From NCBI GenBank assembly GCA_963764165.1, contig CAVXRD010000003.1:352001-416000 (forward strand): a DNA stretch of 64,000 nucleotides, in the 5' to 3' direction. Every line of letters begins with the position of its first letter. The stretch's first letter is position 1. The notes below the pieces were generated by a model. The model did no database searches. It was given only the letters and a program-made list of their open reading frames with translations, and had not been told where the DNA came from. The position numbers and the translations under genes were made by a program. This stretch comes from an uncultured Verrucomicrobiae bacterium (GTDB lineage: Bacteria; Verrucomicrobiota; Verrucomicrobiia; Limisphaerales; Palsa-1400). Positions 1 to 64,000 of this stretch are shown here, piece after piece.

Positions 1-3000
1 TCGACGCCGAGATTGAATTGGACATCCGCGAAGCGCCCTTGCGCGAATTGTTGCTGCGCGTCCCGCGCGGATTCGCTGTCGCGCGCCTGAACGCGCCGTC
101 GCTGAGCGACAGCGATTATGCGCTGTCCGGCCCGGCGGATTCCGCGCAGACGGATTTGCGCCTGACGTTCGGCCAGCCTCTTACCGGGAGGCAACTGATC
201 CAGTTGCGGCTGGAGCGAAATCAGGGCGCGGGCGAAACAAACTGGAGCCTCCCGCGCATCGATGTGGCCAAGGCCGCCACCGTGCGTGGATTCGCGGGTT
301 TGGCGGCGGATGCGGGCTTCCGCCTGACGACGGATCGCTCGCAGGGATTGACGGAGATGGCGCCGGCCTTCTTTCCCGGCAAGCTGCCCGGCATACAATC
401 TTCCTTTCGCTTGACAGATCCCAATTGGTCGGCGGTTGTCAAAGTGGAACGCCTGCCCCAAACCGTCCAGGCCAGCGTGCTCCATTTGTTTTCCATTGGT
501 GAAGGCATCGCCTACGGCAGCAGCGTCATCAACTACGTGATTTCCGGCGCGCCGGTTTCGAGTTTCCGAATCGAGTTATCCAACGATTGCGCGAATGTGG
601 AATTCACCGGGAAAGACATCCGTGGCTGGCAGACCAACGCGGGCGGATACGTCGTGCAACTACACACGCCGGTCTCCGGCGCCTACACGCTGCTAGCCAC
701 TTACGAGCGGCCCTTCAAGGCGCAAGGCGATCAAGTCGAGTTTGTGGGCGCGCGCCCGCTGGATGCGCAATCCGAGCAAGGCTACACGCTGGTGACCAGC
801 GCCTATCAATTCCAGGTGAAACCGGAAGAAGTCTCCCCTGCCCTTCTCCCGCTGGAACCGGCCGAAGTGCCGCCCGAATACCGCCTTTTCACGGATGCGC
901 CGCTGCTAGCCGCGTATCGCTACGGCTCGCGCCCGTTCAATTTGCGCCTTAGCTTGAGCCCGCTGGCGCAGGGCGATTCGCTGAAACAGGTCGTCGACCG
1001 CGCGTTGCTGGAGACGCACATCTCGAAGGAAGGCCAGGCGGTCACCTCGATTCGTTACTTCATCAAAAATCGCGGTCGCCCTGACTTTCGCTTGACAGTG
1101 CCGAAAAGCGCCCAACTTTGGTCGGCTCTCGTCAATGGCGTGGCTGCAACGCCGGTCGTCGATGGCCCCGCCAGCCTGATTCCGCTGCCGCAAAGCGCCG
1201 ATCCGAACGCGGTGCTGGAACTCGATTTGAAAATGGCCGCCGCCGCGGCGCAACCGGAACTCGTGCATATCGAAGCGCCTGTGACCGACGCGCCTGTCAT
1301 GCTGGCGGAATGGAAATTGGAACCGGATACGGGCCGCCGCCTCGTTTACCAAACCGGCAGTGTTTCCCCGGACGGCGGCACGGTGGATGTTTCGGGTTTC
1401 GCGCAACTGGCGCGCCTATGGCATGGAAAATCTTGGGCCGATTCGCGCGCCATCCAGCCGTCAAACATAACTTTGCTCGCGCCCGTGCAGCAGGCCGGAA
1501 GCCCTTTGAAAATCACAGTGCAAAATGTGCCAGTGAAAGAGGCCGCCACCGCCTGGATCGGTTGGATATGGCCGGCCGGAATCGCCGTCGTGGCGTGGAT
1601 CGCCGGATTGCTCTCCGGCGCTGTCATGAAGTTCCTTTGCCGCGCGGCCGCATGGACCCTTCTTGCATGGGCCGCATTGCGAACACCCAATGGCGCGGGC
1701 GCATTTATTTGGGTCTTGGTGGCGTGCGCCGCCATTCACGGGCTATGGCCGCTCTCCAGACGGCTGCGCCATTGGAAACCTCTCGCGCCTGGCGCGCCCG
1801 CCACGGCTGCGCTTTTGGCGTTTGGAATCTTTTGTTTGACTCAAAGTTCGGCTTTTGGCGACAGCGCTAATCCGGATTCGGTAACGCAAACAGTGCGGGT
1901 TGAGGATCGATTTGCATTGGGCTCAGCCAAAATTCACTGGCAGGCCGAGAAAGGACAATCGCTTTCCCTTGTGTCGAGCAATGCGGTTTTGACTGCGGCG
2001 CATTTTCCTGTTGAAGCGCTGGAGTTGGTTTCCGCAACCGGCAAGGATCGCATTGTTGCCAAAAAGACCGGCGCCTGGGATATCGATGTTCGCTACGAAG
2101 CCGCGCTGACGACGAATCAGGGGCAGATTGGCTTTAGCCTGCCGACGCCTAGCGGATTGGTAAATCGCTTGGAACTGACGGTGGCCGGACGTGATGTCGA
2201 TGCGGCGTCGCCTGATTCGGTTTCCACGCAGTGCGAATATGTGAGCAGCAACACGACCGCGCGATTCGTTCTAAAACCCGGTCCGGCGTGGATCGGATGG
2301 AAGCCCCGCAGCCGCGACGCGGCCAAGGAAAAAGCCGTGTTCTACGCCGAGATTTCGCCCGTTTACGTTCCGAGCGCCGGCGTTGTTGAAGGCATTCACG
2401 CGGTGGTGATTCGCCCCGCCCAAGGCGAAGTGGGCGAACTTCTTCTGCGCGTTCCCGCAGGCGCGACCGTGACGGATGTCTCGGGCGCGGGCGAAAGCAA
2501 GACAGTTGTGTCGGTCTGGCGCTTTGATCCGGACACGCGCCAATTGCGCGTCAACTTGAACCCGCCGCAATCGCGCTCCTTCACGCTTTCGGTGAGAACC
2601 CGCCAAGCGGTCGGGCCATTCCCAATCGAACAATCCATCGGGCTTCTGGGCGTTGAAAACGCCGCCAGCCAAATCGGCCTGGCGGGACTGGCGACGGGAA
2701 GCGACGTCCAGCTCGATTCCGCCACTGCGCCCGCATTTTCGCCGATTAATCTCGAAGATTTTCCCAGCGATGCCGTCGCGGCGCTGCAACCGGAGATTCC
2801 CGGCTTAACGCTCCGCCGCGCCTTCCGCTATACCAACAGCGCAGCCGCCATTTCCATTAAAGCCTCTGCGGTTGAGCCTGATGTGCGGGTGGAAACACAA
2901 GACACATTGTCACTCGGCGAAGATCGAACGGTGCTGGCGGATAACGTGACCTTGGACATTCGCCGGGCCGGAATTTTCGATTGGAGCTTCGCGCTTCCCG

Positions 3001-5009
3001 CCGGTTTTGAAGTCGAATCCATCAGCGGCGCTTCGCTGAGCCAATGGACGGAATCGAAATCCGGCGCGGATCGAATCATCACGCTGCATTTGCTCGGCAA
3101 GACCACCGGCGCGCAATCGTTCGCGCTGAGTTTGGCGGGCGCGGGCGTCAAGACGGCGCACGGCTGGACCGCGCCGCAAATTGTGATTCGCGAAGCCGCC
3201 AAACAACAGGGAACTTACATGATCGTGCCCGAACAGGGCATGCGCCTGCAAACCACCATCCGCGAAGGCTGCACGCAACTGGATCCGCAAAAGTCTGGCA
3301 TCCGCCAGCGCGGAGTGCTGGCCTTCCGCATTCTGCAAGCGCCGTCCAGGCTTGTTATTGACATCGACCAGGTCGATGCGTGGGTGCAAGTCACCGGCTG
3401 GCAGCACGCCGACATCAGCCAGGCGCAAATCAAGGTCAGCGCCAGCTTCCAATACCAGATTGAAAACACGGGACTGAAATCGTTCCGCCTGCGCCTGCCG
3501 ACGGAAGCGCAAGGCGTCCGCTTCCAAGGCGAACAGGTTGGCGATTTCCTTCAGGAACCCGGCCCGGCGACGAATGGCCTTCAGACGTGGGAAGTGAAAT
3601 TGCGCCGCCGCGTGATGGGGCCATTCCTGCTGCAATTGAATTACGAAATTCCGCTGACCTCGCAAACGGCATCGCTGTCCGTGCGGGGCATCGAAGCGCA
3701 GGACGTGAATTCGCAGCGCGGATTTGTCACGGTGCAATCCGACCCCCGCATTGAAGTGAGCGTGGACGCGGTGCCTGCCGCTTTGCAGCCGGCGGAGTGG
3801 CAAAGCATCCCGCGCGAGTTGAAACGCGATCTCCCCACCGCCGCCGCCAGCCTCGCCTACCGCCTGGTCGAACCTGGATTTCAACTGCCGTTGAAACTTG
3901 TGCGGCACGAAGCGGCGAAATTGCTGCCAGCCAGAGTCAACTATATTGAATTGAGCTCGGCCGTCGCCGATGACGGCGTCATGCTGACCCAGGCCCGGCT
4001 GGAGATTGTGCCGGGCGACAAGCGGCTGCTGAGTTTGAGCCTGCCGCCGACCGCGCGCTTTTGGTTTGCGTTCGTCAACGACAGCGGCGTCTGGCCCTGG
4101 CGCGATTCCACCAACGTGCTCATTCCGCTGGAGCAGCAATCCGCCGGGAACAAGCCGGCCACGGTCGAAATTTATTACAGTTGCCAGGCGGGGTCGGCTT
4201 CGGAAAGCGCGTTGAACATGGATCTCGCCGCGCCGAAATTTGATCTGCCGCTGGAAAACATCACGTGGCATGTCTCGCTCGGGCAAAAGTGGCATGTGCA
4301 GAGCAGCTCGGGAGCGCTGCAATTGGAGCGCGCCGAGACTGAGGCGGCGGCGGACCCCGCGAGCACGCAAGCGTATCTGGCCAACGAAACGAATCTCCGC
4401 AAAGCCCGCACCGCGGAAGCCGAGCAATTTCTCGCGCTCGGAAATAATTCGCTGCAAACCGGCGATCCGCAACAGGCCCGCCGCGCGTTCCAGGCGGCCT
4501 ACGGATTGTCGAGGGACGACGCCGCGTTCAACGAGGACGCGCGGGTGCAATTGCACAACGTCAAATTGCAGGAGGCCCTGATCGGTTTCAACGCGCGGCA
4601 ATCAAGCGTCTCCGGCGACGCTGGAGCGCTGGGCGGAAAATTCCGCGCACTGCGCGGCAATGCGGCGCTCAATTACACGCAGCAGGACGCCAAAGACATT
4701 CTTGACAACAATTCCGCCGACGACAACGCGGCCTTCATGCGCCAATCAGAGAAGCTGGTGCAGCAGCAGGACGCCGCCGTGACAACTCCCGCCGCCATTC
4801 GCGCGAACATCCCCCAGCAAGGCCAGCGCCTGACCTTTCGCCGCTCGGTGGCGGTGGATTCGTGGGCGAGCCTGAATGTCAGCGTTGAAACGGTGCTGGA
4901 GCGGCATGGTACCATCGCGGGGCGCGCGGTTATTTTGGGAGGCGTGCTCATTTTCTTTGCCATCATGGCCGCGTTCGAATCCGGCCTGCTCCGCCCGGCT
5001 CGCTCGTGA
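1..5009 (+). CDS. Large hypothetical membrane protein, 5'-truncated by the window edge (>1663 aa)
   Basis: The frame is open from position 3 to the TGA ending at 5009. Beta-rich modules recur (GFAGLAADAGFRL / GTYMIVPEQGMRL / GFVTVQSDPRIEV). A hydrophobic helix cluster lies at about 1550-1860, with a TPR-like helical segment and a TM helix at the C-terminus. Confidence 0.85.
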   Translation, partial: DAEIELDIREAPLRELLLRVPRGFAVARLNAPSLSDSDYALSGPADSAQTDLRLTFGQPLTGRQLIQLRLERNQGAGETNWSLPRIDVAKAATVRGFAGLAADAGFRLTTDRSQGLTEMAPAFFPGKLPGIQSSFRLTDPNWSAVVKVERLPQTVQASVLHLFSIGEGIAYGSSVINYVISGAPVSSFRIELSNDCANVEFTGKDIRGWQTNAGGYVVQLHTPVSGAYTLLATYERPFKAQGDQVEFVGARPLDAQSEQGYTLVTSAYQFQVKPEEVSPALLPLEPAEVPPEYRLFTDAPLLAAYRYGSRPFNLRLSLSPLAQGDSLKQVVDRALLETHISKEGQAVTSIRYFIKNRGRPDFRLTVPKSAQLWSALVNGVAATPVVDGPASLIPLPQSADPNAVLELDLKMAAAAAQPELVHIEAPVTDAPVMLAEWKLEPDTGRRLVYQTGSVSPDGGTVDVSGFAQLARLWHGKSWADSRAIQPSNITLLAPVQQAGSPLKITVQNVPVKEAATAWIGWIWPAGIAVVAWIAGLLSGAVMKFLCRAAAWTLLAWAALRTPNGAGAFIWVLVACAAIHGLWPLSRRLRHWKPLAPGAPATAALLAFGIFCLTQSSAFGDSANPDSVTQTVRVEDRFALGSAKIHWQAEKGQSLSLVSSNAVLTAAHFPVEALELVSATGKDRIVAKKTGAWDIDVRYEAALTTNQGQIGFSLPTPSGLVNRLELTVAGRDVDAASPDSVSTQCEYVSSNTTARFVLKPGPAWIGWKPRSRDAAKEKAVFYAEISPVYVPSAGVVEGIHAVVIRPAQGEVGELLLRVPAGATVTDVSGAGESKTVVSVWRFDPDTRQLRVNLNPPQSRSFTLSVRTRQAVGPFPIEQSIGLLGVENAASQIGLAGLATGSDVQLDSATAPAFSPINLEDFPSDAVAALQPEIPGLTLRRAFRYTNSAAAISIKASAVEPDVRVETQDTLSLGEDRTVLADNVTLDIRRAGIFDWSFALPAGFEVESISGASLSQWTESKSGADRIITLHLLGKTTGAQSFALSLAGAGVKTAHGWTAPQIVIREAAKQQGTYMIVPEQGMRLQTTIREGCTQLDPQKSGIRQRGVLAFRILQAPSRLVIDIDQVDAWVQVTGWQHADISQAQIKVSASFQYQIENTGLKSFRLRLPTEAQGVRFQGEQVGDFLQEPGPATNGLQTWEVKLRRRVMGPFLLQLNYEIPLTSQTASLSVRGIEAQDVNSQRGFVTVQSDPRIEVSVDAVPAALQPAEWQSIPRELKRDLPTAAASLAYRLVEPGFQLPLKLVRHEAAKLLPARVNYIELSSAVADDGVMLTQARLEIVPGDKRLLSLSLPPTARFWFAFVNDSGVWPWRDSTNVLIPLEQQSAGNKPATVEIYYSCQAGSASESALNMDLAAPKFDLPLENITWHVSLGQKWHVQSSSGALQLERAETEAAADPASTQAYLANETNLRKARTAEAEQFLALGNNSLQTGDPQQARRAFQAAYGLSRDDAAFNEDARVQLHNVKLQEALIGFNARQSSVSGDAGALGGKFRALRGNAALNYTQQDAKDILDNNSADDNAAFMRQSEKLVQQQDAAVTTPAAIRANIPQQGQRLTFRRSVAVDSWASLNVSVETVLERHGTIAGRAVILGGVLIFFAIMAAFESGLLRPARS

Positions 5010-5011
5010 GC

Positions 5012-5100
5012 GGGGAGCGCGATTGTCTCGGCGGCGGTTTTCGGCGTCTCGCCGAAAACTCTTGCAGCAAAGACTGGCTGGCGGGACGGTCGCGCTCCCC
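5012..5100 (+). repeat. Palindromic intergenic element between convergent genes; possible terminator or mRNA stabiliser
   Basis: GGGGAGCGCGATTGTCTCG (5012-5030) pairs with CGGGACGGTCGCGCTCCCC (5082-5100); all mismatches are G-U on the + strand. Inner hairpin GTTTTCGGCG-TCT-CGCCGAAAAC at 5037-5059. Confidence 0.7.
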
Positions 5101-5111
5101 AAAACCGTTAT

Positions 5112-6110
5112 TTACACCTGCGGTGGAGTCGTTGGCGCCGCAGTATCTTCGGCGGCCTTATACTGCATCCGCGTCAAGGTGGAAAAGGCGTTCGGATGCC
5201 GGAGGTCGGCGTTGAATTCCGCGACGTGGTGGCGCTGCTTGGGATTGAAACCCCGATCAAGAATATACTTTGTCAATTCCTTGAACTCAGGCGTTTGTTT
5301 GACATCCGTCGACATAGCGTGAGGCTCGAGCGGAATATCCATGACAATCCTTGAACCCTCCTGCTGATCGGGCGGAAGGTCTGAAGTCCAGAATTGGGAT
5401 AAGACCACGACGCGCGTGCCAAGAAAAACCGCTTCCTCCAAATTGTGGGTCACGAAAATGACGGTCTTCTTGTAGCGCTCCCACAATTTCAGGATGAAGA
5501 TCTGCAAGTCTTCGCGCGTGCTGGCGTCCAGCGCGCCGTAGGATTCGTCCATGCAGATCAAGTCCGGCATTCCGAACAGGTCAATCGTAATGAGCGTCTG
5601 CGCGATGGCAACGCGCTGGCGCATGCCGCCGGATAATTCGGTCGGGTACTTGTCGCCGGCGTCGGAAAGGCGCATGTCGTCCAGATATTTGCGCGCCATG
5701 TCCCGCGCCTGCTTCCACCAGCTTCGCGAAAAGCGCTGGAGAATGCCCGCTTGAAACTCAAGGCCGAGAAGAATATTCCTCAGCACTGTCAAATGCGGGG
5801 CAATTCCGTAATTTTGAAAGACCACCCCCCGCGTGCGATCGGGAAATGACGGCAATTTCCCCAGCACCTCGAAGTGCTCAGCCCGCTGCACAATTTCCTG
5901 GCCAGTGAACAGTTTAAGCAAAGTCGATTTGCCGCAGCCGGAAGGCCCGACGAGCGAAACAAATTCGCCGCGGCTGACAATCAAATCGATATCGTTGAGA
6001 ACGGTTTTCACACGGCCATTGGCCGCGTCGTAATAGCCATGATAGGCATCCTCAAGATGGATGGCTTCGTTCCCTGTCAGCGCCGGTTTTGGTCTCGGAA
6101 TAAAATCCAT
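5112..6110 (-). CDS. ABC transporter ATP-binding protein (TauB/NitT type)
   Basis: Walker A GPSGCGKS, signature LSGGMRQR, Walker B ICMDE, H-loop VTHN. Confidence 0.95.
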   Translation of the reverse strand: MDFIPRPKPALTGNEAIHLEDAYHGYYDAANGRVKTVLNDIDLIVSRGEFVSLVGPSGCGKSTLLKLFTGQEIVQRAEHFEVLGKLPSFPDRTRGVVFQNYGIAPHLTVLRNILLGLEFQAGILQRFSRSWWKQARDMARKYLDDMRLSDAGDKYPTELSGGMRQRVAIAQTLITIDLFGMPDLICMDESYGALDASTREDLQIFILKLWERYKKTVIFVTHNLEEAVFLGTRVVVLSQFWTSDLPPDQQEGSRIVMDIPLEPHAMSTDVKQTPEFKELTKYILDRGFNPKQRHHVAEFNADLRHPNAFSTLTRMQYKAAEDTAAPTTPPQV

Positions 6111-6114
6111 GATC

Positions 6115-6963
6115 TTAATCCTCGTTTGTGGTGTACCACCTGAACCACGGGAGCTTCAGCACGCCCTGCAAAATCAGATCGCTGGCATAGGCAAGCAAAG
6201 AAATGTAAATGACGTAAGGAATGATCAAGGCCATGTTCATGTATCGCTGCTGGAGATAGATTCGATAACCCAATCCTTCCGTGGCGGCGACGGCCTCCGC
6301 CGCAATGACGAAAATCCACGCGGCTCCGAGAGACACGCGAATCAAGTCGATCAAACGCGGCAGCATTTGCGGAGCGATTATCTTGTAGAGAACCTGGAAC
6401 TGGGTCGCTCCCAGCGTGAGCGCCTTGACGGTCAATTCATGCGGCATGCGCTCCGTCAGACCGGCGATGGTCCGCATCATGGGAATGCCAATGCCGAAGG
6501 CAATCAGGAACACTTTGGAATTCTCCCCCACTCCGAGCGCGACCAGCACGATCACCAAAACCGCGAGAGGATTGACGTTGGATAATCCAGTCACCAATGG
6601 CGACAGCAAAGCGCGAAATCCCGGAAACATTCCCATGGCGATTCCAATAAAATAACTCGCCACCGCGGCGATGCCGATGCCAATTCCGAGACGCTTCAAG
6701 CTGGCCTTGGTGTCTTCGACGAAGAGATTTTTGCCCGAGCGCCGATCTGGCACCGTGATAATGGTCTTCATTGCGTTGTACATTTGACGCACGGAAGGCA
6801 TCAGCTTGTCATCGGGATTTTTCAAGGCCCGGGCGTGGGAAACAAACATGTAGAGCCCGAGCAGCGCGGCCACCGGCAGCAGCCCAAGAAATCGCCCGAA
6901 GACCATGCCGGGCCGGGCGTGCAGGCCCCAAAACAGAGGAATTCTATGTTTCCGTTGTGTCAT
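6115..6963 (-). CDS. ABC transporter permease (TauC/SsuC type)
   Basis: Multiple TM helices, EAA-like KALTLGAT and WIFVIAAE..GLGY motifs. The ATG at 6963 is preferred to the track start at 7002. Confidence 0.93.
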   Translation of the reverse strand: MTQRKHRIPLFWGLHARPGMVFGRFLGLLPVAALLGLYMFVSHARALKNPDDKLMPSVRQMYNAMKTIITVPDRRSGKNLFVEDTKASLKRLGIGIGIAAVASYFIGIAMGMFPGFRALLSPLVTGLSNVNPLAVLVIVLVALGVGENSKVFLIAFGIGIPMMRTIAGLTERMPHELTVKALTLGATQFQVLYKIIAPQMLPRLIDLIRVSLGAAWIFVIAAEAVAATEGLGYRIYLQQRYMNMALIIPYVIYISLLAYASDLILQGVLKLPWFRWYTTNED

Positions 6964-7047
6964 GCTGCGTCGTCTGAATTCATGGACTGCAAATCGGTAC
7001 ACGTTGCGGGGCGGTGGTCAATTCGCATAAGAATCACGAGCAAACCC

Positions 7048-7118
7048 CGGTAGGGCGAGGCTCCTGCCGAGCCATTCCCCGGCACGGAAGGCGGCTCGGC
7101 AGGAGCCTCGCCCTACCG
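7048..7118. repeat. GTAG-type REP doublet (family A)
   Basis: Perfect 26-bp inverted pair CGGTAGGGCGAGGCTCCTGCCGAGCC at 7048-7073 and 7093-7118. An identical unit occurs at 63950-63975. Confidence 0.9.
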
Positions 7119-7141
7119 AGCCTTATCAAGTTCGCTAGCGC

Positions 7142-8221
7142 CTACAGTTTTCCGCCAGCCGCAGCTTTTACGAATTCGCTGGTGTAATGGATTTTCACGT
7201 TTTTGGGATCGCCGATTATTTTTCCGCCCGGCAATTGAATGCCAATGAAATCAGGCGATTGCGCCCCCTGCCCCAAAAGTCCGTGGTCGAAACAGAATTT
7301 GGTGACTGTTTTCGCTGTGCTCTCAAGGGCCGGGCTTTCGATGAAAGCGATTCCGTCTTGCGGGGTGTAGAACATCTTCGTGGTTCGCAATTGCGCTTTG
7401 AATTCAGGCACTGTGCCGCCAGCGAACTTGGCCATGGCCTCAATCGCTTGATCGGCCTGCTTGCCCTGCCCTGACATGACGGCCATCGCTTCATACCACG
7501 CGCCGACCAGAGCCTTCTTGACAGCGGCGGGCGCATCGCGGCGCACAACCATCAGATCCTGGATTTCGCCGGGTATTTTTGAGGAGTCAAATATAAGTGT
7601 CGCTTTCGGGAGATTGCGCACCTGCATGAGAATGGGATTCCACGTCACGGTGGCTCCCTTATCTCCAGCGGTCGCGAAGGTGGCGCCGATGTTGGCGTCG
7701 GAAGTATTCACTTCGGTGACGTCGCCATCGTGCAACCCTCCGGCCTTCAGCGCCTGCGAGAGCAGATAGGACGAGACGGAATCTTTGACAATCAGGACCT
7801 GGCGGCCTTTGACGTCCTTGATGGTTTTGCCGTTGAAGAGGACCAAACCGTCATTGCCGTCCGAGTAATCTCCCACCACGAGCACATCGGAATCCACGCC
7901 GCCGGTGGCCGGCATATCGAGCGTATCCATGATGGTCATCGCGCAGCCCGCAGCCGCGCCGGACGTGTACTGATTGATGCTGGTGACGTAGTCGTTGATC
8001 AAAACGATTTCAACTTTGACCTTATACTTGTCAGCCCATTTCTTCATGATCCCGGAGTCGGCGATGTATTGCCATGGCTCCCATCCGGTGTAATGCGACC
8101 AGAGATAGCGATAGGGTTTGTCTGAATCATCTTCCCGCGCGACGGCCTTGAACGGAAGCAAAGTCCCGCATAACACGGCGGCAAGCGCGATTCCTGTTTT
8201 CCACATTTTCATATTTTGCAT
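7142..8221 (-). CDS. ABC substrate-binding protein, 'putative urea ABC transporter' (urea carboxylase/guanidine-associated) family
   Basis: Signal peptide; family-like motifs WSHYTGWEPW, GIMKKWADKY, VGDYSDGNDG, VTWNP, SKIPGEIQDL. Confidence 0.85.
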   Translation of the reverse strand: MQNMKMWKTGIALAAVLCGTLLPFKAVAREDDSDKPYRYLWSHYTGWEPWQYIADSGIMKKWADKYKVKVEIVLINDYVTSINQYTSGAAAGCAMTIMDTLDMPATGGVDSDVLVVGDYSDGNDGLVLFNGKTIKDVKGRQVLIVKDSVSSYLLSQALKAGGLHDGDVTEVNTSDANIGATFATAGDKGATVTWNPILMQVRNLPKATLIFDSSKIPGEIQDLMVVRRDAPAAVKKALVGAWYEAMAVMSGQGKQADQAIEAMAKFAGGTVPEFKAQLRTTKMFYTPQDGIAFIESPALESTAKTVTKFCFDHGLLGQGAQSPDFIGIQLPGGKIIGDPKNVKIHYTSEFVKAAAGGKL

Positions 8222-8240
8222 TTCCTTTTTTGTATTCGAA

Positions 8241-9530
8241 TTAAGTGTTTTTCTTGCCTGTGGCAGAGAGATCCTGATCGAGATTCAGTGTCACGGCGGC
8301 TTTGTTGCCGCGTTCCATTCTGGCGATGGCTTCTTCGCCCATCGCGGTAAGATTATTCCGTTCTTTAATGGCGGCGCCCATTTGCTCAATGGCACGAGTG
8401 CGGAATGTATCCACATCATCCAGCGCCTTGATGGCGTCCTTCATGGCTTGCGCCAAACCGGCATCGGAAAGCTGGGCGGACGCCGCTTGTTTGTGAATTT
8501 CAATGCCCTGGGTGGCGAGAAGCTTCGCGTTGAAGGCAATCGTCCGATTGCCCACGTCGTCGAGGGCTTGAATCTTGGTCAACACTATCTTCTGGTTGGC
8601 CAGCGCCTGCGCGGCGGTGATGCCGATGAGCAAGGCGGGATACGTCACGTTTTTGCAACGGATGACGCCGCGGATGAGTTCCTTGTTGTTCTGAATGAGC
8701 ACCTCAAACATCAGCACTCCCTGCTGGTTCACCACCAATTGCTGCTGCAAATCGGTGATGCGCTGGCGCAGGCGATAAATCAGCTTCGTGTTGATATACT
8801 TTGCCTGGTCGCTTTGCGGCTCGAACTTCGCCACTTCGGCCGCCAGCTTCTCGTCAATCAACTGGCAGGTCGCGATGTAACGCGTGAGGTCGCGCGTGGC
8901 CTGGCGCATGGTGACTTGCTCGTCGCGCAGCGTGTCGATGTCGCGCTGGAGCTGCTGCTTGCTGAGTTCGACTGAATCGAAAAGCGCTTCGATCACTTTC
9001 CCGGAAGCCTCGAACTTTGTGAAATACTTGTTCAACTTGTGGCCAACGCCGGGAATCATGCTGGCGACTCGTCCCGCCCAGCCGGCTTCGAAGTTAAACC
9101 GGGACGGGTCAATTTCGTCGAACTGGACTTTCAAGTTCGTAAGAGCGTCAGCAATCCCCTGCCCTTCGCCCCCGCCGATCTGGCCGAGTCGCTTGAGCGG
9201 CTGCTTGAGAAGTTCATTGGCGACGGCGGCTTTGCGCTGCTGGATGACGCCGAGATTCTCGACGGAAAGCGCGGCCTGCTCCTGAGCATCTTCGTTTTCG
9301 ACCGGCACCTTCAAGAGTTTGCCGACGAATTCAGTGGCCTGCCGGTCAAGCTCGGGATCCACTTTTTTTTGCACGACCGCCTTGGTGATTTCATCCGGCC
9401 CAAGCAGGCCGAGGTCGTTTTTTATTTTGCCCGGGTCAGCCACCTGTGGCGCTGCTTCCCTAAGGGCGGATTGCTGTTGTCCCAGCATTTCCAGATTCTG
9501 CGTGGGGGCCGCGAGTATTTGTTCTGACAT
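8241..9530 (-). CDS. telA: Toxic anion resistance protein (TelA/KlaA family)
   Basis: All-helical coiled-coil protein with TelA-like segments (LNKYFTKFE, LRQRITDLQQQLVV, LIQNNKELI, LATQGIEIHKQA). Confidence 0.85.
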   Translation of the reverse strand: MSEQILAAPTQNLEMLGQQQSALREAAPQVADPGKIKNDLGLLGPDEITKAVVQKKVDPELDRQATEFVGKLLKVPVENEDAQEQAALSVENLGVIQQRKAAVANELLKQPLKRLGQIGGGEGQGIADALTNLKVQFDEIDPSRFNFEAGWAGRVASMIPGVGHKLNKYFTKFEASGKVIEALFDSVELSKQQLQRDIDTLRDEQVTMRQATRDLTRYIATCQLIDEKLAAEVAKFEPQSDQAKYINTKLIYRLRQRITDLQQQLVVNQQGVLMFEVLIQNNKELIRGVIRCKNVTYPALLIGITAAQALANQKIVLTKIQALDDVGNRTIAFNAKLLATQGIEIHKQAASAQLSDAGLAQAMKDAIKALDDVDTFRTRAIEQMGAAIKERNNLTAMGEEAIARMERGNKAAVTLNLDQDLSATGKKNT

Positions 9531-9551
9531 ATATTTTTCCTCTCGTTAGTT

Positions 9552-10415
9552 TTATTTTTTAAGATCCTGTTCCAGCGAAATCGCCGGAGTTTGCCTGCTG
9601 TTTGCCCTGACTATCATTTGATTCAGCAAATCCATGGCTTCGGCCATCATCTCCCGTGGCGTCTGCGAAGCAGACCTGTCTTTCATTCGGACGGCGGCGT
9701 TGCCCGCCTTGTCCATCGTGGCTAGCGCCTCTTCATTCGCCGCCAGAAGCTCTTCGACTTCCTGCGCGGTTTGATCGTAAACGCCAGCCTGGTCCTTCAA
9801 TGCCTTGAGGCTCGTCTCGTCGGCGTGTGTCCGCGCGGGCTTCTGATCCAACGCCGTGACGCGTCCTTGAATTTCCGCGCGATTCATGTCTTTGACATTG
9901 AGAAGCAGCGTGACCACGCGATCGAGATTGTCCAGGCCAGAACGGTAGACTTGCTCCGCCGTTCCCATGACGCGCGAGAAGGTCAATTCGCTTTCCGAAA
10001 GCACTCTGCGGAACACGGCCAGCAGGTTTTGAAATTTTTCTTCGAATTGCTTTACCTGGATTTCTCCCTGCTGGCATCCGAGTTTCTTGAGATCGGCTGA
10101 CAACTCCGCTGACTTTTGCTTTTTTAGCCTTTCAAATTCGTCGTGCATCCTCGCGTAATGTTCCTGCATATAGGCTTCGCCTCTGCCGAGAAAACGGTAG
10201 GCCAGATGAGCCGCCCCCAACACCACCCCGCCCGTGGCAATGGCCACCGTGGCGGGCGCGGAAACAACCGAGAACAAACCCAGTCCGAAAGCCGTCACCG
10301 CGCCGAGCGCCGGAGGCCAGAGAGTCAGCGGATGCTGGATGGTGTCGAGAAAGGCCGTGCGTCGCGCGGCCTTCTCGCTGAAATCCATCTGCGGGCTGCC
10401 TGTGTCAACCTTCAT
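9552..10415 (-). CDS. Membrane-anchored coiled-coil protein (XpaC-like TelA partner)
   Basis: Two N-terminal hydrophobic helices followed by a long helical region; directly upstream of telA, the position XpaC-like genes usually take. Confidence 0.7.
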   Translation of the reverse strand: MKVDTGSPQMDFSEKAARRTAFLDTIQHPLTLWPPALGAVTAFGLGLFSVVSAPATVAIATGGVVLGAAHLAYRFLGRGEAYMQEHYARMHDEFERLKKQKSAELSADLKKLGCQQGEIQVKQFEEKFQNLLAVFRRVLSESELTFSRVMGTAEQVYRSGLDNLDRVVTLLLNVKDMNRAEIQGRVTALDQKPARTHADETSLKALKDQAGVYDQTAQEVEELLAANEEALATMDKAGNAAVRMKDRSASQTPREMMAEAMDLLNQMIVRANSRQTPAISLEQDLKK

Positions 10416-10430
10416 GGTGGCTCGTTTAAT

Positions 10431-12092
10431 TTACAACTGCGCTTGCGTGAGCTTTTTCACGCCGCGAACGCTATCGGCGAAATCATGCGTGAAATCACGC
10501 AGCGCCTCCGCGTGGTCCGAGGCAAAACTCTGGCGATAAACGCTTTCAACTCCGGCGATCACATCCTCAGGCCGCACGCCTTCAGTTGGCACGGGCTTTG
10601 AAAGCTCTCGCTCCAACGCCAGCCGTTTAGCTTCTTCCACAATGACCGGAATCATCGCCCCGCTGACAATATTCTCCAGCGTAAAACGGACGGTCGTGTT
10701 CGCGCCCGCCGCTCCTTCGCGCTCGATTTCGTAAATGACACGTTTCGCGGAAAACAGCTCCTCGGCGAAGATGTCTCCCAGCTTTTCGAGCGTCACCGTT
10801 TCCGAAACAGGAACATTCTTCATGTTCTTCAAAAAAATTTCGCGAGCGGCTTTTCGATCTGGACGGCTGATGCGCAATTTCACATCGATGCGGCCCTCCC
10901 GCACGGCGGCATAATCCAAAGACTCCGGCTTGTTGGTCGCCAATATAACCAAAGCGCCCGATTGGCGCACGCCCTGCATTTCCGCGAGGAAGGCGGGAAC
11001 GATTGTGCGCAACACGTCGCTGCTGATGCCGGAATCGCGCTTCGCGAGAATAGATTCGGCCTCGTCCAAAAATATGACCGGACGAATGCCGGTCTTCTCG
11101 AAAAACTTGCGCGCTCGGGCAAAAAGATGCCGGATGGTGGCTTCTGGAACTCCGACATATTTGTCCAAAATCTCGGGCCCGGAAACCAGGATGAAACCCT
11201 GTGATGCTTTTGCTCCTTTGGCGCTGCAGGTTGCGGTAATGGACGTATAGATGGCTTTTCCAAACATGGTCTTGCTGCATCCCGGCGGACCATAAAGCAA
11301 AACGCCCGACGGCGGTTTTTTCCCGAAAAACTTGTAATGCTCCGGATGCAGCATCGGTTTTTCCAAGGCATCCATGAAGCGGTTCTTCGCTTCTTCCTGG
11401 CCGCAAATGTCGTCCCACGAAACTTGAGTGGCCTCGTCAACCGAGAACGAATCATCCTCGAGGCCGAAGTTCCCGACGATCACCGTCGCGCTGGCATCGA
11501 GCACCACTCTGCCGCTGGGTTCGAGTTTGCCGGCGAATTTCCCGGCATAGACTGTCTTCCGGTTGCCTTGAAAATCCACCAATGCCATATCGCCGTCGAG
11601 CGCCTGGGCTACGAACGCAATGCTGCCGGAGGCGGCTCCCTTCTCGACGTCCACCACCGAAAGCGGGTCGCGCGAGAGTTTGAGATGGTCGCCCGGCTCG
11701 ACGGAAAATCCGTCAACCAAAAACTCCAAGAGCTGGCCGCCATAAATGGCAACGGCCAGTTTCTCCAATTCCTCGCCAGCCAATTCCAAATCGCAAGCGC
11801 CATCTTGGATGCCGGGCAAGCCAATCCGATAACGGTTCTTGTAGCCACCCGGAAATAAAACATAAGCCCATCCCGGCTCGTCCTGCTTTGCGCCGATGAC
11901 TTCGCCCGTCCCGCTCGCTTCGGGATTCAAGCCGAAATACTTGCTGTCCTTTCGAACCTTGACCAAGGTCCCCTTGCATCCCAGCCGGTCAGGCGACGGA
12001 AGCGGTTTGCGCGTCAACACTCGGATGACGGTCGCAAGGCCAAGCGGATAAATGGTCTTTGCCGCGCCCAATTCAGATGGAGTTGTTGTCAT
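10431..12092 (-). CDS. ARC/Mpa-like (proteasome-type) AAA+ ATPase, 553 aa
   Basis: VSWDDICG..KPPSGVLLYGPPGCSKT, GPEILDKYVG pore loop, IFLDE Walker B, RDSGISSDV, REGRIDVK and SGAMI, all ARC-like. Start ATG at 12092 has a GGAG Shine-Dalgarno; the track start at 12251 overlaps the upstream gene. Confidence 0.88.
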   Translation of the reverse strand: MTTTPSELGAAKTIYPLGLATVIRVLTRKPLPSPDRLGCKGTLVKVRKDSKYFGLNPEASGTGEVIGAKQDEPGWAYVLFPGGYKNRYRIGLPGIQDGACDLELAGEELEKLAVAIYGGQLLEFLVDGFSVEPGDHLKLSRDPLSVVDVEKGAASGSIAFVAQALDGDMALVDFQGNRKTVYAGKFAGKLEPSGRVVLDASATVIVGNFGLEDDSFSVDEATQVSWDDICGQEEAKNRFMDALEKPMLHPEHYKFFGKKPPSGVLLYGPPGCSKTMFGKAIYTSITATCSAKGAKASQGFILVSGPEILDKYVGVPEATIRHLFARARKFFEKTGIRPVIFLDEAESILAKRDSGISSDVLRTIVPAFLAEMQGVRQSGALVILATNKPESLDYAAVREGRIDVKLRISRPDRKAAREIFLKNMKNVPVSETVTLEKLGDIFAEELFSAKRVIYEIEREGAAGANTTVRFTLENIVSGAMIPVIVEEAKRLALERELSKPVPTEGVRPEDVIAGVESVYRQSFASDHAEALRDFTHDFADSVRGVKKLTQAQL

Positions 12093-12108
12093 GGTTTCTC
12101 CTATCCCG

Positions 12109-13698
12109 TCAAAATGTCTCCGAGAGCAGCGATACCTCAACGCGCGGCAAACGATAGGTTTGGTAGGCGCGCTCACTTTCGCCGGGCAGCATTGGCAGCG
12201 GCCTGGTTCCGCCGTAGCCGACCGAACGAATTCGATTTGTGTCAATCGCATATGTGATCGTTAGATATCGAACGACCGCATCGGCGCGTTCCTGCGAGAG
12301 CGCAAGGTTTGCATCAGCGTCGCCGAGAAAAGAGGTGTGGCCTTCGACCAGAATTCGAAATGTCGGATAATGCTTGAGGCGCGAAACCATCGCATCGAGC
12401 TTTTCCTTCTCCGAAACCTCAAGCTCGCCGACCCCGCTTTGAAATAGGATGGGTTCGATATTCAGGCTGCCCACCGAATGCAATTTCGCCCACTGCGCAT
12501 CGGTCAGCGGCTTGAACGGTTTGCTCAGGCCATCGCCGCCTTCCATCGCCTTTGACGCAGTGCCTGTCAGCGCGGAAAAACCGTTCCGGATGCCGGTATT
12601 GTAGATTTGCTGAACGAAACTGCTGTTCACGATTCGGTATGGATCTTTGTCGGGTAGCGGATCCGATTTGAAATCCCCGCTCTGAACCAAAATCTCAACA
12701 GTTGACTGAATCGTGTCAATCAACCCCTGCTCCGCCATCTGGCCCGGCCCGCTGATTCCAAACCACTCCTGGCAATTCTCGCTCAGATTGGCCCAAGCCA
12801 CGCCGTTCAACATCTTCTTCACCGAGTCGGCGGGCAGTTTCAGTTCGGAGTGAATGTCCTTCTCAAGCTCGTCGGAATTGTCCGCGTAGAATTTCAGCGT
12901 CCGAAAGTAGGTTTTCAAAAACAAATCCACTTTTTCAGGATTCTTAAGCGCGAATTGGCGGTTGACCACGAGAATGTCCACAATCAGACGGCTGGTGCTT
13001 TCTGTTCCCAGGATTTTGACCACGCCCGGAATTTCAAGAGCCTTCGATACGTTGGGTTCCCAGAGAATCGCGACTGAGACCTTTTTCTCCTGCAGAAACT
13101 TGAGCGCTTCCTGCGAATCCTTTGTCTCGATTCGCTTGTTGGCGCTGATCTCCTTCAATCCTGGAACATTGAAATGCGAACTGATGGATTTCAAAAGATG
13201 CTGGCTGGGCGAAGCCGGAGTGTAAGCGATCTTCGGCATTGTGTGGCTGTCGAAGGTCTTGAACGACTCAAGGCTGGAAACAACATTGCTGTAGGCGACC
13301 ATCGCATCGCCGCCTTTGGATTCATCCACGATGGCCACAATTGTTCCGGGAAAATCAACCGGCGCGGCGTTGAGGATGTAAGAATCGACCGTTACCACGG
13401 CAAAATCCAAATCGCCATCCCGCAGCTTCTTCATCCGCGCGGGATAATCGCCGCCGTCGTTGGAAATATCGAGGCGATAGCCCTCGTTGCGCATCGCCTT
13501 TTTCATGCGGCCAGAACTGAGCGGGTAATATCCAATCCAGTCGTCAATCGCGACGGTTACTTTCCCTTTCAGATCCTTGTCATCGCTGGTTTGGATCTGC
13601 ATGCGGTTCTTCAAGACCGGGATCATCTTCTTGGCCACGTACAAGCCGGGGAGAATGAGCACCAGAAACAGAAGAACGAGAATGGGCGTTTTTTTCAT
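12109..13698 (-). CDS. Periplasmic binding protein (NMT1/PBP-II) fused to a C-terminal OmpA-like peptidoglycan-binding domain
   Basis: N-terminal TM anchor; DDWIGY, DESKGGDA and WEP motifs; OmpA motif ILVEGHT..NLALSQERADAVVRYL..GYG. Confidence 0.88.
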   Translation of the reverse strand: MKKTPILVLLFLVLILPGLYVAKKMIPVLKNRMQIQTSDDKDLKGKVTVAIDDWIGYYPLSSGRMKKAMRNEGYRLDISNDGGDYPARMKKLRDGDLDFAVVTVDSYILNAAPVDFPGTIVAIVDESKGGDAMVAYSNVVSSLESFKTFDSHTMPKIAYTPASPSQHLLKSISSHFNVPGLKEISANKRIETKDSQEALKFLQEKKVSVAILWEPNVSKALEIPGVVKILGTESTSRLIVDILVVNRQFALKNPEKVDLFLKTYFRTLKFYADNSDELEKDIHSELKLPADSVKKMLNGVAWANLSENCQEWFGISGPGQMAEQGLIDTIQSTVEILVQSGDFKSDPLPDKDPYRIVNSSFVQQIYNTGIRNGFSALTGTASKAMEGGDGLSKPFKPLTDAQWAKLHSVGSLNIEPILFQSGVGELEVSEKEKLDAMVSRLKHYPTFRILVEGHTSFLGDADANLALSQERADAVVRYLTITYAIDTNRIRSVGYGGTRPLPMLPGESERAYQTYRLPRVEVSLLSETF

Positions 13699-13716
13699 GT
13701 TGATCCTCGCGTCAGA

Positions 13717-14628
13717 TCAGCCGGCAATCTCCATATCAAAGCCAAGAATGCTTCGATGGCCATAATCAGGCGGGACTGCCGGATTTTCACGAATTTGAGT
13801 GACGTAGTGCCAGAGGCCCTTGTCCGATTGAAAAATCCCCTCCCCTTCCGCCAAGGTGCGGCGGACGTATTCCGTCTTCTTGTCTGGACCGTAAACGATG
13901 CTTTCTCCCCCGAGAATTCCCGCGCGCTCGATCACGAGGGCGGACACAATATAATCGGCGCCATCCTGGTGAATTCCCTCGGGCGCGTTATCGCCGCCGG
14001 AAAGAATGTCTGCAAAGATGAACATTTGATGGACGCTCATGCGCAGCTTTGCGCAACTGGGGTGGCGCTCGCGAACCATCTCGGCAAAGCATCCCATCAA
14101 ATGGCGCACTTGTGGATGCTCAGCGACCATCGCTTCCATTTCGTGAAAGACGCGCACAAGGCGTCGCGGATCATTCGCCCCGACGTTTTGTTGGTATTGC
14201 GCCGCCGGAACGCGCTCAAAACTCCACTTGCCCGCCGCCCGCATCAGATTGAAGCGAGCCACGGAGCGCTTGCGCCGACCGGTCATGCCGATACGGTCCA
14301 GTTCATTGCGATCCGTGTCGTCTAGTTGTTTTACTAGATCGTAGATGGCCGCAAGGTCTTCCTTGTTTGAATAATAATTGCGCAGAAATTCGCTGAGCCG
14401 ATCCGATTGCTCAGGAAATCGCTTTTTGAGAAGTTCTACTTTCGCCCGTTTCGCATCGTAAGGATCGAGATGCAATACGGAAAAAGTCGGGCGCATGTCG
14501 CACAAAAAGCTTTCCCGATCCACTCCAAACGTCTCGAGCGAGAAAACCCGCACCGGCGGAATTTCCGTCCCGAATTTTCGGGATAGCTCGGTTTCGTTGA
14601 TGATGAATTTGTTCACGGTGGCTTTCAA
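13717..14628 (-). CDS. 2OG-Fe(II) dioxygenase family protein (2OG-Fe_Oxy_2-like)
   Basis: APEGIHQDGADY (HxD), distal His in LWHYVT and the 2OG-binding Arg in HRSILG. TTG start overlaps the vWA stop (TTGA). Confidence 0.85.
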   Translation of the reverse strand: MKATVNKFIINETELSRKFGTEIPPVRVFSLETFGVDRESFLCDMRPTFSVLHLDPYDAKRAKVELLKKRFPEQSDRLSEFLRNYYSNKEDLAAIYDLVKQLDDTDRNELDRIGMTGRRKRSVARFNLMRAAGKWSFERVPAAQYQQNVGANDPRRLVRVFHEMEAMVAEHPQVRHLMGCFAEMVRERHPSCAKLRMSVHQMFIFADILSGGDNAPEGIHQDGADYIVSALVIERAGILGGESIVYGPDKKTEYVRRTLAEGEGIFQSDKGLWHYVTQIRENPAVPPDYGHRSILGFDMEIAG

Positions 14629-15401
14629 TGCGCGTCCGGTTTGGCGCTGAACTCCGATTCAGCCAGGACGCTTTCAAGCCCCTGGTTGAGCTCCTGAAGG
14701 CTGGTGGCGTCGTGGTAAAGCGTCAGCCCGGGCCGGTTTAAGCTGTGGCCTTCGCCGATGCAGAAGCCAATCGTGCTGATCAACACCGGCGAATCGGAGA
14801 CGATCTTATTGACAATCTCGCGAGGATCGTCTCCCCGGTCAGCCTCGCCATCGGTCACAATCACCAGATAATATTCGCCGTAACCAAGCTGGCGCCTGGC
14901 CTGTTTTTGCAGAAGCGAATAGCCCAGCTTCACAGCCCTGCCCAGCGGCGTGTTGCTGTCCGAACGAACCGCCTGCAACGCTTGATTGAAAGCAGCGCGA
15001 TTAAGCGAAAGCGGCGCGCGTTCCGTCACACCCGCGCTGTCAAAGGCGCACAGCCCCAAGTTGTCGTCCGGCCTGATTTTGGTGGCGAAGGAGGCAATGG
15101 CCTGCTTGGCCGCCACGATCTTTGACAAATTCCCGGAACAATGGGACTCCGACATGGAGCCGGATCCGTCAAGCACAATCAGGAAGTTGCGGCGAGTCAG
15201 CAGCGCATCCAGGTCTTTCGCGGGGTCGCTTCCGTACCACGAGCGATTGTTGAAACCGCGAACCTCTTTCGGATCATCCAATACGGTCGTGACAATTTGC
15301 GGCCGCGGCGCGGACGGCGATCGATGGGGCCGCTGATTTCTCATGGAAATGTAGACCGCGACCAGAATGAAAACGAAAATGAGCCTTGCGAAAAATTTCA
15401 T
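14625..15401 (-). CDS. Membrane-anchored von Willebrand factor A (vWA) domain protein
   Basis: Intact MIDAS: LDGSGSM..NTPLG..IVTDG; N-terminal TM helix. ATG at 15401 overlaps the upstream stop (ATGA). Confidence 0.9.
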   Translation of the reverse strand: MKFFARLIFVFILVAVYISMRNQRPHRSPSAPRPQIVTTVLDDPKEVRGFNNRSWYGSDPAKDLDALLTRRNFLIVLDGSGSMSESHCSGNLSKIVAAKQAIASFATKIRPDDNLGLCAFDSAGVTERAPLSLNRAAFNQALQAVRSDSNTPLGRAVKLGYSLLQKQARRQLGYGEYYLVIVTDGEADRGDDPREIVNKIVSDSPVLISTIGFCIGEGHSLNRPGLTLYHDATSLQELNQGLESVLAESEFSAKPDAH

Positions 15402-17140
15402 TTGGCACCTCCATCCGGGGTCCACACTGATTCCGCCTCAACGTTGACGATGCGAAGTTCGCATCGCATGTTCGAATAAGCCGCCTCTTTGCTGGTGGGC
15501 CGGATTGGCTCGCCATCCGATGTCGTGCCGGTCTTGGGATCACTTATGCCGTGGCCCATCGTCGTGAACTGCGACGGGTCCAGCGCCACGCCTTTGGATT
15601 TGGCATAGTTGACAATCGCTTCCCGCACTTGCACCGCGCGATTCAGCGATGTGTTGTTGGCGGATTGCTTGATGCGCGAAAGAACCAGGGTGGGCTGCCC
15701 CTTGCTCTTGGCATCGCAGTATCCTGTCGGATCCGCGTAGCCTTCCACCGTGATGATCGCGCCGGCATAGATGGCAGCGCGCTTGATTACCTCGTCGAAT
15801 TGCGTGGCATAGGCCTCAGGGGCAAAGGTCGCCTGGTTCGGCTTGAAAAAGACCTCGAATTCGAAGAGTTGATTGTCCTTGAGAGTGCCTTGCTCGGAAC
15901 GCTGCGCCATGACTTTCGCCACTTCGCCGCTCTGAAATTTTGGAACCTCGCTGGCTACGATCTGCGTCAAACCCGATTTCAACGCATCGTAATCCAATCC
16001 CGCGGTATCCACCGCGACCTTCGATCCAATAAGCCCCAGGCCCACCAGCCCGCCCTGAATCTCATCCTGCAGGACAGCGAAACGGCGCGGAAATGTTGGG
16101 CTGGTGAACGTGTTGACGTTTCCAACAAAGCCGACGTATTCGCAATCCCCATAAAGGCCTTTCGCGTCCGCGACAGCCTGCGGGCTGTCAAGCAGAATGG
16201 TGGCAGCGGCGGTCATCAATTTGTTGTAATCCGCTTTTTGCGTCACGCTGTCGCGCATGAGCACCGCCAGTTTTTCCTGCGCCATGAGCAGGGCGTGCGC
16301 GAAGTTGATCACTTCAGCCTTGTGGGCCTGGAAGTAATCGCTGCGAACCGCGTAGACGTCGACAATAATGCGGCTGGCCGTTTTTGTTGACATCAAAATA
16401 TGCGCGCCTTTCACTGATTTTTCCGCGCCCGTTCCAACGCCGCTGTTGCTGGTGATCTCGGCCGCGTCGGGGCTGATCATGAACGCCGCGTCCACTGATG
16501 GGTCGGTGCGCATCGCGCCAGCCGGCGTGTCGTCCGTTCCGGTGAGATCCTTGACCCACTTAATCTTGACGTCGGTCAGCGCGATATTGGCGTCCGCCAG
16601 CACGCGGGTCAAATAATCCACATGCGGGCCGTAAGCCTGCAAAACGATGGTCTTTCCTTTGAGATCAGCCGGGGTCTTGATGCTGGATTTGACCACCAGC
16701 ACGTCGCCTCCAACCGAATAGGTAAGCTGCCCGATAACCACCGGTTTCACGCGCGGATCCTGCAGGGCTTCGATGGCCTGGTTCAACATGCCAAGCGTGC
16801 ATCGAAGATAGGCGGAATCACCGCGAATATAGGCCGCGATTTGCTTGGTGAAGTCATCCTCACGCTTGAGGCTGAACTTCAACCCTTGCGCGTCGAAGAC
16901 GCTGCCACTGGCCGTGTTCACCGCGCTGCCGTTGGCCAGGATGGTGGCAATGTCCCCGCCCCACGTAATGATGGGAAGCTGCATCGCGCCGCCTTCGCGC
17001 ACCGGCACGACCCCCTGCTTGATGACCTTCGCGAGCGGAGGCGAGTCGATGTATTTTACAGTTGCCGCCAGAGCCGAGAAGGCAGCCAAGCTGGGGAAGA
17101 TCACCGCAATCGCCAAGCTTGTCAGGGATTTTGTTTTCAT
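15398..17140 (-). CDS. ABC-type substrate-binding protein (NMT1-like) with C-terminal OmpA-like domain
   Basis: Signal peptide MKTKSL..ALA; TYSVGGDVLVVK..DLKGKTI; OmpA-like VFFKPNQ..ITVEGYAD..SLNRAVQVREAI..GHG. Confidence 0.85.
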   Translation of the reverse strand: MKTKSLTSLAIAVIFPSLAAFSALAATVKYIDSPPLAKVIKQGVVPVREGGAMQLPIITWGGDIATILANGSAVNTASGSVFDAQGLKFSLKREDDFTKQIAAYIRGDSAYLRCTLGMLNQAIEALQDPRVKPVVIGQLTYSVGGDVLVVKSSIKTPADLKGKTIVLQAYGPHVDYLTRVLADANIALTDVKIKWVKDLTGTDDTPAGAMRTDPSVDAAFMISPDAAEITSNSGVGTGAEKSVKGAHILMSTKTASRIIVDVYAVRSDYFQAHKAEVINFAHALLMAQEKLAVLMRDSVTQKADYNKLMTAAATILLDSPQAVADAKGLYGDCEYVGFVGNVNTFTSPTFPRRFAVLQDEIQGGLVGLGLIGSKVAVDTAGLDYDALKSGLTQIVASEVPKFQSGEVAKVMAQRSEQGTLKDNQLFEFEVFFKPNQATFAPEAYATQFDEVIKRAAIYAGAIITVEGYADPTGYCDAKSKGQPTLVLSRIKQSANNTSLNRAVQVREAIVNYAKSKGVALDPSQFTTMGHGISDPKTGTTSDGEPIRPTSKEAAYSNMRCELRIVNVEAESVWTPDGGAK

Positions 17141-17259
17141 AATAAATGCAATTCCGTTTGGACTGGAGTTTTCTCCAATCGCGCCCGGTTTCATCCCCGG
17201 GCATCCTGCCATTGTATACCGTCCGCTCCGAATCTACCTGAATTGACGGGCGGGGCAGC

Positions 17260-17294
17260 TACAAAACGCACACCTGTTTTGTAATGGGTGTGCG
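17260..17294. promoter_or_regulatory. Candidate operator upstream of the TelA operon
   Basis: Perfect inverted repeat TACAAAAC-N8-GTTTTGTA (17260-17283) interlocked with CGCACACC/GGTGTGCG (17267-17294). A minus-strand TACAAT -10-like hexamer lies at about 17211-17216. Confidence 0.4.
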
Positions 17295-17435
17295 GCAGAA
17301 TTCTTCACCAGCCCCGATCTGCTGGGCTAAGAGGAAAGGCCAGAGGCCTGGTTTATGAAGTTTTGGGGGAATTCCGCCTGCTTGCGGCAATGCAAAATCG
17401 GCGGCTAAAACTCGTTTCCTCAAATAGGGCGAGTT

Positions 17436-18329
17436 CTAGTTTTTTGAGCCGCTGGCGAGGAGCCGCTGCAACTGCCGCGCGTTCTTAATCGCATGCGCCT
17501 CGCGGTCGTTATTGAAATACGCCCATACGCGCCTTGCGCCGCTTTCTTTTATTCTTCTGGCCCACTCAGCAAGCTCCTCACGCGCATAATCATGCCGATA
17601 CCAGCGTTTGGATCCGTGAAAGCGGACATAAATGTCATCGGCGGTTTTGACAAGAGCGCTTGGAAGCCTGGGTGCGCTGCACGAACAGAAAATGGTGCCT
17701 GTTTTTCTGAAAGTGGCATAAACCTTTTTGTTCCACCAGCTTGGATCGCGAAATTCAACAACGTTCCGCCGTGAATGGTCCAATTGGCCGGCAATCAATT
17801 TGAGACGGGCCGGTGTATAATGAAAGCTCGGCGGAAGTTGGAAAAGAAAGCAGCCCAAATGCGAACCGAGAATCTCGGCAATATATCCGAAATCGCGTAT
17901 GAGCACCCTGGTTCCACGGAACTTTTTCACATGGGTGATGAGTTCGCATACTTTGACTGTGTAAACGAACTTTTTTCTTCCAATTTGTTTTATCCAGGAT
18001 TTGACAGTGGCCACTGTCGGCCAGGAATAAAATGGAGCGTTTAATTCCACTGTCTTAAATCGGCTTGCGTAATATTTGAACCATTGACTGACGGGCGCTT
18101 GGCTGGGATAAAAAGCGCCTCGCCAGTGCCAGTAAAACCAACCCGAACAGCCTACGTGGCATTGCCTCTTGGAAAAATCGCGCGCCGCAGATTCCACTCT
18201 CAGCCCGGAATATTCGGACGATATCCGCGCATGGTGCATCTTTGCGGCGCGGCCGGCATTTTGCTGCCGTTGCTTTTCCCGCCGGGCTTCCCGTTTTGCC
18301 CTCCACTCTGTCAGGGATTTATCTTTCAA
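17436..18329 (-). CDS. DUF72 domain-containing protein
   Basis: VGCSGW.Y.HW.G.FYP, TVELNAPFY, LFQLPPSF, VEFR..SW, YVRFHG and YFNND motifs. Confidence 0.93.
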   Translation of the reverse strand: MKDKSLTEWRAKREARREKQRQQNAGRAAKMHHARISSEYSGLRVESAARDFSKRQCHVGCSGWFYWHWRGAFYPSQAPVSQWFKYYASRFKTVELNAPFYSWPTVATVKSWIKQIGRKKFVYTVKVCELITHVKKFRGTRVLIRDFGYIAEILGSHLGCFLFQLPPSFHYTPARLKLIAGQLDHSRRNVVEFRDPSWWNKKVYATFRKTGTIFCSCSAPRLPSALVKTADDIYVRFHGSKRWYRHDYAREELAEWARRIKESGARRVWAYFNNDREAHAIKNARQLQRLLASGSKN

Positions 18330-18850
18330 GGGTTCCCCAAGATGCCTGCCAAAGCCGCGCGCGGCGATGGGGCCTTTTCCCAGTTTTGACGCGGATACCT
18401 TTCATTTAGCCTACGGTGATGGCCCTATTGGCATTCCGACTGGGTTGAGGACAAGGTGTGCTAATGCCACGCGTCTCAAAATAATCATGACAAGCGCGCC
18501 GCCATAAACCCATTATGTCCAAACACGCTATTATCGGCCTTGATATTGGGGGAACCAAAACTTTTGCGGTGCTCTTCGATGACAAATTCGCGGTGGTCGA
18601 CAAGCGCCGGTTTAAAACTGAGCCAGGCAGCGGCGACCGGGTTTTTGAGAGACGGCTCTCGCGGGCAATCGCGGAATTGGTGGAAACAGCGGCGGCGCGG
18701 AAAATGCGGGTCGGCGCCGCGGGAATTGGCTGCTCTGGCAGCGTTGATTTTGATTCGACCGAATTGCAGATTTCCCCTCACATCCCGTTCCTCAAAAATT
18801 TCAATCTGGCTCAAAAAATGCAGAAGTGGACTAGGGCCTGTTAACACTAA

Positions 18851-18879
18851 TTGACATTTTATAGGCGACAAGGCAAAAT
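18851..18879 (+). promoter_or_regulatory. Putative sigma70 promoter of the transposase
   Basis: TTGACA-N17-CAAAAT directly inside the left inverted repeat. Confidence 0.55.
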
Positions 18880-18885
18880 GGCTGG

Positions 18886-19643
18886 GTGGAGCTTACAGAG
18901 AGTCAATATCAGCGGGTTGCTGATTGTCTGCCGCGGCAGCGCGGCAACGTGAGCATGACCAATCTGCAACTTCTCAACGCCCTGCTCTATGTGGTGGAGC
19001 ATGGGTGCAAATGGCGCGGCCTGCCAAAACATTTTGGCAACTGGCATACGATCTACACCCGCATGAACCGCTGGAGCAAAGCGGGCGTGCTGGATCGAGT
19101 CTTCGCCCGGCTCCAGCAGGAGCAAATCCTGGCGATCCGGATCGAGCAAGTCTGCTTGGACAGCACGACGATCAAGGTTCACCCCGACGGCACCGGGGCG
19201 CTAAAAAAAACGGCCCACAGGCCATCGGGCGCTCCCGAGGCGGTTGCACCACCAAAATTCATCTGGTTGCCGCGAATGCCCAGTGCGCCTTAATGCTCAA
19301 GCTTTCCCCCGGCCAGGCGGGGGACGCGCCGCAAGGACGCGAGCTTTTGCAGGCGGGCGGGCCGGTTCCGGCAGGGCTTCCACTCATCATGGACAGCGCC
19401 TATGAAGGGGACGAGACTCTGCAACAGGCGCGGGAATTGGGCTACGCTCCAGTGGTTCCTCCTAACCCCCGACGCTTAAATCCGTGGGAGTATGACCAAA
19501 CCCTTTACCGACGCCGCAATGAGATTGAACGGCTTTTTCGCCGACTCAAAAGCTACCGCCGAGTCTTCAGTCGCTTCGACAAATTGGATGCGTTGTACTC
19601 CGGATTCGTCGTCCTCGCGCTCATCGTGGAGGCGTTACGTTAG
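18886..19643 (+). CDS. IS5-family transposase, OrfA/OrfB joined by a -1 frameshift (~252 aa)
   Basis: OrfA has GCKWRGLP..FGNWHTIY.R..RW and LDST. OrfB has GRSRGG.TTKIH, MDSAY and YRRRNEIERLF. The A8 run at 19203-19210 (A AAA AAC) links the two frames. Confidence 0.92.
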
Positions 19644-20343
19644 TGTTAACAGGCCCTAAAAGCCCCATATCACTTGGGAACGATGTTCAAATGGGGCTCT
19701 ATGGCGAGCAGCAATTCGGCGCCGCGCGCAATTCCCGGCATGCCATCGGGGTCTTCATCGGAACCGGAATTGGAGGCGCTTTGATTTTGAACGGCGAACT
19801 GCACCGCGGCGCCAGCGGAATCGCGGGCGACATTGGACATTATCTCGTTCAGCCCCTCGGAACAATTGGAGGCCCCGAACGCCAAGGCGTGCTGGACAAT
19901 GTCTGCAGCCGGACTGCCATCGCGGCCGAAGCGGCGGTCTATGCCTCGCGGCAGTGGGCGCCTAACCTTTTGAAAATGGGCGGGACTGATCTTGCCATCC
20001 TGCGCAGCAAAACCCTCGCCCGCGCCATCAAGGCCGGCGACAAGCAAATTGAGCAGTTAGTCCTCAGCCGATCGCGCCTGCTGGGAATCGTGCTTTCCAA
20101 CCTTGTTGACTTTATCAATCCAGACTGTGTGTTGCTGGGGGGTGGGTTGGTCGAGGAAATGCCCGGCCTGGTATTGAAGGGCGTCGGCAAGGGCATCGAA
20201 GAATACTCTTCAGCGGCGGCATTTAAAAAATTGAAGATTGTGACCACCAAACTGAGAGAATATGCCGTCGCCACCGGCGCCGCGAAGATGGCCTGGGACA
20301 GCTTTATTGGAAAAAACAAAAGCAAGAATGGCGATAAATAATC

Positions 20344-21135
20344 ATGAAGGGGATTTTCGAGTATTGGACGGAGATTGCGGAGAAAATTCATGAGAGGAAA
20401 TCGGTTTTCCTGGCGCTGGATTACGATGGCGTCCTCGCTCCCATTGCGGCTCAACCGGATTTGGCCCTTCTGCCGCCAGAGAACCGCCAGCTTTTGGAAA
20501 AACTGGTCGACTGTTCCCAGGCACGGGTGGCGGTCATCAGCGGCCGTTCAGTAAGCGACGTGTGGAAACACATCGGCATCCCCGCCATTGTCTACGCCGG
20601 GAATCATGGATCCGAGATCGACCTCCACGGCGCGCGTGAGTTTCACGTGAACGAAGAACAATGTCCCCAGTTGGCGGAAGTGCGCGCGCAGCTTGAAGAG
20701 GTTTTCGCGGGTTTTCATGGCGTTCTGTTGGAAGACAAAGGATTTGGCGTGGGATTGCATTACCGCGAAGTCGAGCCACACAATCTGCCGGCTTTCAAGC
20801 AACGATTTGAAAATTGGTCAAAAAGCCTGCCCTCCTCTTTGGCAATCGTTCATGCGAAAATGATGTATGAAGTCCGCCCGAAAATGGCATGGAATAAAGG
20901 CGATGCTGTCAGGCATATCTGGCAGTCGGTGGCGCCGGCGGCCTTGCCCATCTGCTTAGGGGATGACCTAACCGATGAAGATGGCTTCCGCGCCTTATCA
21001 GGCAAAGGAATAAATATCTATGTGGGCGAAGAGCGGCAATCTTACGCGGAATACATCTTGCGTTCTCAAAGCGAGGTCATACCTTTTCTGAGACTACTAT
21101 TAGCGGAGTTGACGGGTGGCTCTGCCGCTTCCTGA
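20344..21135 (+). CDS. otsB: Trehalose-6-phosphate phosphatase (HAD IIB)
   Basis: LDYDGVL, VISGRS, YAGNHG.E, LEDK..LHYR, EVRP..NKGDA and GDDLTDEDGF motifs. Confidence 0.92.
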   Translation: MKGIFEYWTEIAEKIHERKSVFLALDYDGVLAPIAAQPDLALLPPENRQLLEKLVDCSQARVAVISGRSVSDVWKHIGIPAIVYAGNHGSEIDLHGAREFHVNEEQCPQLAEVRAQLEEVFAGFHGVLLEDKGFGVGLHYREVEPHNLPAFKQRFENWSKSLPSSLAIVHAKMMYEVRPKMAWNKGDAVRHIWQSVAPAALPICLGDDLTDEDGFRALSGKGINIYVGEERQSYAEYILRSQSEVIPFLRLLLAELTGGSAAS

Positions 21136-21230
21136 GGCGGGGTTTCCTAATTCCCTTGAGCCAATGGCTTGCCGAGTCGCTTGCAAGACAAGACTTGAAG
21201 GCTTTCCCGTTTTGGCGGAACATGGCGGTT

Positions 21231-21452
21231 ATGAACGCTGTAAGAGTGGATGAGGCGCACCGAATCGAAGTTTCCACGCTGCGCCCTGGGGACTATTACG
21301 AAACCGAAGTCTTGGGGGAGAACGAAGTCCTTCTTAGAAAGGTGGCATCACCGCGCCGAAAACCATCCTTTGCGGAGGCGATGGCTGCCATCGAAAGCAG
21401 CCATCTTCGTTTCACCAAGAGCTGGGATGAAATCAAAGAGGAGACCCGGTGA
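21231..21452 (+). CDS. Small AbrB/VapB-like antitoxin candidate (73 aa)
   Basis: VRVDEAHRI..LRPGD..EV..LLRKV swapped-hairpin pattern; the stop overlaps (GTGA) a PIN-like start. Confidence 0.55.
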   Translation: MNAVRVDEAHRIEVSTLRPGDYYETEVLGENEVLLRKVASPRRKPSFAEAMAAIESSHLRFTKSWDEIKEETR

Positions 21453-21538
21453 TTCTAATTGACAGCGGCGTTATCATGAATCATGGCCGCTTTATCGGCA
21501 AGTACTCGACTCGGCTGGCCATATCGGCCGGCTCATAA
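21449..21538 (+). pseudogene. Truncated VapC/PIN toxin remnant
   Basis: MILIDSGVI matches the PIN N-terminal motif. Similarity ends after about 10 codons, and a stop follows at codon 30. Confidence 0.5.
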
Positions 21539-21758
21539 ACCTTGGCAATCAATTCGAGATCAATGATGCGTTGGCCGATGGTGACTCGAAGTTGGTGTGC
21601 ATAGACAACTCCGGCAAATGGCTGCCGCTTCGATGAAATCGCTCCGCTTCCGCCAGCAGGTCATCGTCCTGTGTGAAAAGCACTCGGCCTAGCGCGGTGG
21701 CGCGTTCCAGCAAAACGTCATCAGGAAGCCGCGTGGCATCGTCGGCTAGGGCTGTCAT
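21481..21758 (-). pseudogene. DUF5615-family PIN-like protein remnant (5'-truncated, frameshifted)
   Basis: LPDDVLLERATALGRVLFTQDDDLL, then a frameshift near 21618 into FAGVVYAHQLRVTIGQRIIDLELIAKVYEPADMASRVEYLP. Confidence 0.7.
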
Positions 21759-22069
21759 TACGGCCGCAGATTACTCCGAGTTCCCAGTGAAGACAACCTG
21801 TTTCACTGTATCCGCTCCCCAAACGCCAGCGCGACAGCACGGCTTTTCCTGATCACAAATTCATTACGCACATCGATCAATGAGCGTTCTTGGCCTCAGT
21901 GCGGCGAATGAGCCGCGGCGCCCGGTCCATGCGCCTTCCGACTTTTGACAATCCAAGAATCATTTCTCGACCAGAGAACCATCCGAAGCATTTCGCCCTT
22001 TTGGTGCCTCAGAATCGGGCGTTCATTAGCTTGCCATCCGCAGCTAGGCCAAAGATCGTTCCGCGCTCG

Positions 22070-25000
22070 TTATTGAGATTCTTGGTGCTTGGCCGCTGGC
22101 ACAACACGGTAGTAGCGCCGATCGAAATTCGTCGCGGCGGGATCGCTGAAATAGCGCACGCTTTGCGGCAGGCTATTGGTGCTTACGGACGACCAATCTG
22201 TCAAATTCGTGGTCGCCTGCAAAACGTAGGACCAGCCCGCCACTCCTGCGAATTCAATCGTGAATGCGCCATTGGCAAACTGCGCTCCCAGGATTTGGCC
22301 GTGTCCCAGCGTGATGCCTCCGCCAATGGTGGAGAAGCGCACTATATTCCCAATCGCGACGCCGTTGGTGTTCGTGGCCATCACGGAATAGAAATACTGC
22401 GCCCCCGGCTGCAATCCGGATAGCACGTTGCTGACAAAATACCCCCCATACTCGGCCGGCAATGTTGTTACTTCGTTGGTATTCCCGAAGTTAGTCGTCG
22501 TTCCCCACACGAAGCTCACTGTCGTCGGCGCGTTTCTCGGGAATACTTCGCCGTTAAATGTGGCAGATGTCGCTGTCACATTGCTCGCATACAACGTCGA
22601 CGCCGCTGGCCCGACAGGCGTGGTGAAATTGAATATGCTTCCCACTGCGGTCCCGTTGGTGTTGGTGGCAACTACAGAATAGAAATACACCGTCCCTGGC
22701 TCCAGGCCAGTCAGCACGTTGCTGATGTAATAACCGGAATACTCAGCGGGCAAGGTTGTCGCCAGGTTCGTATTTCCCAAGTTCGTCGTCGTGCCCCATG
22801 CAAAGCTAACCGCGGTTGCGGCGTTTCTCGGAAACACCTCGCCATTGAGCGCCGCGGAGGAAGGTGTCAGGGCGGTTGCATGCAGCGTATCTGCCACCGG
22901 CCCGACCGTCGTCGTAAAGTTAAATATGCTTCCCACCGCTGTCCCGTTGGTGTTGGAGGCAACGATGGAGTAAAAATAAATTATTCCGGGCTGCAATCCG
23001 GAAAGCACGTTGCTGATGGAATACCCGCCATATTCAGCAGGCAAAGCAACCACGAGATTCGTGTTGCCCAGGTTGGTCGTCGTGCCCCACGCAAAACTGA
23101 CCGTTGTTGGAGCGTTTCTCGGATACACCTCTCCATTAAGGGTCACCGATGTGCTTGCCAGCGCGGTCGGAAGGAGCGTCGAAGCGACTGGCGCAAAAGG
23201 CGTCGTGAAACTGAATATGCTTCCCACGGAAATGCCGTTCGCGTTGGAGGCCACCACCGAGTAGAAATACAATGTGCCAGGTTCCAGCCCGGATAGGGCG
23301 TTGCTGATGTCGTAGCCGCCATATTCAGCCGGCAAAGTTGCCACGAGGTTCGTCTGTCCCAAGCTGGTGGTCGTGCCCCATGCAAAGCTCACGGCCGTCG
23401 CGGCATTTCTCGGAAACACCTCGCAGTTTAGCATCGCCGACGAGGGCGTCAATGCGCTGACGAAGAGAGTATCTGCCACCGGGGCGACCGCCGTTGTAAA
23501 ATTGAATATGCTTCCCACTGCCCTCCCATTGGCGTTGGATGCTATCACCGTGTAGAAATACAAAGTCCCCGGTTCCAGTCCCGTCAGCACATTGCTTATA
23601 TCATAACCGCCATACTCGGCTGGCAGCGTTGCCACAAAATTGGTGTTGCCCAAATTGGTGGTTGTGCCCCAGGCAAAGCTGACAGCCGTCGGCGAATCCT
23701 TCGGGTAGACCAGGCTGTTAAGTGTCGCTGATGTCGGCGTCACTCCGCTTGCAAACAATGTCCCAGCCACCGGCGGGATGTTCATCGAAAACTCGGAAAT
23801 GCTTCCCCTCACCACTCCATCGGCGTTGGAAGCTACCACTGCATAGTAGTACGACGCTCCCTGTTGGAGGCCGCTTAGCTCAATGCTGAATGGCGACAAT
23901 GTTCCCGCATAGACATTTGTAGGCGCCGAATTCAATCCCAAGTTTGTCGTAGTTCCGTAGGAAATCCAGGCCAGCGAATCGAGTCCATTTGGATTGACCG
24001 TCGTGGTAACGGTCGCAGTTGTCAATCCAACGGTGACGACTGGCGCGACGGCGATGGTCGGCGCAATCGGGGTATTCAGCAGCAGCGAGTTGGTGGTGAA
24101 TTCGCCGTCTGGGAATGTGGAAAGCCGCACCTCGTCAATCAGCCCGTCAAAGAGATACCCTCCGACTGGAGCAGAACCTCCGCCGACTACGAAAGTGCCG
24201 GAGGGCGGATTGGGCGTGCAGTTGCATGAACCCGACGGAACTCCATTGACATAGATCGTGGAGGTGCCTGCGTTGCAAACAAGGGCCACATGAGTCCATT
24301 GGTTCAGCGCCGCATTCACGCCGTCGCTGAAGAACCACACGCCGCCATAAAGGCCATACCACTGCCTATTGATGAGACCAATTCCCCATCCATTCGCACC
24401 CGGATCGCCATAGTAAATAATCACCGGGTTGTTGTAGATATTTGTCATATAAACCCAGGCTTCCAGGCAGAAGTCGTTGGCTACCGGCGAGATGTTTTGG
24501 TTGGTCCCATAACTTTCTCCGCCGAGATTCAAACTGAGGGAACTGCCATCAAGCAGGGCGGCGACAGGCGAGACGTTGGTGGAATAAACCGCCGTTCCCG
24601 TGACCGACAGGTCATTGGTGCCAGCGCTGTCAAACATGGTAAAGCTGCTGCCGCCAGCCGTCGCGCCTGGATCGTTTTCGCCCATGCGATAATAATCCAG
24701 CACTGTGAGCGGCGCGCCAGCGTAGACTATGGGAGGGCCGGTGGCGACGATTTGCAAACCGCCGCTGTTGGTGAGAGTCAGCACCACATTGTAATTTCCG
24801 GGCGCCGAATAAACATGCGAAGGGCTTTGCTGCACGCTGCCGGTCCCATCGCCGAAATCCCACGTCCAACTCACGATTGCATTGCCGCCTGTATCTGCAG
24901 CCGGAGAAACGAATTGCACATTGACCGGGGCCACGCCGCTCACCGGATAAGCGGCGTACTGGACGCTTGGCGGAAGAACAGGCAAGGTCGCCAGGCCGGA

Positions 25001-28000
25001 ACAGATGATGAACTGGCCGAGGACGTTGGTAGCCCGCAGCGAAAGCGCGTAACTGCCTGCGTTGGTGTAGATGTGTGTGGGACTTTGCTGCGTGCTGAAA
25101 GAACCGTCGCCAAAACTCCAATTCCAGGAGGCAATGGCCACGGCACCCGAATCCGTGGCTGGCGCCGTGAACTGCACGAGAGCAGGTGTCACGCCGTTGG
25201 TTGGACTAACCGCATATTGAAGTGTCGGATAAACAAGATTGATGTTCGGCGGGCCAAAACCAACGACTAGCTCTCCAAGGCTGTTAGTAGCCAATAAGCT
25301 AGGCGCATACGAGCCGATGTTCGTGTACGTGTGAGTCGGATTTTGCAGCGTGCTGGTCGTGCCGTCGCCGAAGTTCCACTTCCAAGCCGCAATGGTTTGG
25401 TTGCTGCTGTCCACGCTTGGCGATTGGAAGCTCACCAATTGCGGCACGGTTCCATTGGTGGGAGTGGCTGTGAATTGCACCGTCGTAAATGGCCCAGAGG
25501 CCGCCGCGGAGACTTGGAATACCTGCGCATAAGAAAGCGGCCCATCGGTGACTTGCGCAGCGATGGCGTCGGTTCCGGCTACGCTTCCGGGAATCATTCG
25601 CAGAACGCCGGAGCCGCCATTGCCAGATGCGGAGAGGTTGGCATTCGGGATAATCGTCAGGTTGGACGAAAACACACTGAAGGTGGCGCTGCCGGACGCC
25701 GCATAAGAGAATGGCAGATACGTGAGATAAGGCAGCGTTTCGTCTGGAATTGTGCTGATGAAAGGCGCGCCGAGGGAATTGATTGCATTAGTTTCGACGC
25801 TTACCACCTCGGATGCCCCGCCATTTACGGAAACTTCGGCCACGTCCGTCACGCCGTCGGAATTGGTCATGGTGTTGCCGGTCATCGTCAGGCTGGCCTG
25901 CTCGACTGCTCCGGTTGGTCCGGATCCGGTTATTGTGGTAATAGCTTCCCCAAAATTGCATACGCCTGCGGCCTGATCGGCGACGTTATCCGCGAACGTA
26001 TTTGACACCAGCGTCAGGATGCCGTTGCGGTTGAATATGGCCCCGCCCACTGAGTTCGGTTCGTCGGTGACGGCATTGTCTTTAAACAAACAATTTACGA
26101 ATAGCGCCACGCCGCCGTCGTTGCAAACCGCGCCGCCCGCCGCCTTGCCGCCATAGCCCGTGACGGAATTGCCCTTGAACGTTACGTTGGAAATGCTGAT
26201 CTGGCCAAGATTGTAAATCGCACCGCCGAAGCCGGCGCCGGGCGTTCCCAGATTGTAGGAATCGCCACCAAGCAAGGTCAGGCCGGACAATTCGAGGAAG
26301 CCAGCTTGTTCGACGCGGAAGATGTGCATCGGCGGACCTTCGTAGCCCGGCGCCGGAATCGTAATGGTAAAGCCGGGCGCGGCGCTGCCGTCGATGTGAA
26401 CATGGCTCGTGATGTCGAACGCCCGATAATCTCCGCCGGTCGCTCCATATTGATTATAATTCAATGTCTGGCCAGCCAGGCTGGAGCTAATGGATATCGT
26501 CCAATTCGACGCTGAATCTCCGTAGCCCGCAAGTGTGGCGAGCGCCGCACTCAAAGTGCCCTCGCCTTGACTGTAAAGGCTGTTCACCGAAATTACGGCA
26601 GGGACCACTGTTATGCTCACCGCGCCAATCGTCGCACCTCCTAGATTATTGGTGACGACGTAAGTGAAATAATCGTTGGTAGCCGAGCCGCCGTCATTGA
26701 CATAGAGAATTTCGTTATTCGTCACGATCACGGAGCCGTTGGTTGGAGTTGAGGCCGACACAATCGACAGCGTTGCGCCACCGGGGTCGAAATCATTTGT
26801 CAACACGTCAAGGGTGGAGGACAGGCCGCCATAGACCGTGTATTGTTCCGGCGGAGCCACAGGGGTTAGAGGCGCCACATTATTCACCGAGATCTTGAAC
26901 TGCCGAGTAAACGAGATTCCGCCCAGCGCCGCTTGAATATCGAGCTTGTCGATGCCGTTGTGGCTGGGGGTGACCGTAAGCTGCCGAACTCCTCCTGTGC
27001 CGCCGAAGGTCAGGTTTGCCGAGGGAATAACATTGGTGTTCTCGGAGACGGCTGTTAATGCGACCGCGCCACTTCCCTGGCCAACGAAGATTGGAACTTC
27101 CGTTGTGCTATTGGCGGCAAAGTCGGCCTCCGCCCCAACCCACGGCAAGGCCGGGTTCTGGAACTGGCTGCCAATCGCGAGAGTGGACACGGTGCCGCTG
27201 TTGGTGGCGGTTGCCGACAAATCATCGTCGGATTCAGGATTGCTGAAGATCGAATTGGTCGTTTCCAGGCTGACAGCGGTTCCGTCGGCCCATTGATAAA
27301 CGCCGCCGCCGTGCAACGCATAGTTATTTGTTAGATAGACGTTAGTTAACGTTACGGAACCCAGATTGAAAATGGCGCCGCCCAGGGCGAAAGAATTGGT
27401 TTCTCCCTGCGCCTGACAATTTAGGATGGTGACATTCTGCAAATTGACGGTGCCCTCGTTATAAATCGCGCCACCATCGCCTTCGCCGTACGGAGAAGGC
27501 GCGGCAATGCCGCCGGTCAGCGTGAGATCCACTAGCGTCAGGCTTGCGCCCGGCATCACATGGAAGAAGCGCATCGGCGAAGCGTTGGTGTCCAATTGCA
27601 TGGTTGAGCCGTTGCCATAAATGGTTACGTTTTGCTGAATTTCGAAGGCGGACGGACCTTCCACCTGATCGTCGGCGGATGTAAGATCGATAATGAGGTT
27701 GGTGCTAAGAGCGATTTGTGTCCCGCCTGCGACGTAATTGCTGCCGCGGAAATCAATTTCCGCCCGCAAGCTGCCAGCGCCGCTATCCGCCCCGCTGGAA
27801 ATATCGGAATCATCCAAGTAGAAACCGCGGCTTACGTAAACGAGGCCGGTCACCGTGTTCACGCCGTCCGATACCTGATATGTGAAGCTATCGGTGGAAC
27901 TAAAGAATTCTTCGGCCGTGTAATAGATGTTTGTGCCGTCGGTAGCCGTGGTTCCGTATTGGGAAGCGCCAATGCTGACCACTGTCAAGGTCGATCCACT

Positions 28001-31000
28001 GAAACCGGTGACGTTTTGCAACACCGGGATGCTCACTGGATAGTAAAGATCGAGCACCATGACATAAAACGGAGTGGTCACGGGCGCGGGGTGCGCGTTT
28101 GGATCGAAGGCCAATGTGAAATTCTCCGTGTAACTCAGGTTCGTGTTGCCGAGCGTGATGCTAATATTCTGCGCGGATTTAGCCGCGGCCTCGGCAGGCG
28201 AGAGTTCGAGGCTTCGTTGCGACCCGACGCCGGCGACATGCAACACCGAAGCATCGCCCCAAGGCGCGGAAGGCGTGACTTTAAATTGGAATTGGGCCGG
28301 GTCGGCCGTAGCCGGGAATTTGGCCACGGTGCCTTGATTCGCAAGATACGACGCCGCCAGCATGCCGAAGGAAGGCGATGTTTGGGTTCCCACCGTCAAG
28401 AGAGTTGACGTGACGGATGCGGAACCGCCATTCGCGTTCGTCGAAACCAGGTCGTTCGTCGCAAAGTTGCCGCTAATGACCGAATTGCTCGCAACGAGCG
28501 AAGCAGATAGTCCGCTGCCCAACTGATACAAACCGCCGCCATATTCGGCTGTGTTCGCGGTAATCTCGGTGTTGGTTAAAACGACGCTCCCGTTAAGACT
28601 GTAAATGGCGCCGCCTTCGCTCGTGGCCGTATTGTTGGTGACTATTGAATTTTCGAGAAACAAATTGCCTTCGCTATAGATCGCGCCGCCGAGGGCGGCC
28701 GAACCGCCTGTTGCCACGCAATTGCTCAAGACGAGCGTCGCGCCCGGATCGACCTGGAACAAACGGCTGGAGCGCACGCTCTCTTCCGCGGTAAGAATCA
28801 AGTTGGTCGGCCATGTGGGGCCAACCTCGTCCGGCTGGACATAGATCGGCGCTATGCAAATATTTCCGCTGATATCGATCGCCGAGAAACTGCCATCGGC
28901 GGCAACGGCTTCTGCATTCGTCAGCCCGACAGTATCATCTAACGGATAAATTGGCACACTGATGAGCCATTGGAGCCCCGGGCCAAAGGAGTTCGCAAAA
29001 GCAATGGCTGAATCAAGCGTCGGCTCGTAGTAGGGCGACTGACCGTTAATCTGGCCGTATGCGCCGACGAGTATCTGGCGCGGATAAATGCCGACATAGT
29101 TGGTTCCAGTAACGGTTTCCGAATAGTTGGAAACGGTAAACGTAAACCCGCTTTCACCAACACTCGGGTTGGTTGGCGTAAATGTGATCGTATTGGAAGA
29201 ATAGGTGACGCTCCCGCCGCCGAAGGCGCTGGCGCCGACGAACACCAGCGGATCACTATAAGGATCGAATGCGAGGAGCGAAAGAGGAATGGTTATCGGA
29301 ATGCCAACAAAGCTATTTGTCCCCCCAAACGTCCACTCCGGCGAATGCGGGTCTTCCTGGCCCACAATGGCCACGCTGGCAACAGTCGAGGTCGCATAGC
29401 CATCGGAAGCCATGTAGGTGAAGTAATCCGGCGCATACGCTGTAAGATTGCTCGGAGTGTAAGAAACGTAGGCCGAATCCGAAATGAAGTTTGTGGCCAA
29501 AAATCCGTTCGTCGGCGGCGTCACAATGATGTAGGACAGAGAAAGGTAATTTGGATCTGTTCCCTGGAAAACGATCGGGACTGTGCCCACTAACGAAGCG
29601 TCGTGATTGGTGACAATAAAGGAAGCAGCCGAAGGCGCGGCGGGTTGAACGTCGATGGTTACAGTATTGGTGGTGGACTGAAATCCGCCGATATAGGCGA
29701 CAAAGCTGAAGCTATCCAGGCCGAAGTAGCCGCCCCCTGGCGAATACACATATGCCGCGCTCCCGCTGAACTGCGTCGCCAGCGATCCGTGCGCCGGGGA
29801 TGAAACCACGCGGTAAGTCGCCGGCAAATTGCCAAGATTCGTGGTTGCATCAGAGCTGGTCAGCGTAATCGACACGGGCTGCCCTTCCTGCGTCACAACC
29901 GATTGGGCCAGCGCCACTGGCACGGGGGACGGAGTCACAATCATCGTCACCGTGGCCGGCGGTGAGTCATAGAGGCCATTGTTGACCACGAACGCAAAGG
30001 AATCCGTTCCATTGAAGTTCTCAATTGGCGTATACTTATAAATTGCCCCGTTCTGCCCTCCCGGCGCAGCAAACGAAACCGCGCCTCTTAGCGGCTGCGA
30101 CACGATTTTAACCGTCATATTGCTGCCTTCCGGATCTACTCCGTAAAGAAACATCTGGATCGAGCCGTTTTCCGGCACCGAATTGGTGGAAGCTACCGCT
30201 GCGGGCGCCTGCTCCACGTATTGGACGTTGAAGAACACGGTGACCGGGGCGGACGTTAATCCATTTTCTGATGCCGTGTAGGTAAAATAATCGGCTCCGT
30301 GGTAATTGGTCGTCGGCGTGTAGGTCATGTTCGGTGGTGTTCCGGTAAGCTGGCCGCGCAGATTGTTAGTGATGAGTTGATAGCTTAGGACCTCGTTGGT
30401 GAAGAAGGCCGTGGCTGTCAAAACGAAGTTCGTGGGAATGTTTTCCAGAACGCTAACCGCAATATTTGCCGACGCGGGAGGCTGATCGACGAAGTTGACC
30501 GTGATCGAAATTTGCCCAATCGCCGAGGTCATCACACCATCTGTGACCTCGAAGCCGATGGTGTCGGTCCCGAAGAAGTTTGTGTCTGGCAAATAACTTA
30601 AATTCGGAGGGGTTCCAGATAACGTTCCATTGGTAGGTTGGTTAACTACGATATAGCGCAAAGGCTGCACGCCCGCGCCGGTCAAAGTCAATGTCAACGC
30701 GTTGCTATTCTCATACGCCTGCAGTGACTGCGGCAAGGCCTGAGGCAGTGGCAGAATATTAACAAGAATGATTTGCGTGGAAGATGATCCCACGGCGTTG
30801 TAAGCATCAGGCAGGCCGGCCGCCTGGACGAGAATGCTGCGGGTCGCGCCGTCAGCATAAGAGAACGAGGCGGCTGTGTATAACACATTGCTGACGATGG
30901 CAAACGAACCGTTGTCCGTTGAGCCGGGCCCGCTGACCAGGCTATACGCAATGCCAGGAACGGAAGGATCGGAGTCTTGCGCCGCCAGGTATCCCGCAAC

Positions 31001-34000
31001 AGACCCAATCGGTTGGGATTCATAGACGCCGTTGGATGCCAGCGTAATCAATTGGGGTGTGTCATTGACGTTCGTAATGGTGATGAAAACCGTGGAGAGA
31101 CTCTTGACGCCCGAGTATCTGTCTTGGGCAAAATAATTGAACGAGTCGGAATGCGCGACGCCGCCGTTCTGTGTGTAGGTGAACGTGCCGTCCGTGTAGA
31201 GCTGCAGTGTTCCATGCTGCGGCTGCGATTCCGCAACTGCGGTAAGCGCAAGCGGGTTCAAGTAATCCTGATCTCCGTTCAGAATGGAATTCGCCCCGTT
31301 GGTCAGGACAGAAACCGACTGCCCGGCAGCCACGCTCACAAATTGATTGGTGGCCACCACGTTGAGCTGCGGGGCGACAGAGATGTCAAATTTGTACGGG
31401 TGCGCCCCGGTGTAGATGCCATAGTCCTCCGCCTGCCACGTAAAAGAATCGAGGCCTGAAAACCCGTAATTCGGGACGTAGACAAACTCGATTTGCCCCC
31501 AATACTGGTCGAAGTCGATTTCTTCACCGGCCGTGATGGCTCCGTAATAAACAAAATACAAGGTTCCGTTCGTTGGCACCGTATCAAATATAACCCCAGT
31601 CATTCCGGCTCCGTTAATTTCAGCCTGATTGTAAAACGCATCGGATGAGAACTCGAAGAAAGAATCGGTAACCGGTCCGGACTGGCACCAAAGATTGACC
31701 GGTTGGTAAACAGCGGCTTCCAACTGGCCGGACGGCGAAACCAAGACCAGGTCAAGCGCCCCGTCTCCATTCAAGTCCGCCATCGCCGCCGCCGTCGCAT
31801 TGCCAATGGTGCCTTGATTGCCCAATAGCTGCCTTCCGGCGTTGGTCTGAAAGTAAACGCTGACCTCAGGCATGACCGCGGCGCCACTGGCGGCCACCGC
31901 CAAATCGCCATAATGGTCTCCATTGATATCACCCACGCAGAGAGCGTTCGGATTTTCTGCCGCCACACTGCAATAGTATGTGAACGAGCCATCGCCCTTG
32001 CCGCCCCAAATCTGCGCAGCCCCGTTCGTCATCGCCACGAGATCGAGGTGGCCGGAATTCAAAAAATTGCCAGCCACCACGCGCTGGTAACCGCCGGTCG
32101 CCGAGGGAAGTCCGGCCCCGGAGCCAAGCTCAAACGTCGCATCGCCTTGATTGAGCCAGACATGCCCGGCTGTGGAGTCGCCATGCACCACATAGGCGTC
32201 GAGCTTGCCGTCGCCGTTAAAGTCGCCCACCGCCACACTGACCGCGTTCGATTCCGGGATGGAAATTCCCGCATTGGCAAAATTGCCTGCGCCTCTGTTT
32301 AGCCAGGCCTGTGCGTTGGTTGGCGTCAATACGAATAAATCCATCAGCCCGTCGTTGTTCAAATCGCCCAGCGCGAAATCCGCCGCCGAGGCTGAGTAAG
32401 TTGACGCGAGCGCAAAAACGCCGGAGTCCGAATTGGTCCACACTTCAATATTGCCGTTTCGCAGCAGGATCGCATCAAGCAAGCCGGTGCCGCGCACGTT
32501 GCCAAGGACGATTTTTGACGCCGCACCGCTGCCAAGAGTCTGGCCGGAATCGCTGAAAGTTCCCGAAATGCCGTTGGTGAGATAGCTGCCCGTGCCATTG
32601 TTGGTCAGGATTCGGCAGCCGGTGCTCGTGGAAACGAAGAGGTCGATGGATTTATCGCCATTCAAATCCCCTGCCTGCACAAGATTTGCCGTGTAGTTGC
32701 TGGCGGCGTTGATGGGCAGCGCATTGCTAAACGCGCCGTCCCAACTGGAGACGTCATTAAAGAATTCCCACGTTTGAGGAATGGCGGGGAAGCCCTGCGA
32801 AGAAAGCACCGACGAACCGACCGTCACAAACACTTGCTCGCCGGGATGCAATCCAAGATTGGGATTCAGATAAATTGTCGATCCGTTCAACGCCAGCGCC
32901 CCGTTCCCGAAACTCAAGCGGCCCGATTCCGATCCATAAGCGTCGACGCTTTGGTCGTTGATGGTCGATGTGTTGACCCCGTTCGGCAGCGAAATGGTGA
33001 GCCCTCCAGTCTGTGTAAAAACAGTGTTGGGAGCTGTGCCCGACTCGGCGAGCGTGGGCACAATATAACTGAATGTGGCTGACCCGGATTCGATGCTGCA
33101 GCCGGAAGGATAAGTCGCCTGCATGCGATAAGCATTTCCGTTTTCTGCCGCGCTGGCGGCGAAAGTGAGGTTTGTGGTGGACACGCCCGAGTATGACCCG
33201 GCATTGGGAAGATTCGTAAATGCGCCGCCGCCGATGCTCACCTGCCAGTTGAACGTCGCGCCGCTGGTGGTTGAAACATTCGCGCTAAAGCTGGCGGTCT
33301 GGCCGGAGATGGCCACCACATTGGTCGGTTGGGCGGAGATGGTGAGCACAGTTGACTCCTGCGGCTCATACGCGCCGGGTGTCACGGTGCCGCCGGACAA
33401 TCGAGGCAGTCCCTCCAGATCCGTCGTTGAGGCTCCGGCTTGCGCCACTTGGCCGCTGGCGATCACCGGTGAGCAAGGTGTCAGATGGTAATCGCCGCTG
33501 ATCGTGGGCGCGCCGGCCGGGCTGACAGGCGAGACGAAATAAGGATCGCTGGCAGACTTATTGTTTGGAGCGCCATTGTCCCAGACAATGCAGTTATACA
33601 ACGCGAATCCCACCTGCCCCGGGTAGTAAGTCGTCACGCCGGGGCCGCCGTTGCCAGCAAATGTGCAATTGCGGAAGGTTGCGGTCCCGCTATTGTCGAT
33701 CGCCCCCGCTCCGGCGTTGCCGCTGAACAGACTGTCTTCGAACGTCGCCGTGGGATTATAGCCTTGCGCGCCGATCACGACCGCATTGCCACCAGTGTTC
33801 CCGCGGAAGGCCGAGCGCTGAACCAACAAGGTAAATCCGTGTTGAACCGAAATTGCCGTTGCGTTGCTTTGGAATTGGGAGTCGGTAATGGTGGCCGAGC
33901 CGACATTCAACAGGGCGACGCCTGTTTCAGTTCCAGCAAACAAGCTGCCTGAGATGGTGACATTTCCGATCTGCACATTCACCCCCGCGTTTGCGCCGGT

Positions 34001-37000
34001 AAACACTGAATTCTGGACCAGCGCGCTGGCGTTTTGCAGGGAGATGCCCGTGTTTGCGAACGTGTCGTTGGTAAGCGTGAGGGCGGTAAGCGAAGAAGTT
34101 CCGTATACGGCGGCATCGCAATTTGTAAATGTGCAATTGGCGACGGTGACGTTGGTGGCTCCTTCCTCTGCTCCTGTTGCGCCTTCGTTATTGTAGCCGG
34201 AAGTCCACACAATCGCGGAATTCGCGCCGCTCATCTGGAAGCCGTCGATCCGGCCCAGGCTCAAAGGCGTCACGGCGGCTCCAGCCACCGCGTTGAAGCT
34301 GGTTACCGGGAGAGAAAAGATCACGGCGGCCAGGGGGTTGTTGGGCGAATAGGATCCGGTGGGATTCAACACCGTCAGGTTAGTGGTCCAATTCCGCTGG
34401 AGCAGATTGGTTTCGGTTCCATTGAATCCGCCGTAAAGCAATTGCCCGGTATGCAGCGTCCCGCCCTTATATGCGCCAGCCTCGCACCAAATCTCCGTCC
34501 CGGATGGGTCGCACGGAAGGGAGAGCGCGTGAGTGATTGTTTTGAAGGCCGTGGCCCACGTCTGGCCGTCGCCCGAATCATCCGGCATATTGGCATTGAC
34601 GTAATAACGAGTCGGATAAACTTTCAACGCGGCCTCTTGGGACACCGCGACGCAGCCTTCCGAAGTGGTAATCACGCAGCGCGCCAACGCGCCGTTCAGA
34701 TTCAACGGCGGCTGGGTGAGTTCGAGGGTCGCGGACGTTGCTCCGCTGTAAGTCGCGCTATTTGCCACGGGCGCGAATGCAGCCCCGGGCGCGGCCAATT
34801 CCCATTGATAAGTCAACCCGTCGCCAGTGGCCACAACTGAGAATGTATTCGTCGCGTCGGACGCGTAAACCAAACTGAGCGGTTCCGCCGTGATAAGAAG
34901 CGGCGTGGCTGAACCGGAGCCGACTTGATAAGGGCCGAGATCAACGTGGCCACCGGTCAAGCGCGGCTGGCCAGTGAGGTCCACGGAAATGGCCAAGTCA
35001 TAACCTGCATTGCCTAATCCAAACAGAGGCGAGCAGCCAGCCAATTGAAAATTTCCATTGGTGCTTGGCGCGCTGCCGGCGTCAAGCGGGGCCATAAAGA
35101 TAGGATCCTTGTTGACCAGCGCGCCCCCGCCCAAAATGTGCAACCCTTCAATATCGTCATTGTCCAAGGCAAACAGGTTGGCGTAATTGTTCGTATAGTC
35201 CGAGGCCACCTGCTGTTGTTCTTCGGTCAACGCGGTCGCAACGTTGGTTGGGTCGGATCGGTTCCCCCAAACGACTGAGTTCACCATCGTCAGTGTGAAC
35301 AGGCCGCCTTCCACCACGCCGCCGCCTGCCGCGGTGGCATAATTTCCGGAAATCGTCGAATTCACCGCCGTCGCCTGGCCATCTGCATAGAGACCGCCAC
35401 CCTTCGACGCACGATTGCCTGTCAATAGAACGTCATCGAGCTGGTCGGGCCCGACAATGACATTATAGTAGCCCGCTTCATAGTAGCCCTGGTTCTGCGT
35501 ATAAACTCCGCCGCCGTTTCCGCCCGCGCTGTTCCCTTGCACTGCGGAATTAATCAGCGTCGCACCCGATTCGATCAGGCTAAGGCCGCCGCCCTGGCCG
35601 CCAGCGATGTTGCCCCGCACAACGCAATTGACCAGCGTCACCGGCGATTCAATCAGGCTGACCCCGCCGCCGTTGCCGGCGGTCTGATTGTTGACAATGG
35701 CACAGTTGGTAAATTGCGAACTGGATAATTGGGCCGTCACACCGGAGCCGGCGCAATCGCGGACGATTAGATTTCGCAAGGTCGTCGAGGTGCCAACGAT
35801 CTGCACGCCGCTCGAGCTGATCCCGTTTCCTTCAACGATGAACCCGTCCAGGACAGTCGCTTCGCCATCGAGGGAATTATTGTATTGACCGTCAACTTGC
35901 ACGACCGGGTGGCCGGCGGCATTGGTGAGAATAGTCGGATTGGCATTCCAATCGCGCGCGCTCATGGCCCCGCCGCCCGTTGGAAAACCGCCGTAAATCA
36001 GAAGCCCGTCAGGAATGAAAATATCGTGATAGCCGCTATAGGTTCCCGCAAACGTGCTGCTGGCGCCATAGGTCCCGCTGGCCACGTGAATTTCCGGCTG
36101 GCACGCGCTGGCCGTGTCAATGGCATCCACCAGACTGCGATAGGCATGGGTCCAACTGGTCCCATTTCCGCCGGCGGCCGCGGACGCATCGACGTAAATA
36201 ATGGTATTGGTAGGAACCGTCAACGTGGCGACAGTTGAAGTATAGGATTGCCCAACAAAGATCGCCTGGACTGACAACCCGTTTAGATTGGTCGTGAGCA
36301 GCGGAATGGAAAACGTTCCGACCGAATCGCCACCGGTAAGATTGGTGCTGATGGAAACTGTGGAGCCAGCGATCGTTCCGCCGTTGGTGATGTCGGTCCA
36401 GCCAAGGCCGAGATTATACTGCCATTGGTATACATTGGTCGATCCGCCGACGACTTGGAATTGCGCCGGATCGGCCACGCAGACGTTAGTCGCTTGCGGT
36501 TCAGCCGCAACCAGCACCGCGTTGCGCGCCAGCGGCGATTCAAAAGCGCCGAGGTCGACTGTCCCATCTTGAACGCGGGGATTGCCCGCCAGATCGGTGT
36601 CTCCGCTCTGAACGTAAGCGTTATTGCCGCCATCAATCGCAGGAGAACGGGAACTGAGCGTAAAATCGCCTGCCGCCGCATTGGCAAAGAACGGATTCGC
36701 GGTGAAGGAATTGCCGCCAATGGGCTGGAATTCAAAATTGCAATAATTTGCCGAAACAGTTCCATACGGCACACCTGTGCCGACGTAGGTGTCCCAGATG
36801 ATGCAGTTTTCCAAAGTCGCATAGGCGTACTCGCTGTAGAAAGCGCCAGCGCCGTAGGGCGAGACGTTGTTCGCAAAAGTGCAATTGATGGCCGTGAACT
36901 GGCCTCCGTTGTCGATCGCCCCGCCGTTCTGCGGCGTGGAGTTGCCGTAAAGCAAGCTGTCCATCAAATTAAGCGAGCAGTAAGTGTCGAGAAAAATGGC

Positions 37001-40000
37001 GCCGCCGCCGTCCCCCGCCGAATTGCCCGTGAACACACATCGCTGCACCGTGGCGGCGCTGCCGGAGAAGTACTGAAACGAGTCGAGGGCTATTGCGCCG
37101 CCGTTGCCGTAATTCGTATTATTGACGAAACGGCAATCCGCCGCCGTGAGCTGCGAGCCTATCGCGACCACCGATGACTCGGTGCTATTGCTGATCACGC
37201 AATGGCTCAATTGCAAATCCGACTGCAATCCGTAGAACGCCGTCTGGTTGCCAACCAGCACGCAATTGCTGACAAACATGCTGGCCTGAAAATTCGCCAG
37301 GGCAAGATTCGGGAAATTTGAAATGACGCAATTGAGCACCTGCGGGCTGCCAGCGGTGCAGTTGAACGCGCTCTCGGTCCGGGTGCCCGGAAAGACCAAC
37401 CCATCCACAATCGTATGCTGTCCCGGCGGCTCGGCATACGATTGGTTGAATACAGCACCCAACGTATAATTTGGGTTGACCTGAACGAGGGTGGGATAGA
37501 GCGCCGGATTGCGGCTGCCGACGGCTCCGCCGCCGGTTGGGAAGCCGCCCTCAATTTGAACGCCAGCCGTCAGGTCGGCGCTTTGGTTGAAAGTATAGGT
37601 TCCTTGCGCGACATAAATTGCGGTGCAAGGCCCGGCTTGTTCAATGGCCGAGAGAAGGCTTGTGAACGCATCGGCCCAACTGGTACCGTTGTTTGCGCCC
37701 GTTGCATTCTCATCCACATAAACGACGGTCTGTTGAGAGACCGTTACGGTGACCGGAGCGGAGGTGTATTCCACTGAACCCGAGAGCACGAACTCGAATT
37801 GCGTTCCATTGAACGCTTCGTTCAAATTCGAAACCGTCAATGTGGACCCATTCCCCGGCGCGGAGATAGAATATGGGCCTGCGGCAGGCACCGGCCCAAA
37901 CCCTCCGCCCGTATTAACCAGCCATGCCACAGTCATGCTGCCTGCGCCCAGATTGTTCACTGAAAAGACCGCGCTGCTGCCGAGGCACACGTCCTCGGGC
38001 GAAAAATTGTAGGCCAAATACGCCGGCGTGCTCGCCGTTCCCGCGAACGCGTAAGCGCCCATGTCCACCACTCCTCCGTGGACGCGTGGATTGCCGAGGA
38101 AATCGGTGTCATTCCCCGCGACATTGCCTTGGCTGCCAGATCCGATCGCAGGCGACACCGGGGCCAATTGATAATTGCCGGCCGGTTCATTGACAAATAA
38201 CGGCGCATAGGAAATGTCATCGCGAGTCCAGTCCTGCAATATATCCAGCCCTTGGACAAGGCTGTGATTGATGTAAACACCGGCGTCCGCGCCGTAAACT
38301 TGCACTTGCTCAGTCGTATAGTAGGGCGACGCGCTGGCATTGCCCCAGAAGATGCAGTTGTAGGCGTTAAGCGATCCGCCCTCCAGAAACACCCCTTCGC
38401 CGTTCTGGGCGCCGAAGTTGTCCGCAATCGTATCATTGACAAATAGCATGGCCGTGTCCGACCCAAAAATCGCGGTGGAAAGGACGTTCGCATTGTAGGT
38501 TTGATTGCCCGACACCAGGGAATCCAGCATTGTGACTGATCCATTATATGCATTGATGGCCGGCCCATTGCTGCTGAACTGGCATCGCTCAAGCGTGATC
38601 GCCGAAGAAGACGATTCCATAGCTTCCGCCCCGGGATTATTGACAAACTGGCAGTTGGTAAGGTTTGCCGATGTTTGGTCCGCCAGGAAAAGGTATCCAG
38701 TGTTGCCGGTGAACTCGCATCCCGTCAGACCCAGGTTGGTCGAATACTGCGCAATGATTGTTTCGCTTCCGCTGTTGCCGGCAAAAACGCAGTTGCTCAG
38801 TTGCAACCCGCTCGAAAATTCCGAGTTAACGGCGATTGCGTTGCTGACAAAGAAGCAATTTTGAATCGTGGGCTGCCCGTTGAGCGCCAAAAATCCCGTG
38901 GGCGCCCCGGTGACATAGAATCCGTCCAGCAGCGCGGAATTCGAAACGTTATTGTAGGCCACGAACGCATAGCCACTCGAATCCGCTGTTATCGTGGTGA
39001 CGTTATTGGAATAGTTTCTTTGGGATAGCAATGTCTCACTGCCATTGAAACCGCCGAGTATCTGGACTGTGCTGTTCAGTTGAAGGTCCTCCCCGCCAAC
39101 ATATGTTCCGGCCGCGACCCATATTTGAGCGCACGAAGTGGCCTCGACAGCCGCGACCAGCGACTGATAGGCGGACGCCCAGCTCGTCCCATTGCCACCC
39201 GCTCCCGCTGCCGCGTTGACATAAACCACCGGCTCCTGCGGCGCGGTCAAGGTGACGGGCTGCGTGATATAAGCCCCGTTGTTGACAGAAACGCGGAAGA
39301 CCGAACCGTTAAAGCTCCCAGCGTTGGGGATGAAGAGCACGTTAGTGTTCTGTTCCGCGAGAATCTGCGTCTGCGGCGCAGAATTGATATTAACGAACGA
39401 TGTGCCGTTGAACTGCTGCCATTGATAATAGTTGGGAAAACCCGGAGAGCCTATGATGCTGAAGCTGGCTGCGGAAATCGGGCACGTCGTCAAGTTCGTC
39501 GGCTCGGCGATAAGATAGATTCCGCTTTGCGCAGGCGCGCCAGTCAACTCGTAACAACCCAGATCGGTGCCGCGCCCAGGGCCGGGCCGCGGATTGCCCA
39601 GCAAATCGGCGGAGTCGGCGTTCAATGCCCCGGTGATATATGTTCCGATATTAATCGCGGGTGAATTTGTATTGAGCTGGTAATTGCCAAGAGGCTCGCT
39701 CAGGAAAAGCGGGTCATACGGATACGGGTTGAGGGTGGTGATGGGCGCGCCTTGAATAATCGTGTTGTTGACATTGTAACCCGATGACGACGATGATTGG
39801 TTGTCCAGTTGCGCGGCGAAGACGGATGGCCCGCCTTTGTTGTTCCACAAAATCGAGCTTTCAACTGTGCATCCCGGCGCAGCCAGATACAATCCGCCGC
39901 CCTGCCCGGGCGCGATGTTGTCCGCAATAGTGCAGAAGTCCACGTCGAGGCTGCTCCCGCTGTAAAAAATTCCGCCGCCGTCAAATGTCGACTGGTTGCC

Positions 40001-43000
40001 TGCCAGGAGCGAGCTGCCGAGCACCATGTGGGCGCCGCTCTCCACAAAAATCGCGCCGCCGAAGTTGCCCACGTTATTCGTGAATGCGCAGCGCAATACG
40101 GTGGTGGCGGAAGAGTCGAGGGCGTCAATGGCGCCCGCTGACTGGCCTTTGTTATTGTAAAACTGGCAATCCGTAATCTTGGCCAAAGTGCCATTGTGGC
40201 CGTAGGCCAAAATCGCTCCCGGGCCTGAAGCGCTCTTGTTGCCGGAGAACAGGCAACGCTGCACCAGCAAATTCCCCAGGTTGTTTAAGATGGCGGTGTC
40301 GGAGCCATTGAGAAATTGGCATTGGCTGATCAGCACCTGGTTGGTCGAGTTGACTTCCTCCACCACGATAGCCAGCGCGGTGCAATTGGAAAAAATGCAG
40401 TTCTGCAGGATAGGAGTGGATTGCAGGCTCACTGCCTCCTGGTGTCCCGTGTAGTGAATGTAGAAACCATCGATCACCGTCGCCGAAGTAGTTCCTTGTT
40501 CCGCAACGATGACTGGCGTGGTGGAGGACTGCAGATACGTCGGATTCGCGGCCCAGTTTCGCTGGCTCAGATCGGATTCGCTGCCGGAAAAACCACCGTA
40601 AATCTGCACGCCATTAAATGGGATGAATCCGCCCGCAGGAGCCGTGTAGCTCCCTTGCGCGACCCAAATCTGGCCGCAGGAGATGGCGCTGTTTACCGCC
40701 GTCGTGAGCGACGTCATCGCGTTGGCCCAGCTTGTCCCGTCGCCAGCGCCACCCGTCACGTTTTGATTGACATAAATGATGGAGTGAAACGGCGGCAGGA
40801 CAAAATTCGAAGGTATGATGACTTCTCCCATGTTTGGATTCGAAATAATTCGATACAAATACTGGCCGCTGCTTGTGGGCGGATGGGTAAGAGTAATCGT
40901 CGGCGAGTTGACTCCGCTGGTCATGGCGTCATTCGCCAGCGGCACGAAGCCATTTCCATCAAGGCGATTGACCTGCCATTGGTAATACCCGGAAGGCAGA
41001 GAACCGGCTGAAATTGAAGCTGTGATTTCAAAACTTGGCAAGCCGTCACAAAATTCCGAATAGGAATAGGAAGTCGTTACATGCGACTGATAACCCATGA
41101 TGGCCGGATGTTCGTAAGCGCCGATGTCGATGGCGCCATTAACAACACGCGGATTTCCGGCCACATCCGTCGAGGACAATGCTATCGGGTAACCAATCAG
41201 GGTGCCCGTGTTAATGGCCGGTGAGTTGTTGCTGAGCGTCAGGTTGCCGATCGAAGGGTTTGCAAATTCAGGATTGGCATCGAAAGAGCCGGACTGCGGC
41301 AGCAATGTCAACCCCTGGACGATGCTGTTTTGAACGAGGCCTCTCGCCGCCGAAGTCAGTCCGCGAAATTGCTGGTACTCCACCGAAAGACCGCCGGGAG
41401 ATGTCAGCGAATTGCCCACGAGAATGCTGTTCATCACCTGGCAATTGCTGTTGCCAGTGAAATTCACACCGGCGCTTCCCATTCCCGGGGCCCCGGTCAG
41501 CGTGTTGGAAACAATGGTGCAGTTATAGAGGGCAAGCTCCGTCGCGCCCGCGTATACGGCCCCACCCACGCCGGCCCCGGAATTGCGGAAGAATTCAGAA
41601 TCGTAAATCGTGGTGATCGTCCCCGAGGCGATATCGACCACACTCGTGTTGGTCGAACTGTTGGTGGCGAAGAGGCAGTTGCCGATCGCCAAAATTGGCG
41701 CCGTGCTCATCAGTGAAGCGCCATTGGTATTGCCCACAAACTCGCAGCCGTAAAATGTGACTGAACCGCTGGACGGAGCGCCAGCCACGGCCACCGTGCC
41801 GCCGTCGCCCGCAAAAGTGCAATTGATGGCGGAGCCGTTGTTCAAGTTCAAGCAACTGACGCCGCCCGAAGACACAGGCGCGTTAGACGCAAACAAACAC
41901 CCGTTCAAGCTGCTGTTAGTCGTCGCCAGGGCCTGCAAGCCAGAATTCCGCGTGAACTGGCAATCCTCGGCCAAACTCGAGCTCAGGATCATCACGGCGG
42001 AATCGTTCGGCCCCAGGGCATCTTGCGTAAATTGGCAGTTGGTAATGACGCTGTCCTGCAGGCTTGCGCAAACTCCCTGGTCCTTAAAAGCGCAGGCGTA
42101 AACGGTCGAGCCGCCAGCCGCGTTAAGAGATGGGCCGGATTGGTACTGGAAGTTGCAATCGCTTAGCTCGCTGGAGTAAATACTGGCGCCGGAAAACGGC
42201 GACGTGCTGTTTGTCTTGTTGCTTTCGAAAAAGCAGCCACTGATGCCGCCACCGGAGACGTAGACCGGCAAGGAGTTGTTGCCGGTAAAGCTGCAGCTTT
42301 GCGCTTCAGAGTCAAAAAGCACCAATATGCCCAGCGAATTGCCGTTGGCCTGATTGTTGTTAAATGTGCAATTGAGAAATAAAGAGTTCTCACCAACGGC
42401 GGACGCGCCAAGGTTGTTGTTGAATTGACAATTTGAAACTATCGTGGAGCCGTATGCTTCCAGCAGTGCCGTGGCATTGTCATTTCCTTGCGCGCCATTT
42501 TGGAATGTCAGTCCAGTTACCAATATAGGTTGGTTCGTCGTGTAAGCGATCAATAGCCGTGACTTATTTCCTCCACCGTCGATAATGGTCGGATATTCCT
42601 GCGGATTGCTGTCCGTGATTAAAAATGATCCTTCCGGAACGCCGCCAACCACGGACATGCCTGACTGAACAGTCATTGGGACGGTCGGCTTGTAAGTTCC
42701 GGCAGCCACCCAAACGGTACCGTTGGCCACCAGGTTTGTGGGAATGGCGGGGAAGTTTGTGTATGCCTTGTCCCACGAACTGCCGTCGCCAGGAGGATAG
42801 GTGCTGGCGTTGATATAATAGTTGCTGATGGGTCCCTCAGCGGGAGGTGGGGCTGGAGGAACGTAGTTGCTGACGGCAGCAACGAGGTTGCTGGTGAACG
42901 GGTTGAAGCTGGTGGCCGAGTAGTTGCTGAGGCTGGCGGTGAGACTGCTGGTGAATGGGTTATAGCCGCTGGCCAAGCCTGCCCCTGACACTTCCACAGC

Positions 43001-45448
43001 GCCCATGTCCACTTTCCCATTGTCCACACGCGGGTTGCCATATAAATCCTTGCCGGTAATGGACCAGTTCCGGTAACCATTGTTCAGCAGCGAGACGTCG
43101 CCGGCGTTGAGCGCGGGCGAGCCAAAGGAAGGCGCCACCCCATCCCCGGAGATAGCTGGGTTTTGGGCCGTGTTCCCGAACGCGCGATTCGTCAAGGTCT
43201 CACGCATCCCCTGCCCGACGTTGAACACCTCCGCTTGAACAAGCGCACCTAATTGGTCGACGCCGTAGTTGTAATTTTCGAAATCGTCCTGGCCCAGTAC
43301 GATCTCCGTTTCGCTCTGAATAAGCGAATAATGGACGTCGCACATGCCTATCCACGCCCAATGAGAATCGCCCGCCTGGTTGTAGGAGTCCAAGCCTTTG
43401 CCGCTCAGCGTGCTGGAGGTGGATGTAGAAATGTCCGCGCCATCACGATAGAATTGATCGCCGTTGAGCAGCGTCACCAAATTAGAGTTGCCCCAGAAAA
43501 TGCTATTTCCGATAAACGTGTCCGCGCCAAGTTCATTATCAACCGCGCAGCCATTGGTGGCGCTCACGTTGTCAAGAAACGAGCAATTCAAGATTTGCGG
43601 CTCAACCCGAAACTCATTCGCCACGGCGCTGATTCCGTTGACGCTTTCATTCCGAACAAACGCGTCGCTGACGAGAATCGGCTGGCAGAAGCAAGTGAAC
43701 ATCGCAGCTCCTCCGGTTAGAGTCGCCCTGTTGTGGTCAAACCGGCAGTCCTCCATCGTCACATTGTCGTATTCGGCCATGATGGCCCCGCCGCAGCCTT
43801 CAGTTTGATTGGTCTCAAATTGGCAAAACGTAAACGCCGTCCGAGCTTGGTAGTAGGACTCCGGGCCGAAGGTCTGATTGAACCCAAGCTGATTATAGTT
43901 GAGCTGGTCGGCAACCCGCAATGCCTGTGCCTGGCTCTCGTAACTCGGCGCCGGCGGAGCCTCCAAGGCAGCGACGTAATTATACAACAAGGTGGCCCAC
44001 CCACTCGGCGATGCGTAAGTCTCAAAATAGTTGTAATCCATGTTCCAACCATCAAGAAAGGCGTCGTAACCAGGCAAGTTTTCTATCCCCGGAATGAGGC
44101 TAATGGCGTCAACGACAATGTCCGCCACCACGACAATGGCGGCCATCTGGCCATAAACGCCGATTATATCGGCGGCGTTCGCCCCGACCAAGTCCACGAA
44201 ACTGGCATAAATATCTGAAGCTATTGTTTGCTTGGCAACCGCAGTAAGGATGGACACGCCCAAGCTCTCACCCGCGTTTTCAAGATCCTGCTCAATGGCA
44301 ACGTGATTGTTCGCGAAATCAACTGGGCCGCTCGATCCCCCGCTTAACTCGCTATAGTAGGAAAGCTTGCCGAGCATGACTTCGTAGGTGAATTCCATAT
44401 TGGCCATGTAATTCTGCACGCTTGCGAGGGTGTTTGAGACGTCCCCGTAGAGCCAGTTATCCCCCCCGGCTACGGACCAGCCATTGGGGATGGTTTCCAA
44501 CTGCACGGCGCCGCCGGATTTGTAAGCCCAGTTATATTGGAAGTAGCAATGGCTGAAATTGTCCATCTGCGACTGCCCCCAGAAGGCTCCCCCTTCGTAT
44601 CCGGCCTGATTTTGCAAAAACTGCGTATTGTCAATCCGAGCCTCCGCAGTGTCTACCGCGACCGCTCCGCCAAACGCGCCTGCCGAATTGCCCACAAAAA
44701 TGCAATTGGTGATCACGAGATTTGGAGCCGCGCCGCCATAAACGGTGTCGTAGAAGGCGCCAGCAAATCCCACATCATCGCCCTCAAAAAGCAACCCGCC
44801 CCCTGCCACCCGCGAATCCACCGGCAGCAACGCTGCCCCGTAGGCATTGCCGGAGGTGGGTTGCGTCATCTCCATGAAAAGCAGCGAAGAAACCTCGTTG
44901 GTGGACACTGATGCATTGCCCCCCGTAATGGTTAAGCCGTCCAGAACCACGCCACTCCTGCCAGTGGCTGTTATGACGTGCAGCGAATTGTCCTCGAAAC
45001 CCGGCTCGTTGGCGTTCATGTAATAATTGACCAGGTCGCCGACCGAGTTCGTGGCCGTGATGGGGTTGGATTGAGGCCTGCCGATATCACCGCTCAGGAC
45101 GGTCGGATAGAGGGGTTGACCGTTGAGCCTGAAATACCGCTGATCTGGAGAGGTCTCTGTGCCGACGAAGCCTCCGATGAGCGCAACGTCATCGCCTAGG
45201 GTAAAGGAGGCTGTTCGATCCGTTCCGGCAGTGGGTTTATAGGTGCCGGTCGCAATCCAAACCTGAATGTCGTCCCCCAAAAAACCGCCGTTGGCAGCGG
45301 TGGACAATTCGTGATAGGCAGTGGCCCATGATTGGCCATCCTCCGGCTCATTAGTGCTGCTTTGATTGACGTAGACTACCGTTTGCTGGGCCGAGACGGG
45401 AATTAAACCCAAAAACAGGGAAAGCAGGATAAAGTGGAGGTATTTCAT
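22070..45448 (-). CDS. Giant secreted multi-domain surface protein/adhesin (~7,792 aa)
   Basis: Signal peptide MKYLHFILL..VSA; 7 beta-helix/choice-of-anchor-Q-like modules, most followed by an Ig domain; FG-GAP repeats; cadherin/Big_9 repeats; 3 further beta-helix modules; 3 PKD; LamG; 6 FN3-like; C-terminal ..YVLQATTNLTDW..YYRV domain. Confidence 0.95.
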   Translation of the reverse strand: MKYLHFILLSLFLGLIPVSAQQTVVYVNQSSTNEPEDGQSWATAYHELSTAANGGFLGDDIQVWIATGTYKPTAGTDRTASFTLGDDVALIGGFVGTETSPDQRYFRLNGQPLYPTVLSGDIGRPQSNPITATNSVGDLVNYYMNANEPGFEDNSLHVITATGRSGVVLDGLTITGGNASVSTNEVSSLLFMEMTQPTSGNAYGAALLPVDSRVAGGGLLFEGDDVGFAGAFYDTVYGGAAPNLVITNCIFVGNSAGAFGGAVAVDTAEARIDNTQFLQNQAGYEGGAFWGQSQMDNFSHCYFQYNWAYKSGGAVQLETIPNGWSVAGGDNWLYGDVSNTLASVQNYMANMEFTYEVMLGKLSYYSELSGGSSGPVDFANNHVAIEQDLENAGESLGVSILTAVAKQTIASDIYASFVDLVGANAADIIGVYGQMAAIVVVADIVVDAISLIPGIENLPGYDAFLDGWNMDYNYFETYASPSGWATLLYNYVAALEAPPAPSYESQAQALRVADQLNYNQLGFNQTFGPESYYQARTAFTFCQFETNQTEGCGGAIMAEYDNVTMEDCRFDHNRATLTGGAAMFTCFCQPILVSDAFVRNESVNGISAVANEFRVEPQILNCSFLDNVSATNGCAVDNELGADTFIGNSIFWGNSNLVTLLNGDQFYRDGADISTSTSSTLSGKGLDSYNQAGDSHWAWIGMCDVHYSLIQSETEIVLGQDDFENYNYGVDQLGALVQAEVFNVGQGMRETLTNRAFGNTAQNPAISGDGVAPSFGSPALNAGDVSLLNNGYRNWSITGKDLYGNPRVDNGKVDMGAVEVSGAGLASGYNPFTSSLTASLSNYSATSFNPFTSNLVAAVSNYVPPAPPPAEGPISNYYINASTYPPGDGSSWDKAYTNFPAIPTNLVANGTVWVAAGTYKPTVPMTVQSGMSVVGGVPEGSFLITDSNPQEYPTIIDGGGNKSRLLIAYTTNQPILVTGLTFQNGAQGNDNATALLEAYGSTIVSNCQFNNNLGASAVGENSLFLNCTFNNNQANGNSLGILVLFDSEAQSCSFTGNNSLPVYVSGGGISGCFFESNKTNSTSPFSGASIYSSELSDCNFQYQSGPSLNAAGGSTVYACAFKDQGVCASLQDSVITNCQFTQDALGPNDSAVMILSSSLAEDCQFTRNSGLQALATTNSSLNGCLFASNAPVSSGGVSCLNLNNGSAINCTFAGDGGTVAVAGAPSSGSVTFYGCEFVGNTNGASLMSTAPILAIGNCLFATNSSTNTSVVDIASGTITTIYDSEFFRNSGAGVGGAVYAGATELALYNCTIVSNTLTGAPGMGSAGVNFTGNSNCQVMNSILVGNSLTSPGGLSVEYQQFRGLTSAARGLVQNSIVQGLTLLPQSGSFDANPEFANPSIGNLTLSNNSPAINTGTLIGYPIALSSTDVAGNPRVVNGAIDIGAYEHPAIMGYQSHVTTSYSYSEFCDGLPSFEITASISAGSLPSGYYQWQVNRLDGNGFVPLANDAMTSGVNSPTITLTHPPTSSGQYLYRIISNPNMGEVIIPSNFVLPPFHSIIYVNQNVTGGAGDGTSWANAMTSLTTAVNSAISCGQIWVAQGSYTAPAGGFIPFNGVQIYGGFSGSESDLSQRNWAANPTYLQSSTTPVIVAEQGTTSATVIDGFYIHYTGHQEAVSLQSTPILQNCIFSNCTALAIVVEEVNSTNQVLISQCQFLNGSDTAILNNLGNLLVQRCLFSGNKSASGPGAILAYGHNGTLAKITDCQFYNNKGQSAGAIDALDSSATTVLRCAFTNNVGNFGGAIFVESGAHMVLGSSLLAGNQSTFDGGGIFYSGSSLDVDFCTIADNIAPGQGGGLYLAAPGCTVESSILWNNKGGPSVFAAQLDNQSSSSSGYNVNNTIIQGAPITTLNPYPYDPLFLSEPLGNYQLNTNSPAINIGTYITGALNADSADLLGNPRPGPGRGTDLGCYELTGAPAQSGIYLIAEPTNLTTCPISAASFSIIGSPGFPNYYQWQQFNGTSFVNINSAPQTQILAEQNTNVLFIPNAGSFNGSVFRVSVNNGAYITQPVTLTAPQEPVVYVNAAAGAGGNGTSWASAYQSLVAAVEATSCAQIWVAAGTYVGGEDLQLNSTVQILGGFNGSETLLSQRNYSNNVTTITADSSGYAFVAYNNVSNSALLDGFYVTGAPTGFLALNGQPTIQNCFFVSNAIAVNSEFSSGLQLSNCVFAGNSGSETIIAQYSTNLGLTGCEFTGNTGYLFLADQTSANLTNCQFVNNPGAEAMESSSSAITLERCQFSSNGPAINAYNGSVTMLDSLVSGNQTYNANVLSTAIFGSDTAMLFVNDTIADNFGAQNGEGVFLEGGSLNAYNCIFWGNASASPYYTTEQVQVYGADAGVYINHSLVQGLDILQDWTRDDISYAPLFVNEPAGNYQLAPVSPAIGSGSQGNVAGNDTDFLGNPRVHGGVVDMGAYAFAGTASTPAYLAYNFSPEDVCLGSSAVFSVNNLGAGSMTVAWLVNTGGGFGPVPAAGPYSISAPGNGSTLTVSNLNEAFNGTQFEFVLSGSVEYTSAPVTVTVSQQTVVYVDENATGANNGTSWADAFTSLLSAIEQAGPCTAIYVAQGTYTFNQSADLTAGVQIEGGFPTGGGAVGSRNPALYPTLVQVNPNYTLGAVFNQSYAEPPGQHTIVDGLVFPGTRTESAFNCTAGSPQVLNCVISNFPNLALANFQASMFVSNCVLVGNQTAFYGLQSDLQLSHCVISNSTESSVVAIGSQLTAADCRFVNNTNYGNGGAIALDSFQYFSGSAATVQRCVFTGNSAGDGGGAIFLDTYCSLNLMDSLLYGNSTPQNGGAIDNGGQFTAINCTFANNVSPYGAGAFYSEYAYATLENCIIWDTYVGTGVPYGTVSANYCNFEFQPIGGNSFTANPFFANAAAGDFTLSSRSPAIDGGNNAYVQSGDTDLAGNPRVQDGTVDLGAFESPLARNAVLVAAEPQATNVCVADPAQFQVVGGSTNVYQWQYNLGLGWTDITNGGTIAGSTVSISTNLTGGDSVGTFSIPLLTTNLNGLSVQAIFVGQSYTSTVATLTVPTNTIIYVDASAAAGGNGTSWTHAYRSLVDAIDTASACQPEIHVASGTYGASSTFAGTYSGYHDIFIPDGLLIYGGFPTGGGAMSARDWNANPTILTNAAGHPVVQVDGQYNNSLDGEATVLDGFIVEGNGISSSGVQIVGTSTTLRNLIVRDCAGSGVTAQLSSSQFTNCAIVNNQTAGNGGGVSLIESPVTLVNCVVRGNIAGGQGGGLSLIESGATLINSAVQGNSAGGNGGGVYTQNQGYYEAGYYNVIVGPDQLDDVLLTGNRASKGGGLYADGQATAVNSTISGNYATAAGGGVVEGGLFTLTMVNSVVWGNRSDPTNVATALTEEQQQVASDYTNNYANLFALDNDDIEGLHILGGGALVNKDPIFMAPLDAGSAPSTNGNFQLAGCSPLFGLGNAGYDLAISVDLTGQPRLTGGHVDLGPYQVGSGSATPLLITAEPLSLVYASDATNTFSVVATGDGLTYQWELAAPGAAFAPVANSATYSGATSATLELTQPPLNLNGALARCVITTSEGCVAVSQEAALKVYPTRYYVNANMPDDSGDGQTWATAFKTITHALSLPCDPSGTEIWCEAGAYKGGTLHTGQLLYGGFNGTETNLLQRNWTTNLTVLNPTGSYSPNNPLAAVIFSLPVTSFNAVAGAAVTPLSLGRIDGFQMSGANSAIVWTSGYNNEGATGAEEGATNVTVANCTFTNCDAAVYGTSSLTALTLTNDTFANTGISLQNASALVQNSVFTGANAGVNVQIGNVTISGSLFAGTETGVALLNVGSATITDSQFQSNATAISVQHGFTLLVQRSAFRGNTGGNAVVIGAQGYNPTATFEDSLFSGNAGAGAIDNSGTATFRNCTFAGNGGPGVTTYYPGQVGFALYNCIVWDNGAPNNKSASDPYFVSPVSPAGAPTISGDYHLTPCSPVIASGQVAQAGASTTDLEGLPRLSGGTVTPGAYEPQESTVLTISAQPTNVVAISGQTASFSANVSTTSGATFNWQVSIGGGAFTNLPNAGSYSGVSTTNLTFAASAAENGNAYRMQATYPSGCSIESGSATFSYIVPTLAESGTAPNTVFTQTGGLTISLPNGVNTSTINDQSVDAYGSESGRLSFGNGALALNGSTIYLNPNLGLHPGEQVFVTVGSSVLSSQGFPAIPQTWEFFNDVSSWDGAFSNALPINAASNYTANLVQAGDLNGDKSIDLFVSTSTGCRILTNNGTGSYLTNGISGTFSDSGQTLGSGAASKIVLGNVRGTGLLDAILLRNGNIEVWTNSDSGVFALASTYSASAADFALGDLNNDGLMDLFVLTPTNAQAWLNRGAGNFANAGISIPESNAVSVAVGDFNGDGKLDAYVVHGDSTAGHVWLNQGDATFELGSGAGLPSATGGYQRVVAGNFLNSGHLDLVAMTNGAAQIWGGKGDGSFTYYCSVAAENPNALCVGDINGDHYGDLAVAASGAAVMPEVSVYFQTNAGRQLLGNQGTIGNATAAAMADLNGDGALDLVLVSPSGQLEAAVYQPVNLWCQSGPVTDSFFEFSSDAFYNQAEINGAGMTGVIFDTVPTNGTLYFVYYGAITAGEEIDFDQYWGQIEFVYVPNYGFSGLDSFTWQAEDYGIYTGAHPYKFDISVAPQLNVVATNQFVSVAAGQSVSVLTNGANSILNGDQDYLNPLALTAVAESQPQHGTLQLYTDGTFTYTQNGGVAHSDSFNYFAQDRYSGVKSLSTVFITITNVNDTPQLITLASNGVYESQPIGSVAGYLAAQDSDPSVPGIAYSLVSGPGSTDNGSFAIVSNVLYTAASFSYADGATRSILVQAAGLPDAYNAVGSSSTQIILVNILPLPQALPQSLQAYENSNALTLTLTGAGVQPLRYIVVNQPTNGTLSGTPPNLSYLPDTNFFGTDTIGFEVTDGVMTSAIGQISITVNFVDQPPASANIAVSVLENIPTNFVLTATAFFTNEVLSYQLITNNLRGQLTGTPPNMTYTPTTNYHGADYFTYTASENGLTSAPVTVFFNVQYVEQAPAAVASTNSVPENGSIQMFLYGVDPEGSNMTVKIVSQPLRGAVSFAAPGGQNGAIYKYTPIENFNGTDSFAFVVNNGLYDSPPATVTMIVTPSPVPVALAQSVVTQEGQPVSITLTSSDATTNLGNLPATYRVVSSPAHGSLATQFSGSAAYVYSPGGGYFGLDSFSFVAYIGGFQSTTNTVTIDVQPAAPSAASFIVTNHDASLVGTVPIVFQGTDPNYLSLSYIIVTPPTNGFLATNFISDSAYVSYTPSNLTAYAPDYFTYMASDGYATSTVASVAIVGQEDPHSPEWTFGGTNSFVGIPITIPLSLLAFDPYSDPLVFVGASAFGGGSVTYSSNTITFTPTNPSVGESGFTFTVSNYSETVTGTNYVGIYPRQILVGAYGQINGQSPYYEPTLDSAIAFANSFGPGLQWLISVPIYPLDDTVGLTNAEAVAADGSFSAIDISGNICIAPIYVQPDEVGPTWPTNLILTAEESVRSSRLFQVDPGATLVLSNCVATGGSAALGGAIYSEGNLFLENSIVTNNTATSEGGAIYSLNGSVVLTNTEITANTAEYGGGLYQLGSGLSASLVASNSVISGNFATNDLVSTNANGGSASVTSTLLTVGTQTSPSFGMLAASYLANQGTVAKFPATADPAQFQFKVTPSAPWGDASVLHVAGVGSQRSLELSPAEAAAKSAQNISITLGNTNLSYTENFTLAFDPNAHPAPVTTPFYVMVLDLYYPVSIPVLQNVTGFSGSTLTVVSIGASQYGTTATDGTNIYYTAEEFFSSTDSFTYQVSDGVNTVTGLVYVSRGFYLDDSDISSGADSGAGSLRAEIDFRGSNYVAGGTQIALSTNLIIDLTSADDQVEGPSAFEIQQNVTIYGNGSTMQLDTNASPMRFFHVMPGASLTLVDLTLTGGIAAPSPYGEGDGGAIYNEGTVNLQNVTILNCQAQGETNSFALGGAIFNLGSVTLTNVYLTNNYALHGGGVYQWADGTAVSLETTNSIFSNPESDDDLSATATNSGTVSTLAIGSQFQNPALPWVGAEADFAANSTTEVPIFVGQGSGAVALTAVSENTNVIPSANLTFGGTGGVRQLTVTPSHNGIDKLDIQAALGGISFTRQFKISVNNVAPLTPVAPPEQYTVYGGLSSTLDVLTNDFDPGGATLSIVSASTPTNGSVIVTNNEILYVNDGGSATNDYFTYVVTNNLGGATIGAVSITVVPAVISVNSLYSQGEGTLSAALATLAGYGDSASNWTISISSSLAGQTLNYNQYGATGGDYRAFDITSHVHIDGSAAPGFTITIPAPGYEGPPMHIFRVEQAGFLELSGLTLLGGDSYNLGTPGAGFGGAIYNLGQISISNVTFKGNSVTGYGGKAAGGAVCNDGGVALFVNCLFKDNAVTDEPNSVGGAIFNRNGILTLVSNTFADNVADQAAGVCNFGEAITTITGSGPTGAVEQASLTMTGNTMTNSDGVTDVAEVSVNGGASEVVSVETNAINSLGAPFISTIPDETLPYLTYLPFSYAASGSATFSVFSSNLTIIPNANLSASGNGGSGVLRMIPGSVAGTDAIAAQVTDGPLSYAQVFQVSAAASGPFTTVQFTATPTNGTVPQLVSFQSPSVDSSNQTIAAWKWNFGDGTTSTLQNPTHTYTNIGSYAPSLLATNSLGELVVGFGPPNINLVYPTLQYAVSPTNGVTPALVQFTAPATDSGAVAIASWNWSFGDGSFSTQQSPTHIYTNAGSYALSLRATNVLGQFIICSGLATLPVLPPSVQYAAYPVSGVAPVNVQFVSPAADTGGNAIVSWTWDFGDGTGSVQQSPSHVYSAPGNYNVVLTLTNSGGLQIVATGPPIVYAGAPLTVLDYYRMGENDPGATAGGSSFTMFDSAGTNDLSVTGTAVYSTNVSPVAALLDGSSLSLNLGGESYGTNQNISPVANDFCLEAWVYMTNIYNNPVIIYYGDPGANGWGIGLINRQWYGLYGGVWFFSDGVNAALNQWTHVALVCNAGTSTIYVNGVPSGSCNCTPNPPSGTFVVGGGSAPVGGYLFDGLIDEVRLSTFPDGEFTTNSLLLNTPIAPTIAVAPVVTVGLTTATVTTTVNPNGLDSLAWISYGTTTNLGLNSAPTNVYAGTLSPFSIELSGLQQGASYYYAVVASNADGVVRGSISEFSMNIPPVAGTLFASGVTPTSATLNSLVYPKDSPTAVSFAWGTTTNLGNTNFVATLPAEYGGYDISNVLTGLEPGTLYFYTVIASNANGRAVGSIFNFTTAVAPVADTLFVSALTPSSAMLNCEVFPRNAATAVSFAWGTTTSLGQTNLVATLPAEYGGYDISNALSGLEPGTLYFYSVVASNANGISVGSIFSFTTPFAPVASTLLPTALASTSVTLNGEVYPRNAPTTVSFAWGTTTNLGNTNLVVALPAEYGGYSISNVLSGLQPGIIYFYSIVASNTNGTAVGSIFNFTTTVGPVADTLHATALTPSSAALNGEVFPRNAATAVSFAWGTTTNLGNTNLATTLPAEYSGYYISNVLTGLEPGTVYFYSVVATNTNGTAVGSIFNFTTPVGPAASTLYASNVTATSATFNGEVFPRNAPTTVSFVWGTTTNFGNTNEVTTLPAEYGGYFVSNVLSGLQPGAQYFYSVMATNTNGVAIGNIVRFSTIGGGITLGHGQILGAQFANGAFTIEFAGVAGWSYVLQATTNLTDWSSVSTNSLPQSVRYFSDPAATNFDRRYYRVVPAAKHQESQ
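22325..23770 (-). repeat. Five tandem 291-bp (97-aa) FN3-like coding repeats
   Basis: AATATGCTTCCCAC recurs at 22632, 22923, 23214 and 23505 (period 291). Protein unit: VSFAWGTTTNLG..LPAEYGGY..GLEPG. Confidence 0.9.
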
Positions 45449-45931
45449 AAATCGCCAAACGGACAAACGGTTCGAGAATAACGATTGCAAAAACTGCAAA
45501 TGCTTAAATGCGCGTCTCGCAAAACATTGCAATCCGCCATCCCCTACCATCACCGCGCCGGCCCGACCACTGTTCCCGAGGGATTCACACGGATAAATCC
45601 CAAATGGATCTGCCAAAACGAGACTCTTCGAATCCTGCGTGGGGTGTCCAACGCACAATGATTAGATGCCCCCGCGCCTATCCAAGGCCTCGCAATAACT
45701 GGACTGTTTTTATCACAGGGCGGGGCAGCGGCACACTCCCGAGAATCCGTGAGCGCAGAATCGACTATTTCTATTGCCGCATCCCGGAAAATCTGCCAGG
45801 CTCATGGGATGTTTGCTCAGTTCCCATGCGGCAGTCGTGTGCTTTTTCCCTGAGTGGATCGCGCTCGAATCATCGGAGCATTCGCGTGAATTCCATCCTT
45901 GTCCGTTAGCCGCTTTCGGACGCAGCCTCTC

Positions 45932-47125
45932 CTATTCCTGCCCCCAGCCGAATCTTGGGCCGATGGGCCAATACACGAAAAATGACTTTCCGATGACGTT
46001 GTCTTCCGGCAATTCACCCCAATACCGCGAGTCGGCGCTGTTGACGGTGTTATCGCCAAACGCCATGAAATGGCCGGGATCAATTTTGAATGAATCCTGG
46101 GGCGAGCTCAAATAAGTCCCGGCCAGCGTGTGCCCGCTCCAGACGCTTTCGCGTGGTGGCAAGTTTGGATCGAATCCATAGACGTTGGCAAAATGGGGCG
46201 TCGAGGCGTCCAAGCGCTTTCCGTCGATTCGGACGTGCCGATCTTCGCCGATGCTCACGGTTTCGCCCGGCAGCCCGACGAGGCGCTTGATGTAAAACTG
46301 GTCCTGGTCCTGAATTCCTAAAATCCCCTGGGTTTTGAAGACGATAATATCGCCCCTTCGCGGATGCCGGAAATTGTATGTCATCCTGTCAACAAACAAA
46401 TGGTCGCCGGTGGTTTCTTTGAACCGGATAATCGGCTGGCCTTTTTTAAATGGCGATGGCGCAACTGGAAAATCTGGCCGATAAGGCAGCCGCAGTCCGG
46501 CCTTGATCATGTTGGCAAGGTCATCCGGCCCGCCCCAAATGGTGAAAGTCTCCTGGCGGCCGCTTGCATACCGCACGGTGAGAGCCTGTTTGTTCACTAT
46601 GTGAAGCAGCGATGGGACGTTGCCAAGTCCCACGATTTCGCCATCCTCGGGCGCGATGATTTCATGATAAATCGTGCCGTGGGCGATCTTTTCAAATTGC
46701 TGCTCCAGAAAACTCGGCATCTTGAACTTTGGATCACCGCGCAAATCCTCAGTGACGACACCATAAAGTGTCGGCTGCATCGAGCCGGTGGGAATTTTGA
46801 ATGGTTGCAGGAAAAAGGTGCGAATGCCCATCGCCACCACAATAGCCACCAGACAAACCTCGACGTTATCGCGCCAGTCGGCATTGGGATACGGCTTGAT
46901 CCATTTGTTGGCGGCTTCCTCCAATGATTCCATTTGCGCGCGCAAATCGGCGTCATTGGCCCCGGCTTTAATCGCGTCATCGGTGGCCTTAAGCGCAACT
47001 TCCACTCCCGCGATCGCTTGCGGCGCGAGAAGATCGCGCTGGGCGTCAAGCAATTTCTGGACGTGCTTGCGGAGATCGCCGGCTTGCCGGAGGGTGCTGG
47101 AGAAAAACCAACGCGGGGTAATCAT
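45932..47125 (-). CDS. lepB: Signal peptidase I
   Basis: PFKIPTGSMQPTL (catalytic Ser), YIKRLVGLPG (catalytic Lys), GDNTVNSADSRYWG; follows lepA. The track start at 47179 runs through a REP. Confidence 0.95.
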   Translation of the reverse strand: MITPRWFFSSTLRQAGDLRKHVQKLLDAQRDLLAPQAIAGVEVALKATDDAIKAGANDADLRAQMESLEEAANKWIKPYPNADWRDNVEVCLVAIVVAMGIRTFFLQPFKIPTGSMQPTLYGVVTEDLRGDPKFKMPSFLEQQFEKIAHGTIYHEIIAPEDGEIVGLGNVPSLLHIVNKQALTVRYASGRQETFTIWGGPDDLANMIKAGLRLPYRPDFPVAPSPFKKGQPIIRFKETTGDHLFVDRMTYNFRHPRRGDIIVFKTQGILGIQDQDQFYIKRLVGLPGETVSIGEDRHVRIDGKRLDASTPHFANVYGFDPNLPPRESVWSGHTLAGTYLSSPQDSFKIDPGHFMAFGDNTVNSADSRYWGELPEDNVIGKSFFVYWPIGPRFGWGQE

Positions 47126-47132
47126 GTGTTCC

Positions 47133-47238
47133 AAGGCAGGGACGCCTCGCCGAGGCGTCCGGGGTGAAGCATGATACATTCGCGAGCGGTGGCATTGATC
47201 CCACGCAACCGGACGCCTCGGCGAGGCGTCCCTACCTT
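47133..47238. repeat. GTAG-type REP doublet (family B) between lepA and lepB
   Basis: AAGG(C/T)AGGGACGCCTCGCCGAGGCGTCCG at 47133-47161 and inverted at 47210-47238; same unit at 62060 and 62198. Confidence 0.9.
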
Positions 47239-47276
47239 TTGGTCAGCAGCCATGTCCATGATTCCTGGCGAGCGCC

Positions 47277-49067
47277 CTATGCCTTCAGCACTTCAATGAA
47301 TGCTTCCTGCGGAATGTTGACTGACCCGAATGATTTCATCCGTTTTTTGCCTTCTTTTTGTTTCTCGAGCAATTTGCGTTTGCGCGAAATATCGCCGCCG
47401 TAACACTTCGCTGTCACGTCTTTTCGCATGGCGCTGACCGTTTCGCGCGCGACAATTTTTCCGCCGATGGCGGCTTGAATGGCGACCTGGTATTGCTGCT
47501 TCGGAATGACTTCCTTCAACTTGGCCGCCAGCGCCCGCCCCCTGCTCTCTGCCTTGCTCCGATGCACGATGCACGAAAATGCGTCCACCGATTCGTTGTT
47601 TACCAGCATGTCCAATTTGACCATGTCTGAAACTTGATAACCGGCGTGCTCGTAATCCATCGAGCCGAAGCCACGCGTGATGCTCTTGATGCGGTCGTGG
47701 AAGTCAATAAGAATTTCCGACAGCGGCAGGGTGCTGGTCAGCATGACGCGGCGGTCATCAAGTGTTTCGGTGTGGTCCGCCTCGCCGCGCTTCTCGGCCA
47801 GCAGCGCCATGATGTCGCCGATATTTTCGTTGGGGCAAATCACGAAAGCAAACACCATTGGCTCCTCGATCCGCTCGATGTAATTGACCTCCGGCATGAA
47901 TGCCGGATTGTCGATTTCCTTTACGGCGCCATCGGTCATCACAACTTTATACACGACACTCGGATAGGTCGCGATGATGTCCATGTTGTATTCGCGGCGG
48001 AGGCGCTCCTGCACAATTTCCAGGTGCAGCAATCCCAAAAATCCGCATCGGAAACCGAATCCCAGCGCGACAGAGCTTTCCGCCTGGTAGACAAATGCTG
48101 AATCGTTCAATTGCAGCTTGGCCAGGTTTGCCTTGAGATGCTCGTAATCGGCGGTGTTGATCGGATACAAGCCGCTGAACACCATCGGGTGGATTTCCTT
48201 GAAACCCGGGAGCACCGGCGACGGGTTGCGCGCGTCGGTGATGGTGTCGCCCATTTTGACGTCCTTGGGGCTTTTGATGTTGGCCGTCATATAGCCGGTT
48301 TCGCCGACTTCCAATTTCTCGCGGACGTAGGGCTTGGGATTAAAACTGCCGACTTCCTTGACCTCGACCTGCTTGCCGGAGTGGAGCAACTGAACTTGCA
48401 TCCCCGCTCGCAATTCTCCGTTGAAAACGCGGACATGGGTGACAACGCCCTTGTACATGTCAAAATACGAATCAAATCCCAGCGCCTGAACACTCGGCGC
48501 GCCGGTCGGCTTGGGGGGCGGGACGCGAGCCACGATGGCCTCGAGAATATCCTCAATGCCGATGCCTTCCTTCGCGCTGGCGAGAATGGCGTTTTCGGCC
48601 GGGATGGCCAGGATGTCCTCCATTTGGAGCTTCGTCGCAGGGATGTTGGCGTGCGGAAGGTCGATTTTATTGATGACCGGAATAATAAGCAGGTTCGCCT
48701 TGGTCGCCAAGTGGACATTTGCCACCGTTTGCGCCTCAACACCCTGGGCCGCGTCGATGATGAGCAGCGCCCCTTCGCAGGCCGAGAGGCTTCGCGAAAC
48801 TTCGTAGGAGAAATCGACGTGGCCGGGCGTGTCGATCAGATTCAGCTCGTAAGTTTCGCCGTTCTTGGCTTTGTAGAGCATGGTGACCGGGTGGGCCTTG
48901 ATGGTGATGCCGCGCTCGCGTTCGAGGTCCATCGAATCGAGCAATTGCGCCTCCATTTCACGCGTGGCCACCGTTCCCGTGCGATGCAGCAGCCGGTCGG
49001 AAAGAGTCGTTTTCCCATGATCGATATGGGCTATGATGCTAAAATTTCTAATGTGTGCAGCGTCCAT
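47277..49067 (-). CDS. lepA: Translation elongation factor 4
   Basis: [47 protein letters not shown] and [25 protein letters not shown]; 596 aa from the ATG at 49067. Confidence 0.99.
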
Positions 49068-49524
49068 TAACGGCAGAAAGTTAAATGGCAAACGAGCAAA
49101 ACTCCATTCTTTTCGTCTGGCAACAGGTGCCTCGCTGTTTTCACTGGAATGAGAATCCCGGCTAAAAACCTGTTTTGGCGGGTGCAATCTGGCCCCTGCA
49201 AAACGGTAGGTGCAATAGGGTGCAATAGAGTGCAACGACTTTGAGGCGAATCCGGCCCCCCCCAGTCCCGGTCGGGACCTCAGCCCGCAGTCCTCTTCTC
49301 TCAGTCCTGCCATGAATAAACATGGACGCACTTTGGCACGGATGTCGCGGAATGAAAAACCTACCAGAGTGTTTTCGGCACGATTTTTGTGGAAATATTG
49401 GGAAAATTGAATCTGGAACGACCGAACTCAGGAAAAAAGATTAAAGTTGGATTCACGCGCATCGTTAATTCTGGTTCCTCAACGATTTCAGGGGAATGCG
49501 ATGTTCCCTCCGATGTTTGCTCTG

Positions 49525-49556
49525 AAAGCCCATCCGGAAATCCCGAAGGGCTTTTA
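49525..49556. terminator. Putative intrinsic terminator downstream of the PAS gene
   Basis: AAAGCCC-ATCCGGAAATCCCGAA-GGGCTTT hairpin with A/T flanks. Confidence 0.5.
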
Positions 49557-49639
49557 TCATTCAACCCAGCGCTGGCCCGATTCCGAGAGCACCATCAAAA
49601 TACATTACTTTCCTCAGCAAGCGGAGCATGGCCGATGCA

Positions 49640-50653
49640 TCAAGTTTCCGGCGCCTTTGCTCCAGGACGCGGTCCGTCGAGGAAACCTTTGAAGTGCTTG
49701 TCGGAGCAATCCGGGCAGATGCTGTGCGTAAACTTGGCGCTGGAATGGTCTCGGAGATAAAGTTCGATCTGGTTCCAGTAACCCTTGTCGTCGCGAATTT
49801 TTTTGCAATGCGCGCAGATGGGAAGCAATCCGCTGAGCGTTTGCACTTCGCCCAGCACGTTCTGCAAATCGGCCAGCAACTGTTCGCGCTCGCGCTCGGC
49901 CCGGCGGCGTTCGGAAATATCGCGGGCGATGCTCGATGTGCCAACGATTTTTCCAGCAGTGTTGCGGACCGGCGAGATGCTCAGGGAAACGTCCACCAAT
50001 TCTCCGTCCTTCCGCCGGCGCACGGTCTCAAAATGGCTGATGTGCTGCCCCTGCCACAGGCGCTCCCGCAACGGGGCCAATTCTTTTTCCGTCTCCGGCG
50101 CCAGCAGAAAAGTGAGCGGCTGGCCTATCGCCTCCTGCTCGGAATAACCGTAAAGCTTGGCGGCGCCCCCATTCCAACTGATGATGTTTCCATCAAGGTC
50201 GCGCCCAATAATGGCGTCATCCGAAGATTCAATGATCGCGGCCAGGCGTCCTAGCGCATTGGTCGCCGCCTGTTCGCGCCGCAAGAGCTGCCGTGTTCGC
50301 CAAGTTAAGAAAAACAAAAGAAGGCAAATGCCGAAATAGACGATGCCGTTAAACTGATCCATCGGCCTGCTGGGAATTAAAGTGTGGCGCGGCGCGGCGA
50401 AAAACCAGGTTGCCAGAACATAACCACCAACGATCGCGAGGAGGCACGGTCCAAAATCGACGAATTGCGCAAGTATGACAACCGCAATGCAAAACAGTCC
50501 ATATGGAAGGCGATCCATCCAAATGGGGTCCATGATGAACCGGAGAGTGAAGGCAACGGCAACTGCCAAGGCGGCAGCCCCGTAGGCCGCCGGCCCGGCT
50601 AAAGCCAGTTTTTTCTCCTCTTCATCCCATTGCCACGTAGGGGGTTGCCGCAT
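49640..50653 (-). CDS. Membrane sensor: DUF4118-like 4-TM domain + PAS + C-terminal Cys/His Zn-finger-like domain
   Basis: Four TM helices; LAAIIESSDDAII..SWNGGA.KLYGY..RKDG..SPVR..IARDISERR; LPICAHCKKIRDD.GYW..THSICPDC. Confidence 0.88.
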   Translation of the reverse strand: MRQPPTWQWDEEEKKLALAGPAAYGAAALAVAVAFTLRFIMDPIWMDRLPYGLFCIAVVILAQFVDFGPCLLAIVGGYVLATWFFAAPRHTLIPSRPMDQFNGIVYFGICLLLFFLTWRTRQLLRREQAATNALGRLAAIIESSDDAIIGRDLDGNIISWNGGAAKLYGYSEQEAIGQPLTFLLAPETEKELAPLRERLWQGQHISHFETVRRRKDGELVDVSLSISPVRNTAGKIVGTSSIARDISERRRAEREREQLLADLQNVLGEVQTLSGLLPICAHCKKIRDDKGYWNQIELYLRDHSSAKFTHSICPDCSDKHFKGFLDGPRPGAKAPET

Positions 50654-50836
50654 GGTTCTGTCAGACGCATTTTACGGGTTATGAACAGCTTGGCAATCCC
50701 CAATGCGCTCCGCCGCGAAGCGGTGCGATCCCATTCATAATTAAGGAGAACCTCAAAACACCTGACAAATCCGTTTCAGGACTTGACCGGCGAGGCGCAT
50801 TTTGGGGGCCGATGGATTTCAGTCGTTTCCTAACCG

Positions 50837-50877
50837 CCCCTCTCCCTAACCCTCTCCCCGCTGCGCGGGGCGAGGGA
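50837..50877. repeat. CCCTCTCCC-type palindromic repeat
   Basis: CCCCTCTCCCTAA-CCCTCTCCCCGC-T-GCGCGGGGCGAGGGA hairpin; single copy in this window. Confidence 0.55.
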
Positions 50878-51025
50878 ATCCGCGATTCGTCGGCAGGGGA
50901 TTGCCAAAAAGTGAGATGCGCCCGTTCCGACATCCCGCTGATAATCGTGTTTGCAAATCCCGTTTCGCGCGGCGTAAAGTTTCCCAGCCGGAAATTGCCG
51001 GACGAATCGTTGTCTTGGAGATATT

Positions 51026-51565
51026 ATGAACTGGTTTACATTTGCATTGATGACCGTTGTGTCGTGGGGCCTCTACGGAGTTTTCTTGAGCATTGGCCGG
51101 GCGGCCATGAAAGACCCCGTCAATGGCCTATTCAAAGCCTTTCTATTTGTCGGTGTCGCCTACTTTTTGACAGCCATTCTGGCCCCGGTAGCCATTCTTG
51201 CCACGCGAAAGGCGGATTGGACTTTCCCCACAGGTGGAATGGGTTGGTCGCTGCTGGCAGGCATCGTTGGCGCAGCGGGCGCCTTTTTCGTGCTGCTGGC
51301 ATTTAGCTCCAAGGTTCAGGTCTTCGGCACCCTTGGAACCCCGGGCGTGGTGATGTCGATTGTTTTTGCGGGCGCGCCGATAATCAACGCCATCGTGGCC
51401 ATGTTCATTTATCCGCCGGAAGGCGGCATTAGCGCGGTTCGCTGGCAATTCTATTTGGGGATTCTCATGGCCGCCGGTGGAGGATTCATGGTGACCTATT
51501 TCAAGCCGCCTCCGGCCGTTCCGCACGGCGCGCCGCCTCCCGCCGCAGTCAAGAAAACGCCCTGA
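51026..51565 (+). CDS. Small integral membrane protein (EamA/DMT-like)
   Basis: Five hydrophobic helices; SWGLYG and VMSIVFAGAPIIN motifs. Confidence 0.75.
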   Translation: MNWFTFALMTVVSWGLYGVFLSIGRAAMKDPVNGLFKAFLFVGVAYFLTAILAPVAILATRKADWTFPTGGMGWSLLAGIVGAAGAFFVLLAFSSKVQVFGTLGTPGVVMSIVFAGAPIINAIVAMFIYPPEGGISAVRWQFYLGILMAAGGGFMVTYFKPPPAVPHGAPPPAAVKKTP

Positions 51566-51571
51566 GGCCCG

Positions 51572-52843
51572 ATGCCTGGCAACGTCTTCACGCGCGACGA
51601 GATGGCAGCCCATCAACTCGCGCTGTTGCGCCAATGCCTGGCAAAAATTCTCCCGGGAAACGGATTTTACAGCCGCAAACTGGCGGGGGTTGACAAGAAC
51701 ATCGCCACCCTTGAGGATTTTTCCAGCCGATTTCCGCTGACAACAAAACAGGAGCTGGCCGAAGACCAGCGCCACCTTCCGCCGTTCGGCACGAACCTGA
51801 CTTTTCCGCTCGCCCGTTACACGCGCTACCACCAAACCAGCGGCACGACGAGCTCTCCACTGCGCTGGTTGGACACGCCAGAAAGCTGGCGGTGGATGGT
51901 TGGGAACTGGGAGGAGATATATGAGGCGGCCGGCGTGGCGGCGGGCGACCGTGTGTATTTTGCATTTTCATTCGGGCCCTTTATTGGCTTCTGGCTGGCG
52001 TTTGACGCGGCGCAGCACTTGGGTTGCTTGTGCATTCCCGGCGGGGGGTTGAGCACTGTCGGGCGGTTGCGCGCGATGACGGATAATCAGGCGACCGTGC
52101 TGTGCTGCACTCCAAGCTACGCAGCTCACCTCGCCGAAACGGCGGCGAAGGAGAATTTCGATCTTTCGACCTCCTCCATCCGGCTCTTGATCGTCGCGGG
52201 TGAACCGGGCGGCAGCGTTCCCGCAACACGAAAACGCCTTGAAGCGCTCTGGCCATCGGCAAGAATTTTCGACCATCACGGGATGACAGAAACGGGTCCC
52301 GTTTCCTTCGAGTGCCCGAAACATCCTGGCACGCTGCATGTTCTCGACCGCTCATACTACGCGGAAATCATCGATTCCCAAGGCAGGCCCGCCGCGAGCG
52401 GCGACGTTGGTGAATTAGTATTGACTGTATTTGGCCGCACCGGCTCCCCCCTGCTCCGCTACCGCACCGGCGATATTGTCCGCGCCGGCTATGTTTGCCC
52501 GTGCGGCTGCGGATACACCGCCCTGCCCGGCGGGTTGCTCGGGCGCACCGACGAAATGGTGATCGTTCGCGGCGTCAATGTTTATCCGACGGCCGTTGAG
52601 GACGTCCTGCGCGGATTTGCCGAAATTGTCGAATACCAGGTGCAGATCGATCGCTCGCGGGATTTGCTCGAATTGAGCCTCCGCATTGAACCATTGCAGG
52701 ACGGCGCTGAAACTCCGATGCTGGCCGACCGCGTGCAGAAGGCGCTGCACGGCGCGTTTAATTTGCGGGTCCCGGTCGAACTGGCTCCCGTTGGCAGCCT
52801 GCCGCGCTTCGAGATGAAGGCGAAGCGCTGGAAATTTGTGTAA
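51572..52843 (+). CDS. Phenylacetate-CoA ligase family (PaaK-like) adenylate-forming enzyme
   Basis: HQTSGTT P-loop, CTPSYA, AGEPG, DHHGMTE, LRYRTGD and GRTDEM..RGVNVYP. Confidence 0.9.
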   Translation: MPGNVFTRDEMAAHQLALLRQCLAKILPGNGFYSRKLAGVDKNIATLEDFSSRFPLTTKQELAEDQRHLPPFGTNLTFPLARYTRYHQTSGTTSSPLRWLDTPESWRWMVGNWEEIYEAAGVAAGDRVYFAFSFGPFIGFWLAFDAAQHLGCLCIPGGGLSTVGRLRAMTDNQATVLCCTPSYAAHLAETAAKENFDLSTSSIRLLIVAGEPGGSVPATRKRLEALWPSARIFDHHGMTETGPVSFECPKHPGTLHVLDRSYYAEIIDSQGRPAASGDVGELVLTVFGRTGSPLLRYRTGDIVRAGYVCPCGCGYTALPGGLLGRTDEMVIVRGVNVYPTAVEDVLRGFAEIVEYQVQIDRSRDLLELSLRIEPLQDGAETPMLADRVQKALHGAFNLRVPVELAPVGSLPRFEMKAKRWKFV

Positions 52844-52920
52844 GACGCCAATAGTTTATTCAATTCTCTGAATTTCTGTGATGGCAATTTGCCGGACGCC
52901 CCACTAATCTGCCCGGCACC

Positions 52921-53763
52921 ATGAGATTCGGCATAAACACCTTTCTGTTTACATCGCCATTCACGACACAGAGCGTGAAGCTTTTTCCAAAATTCAAGGC
53001 GTGGGGTTTTGACACCGTCGAGATTCCCATCGAATCCCCCGAGCACATCGATCCTGTTAAAGTGAAGCGCGCGCTGGACAAAGCCGGGATCGCCTGCGGC
53101 ACCGTCTGCGCGTGCATGGGTCCTGACCGCGATTTGCGCGGCACGACGCGCCAGCAGCAAACCGGCCTCAAATACATGATGGCCGCCATCGATCAAATGG
53201 TGGACCTCGATTGCCCATCGTTAATCGGCCCGGTTTATTCGGCGGTGGGGCGCGCCGACGCCGTTCCCGCGCCGGAATACAAACAACAGTGGAAGACGGT
53301 GGTGAAAAATTTGAAAACGCTCAGCGCCTATGCGGGCGACAAGGGCAAGAAAGTCTGTCTTGAGCCGCTGAACCGTTTCGAAACGGATTTTATCAACACG
53401 TGCGAGCAGGCGTTAAACATGGTTGCTGATGTCGGCAGTCCGAATCTGCTCCTCCACCTCGACACGTTCCACATGAACGTCGAGCACAAGAACCAGCCCG
53501 CCGCCATCCGCAAGGCCGGCAAACGCCTCGGCCATTTCCACGCCTGCGGCAGCGACCGCGGGACGCCGGGCAAGGATCACATTGATTGGCCGGGAATTGC
53601 GGCGGCGCTGAAGGAAATTCACTACGACAAAGATGTTGTGATTGAATCCTTCACCACCGACGTCAAAGTGATTGCGCGCGCGGCGGCCATCTGGCGGAAA
53701 ATCGAGCCGACGCGCGACGAAATCGCAGTGGACGGACTGAAATTCTTGAAGAGCATTTTATGA
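52921..53763 (+). CDS. Sugar phosphate isomerase/epimerase (D-psicose/D-tagatose 3-epimerase family)
   Basis: LEPLNRFETDFINT, LDTFHMNVE, HFH, RGTPG..IDW and VIESF metal-binding motifs. Confidence 0.92.
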   Translation: MRFGINTFLFTSPFTTQSVKLFPKFKAWGFDTVEIPIESPEHIDPVKVKRALDKAGIACGTVCACMGPDRDLRGTTRQQQTGLKYMMAAIDQMVDLDCPSLIGPVYSAVGRADAVPAPEYKQQWKTVVKNLKTLSAYAGDKGKKVCLEPLNRFETDFINTCEQALNMVADVGSPNLLLHLDTFHMNVEHKNQPAAIRKAGKRLGHFHACGSDRGTPGKDHIDWPGIAAALKEIHYDKDVVIESFTTDVKVIARAAAIWRKIEPTRDEIAVDGLKFLKSIL

Positions 53764-55277
53764 AAAAATTATTGACGATTTGTTGCCTGGCGGCATTGCT
53801 GGCGCCTTTGCGCGGCTGGGCTGAGGAAGATTTTGTCAGCATGTTCAATGGAACGGATCTGACCGGTTGGATTGGCAGCCAGGATTTGTGGTCGGTGAAG
53901 GACGGCGCGATCACGGGCGAAACTTCGCCCGAGCATCCTGCCAAGGAAAACACCTTTCTGATTTGGACCAACGGACAGCCGGGCGATTTTGAAATGCGCT
54001 GCCAGTTCCGCATTGAGGCAAAAAACAATGCCGGCTTTGCCAATTCGGGCGTCCAATTTCGCAGCAAAGTGGTGAAGCCGGATTATTGGGTCGTGGCCGG
54101 TTATCAGGCGGACATGGAGGCTGGTCCGAATTACACCGGTGGCAACTACGAGGAAAAAGGCCGCGGCATTCTAGCCATTCGCGGCCAGAAAATTCTGATT
54201 CATGCCGACGGCAAAAAGGAAGTCGTCGGCTCGTTCGGCTCCGCGGCGGATTTGCAAAAAGAAATCCACACCGGCGGCTGGAACGAATACATCATCATTG
54301 CCAAGGGAAATCACATTCAACAGTTCGTCAACGGCAAGCCGATGGTGGACATCGTTGACGAAGAGACCGGCAAAGCCGCCACCTCGGGCGTCATCGCGCT
54401 GCAATTGCATGCCGGCCAGCCGATGAAAGTGCAATTCAAAGACCTGAAAATCAAAATCTGGCCGAGCGGAAAGAAAATCGTTTTCGTGGCCGGACCGCCC
54501 AGCCATGGCCCGGGCGAGCACGAGTACCACGCCGATTGCATGCTGCTCGCGAAATGCCTGCGCGACGTGCCCGGAATTCAAACCGTCGTTTATTCTTACG
54601 GCTGGCCGACGGATTCGGGCGCATTCGAGGGCGCCGCCGCGGTTGTGCTGGCGATGGACGGCGGGCCGAACGATCCGGTTTTGAAGGACAATCACCTCGC
54701 CGATTTGGGGATGCAGATGGATCACGGTGTCGGCCTCGCCTGCATTCACTATGCGGTCGAGCCAACGAGGGAACGCGGCGAGAACGAATTTTTGCAATGG
54801 CTGGGCGGCGCGTTTGAAGTGAATTGGTCGGTGAATCCGACCTGGAAGGCGAATTTTGCAACCTTGCCGGATCATCCCATCACGCGCGGCGTGAAACCGT
54901 TTGAGATTTACGACGAATGGTATTTTCACATGCGCTTTGCAGCCTCCGGCGTGACGCCCATTCTTTCCGCCATCGCACCCGAAAGCACGATGAACCGTCC
55001 CGACGGACCGCACGAAGGAAATCAGGCGGTGCGCGATTCCGTGGCGCACGGCGAGCCGCAAGTCGTGGCTTGGGCTTTCGAACGCCCTGACGGCGGGCGC
55101 GGTTTCGGCTTCACCGGCGCGCATTACCACAAGAACTGGGCCGACGATAATTTTCGCAAAACCGTGCTGAACGCCATTCTCTGGATCGCCAAAGTCGAAG
55201 TCCCGCCCGACGGCGTCCAAAGCACCGTCTCCGAGGAAGATCTAAAGGCGAATCTCGACGACAAGCCCAAAAGGTAG
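53760..55277 (+). CDS. DUF1080 (3-keto-disaccharide hydrolase-like) + ThuA domain fusion, secreted
   Basis: Signal peptide; FNGTDLTGW, NSGVQFRS, GYQAD, WNEY and IALQLH; then SHGPGEHE, HPITRG, DEWY and GAHYH. Confidence 0.9.
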   Translation: MKKLLTICCLAALLAPLRGWAEEDFVSMFNGTDLTGWIGSQDLWSVKDGAITGETSPEHPAKENTFLIWTNGQPGDFEMRCQFRIEAKNNAGFANSGVQFRSKVVKPDYWVVAGYQADMEAGPNYTGGNYEEKGRGILAIRGQKILIHADGKKEVVGSFGSAADLQKEIHTGGWNEYIIIAKGNHIQQFVNGKPMVDIVDEETGKAATSGVIALQLHAGQPMKVQFKDLKIKIWPSGKKIVFVAGPPSHGPGEHEYHADCMLLAKCLRDVPGIQTVVYSYGWPTDSGAFEGAAAVVLAMDGGPNDPVLKDNHLADLGMQMDHGVGLACIHYAVEPTRERGENEFLQWLGGAFEVNWSVNPTWKANFATLPDHPITRGVKPFEIYDEWYFHMRFAASGVTPILSAIAPESTMNRPDGPHEGNQAVRDSVAHGEPQVVAWAFERPDGGRGFGFTGAHYHKNWADDNFRKTVLNAILWIAKVEVPPDGVQSTVSEEDLKANLDDKPKR

Positions 55278-55525
55278 AGCCGAGATTGCGTGATTTTGCC
55301 TGTTAAGGAACTTGTTTGTAACAAGTTGAAAATCAACGAAGTGATTTTTCGCGAAGGACGCCATTATACCCAATCGCTCGGCTCAAGTTTCTTTCGTTAT
55401 GAGCCGTTCTTGAAAAAAAGGGCGGGGGCTGAGTTCGCGAATTCCAGATAAAGTTCCGGTCTTGCACGGCGTCAAGTGGCGGGAATACTAAAGTAGCCGC
55501 AATGATTCTCCGATGACGATGTGCT

Positions 55526-57289
55526 ATGGCAAAACGAAATCCATTTGGTTTCCGGGCTGGTTTCGGTTGCCTGGCGCACCTTCGACTCTGCTTCACGGTG
55601 GCCGCAATTTGCTGCCTGTCCCCTTTGCGAGCTTCGGCGCAGGCGGCTTTCACCGCGCTCTACACGTTTTCAGCCAGCTACACCACTCCGGTCGGAACTT
55701 ACCCGTTCGGATTGGCACTTTCGGCCAATGGCTATTTTTACGGGGTCTGTGTCAATGCGGGCGCCGATGAGTGGGGCGCCATCTATCAAATGTCCGCCAC
55801 TGGCGCGGCGACGGGAATCTATGAATTCACGGACAAGGCTGATGGCGCAGAGCCGAGCGCGGGGCTTGTCCTCGGAACAAACGGACTTTATTACGGTATG
55901 GCCGCGTCGGGAGGGTCGAACGGTTATGGCAGCATTTTCAGCGTCAAGACGAACGGCACATTCACCTCCCTTCACGCGTTCGCGGCGCTCAAGGTCAAAA
56001 CCGGCACGTCGCTGGTCACAAATTCCGACGGGTCGAACCCGGAATACGCGCTAGTGCTGAACACCAACAACAATAATTTCTATGGCACTTGTCCCGAAGG
56101 CGGAACCAACAGTTTTGGCTCGATTTTTCAAATGACGCATCAAGGCAAGGTCACCGTTTTCTATGCGTTCTCCAATTTGGTCGATGGGGGCACGCCACTG
56201 GGTCCGCTAATGGTTTACACGAATGGGTACATTTTTGGCACAGCGGCGGGAGGCGGATCGAACGGGTGCGGGACGGTCTTCAAGATGAGTTCCAACGGCG
56301 TTTACAAGGCGATCTATTCATTCACCAACGGCGTGGACGGCGCCACTCCCCAAGGCCCGCTGGTCGATGGCAAAGACGGATTCCTCTACGGAACCTGCTC
56401 GGCAGGCGGAACGTACGACACCGGCACGATTTTCAAAATCACGACCAACGGCGTCCTGACGCCGCTCTATTCGTTTAGCGAGGGGACAAATTTTCCGTCC
56501 ACCGGCGGCGTGCAAAACGAATATAATTCCGACGGCATCAATCCGAATTATCTTTTGCTTGGCAGCGATAATAATTTTTACGGGCTGTGCTATTACGGCA
56601 GCCTCAACGGTTCCGGCTCGGTCTTTCAATTCACGCGTTCCGGGACATTTAACCTGCTCTACGCGTTTAACTATTCGGCCAACAACCAGGTTGCCAATGT
56701 CGATGGCGCGAATCCGACAGGCCTGTTCATGCATCCGAACGGCAATTTTTACGGAGTGTGCAAGGACGGCGGCATCAACCAAAACGGCACGTTCTTCACC
56801 ATTGGCCTGCCGCCGACCATTACGACACAGCCGACGAATGTTTCAATTTCGCTGGGCAGCAACGCGGTCTTTGCGGTGGCCGCGGCGTCCACCCCGGCGT
56901 GCCAATGGCAATTTGACGGCACCAATCTTCCGAACGCGACGAATTATTCGCTCCACATCACGAACGCGCAAATCGCCAATGCCGGTTTTTACGATGCGGT
57001 TCTGACGAACATCAACGGCGCAGTCACCAGCGCGGTGGTCACACTGAATCTGACGAATGTGCAGGTTTCCTTCATGGCCGGCGCGAGCGCGCTGCAATAC
57101 AGCGGCGGGCAATTTTCGATGTATTTGACAAACCTCACCGGCCAGGGCGAAGTGATCGTGCAATCCTCGTCTGACCTCAAGAACTGGACGGGAATTTTTA
57201 CGAATCCACCTGGCTTTGGCTCTCTTCCGATTGTCGATACAAACGGAGCCATTAATAAGTGGCAATTTTACCGGATGGTGGTGCCGTAG
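55526..57289 (+). CDS. Secreted choice-of-anchor GloVer tandem-repeat protein with Ig domain
   Basis: About 7 repeats of DGA.P...L...DG.LYG....GG....G.IF.......LY.F; Ig domain PTITTQP..QWQFDG..AGFY; C-terminal ..QSSSDLKNW..FYR domain. Confidence 0.88.
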   Translation: MAKRNPFGFRAGFGCLAHLRLCFTVAAICCLSPLRASAQAAFTALYTFSASYTTPVGTYPFGLALSANGYFYGVCVNAGADEWGAIYQMSATGAATGIYEFTDKADGAEPSAGLVLGTNGLYYGMAASGGSNGYGSIFSVKTNGTFTSLHAFAALKVKTGTSLVTNSDGSNPEYALVLNTNNNNFYGTCPEGGTNSFGSIFQMTHQGKVTVFYAFSNLVDGGTPLGPLMVYTNGYIFGTAAGGGSNGCGTVFKMSSNGVYKAIYSFTNGVDGATPQGPLVDGKDGFLYGTCSAGGTYDTGTIFKITTNGVLTPLYSFSEGTNFPSTGGVQNEYNSDGINPNYLLLGSDNNFYGLCYYGSLNGSGSVFQFTRSGTFNLLYAFNYSANNQVANVDGANPTGLFMHPNGNFYGVCKDGGINQNGTFFTIGLPPTITTQPTNVSISLGSNAVFAVAAASTPACQWQFDGTNLPNATNYSLHITNAQIANAGFYDAVLTNINGAVTSAVVTLNLTNVQVSFMAGASALQYSGGQFSMYLTNLTGQGEVIVQSSSDLKNWTGIFTNPPGFGSLPIVDTNGAINKWQFYRMVVP

Positions 57290-57376
57290 CAATGTTCTTC
57301 TGGAGAGTGGCCGCTGGCGTCAGCGCCCGAAGTCGGCAATCTTTTTTCCATGACAGTGGAAATTCTGGAAAACGAG

Positions 57377-58024
57377 TTAAGAGGCCTCCCGGAATTGGCC
57401 AGTTTGAACTCGCATCGGTGCGTGGGAAATGCCGCAGTTCCGGGGCAATTTCAAATAATTCGACGCGAACCCGCCACTGACTTCGTTCTTGCTTGCGAAC
57501 AATTTCTGGACCGCCGAAGCGATCCGGTCATCAATTCCCGGCTGGCCAATCTTGGAAAACAACGCCGGATAACTTGGGTCGCAGCAAAAGCTGACGTTGG
57601 TAGTTAGATTGGTGTTGACGTACTCCGGGTTTGGAATGATGACCGGCACATCGTACCTAGTGGAATCAGCAAAAGTGCTAACCACGCCATTGCGGATCGT
57701 CTCGCCCGAGGCTTGGAGAACAAATGGAGCGGCCATCGCCACAATAGCGTAATTGCCATTCGGGAATTTCCACAACGCGCCCCCGTATTTTTTAATCCTA
57801 AGCTCCCAGATTGTGTTGGCCAAACGTCGTGCCGCTTCAGGAGTAATCGTGAAGGTCTGATTCGTAGTATCAATGGACACGAAATCCTTATCGGTCAGCA
57901 CGGGTGGGAATATGGGCTGTCTTGCGCTGTCCAAAAGCGATATGGACAAAAGATTGGTCGTTGCTTCCACCGCATTGGGAATGCAGAACACCAAAAGCGC
58001 CAATAATGTAAAAAGCCCTTTCAT
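57377..58024 (-). CDS. Hypothetical secreted protein
   Basis: Signal-peptide-like MKGLFTLLALLVFC..VEA; fills the gap between two genes; no family recognised. Confidence 0.5.
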   Translation of the reverse strand: MKGLFTLLALLVFCIPNAVEATTNLLSISLLDSARQPIFPPVLTDKDFVSIDTTNQTFTITPEAARRLANTIWELRIKKYGGALWKFPNGNYAIVAMAAPFVLQASGETIRNGVVSTFADSTRYDVPVIIPNPEYVNTNLTTNVSFCCDPSYPALFSKIGQPGIDDRIASAVQKLFASKNEVSGGFASNYLKLPRNCGISHAPMRVQTGQFREAS

Positions 58025-58090
58025 AGGCACATTCTCTTTCATGTCCCCGACTATGCTTTCAACTCCGCGAATGCCCAAAAATCCATAATG

Positions 58091-58115
58091 GGCTCAACGG
58101 AGTTTCGCCCTGCCG
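58091..58115. repeat. Diverged single REP of family A
   Basis: Reverse complement CGGCAGGGCGAAACTCCGTTGAGCC resembles CGGTAGGGCGAGGCTCCTGCCGAGCC. Confidence 0.5.
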
Positions 58116-58119
58116 TACA

Positions 58120-59532
58120 TTAGACTTCCCAGCCCTTGCGATATTTTCCGCGGATGAGTTCTTTCGCCTCGGGCGCGTTTGTCACGCGCAGATGCTTGGA
58201 ATCCCAATGCAGTTTCTTGCCCAAGCGAATTGCGAGATTGCCTAGCAAAACCCACTCGGTGAATGGGCCGGAGATTTCAAAATTGGAGCACGCCGCGGGT
58301 CCGCCTTTGCACGCGCGGATCCAGTCTTTGTGCGGGCTGTCATCTGGCACGCGCGGAATTGTTTGCGGCGGACGCTTGTAATCGGCCATGGTGGATTCTG
58401 GAAGCAACTTCGGGCTGGCTCCGTAAACGCCAGCAATCAGTTTGCCTTTGTCGCCGATAAAAAGAATTCCGTTGCTGTCCAATTTTTCCGCTTCCATTTC
58501 GGCTGGTTTCGGCGGCTTCTGGCCGGAGTCATACCACGTCAATGTGCAAGGCGGCATCTCACCCCGCGCGGGAAATTCGTAGCGCAAAATCGACATCTCC
58601 GGCGGCATTTCCGGCACGATCTGCGATGATGAAACCATCTCCACTGTATCGGGCGGCCCGAGTTTCAGGGCCATTTGCGGGCAATCCATGATGTGGCAAG
58701 CCATGTCGCCCAGCGCGCCGCAGCCGAAATCCCACCAACCGCGCCAATCGAATGGATGATAAACATTCTTGCCGAGACGCGTTTGAAATTGCGCGGGCCA
58801 TTCGTGGAGAAAAGGCCGCATCGGTGCTGGCCCAATCCACAAATCCCAATCGAGATAGGCGGGCACCGGGTCGGAGCCAGGCGGACGCGTTGTGCCCTGC
58901 GCCCACCAACCTTTGGCGCGGTCGGTCCAGCAATGGACTTCGCGCACCTGGCCGATGGCGCCGGACCAAATCATTTCGCACATCTCGCGAATGCCCTTGC
59001 CCGAATGGCCCTGGTTGCCCATTTGCGTGGCCACGCCCATCTTGCGCGCCGCCAGCGTCAATTGCCGCGCCTCCCAAACCGTGTGCGTCAGCGGTTTCTC
59101 GACGTAAACGTGCTTGCCCGCATGAATCGCGCGAATCGCCGCCGGGGCGTGATGATGATCGGGCGTGGCGACAGTGACGGCGTCGATAGTCTTCTCCTTT
59201 TCCAGCATGACACGATAATCGCGATACGTCCGTGCGCCCGGATACAATTTCAATGCGTCATGCAGGCTGTTCTCATCCACGTCGCACAGCGCGACAATGT
59301 TTTCTCCAGAGACGCCCTTCAAATCCGCCGCGGCGCGGCCATTTGTGCCGATGCCGGCAATATCGAGTTTTTCGTTGGGCGATTTGAAATTGGGCCGCGC
59401 CATCAATTCCGGCACGGACAAGCCGAGCGCGCCCGCGGCCAGAGCCGTCGTGTAAATAAAGTGGCGGCGATTGATTTGCAGTGTAGACCGTTCGGTGCGA
59501 ACGACTTTGAATGAGCTGTTTTCATCAGGCAT
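58120..59532 (-). CDS. Gfo/Idh/MocA family oxidoreductase, Tat-exported
   Basis: Tat motif NRRHF; ATPDHHH, HVYVEKP, QMGNQ, DWDLWIGPAP and GALGDMACH. Confidence 0.95.
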   Translation of the reverse strand: MPDENSSFKVVRTERSTLQINRRHFIYTTALAAGALGLSVPELMARPNFKSPNEKLDIAGIGTNGRAAADLKGVSGENIVALCDVDENSLHDALKLYPGARTYRDYRVMLEKEKTIDAVTVATPDHHHAPAAIRAIHAGKHVYVEKPLTHTVWEARQLTLAARKMGVATQMGNQGHSGKGIREMCEMIWSGAIGQVREVHCWTDRAKGWWAQGTTRPPGSDPVPAYLDWDLWIGPAPMRPFLHEWPAQFQTRLGKNVYHPFDWRGWWDFGCGALGDMACHIMDCPQMALKLGPPDTVEMVSSSQIVPEMPPEMSILRYEFPARGEMPPCTLTWYDSGQKPPKPAEMEAEKLDSNGILFIGDKGKLIAGVYGASPKLLPESTMADYKRPPQTIPRVPDDSPHKDWIRACKGGPAACSNFEISGPFTEWVLLGNLAIRLGKKLHWDSKHLRVTNAPEAKELIRGKYRKGWEV

Positions 59533-59608
59533 AATTCTCAATTAACCCAACTCGCGCGGAAAAAGCCAGACCCATCTAAATCGCGGGCGGCGGCAAAAAA
59601 ATAAAAAG

Positions 59609-59991
59609 TTTGAACAGGAGGAAGACCGAGGGCGCGGAGATGAAATAAAATCGTTGGGGCGAAAGGAGGCGCGATTGAAAGTGCGCGCTGGGCGCAGGCC
59701 GACAGGCGGAGCGCGGCTGTGTCGAAGACCAGCCGCAGCCGCTCCGACATAAATGGCGCGTGGAATGATTTCCGGCGGCTCGTCAGTCGCGGTTTCGAAG
59801 TTTTGACATGGTTTTCGGAGATGGCCATCGCAAGATTTGTTTTCGGTAGTTTGAGTGTTGCTGCGGCTGGTCTTCGACACAGCCGCGCTCAAAACGAAAT
59901 CCGCGGCAATCTCACCTACGCCTCACCCACTTTCGATCGCAACCGCAAAAAAGGCCTTTTTCTCTGTTCTCTCTGCTATCCTCCTGTTCAA
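59609..59991. repeat. Nested inverted-repeat element (outer TTGAACAGGAG family, inner 31-bp pair)
   Basis: Outer pair 59609-59640 / 59961-59991; inner perfect pair GAGCGCGGCTGTGTCGAAGACCAGCCGCAGC at 59709-59739 / 59860-59890. Confidence 0.85.
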
Positions 59992-60009
59992 TTTCAGAGT
60001 CCTGCGCAC

Positions 60010-60987
60010 CTAAATCGCGAGATGGCAAGCGGCTGAGTGGCCGGGGCTAATCTCCCGCAACGCAGGCACTTCGCGCTTGCAACGGTCTTCGGCAATGGGA
60101 CAGCGCGGGTGGAACGGGCAGCCGGGAGGGGGACGGATGGGTGATGGCATTTCGCCAGGGACCACGACGCGCGCTTTTTGTTTGCGTGGGTCCATTTCTG
60201 GAACGGCGGAGATCAATGCTTGCGTGTAGGGATGTTTTGGATTGCCCACCACTTCGGCGGAAGGGCCAATTTCCACCACCTTTCCCAAATACATCACCAT
60301 GATTCGCCTGCTGATGCGTTCGACCACGGCCAAATCGTGCGCGACGAAAAGATAAGCCACGCCGCGCTGCTCCTGAAGGTCTTGCAGAAGGTTCACAATT
60401 TGCGCCTGCACGGAAACGTCCAGCGCGCTCACCGGCTCGTCGCAAATAATCAATTTCGGATCCACCGCCAACGCCCGCGCAATGCCGATGCGCTGGCGCT
60501 GCCCGCCGCTGAATTCATGCGGATACGAATCGGCATCCGCGCCATTCAATCCGACCGATTCCAAAAGCGCCCTCACGCGATCGTTCTGATCCTTGGCGCT
60601 TGCGGCCAGACCGTGAATTTCCAGCGCTTCGCCGATGATATGCCCGACCGTCATGCGCGGATCGAGCGAGTTGAATGGATCCTGGAAAATCATCTGCCAC
60701 TTGCGGCGGCGCGAGCGCAACTGTGCCGCATCCCATCGCGTGATGTCCTCGCCGTCAAGAAGAATGCTCCCGGAAGTCGGCTCAAGGAGGCGCATGAGCG
60801 CGCGGCCGAGCGTCGTTTTGCCGCAGCCGCTTTCCCCGGCCAAGCCAAGCGTCTCGCCAGCGGAGAGCGAAAAACTTACGCCGTCGACCGCTTTGACCCA
60901 TTCGCGGGTCTTGCTCAAAATGCTGTGCTTGACAGGAAAATGAACCTTCAAATCCTTCACCTCCAGCAATGGCGCGGCGGAGTTCAT
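60010..60987 (-). CDS. Dipeptide/oligopeptide ABC transporter ATP-binding protein (OppF/DppF type)
   Basis: [29 protein letters not shown] and [12 protein letters not shown] overlap with the upstream gene. Confidence 0.93.
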
Positions 60988-61940
60988 GGGCAATTCCAGT
61001 ACGGGCAGCGCACTTGCCGCCCCGGTTCGACGGTGATTAATTCGGGAGCATTCGTCGCGCAATCGGGCCGCGCCATCGAACATCGCGGATGAAACCGGCA
61101 GCCCGACGGCGTTGCGCCGGGGCGCGGGACGTTGCCGGGAATATTGGCAAGGCGCCCTTGGGACGCTCCGAGCTTCGGCGCCGCCGCAATCAACGCGCGC
61201 GTGTACGGATGAAGCGGTTTTCGCAACAAGTCCCGCGCAGGCGCGGTCTCCACGATCTGCCCCGCATACATCACCGCGACGCGATCCGCCATTTGCCCGA
61301 CGATGCCGAGATTATGCGTGATGAGAAGGAGGCTCATGCAAAGGCGCTGCTGAATTTCCTTCAGCAAATCGAGAATCTGCGCCTGGATGGTGACGTCGAG
61401 CGCGGTCGTCGGCTCGTCGGCCACGAGAAGTTTGGGTTCGGCGGCAAGCGCCATGGCGATCATCACGCGCTGTTGCATGCCGCCGGACATTTCGTGCGGA
61501 TAATTTTTCGCGCGTGATTCGGGCGCGGGAATTCCCACCAGCTTCAGCAGCCGCGCCACTTCGGCGTCAGTTGCTTTCGCAGGCTGGTGCAATTTCAGAG
61601 ACTCCTTGATCTGCCGTCCCACGCGAAAAACAGGATTCAACGAAGCGCCCGGTTCCTGAAAAATATAACTGACACCTGACCCGCGAAGCGCACGCAGATC
61701 TTTCGGCTTTGCCTTGAGAACATCCTGGCCATCGAACCAAATTTCTCCGCCCGCGTAAACCGCCGGAGGCGAAGCGAGCAATCTGCCGATGCTCAGCGCC
61801 GTCACGCTCTTGCCCGAACCGCTTTCGCCGACCAGGCCAAGCGTCTCGCCGGCGCCGATGGAAAACCCGACACCATCCACCACCCGGACAGACCCGCGGT
61901 CTGAGCGGAATTCGATTTGCAGATTTTTAATCTCCAGCAA
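60984..61940 (-). CDS. Dipeptide/oligopeptide ABC transporter ATP-binding protein (OppD/DppD type)
   Basis: [25 protein letters not shown] and GCRFHPRC. The start is uncertain; TTG at 61940 was chosen because the track start runs into repeats. Confidence 0.9.
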
Positions 61941-61982
61941 CGGCAGGAAAGTTACGGTTCTGCGCCAGCCTATGACGAGGTT

Positions 61983-62284
61983 ATTTTGAACAGGAGGCGG
62001 ACCGAGGGCGCAGAGATAAAACATTATCCGATCAGCGATGGGGAATTGAAAAAGGGTCAAAGGTAGGGACGCCTCGCCGAGGCGTCCGAGGGCGTGGCAG
62101 CTTTCAAGCGCGATCTTCCTCTCAAAAGATTCGCGCCAAAAAAGCTTATTGGCTGAGTCTCAGTCCGAAATTAAACGCTGGCAAACCTTCACGCCCCCGG
62201 ACGCCTCGGCGAGGCGTCCCTACCTTGAACTTCAGTCGCACCGGCGTTTTTCTCTGCGCTCTCGGTTTTTCTCCTGTTCAAAAT
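61983..62284. repeat. Nested inverted-repeat element (outer TTGAACAGGAG family, inner REP family B doublet)
   Basis: Outer pair 61983-62016 / 62251-62284; inner perfect 29-bp pair 62060-62088 / 62198-62226. Confidence 0.88.
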
Positions 62285-62290
62285 TTCCGA

Positions 62291-63997
62291 TCAGTCGTGA
62301 TCCATTTTCGCCGGAACAATTTGACGATTGGGCGGAAGTTTTTCGGGAGGAACGACGCCGCAACGGCTTGCCCATGCTTCGTACATAGCGGACAATTTTT
62401 CGACATCCGCAGGGCGGGCACCAGCGAGATTGGTCAACTCCGTGCGATCCACCGCAGTGTCGTAAAGTTCCCATGGACCCGGGTGGCGGGAGACAAGCTT
62501 GAGCGAGCCAAATCGAACGGCGCGATTGCCTTCGTGTTCCCAAAAGAGCGGGCGCAATTCACGGGTCTTCCCTTCGAGAATTGGAAGGAGACTGCGGCCT
62601 TCCAGCGGGGTGAGATCGTTTCCATTGTACGATTTCGGATACGCCACTCCAGCGACATCGAGGCACGTCGCCATGATATCGGTGATGTGTCCGGTTTGCC
62701 GCGTGATAGTCCCCTGCCCTTGCACGTTCGCAGGCCACGACACAATGAACGCCGTCGAAATTCCGCCCTCGTGCGTGAAATGTTTATAGAGGCGGAAAGG
62801 CGTATCGCTGACATTGGCCCATGGCACGCCGTAGCTCTGCCAGACGTCTTCGGGGCCGGCCCAAATGTTTGGAGTGTTGCCGACGCGCACCGTCGCGCCG
62901 CTTCGCGTTTTGCTCGGCACATCATACCAATCGGGCTGGATGACTTCCGCGCACGCGCCGTTGTCGGAAAGGAAAAGCACCAGTGTGTTCTGCTCAACGT
63001 TTTTGTCTTTGAGCGCCTTCATCACACGGCCAATGCCCGCATCCATCTTCTCGATCATCGCCGCGTAAGTTGCCATGCGATTGGCCTGCCAATCTTTGTT
63101 CGCGACGTTTTCCCAATCCCGAACGTCGCTGTCGCGCGGCGAAAGCCGCCAATCTGGCTCGATGATTCCCGTTTCGAGCTGCCGTTTGTAGCGGTTCGTG
63201 CGAATGACGTCCCAGCCGACCGCGTAAGTCGTGCGATTCCGGGTGATGTCCGCCTCGGGCGCTTGCAGCGGCCAATGCGGCGCGGTGTAAGCGAGGTAGA
63301 GAAAGAACGGCTTCTGCTTTCCGCCATAACGCTCCACGTCCGCCACCGCGTGATCGGTCAATGCGTCTGTATAATAGAAATTTGTTCCTTCCGCGCGAAT
63401 GGGCGTGTTGTTGCTGACGAGCGAGAACGGCGCCCAATAACTGTTCACGCCGTGGATGGTTCCATAATATTCCTCGAACCCGCGCTGCAGCGGCCAGCCA
63501 TCCTTGCTTTCCCAAAACGGTTCGTTCGATTCAAAATTCAACTGCTTTTTGCCGTCGAAATAAATGTGGTTGAGATGCCATTTCCCGACCATCAGCGTCT
63601 GGTATCCCGCGCCGCGCAGCAATTCGGCTATGGTTGCGCAATGGTGATTCAGTTCGCCGCGATAACCGGGAATCCCCTTGTCCTCCATCATCGCCCCGAC
63701 ACCGGTTTGCTGCGGATAAAGTCCTGTCAACAACGCGGCGCGAGACGGACAGCAGCGGGGCGTGTTGTAAAATTGCGTGAATCGCATCCCGCGGCTCGCA
63801 AGTTTGTCGAGATTCGGCGTCGGAATTTCTGACCCGTAGCAGCCGAGGTCGGAAAATCCCATGTCATCGGCGAGGATGACGATGATGTTGGGGCGCGGAG
63901 CGGCGCTGAGATTGGTGGCAAAAAGTCCCGCAAGAATCATCAAAAAGCACGGTAGGGCGAGGCTCCTGCCGAGCCATCTTCGTAGCGCAGATTTCAA
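62291..63997 (-). CDS. Arylsulfatase (Cys-type, formylglycine-dependent)
   Basis: PNIIVILADDMGFSD, RCCPSRAALLTG, GKWH, APHWP and SDNG. The start is uncertain because the frame stays open to the window edge. Confidence 0.95.
   Translation of the reverse strand: MKSALRRWLGRSLALPCFLMILAGLFATNLSAAPRPNIIVILADDMGFSDLGCYGSEIPTPNLDKLASRGMRFTQFYNTPRCCPSRAALLTGLYPQQTGVGAMMEDKGIPGYRGELNHHCATIAELLRGAGYQTLMVGKWHLNHIYFDGKKQLNFESNEPFWESKDGWPLQRGFEEYYGTIHGVNSYWAPFSLVSNNTPIRAEGTNFYYTDALTDHAVADVERYGGKQKPFFLYLAYTAPHWPLQAPEADITRNRTTYAVGWDVIRTNRYKRQLETGIIEPDWRLSPRDSDVRDWENVANKDWQANRMATYAAMIEKMDAGIGRVMKALKDKNVEQNTLVLFLSDNGACAEVIQPDWYDVPSKTRSGATVRVGNTPNIWAGPEDVWQSYGVPWANVSDTPFRLYKHFTHEGGISTAFIVSWPANVQGQGTITRQTGHITDIMATCLDVAGVAYPKSYNGNDLTPLEGRSLLPILEGKTRELRPLFWEHEGNRAVRFGSLKLVSRHPGPWELYDTAVDRTELTNLAGARPADVEKLSAMYEAWASRCGVVPPEKLPPNRQIVPAKMDHD
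63950..63977. repeat. REP family A unit within the 5' end of the sulfatase ORF
   Basis: 28-bp identity with 7048-7075. Confidence 0.85.
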
Positions 63998-64000
63998 AAT

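Follow-up and report, generated by a model that had tools for sequence, protein, structure and literature searches.

A ten-gene block in the DNA analysed here, a 64,000-nucleotide stretch termed the window, appears from sequence comparison to be an envelope module that has spread horizontally and to which an ARC-type unfoldase has been added. This ten-gene envelope operon is rare. We propose, with a probability of about 0.5, that this ATPase acts without Pup tags or a proteasome, and that it strips or recycles TelA and a membrane-anchored coiled-coil partner (the "coil protein") at the inner membrane.

The block consists of ten minus-strand open reading frames (ORFs) that run from 17140 to 5112 in the ORF listing of the window, which confirms the co-oriented arrangement and gene order reported in the first-pass annotation. 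With the starts chosen here, successive genes are separated by -4, -4, 18, 16, 15, 21, 19, 178 and 4 nt. The overlaps, short gaps and single repeat-containing gap (178 nt) reported earlier are therefore also correct. The features are as follows.

15398..17140, minus strand: binding protein (NMT1/SsuA fold) with a C-terminal OmpA-like peptidoglycan-binding domain; 580 aa, N-terminal hydrophobic signal
14625..15401, minus strand: vWA protein; 258 aa, VWA_2, N-terminal membrane anchor, intact MIDAS, predicted extracytoplasmic
13717..14628, minus strand: 2OG-Fe dioxygenase (PF10014, 2OG-Fe_Oxy_2); 303 aa, accessory gene
12109..13698, minus strand: second binding protein-OmpA fusion; 529 aa, OmpA match, N-terminal anchor
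10431..12092, minus strand: orphan ARC/Mpa-fold AAA+ ATPase; 553 aa
11775..11981, minus strand: SH3-fold, MIB-HERC2-like insert of the first OB barrel of the ATPase; residues about 38-106
9552..10415, minus strand: membrane-anchored helical/coiled-coil protein (coil protein); 287 aa, in the XpaC position before TelA
8241..9530, minus strand: TelA family protein; 429 aa, all-helical long bundle
7142..8221, minus strand: ABC binding protein, TIGR03427; 359 aa
7049..7117, no strand: REP-like inverted repeat with 25-nt arms, inside the 178-nt gap
6115..6963, minus strand: ABC permease, SsuC/TauC type (BPD_transp_1); 282 aa, six hydrophobic segments
5112..6110, minus strand: ABC ATP-binding subunit, TauB/NtrD type (ABC_tran); 332 aa

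In searches with family profiles, TelA scores 172 bits against PF05816 (cut-off 30) and the third binding protein 435 bits against TIGR03427 (cut-off 334); the OmpA and NMT1 matches of the first gene both lie slightly below cut-off. Direct reading of the sequence finds the MIDAS of the vWA protein complete (D-x-S-x-S, T, D), as had been claimed, and the H-x-D...H...R motifs of the 2OG-Fe protein present. The dioxygenase, which had been counted as a member of the block, is indeed present here but is not fixed: it is absent from two of the three relatives whose contigs span the position (L182 and L183, but not L184), and from every distant core seen. Promoter and terminator scans of the block gave results near chance. 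A recent transfer of the ten genes was rejected, because their GC3 of 0.61-0.72 is typical of the host genome.

The description of the ATPase as ARC-like is supported by its fold. Its best fold matches are to Mpa (E 1e-33; Z 29.1 over 435 residues), and its model shares with Mpa/ARC (TIGR03689; PDB 7PX9, 5KWA) two OB barrels, a single AAA module with a pore loop, and a C-terminal beta-rich, beta-grasp-like domain. Among curated families it scores highest against the proteasome ATPase TIGR03689, with 257 bits, below the cut-off of 504.75; the host's own ARC, at 418 bits, is likewise below it. The motor motifs are intact, including Walker A (GPPGCSKT), Walker B (FLDEAE), the pore loop (KYVG), sensor I (N387) and arginine fingers (R398/R401). 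The protein is predicted to be an active AAA+ unfoldase.

Unlike Mpa/ARC, the ATPase falls below the family cut-off, lacks the Pup-binding N-terminal coil and the GQYL/HbYX end, carries an insert in its first OB barrel (OB1), and is not beside Pup, ligase or 20S genes. Only 15 residues lie ahead of its first OB strand, with no helix there in the model. The corresponding length is 0-28 residues in the 27-row clade that includes the window ATPase, versus 45-124 in 22 of 23 canonical ARCs. The N-terminal coil of Mpa is the part that recruits Pup, according to the available text of PMC8755798. The window ATPase has lost this coil, which is used for catching proteasome tags. At the other end it terminates in QAQL, and a penultimate Tyr is found in 0 of 259 family proteins, as against a penultimate Tyr or Phe in 9 of 23 canonical ARC rows. 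However, this Tyr is likewise missing from the host ARC and from other ARCs of the UBact type, so its absence is compatible with docking to the host 20S.

The host ARC is encoded elsewhere in the genome, together with Pup-type ligase and 20S genes. Grouping of the ATPase with this ARC is rejected (p-AU 6e-55, in quick runs on 18 of the 98 rows of the ATPase tree), and with it an origin by duplication of the host ARC. The ATPase belongs to an orphan family of Patescibacteria and phages. A MoxR-vWA chaperone pair was also considered and rejected, as the ATPase lies outside the MoxR clade and the vWA protein has an N-terminal anchor.

The ATPase could in principle be a second proteasome activator that feeds envelope proteins to the host UBact-type 20S, with substrates chosen by the insert and not by a tag. 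The host has an ARC, two Pup-ligase-family genes and proteasome subunits, the relative G306 has the ligase family as well, the host ARC too lacks the tyrosine, and the C-terminal beta-rich domain of Mpa is kept. Nevertheless, no Pup ligase or 20S/HslV subunit was found in the incomplete assemblies of five of five small genomes that carry the ATPase family, nor in that of the Bacteroidota genome G304, making six of six other carrier genomes, and the linkage described below is older than entry into the present host. We therefore regard this explanation as very unlikely.

The OB1 insert, of about 80 residues, has as the best PDB sequence matches of its profile the MIB-HERC2 domains of HECTD1 and MIB1 (3DKM, 2DK3, 4XI6; E 1e-4, 1e-3, 7e-3). 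The Pfam MIB_HERC2 family matches several ATPase family members weakly (best E 1e-4; 13.5-22.5 bits), below its cut-off of 33.5. Because SH3-fold PsaE and KOW also score weakly, the insert may be a more general SH3-fold relative. An Atlas search with the insert gave no usable match. The MIB-HERC2 domain of MIB1 binds peptides.

The module to which the ATPase has been added comprises eight genes: two binding protein/OmpA fusions, the vWA protein, the membrane-anchored coil protein, TelA and the ABC importer. Three complete cores have no ATPase (L188, L189, L270; Vibrio plasmid, viral contig, one Myxococcota genome), and no close copy was found elsewhere in those records or genomes. The ATPase is therefore dispensable for the core and would be an optional upgrade of it. 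L270 has the importer but TelA is missing, and L189 has inserted genes. The core is carried on a 545-kb viral contig and on Vibrio plasmids, and its occurrence is sparse. TelA was found in 1 of 301 genomes of the host-phylum sample (0 of 300 besides the host), OmpA fusion 2 in 0 of 251 sampled genomes and 0 of 5 in a further sample, and the core binding protein in 0 of 200 besides G304. OmpA fusion 1 was found in 0 of 240 besides G304 and in 3 of 121 in another sample. One of these matches, L271, is weak and isolated and does not represent the operon.

Where the ATPase is present with the core, its position is conserved. It lies between OmpA fusion 2 and the coil protein in four of four relatives that carry it, and coil proteins are only 52-57% identical across lineages that keep it in the same slot. 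Consecutive accessions in a Patescibacteria record (MEK7641395/394/393) correspond to the ATPase, coil protein and TelA. Among distant coil-protein homologs on contigs of at least 7 kb, five of six pair with a clade ATPase by matching longest-contig size, an indirect measure; 11 of 17 clade ATPases on such contigs have no such size match to a coil or TelA homolog. In G304 the same core has a coil-bearing ATPase of a different branch at the operon end. A single origin of the link between ATPase and core is rejected with p-AU of 0.020 (ATPase tree, a quick run with the clade read from an earlier tree) and 0.012 (core tree), although 0.02 is modest. These comparisons suggest that the ATPase family joined the core at least twice, the gain in G304 being independent. 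ATPase homologs are thus repeatedly linked to TelA, coil and OmpA genes, and the lack of linkage to telA, vWA and OmpA genes that was to count against the initial proposal is not what was observed.

Other branches of the ATPase family reside beside PspA (L012) or beside modules of coil, OmpA and ABC genes (L013, L186); 105 other genomes sampled from the phylum of these branches yielded no such module. Across the family, the commonest neighbour is DUF1360, which lies downstream in 14 of 38 orphan-type loci and is also a neighbour at L185. A coil/envelope module is present in only three of the 38 (L012, L013, L014), and in 0 of 24 viral orphan-type loci with the queries used here. This census of neighbourhoods is small because canonical ARC/Mpa proteins filled the listings of the collection scans made with the ATPase alignment. 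At E 1e-60/1e-55, the ATPase was found in 2 of 400 genomes besides the centre, and in 0 of 150 and 0 of 145 besides the centres. No close ATPase was found in annotated phages and plasmids, and a scan of viral contigs with the ATPase N-terminus was empty.

This distribution bears on whether the ATPase is a co-regulated mobile passenger in a stress operon, acting as a general membrane-protein unfoldase that is not specific to TelA. The prevalence of DUF1360, the usual companion of the ATPase in phages and Patescibacteria, the frequency of the ATPase family on viral contigs, cores that work without the ATPase, and an operon that gains and loses other genes (the 2OG gene, the inserts in L189, TelA in L270) are all consistent with this explanation. 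We consider it rather unlikely, however, since the slot is kept despite the divergence of the coil proteins, the core gained the ATPase at least twice, and the window, L013, L014 and L186 have no DUF1360, as though one membrane partner had been exchanged for another. Should the ATPase prove to be a passenger only, there would still be a mobile envelope operon that is unstudied and an orphan ATPase family that lacks annotation.

The permease, ABC ATPase and binding proteins are constant in the window, L013, L014 and L186, whereas the helical proteins vary. This observation, the importer without TelA in L270, and the score of the third binding protein above its TIGR03427 cut-off would fit a high-affinity importer with wall-tethered scavengers, in which the ATPase serves the ABC transporter and the membrane proteins associated with it by assembling them, extracting them or turning them over. 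We find this role improbable. L012 pairs PspA with the ATPase and has no importer match, the ATPase directly precedes the coil protein and TelA in the window lineage, and an Rfam search of positions 4900-18500 found no riboswitch or other family that would point to a nutrient.

The coil protein matches no Pfam family and has a weak feature likeness to PspM (Rv2743c). Among the 25 families listed, the XpaC Pfam family is matched by 0 of 28 aligned members; thus, "XpaC-like" is a positional term only, with which location and membrane anchor agree. Profile comparisons of the coil protein with the L187 neighbour, and of TelA with the L013 coil protein, yielded nothing. A C-terminal tail is common to the coil protein and TelA in 26 of 38 and 17 of 21 near homologs, and occurs in 7 of 90 far TelAs. 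The tail was considered as a docking motif and set aside, because common descent would account for it equally well and it is missing from the coil protein of G304. No PspA/Snf7 Pfam match was found within the block, and PspA (PF04012) was not found in the host genome, which is 97% complete.

A role like that of Vps4 on ESCRT-III had been envisaged for the ATPase and TelA. No likeness to ESCRT-III or PspA was found in the TelA sequence, and ESCRT-III, PspA, Vipp1 and Snf7 are not among the 50 fold matches listed for its low-confidence model (mean pLDDT 62). No solved structure is related to TelA by sequence. The listed matches do include seven ClyA-type pore-forming proteins (Z 7.5-9.7), but Z values below 13 are often seen for helical bundles, and similar scores are obtained with BAR domains and designed bundles. 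The ClyA-type matches raise the question of defence or exclusion, in which TelA and the coil partner would make a membrane pore or barrier that can be controlled, directed at entering phage DNA or at a competitor; until a trigger arrives, the ATPase would hold them in the disassembled state. The core on a viral contig and Vibrio plasmids, its patchy spread in the phylum sample, and a sub-membrane barrier proposed for TelA of jumbo phages (PMC7824862, available text) would accord with such a function. Given the nonspecific Z values and PADLOC results of only generic AAA and OmpA/MotB matches, it is highly improbable.

The reading that we prefer, stripping or recycling of TelA and the coil protein, can be phrased as a series of steps. 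At the wall, the OmpA-tethered binding proteins, vWA protein and importer would sense a small solute or import it. The coil protein would anchor TelA, which may assemble under or in the membrane and stabilise it. A hexamer of the ATPase would then choose its substrate by means of the inserted domain, pull that substrate through the pore and return the assembly to its initial state, by analogy with Vps4 acting on ESCRT-III. Membrane-anchored helical proteins would in this way be pulled apart or recycled during envelope stress. More tentatively, the ATPases carried by Patescibacteria and phages could be a widespread, undescribed family of proteasome-free ARC proteins in which a swappable SH3/MIB-HERC2-like substrate reader has taken the place of Pup recognition, repeatedly recruited as the dedicated disassembly motor of membrane-remodelling polymers (TelA, PspA, membrane-anchored coils). 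On this generalization, which is possible but doubtful, a proteasome ATPase would have been turned into a bacterial Vps4, and TelA would be a dynamic membrane polymer.

TelA and XpaC affect membrane-stress phenotypes in Firmicutes (PMC6811118, a conference abstract), and the available text of PMC12791056 likewise describes such phenotypes and a link to envelope-active compounds. If substrate stripping occurs, it would be a new job for a proteasome-type motor family. TelA has been connected with resistance to compounds that act on the membrane or the wall, for which no mechanism is known to us, and we know of no account of how bacterial membrane-repair polymers are dismantled without Vps4. Both become testable, because the operon offers candidates for the motor and for the substrate-reading domain, along with natural versions of one module with and without the ATPase. 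The ATPase family is also an example of the ARC fold apparently living without Pup or proteasome, and a domain known from ubiquitin ligases of eukaryotes may have a bacterial relative in its insert.

The closest published system is the set of operons with PspA/TM-Snf7, classical AAA+, PBPB-OmpA and ABC/permease genes described in the available text of Ravi et al. 2024 (PMC11237479). These share with the block a binding protein-OmpA fusion, an ABC ATPase, a permease, a membrane-anchored helical protein and an AAA+ protein, and were also likened to Vps4/ESCRT-III, the same logic as proposed here. However, their helical proteins are PspA/Snf7, whereas the block has TelA, the coil protein in the XpaC position and a vWA protein; and their ATPase has AAA modules in tandem, the first of them inactive, in contrast to the single-module ARC fold. 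In the text of that paper available to us, "TelA" and "proteasom" occur zero times in the supplement, and "proteasom" and "vWA" zero times in the main text. The ESCRT-like idea is thus not new, and the first-pass claim of an undescribed combination stands in part: a sister system is published, but neither the TelA form with ARC nor an orphan, de-tagged ARC family was found described in the open-access literature searched.

More distant parallels are the xpaC-telA (yaaN) pairs of Firmicutes, in which a membrane-anchored helical protein also precedes TelA and which are linked to envelope-active compounds, and the Ter-associated neighbourhoods, in which vWA is likewise a neighbour of TelA. The latter were reportedly described by Anantharaman and colleagues in 2012. 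Compared with both, the block lacks ter genes and contains, in addition, two OmpA fusions, an importer and the ATPase; its coil protein, unlike Firmicutes XpaC, does not match the XpaC Pfam family.

The REP-like element in the 178-nt gap is a perfect 25-nt inverted repeat (arms 7049-7073/7093-7117). Its arm occurs 96 times genome-wide at no more than two mismatches, and 0 of 100 shuffles reach three matches. The element is a genome-wide repeat that has landed within the operon.

The first-pass annotation described a block of ten co-oriented genes, and ten minus-strand ORFs are indeed present, running from 17140 down to 5112 and arranged as it stated: binding protein-OmpA fusion, vWA, 2OG-Fe dioxygenase (2OG), second OmpA fusion, ATPase, coil protein, TelA, binding protein, permease and ABC ATPase. 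These labels are consistent with family scans. The intergenic spacings are, in order, -4, -4, 18, 16, 15, 21, 19, 178 and 4 nt, and the gap said to contain a REP element is the 178-nt spacing, in which lies a perfect inverted repeat with 96 arm copies genome-wide. The central genes are:

10431..12092, minus strand: ATPase, an orphan AAA+ protein of the ARC/Mpa fold
9552..10415, minus strand: coil protein, helical and membrane-anchored
8241..9530, minus strand: TelA

A clear ribosome-binding site precedes the ATPase start at 12092, which yields 553 residues, the same length as in the closest homologs.

The genes other than the ATPase and the 2OG gene form a core of eight that also occurs elsewhere. 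A Vibrio plasmid encodes OmpA fusion 1, vWA, OmpA fusion 2, coil protein, TelA, binding protein, permease and ABC ATPase but has neither an AAA nor a 2OG gene, and six plasmid records match this type. The same eight genes are present in window order on a 545-kb viral contig (L189), and seven of them, with TelA missing, in a genome (L270) of the same phylum as a Myxococcota record; another core (L269) is interrupted by a contig end. No close copy of the ATPase lies elsewhere in the Vibrio plasmid, the viral contig or L270 (0/3). The ATPase is not needed for the core. A rival explanation is that the ATPase is a co-regulated passenger, which we consider rather unlikely. In the viral copy (L189:5081-15673), which is complete and includes the importer, extra small genes are interspersed and a stop falls within the ABC match range.

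The predicted ATPase model (mean pLDDT 89) has mycobacterial Mpa as its best fold match. The motor is like that of Mpa, with Walker A, Walker B, pore loop and arginine fingers all intact, but by Mpa/ARC family tests the protein falls below the TIGR03689 cut-off and lacks both the N-terminal coil and the C-terminal tail motif. The host's proteasome ATPase is a different protein: the genome has a separate 583-residue ARC, and joint grouping of the two is rejected (p-AU 6e-55). That ARC adjoins a Pup-ligase-family gene on a different contig from the operon. The host's tag-proteasome system, which we take to be UBact, is split over two contigs (G000:C2:1818674-1822008 and G000:C4:52472-55600 of the host genome), one with the ARC and its ligase-family gene and the other with proteasome subunits and a second ligase-family gene.

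A quick tree with 98 rows places the window ATPase in a 27-row clade (SH-aLRT 99) inside a broad orphan family, from which 23 canonical ARC rows are separate. All five clade clusters outside the host family that carry a taxon name are Patescibacteria, and the ATPase was likely acquired from that group by transfer. The orphan family is large (at least 150 representatives at 50% identity above 480 bits) and common on viral contigs. Cultured Brevundimonas phages H1 and H2 and Methylobacterium plasmid H36 encode distant ARC-like ATPases, annotated in the phages as proteasome-associated; these three elements, whose hosts are not known to have proteasomes, are possible experimental handles on the family.

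Only 0-28 residues precede the first OB strand in the clade, versus 45-124 in 22 of 23 canonical ARCs. The N-terminal coil of Mpa is described as the part that recruits Pup (PMC8755798), and the clade lacks it. An insertion of ~80 residues in the first OB barrel (OB1) is found in 105 of 259 family proteins and is missing from canonical ARCs. A profile of this insert (9 rows) best matches the MIB-HERC2 domains of HECTD1 and MIB1, then SH3-fold PsaE; a Pfam match to MIB-HERC2 is consistent, but below cut-off. In its variation, the insert resembles an exchangeable substrate reader. Across the family it is MIB-HERC2-like, KOW-like, present in tandem copies or missing (window 11775-11981; proteins P0050, P0104 and P0073; L185:10592-10750).

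A penultimate Tyr is found at the C-terminus of 0/259 family proteins, but this is weak evidence in this host, because its own ARC also lacks the usual Tyr motif. Searches for Pup ligase and for proteasome-fold subunits were negative in Bacteroidota genome G304 and in five small genomes that carry the family, all six assemblies being incomplete. We regard a second proteasome activator as very improbable.

The ATPase does recur beside envelope genes. In a Patescibacteria record, consecutive accessions belong to ATPase, coil protein and TelA, ordered as in the window. On contigs of at least 7 kb, five of six distant coil-protein homologs have a longest contig equal in length to that of a clade ATPase, an indirect sign of pairing, whereas only 6 of 17 clade ATPases show such a match to a coil-protein or TelA homolog; the 11 unmatched ones may reflect other contexts or limits of word-based search. 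In G304, the same core is spread over two contigs and the ABC gene is followed by an orphan ATPase, which retains the coil and is placed elsewhere in the tree than the window clade. That the two ATPase-bearing operons arose once is rejected both by the ATPase tree (p-AU 0.020; 18 rows, with the clade defined from the separate 98-row tree) and by the concatenated core tree (p-AU 0.012; 7 rows). Therefore, the ATPase family appears to have joined the core at least twice, or to have been repeatedly lost and replaced.

At L013 and L186, an orphan ATPase from other branches of the family lies beside another module (coil protein, membrane-anchored coil protein, OmpA fusion, permease and ABC), divergent in L013 and co-oriented in L186. 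Because the OmpA fusion of this module is found in 0/105 other genomes of that phylum, the adjacency is not chance. The membrane-anchored proteins match no Pfam family and may be called Snf7-like only by analogy with published gene order. At L012, an orphan ATPase lies beside PspA.

A different partner is more frequent. Among 240 loci examined, which include some near-duplicate rows and in which distant partners could escape, 38 are of orphan type; DUF1360, a small membrane protein with two segments, is downstream of the ATPase in 14 of these, and an envelope module is present at three (0/24 of the viral ones). The repeated linkage of the ATPase to TelA, coil and OmpA genes is real, but the counts speak against a dedicated envelope role across the whole family. 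DUF1360 is absent wherever importer modules accompany the ATPase, which suggests a membrane-side motor that exchanges partners. A transporter chaperone, the reading that would tie the ATPase to the importer itself, seems improbable. The order ATPase then DUF1360 is seen in Patescibacteria-like genomes and phages (L011:3913-6359, L012:9737-12125, L185:8423-11023, L190, L192, L193, L198 and L204-L206). The pair is possibly a two-gene system in its own right; no evidently related account of DUF1360 with an ATPase was found in the open-access literature.

TelA is modeled, with modest confidence, as a long helical bundle. Its fold matches (designed bundles, BAR domains and ClyA-type pore formers; Z 8-11) are not decisive, and neither PspA nor ESCRT-III is among the best 50 listed. 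By their published phenotypes, TelA and XpaC act at the membrane during peptide stress (PMC6811118, PMC12791056), and TelA has been proposed as a sub-membrane barrier (PMC7824862). That the module is itself a defense pore or barrier we hold to be a slim prospect. The coil protein matches no Pfam family, and its nearest named Atlas cluster, Rv2743c/PspM (0.88), is a lead only. A search of the host genome (7.0 Mb, 97% complete) for PspA was negative. TelA and the coil protein have similar C-terminal tails (window 8241-8300 and 9552-9590), and a terminal extension is present on 20/21 near but 0/90 far TelA homologs. These tails are candidate docking motifs, inseparable from common descent.

The reading we favor, at a probability of about 0.5, is that wall-tethered binding proteins and the importer would take up or sense a solute ligand, while TelA would polymerize into assemblies held by the coil protein as anchor. 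The de-tagged ARC, if expressed with them, would contact and select these assemblies via the insert and reset them by threading.

In working logic, this operon is similar to those combining PspA/TM-Snf7, AAA, PBPB-OmpA and ABC genes, as described by Ravi et al. 2024 (PMC11237479). However, it has neither PspA/Snf7 nor tandem AAA genes, and hence is no member of that set. Vps4-containing ESCRT systems are treated as limited to archaea and eukaryotes in PMC11188069. The first-pass annotation knew of no description of the combination, and searches of the open-access literature turned up neither the TelA+ARC form nor the orphan family, although a 2012 Ter-system study may list the core. Because a sister system is published and the ATPase is dispensable, the importance first assigned to the operon was too high. 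Still, an orphan ARC whose recognition domain has been swapped is a real addition.

The host is likely a member of the Verrucomicrobiae, the label that its source gives to a near-identical neighbour protein (P0012). The operon is patchily distributed: 4/24 other genomes of the host family and 0/16 sampled from the order have the ATPase, and 0/300 other genomes of the phylum have TelA. Gene order is conserved in the four relatives (70-91% identity). Two of the three whose contigs span the position of the 2OG gene lack it, and the flanks of the relatives match 0/5 window flanking proteins. Because the GC3 of the operon is typical of the host genome, its acquisition by the host lineage is old.

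An ORF of at least 1663 aa (window 18-5009), with a weak TPR match alone, converges on the operon end. At 18515-20341 is what we take, from its translations, to be a ROK-family gene, apparently split by an IS5-like transposase (18886-19643). Farther on, a minus-strand ORF of 7862 aa (22070-45658) contains many repeated surface-protein-like segments.
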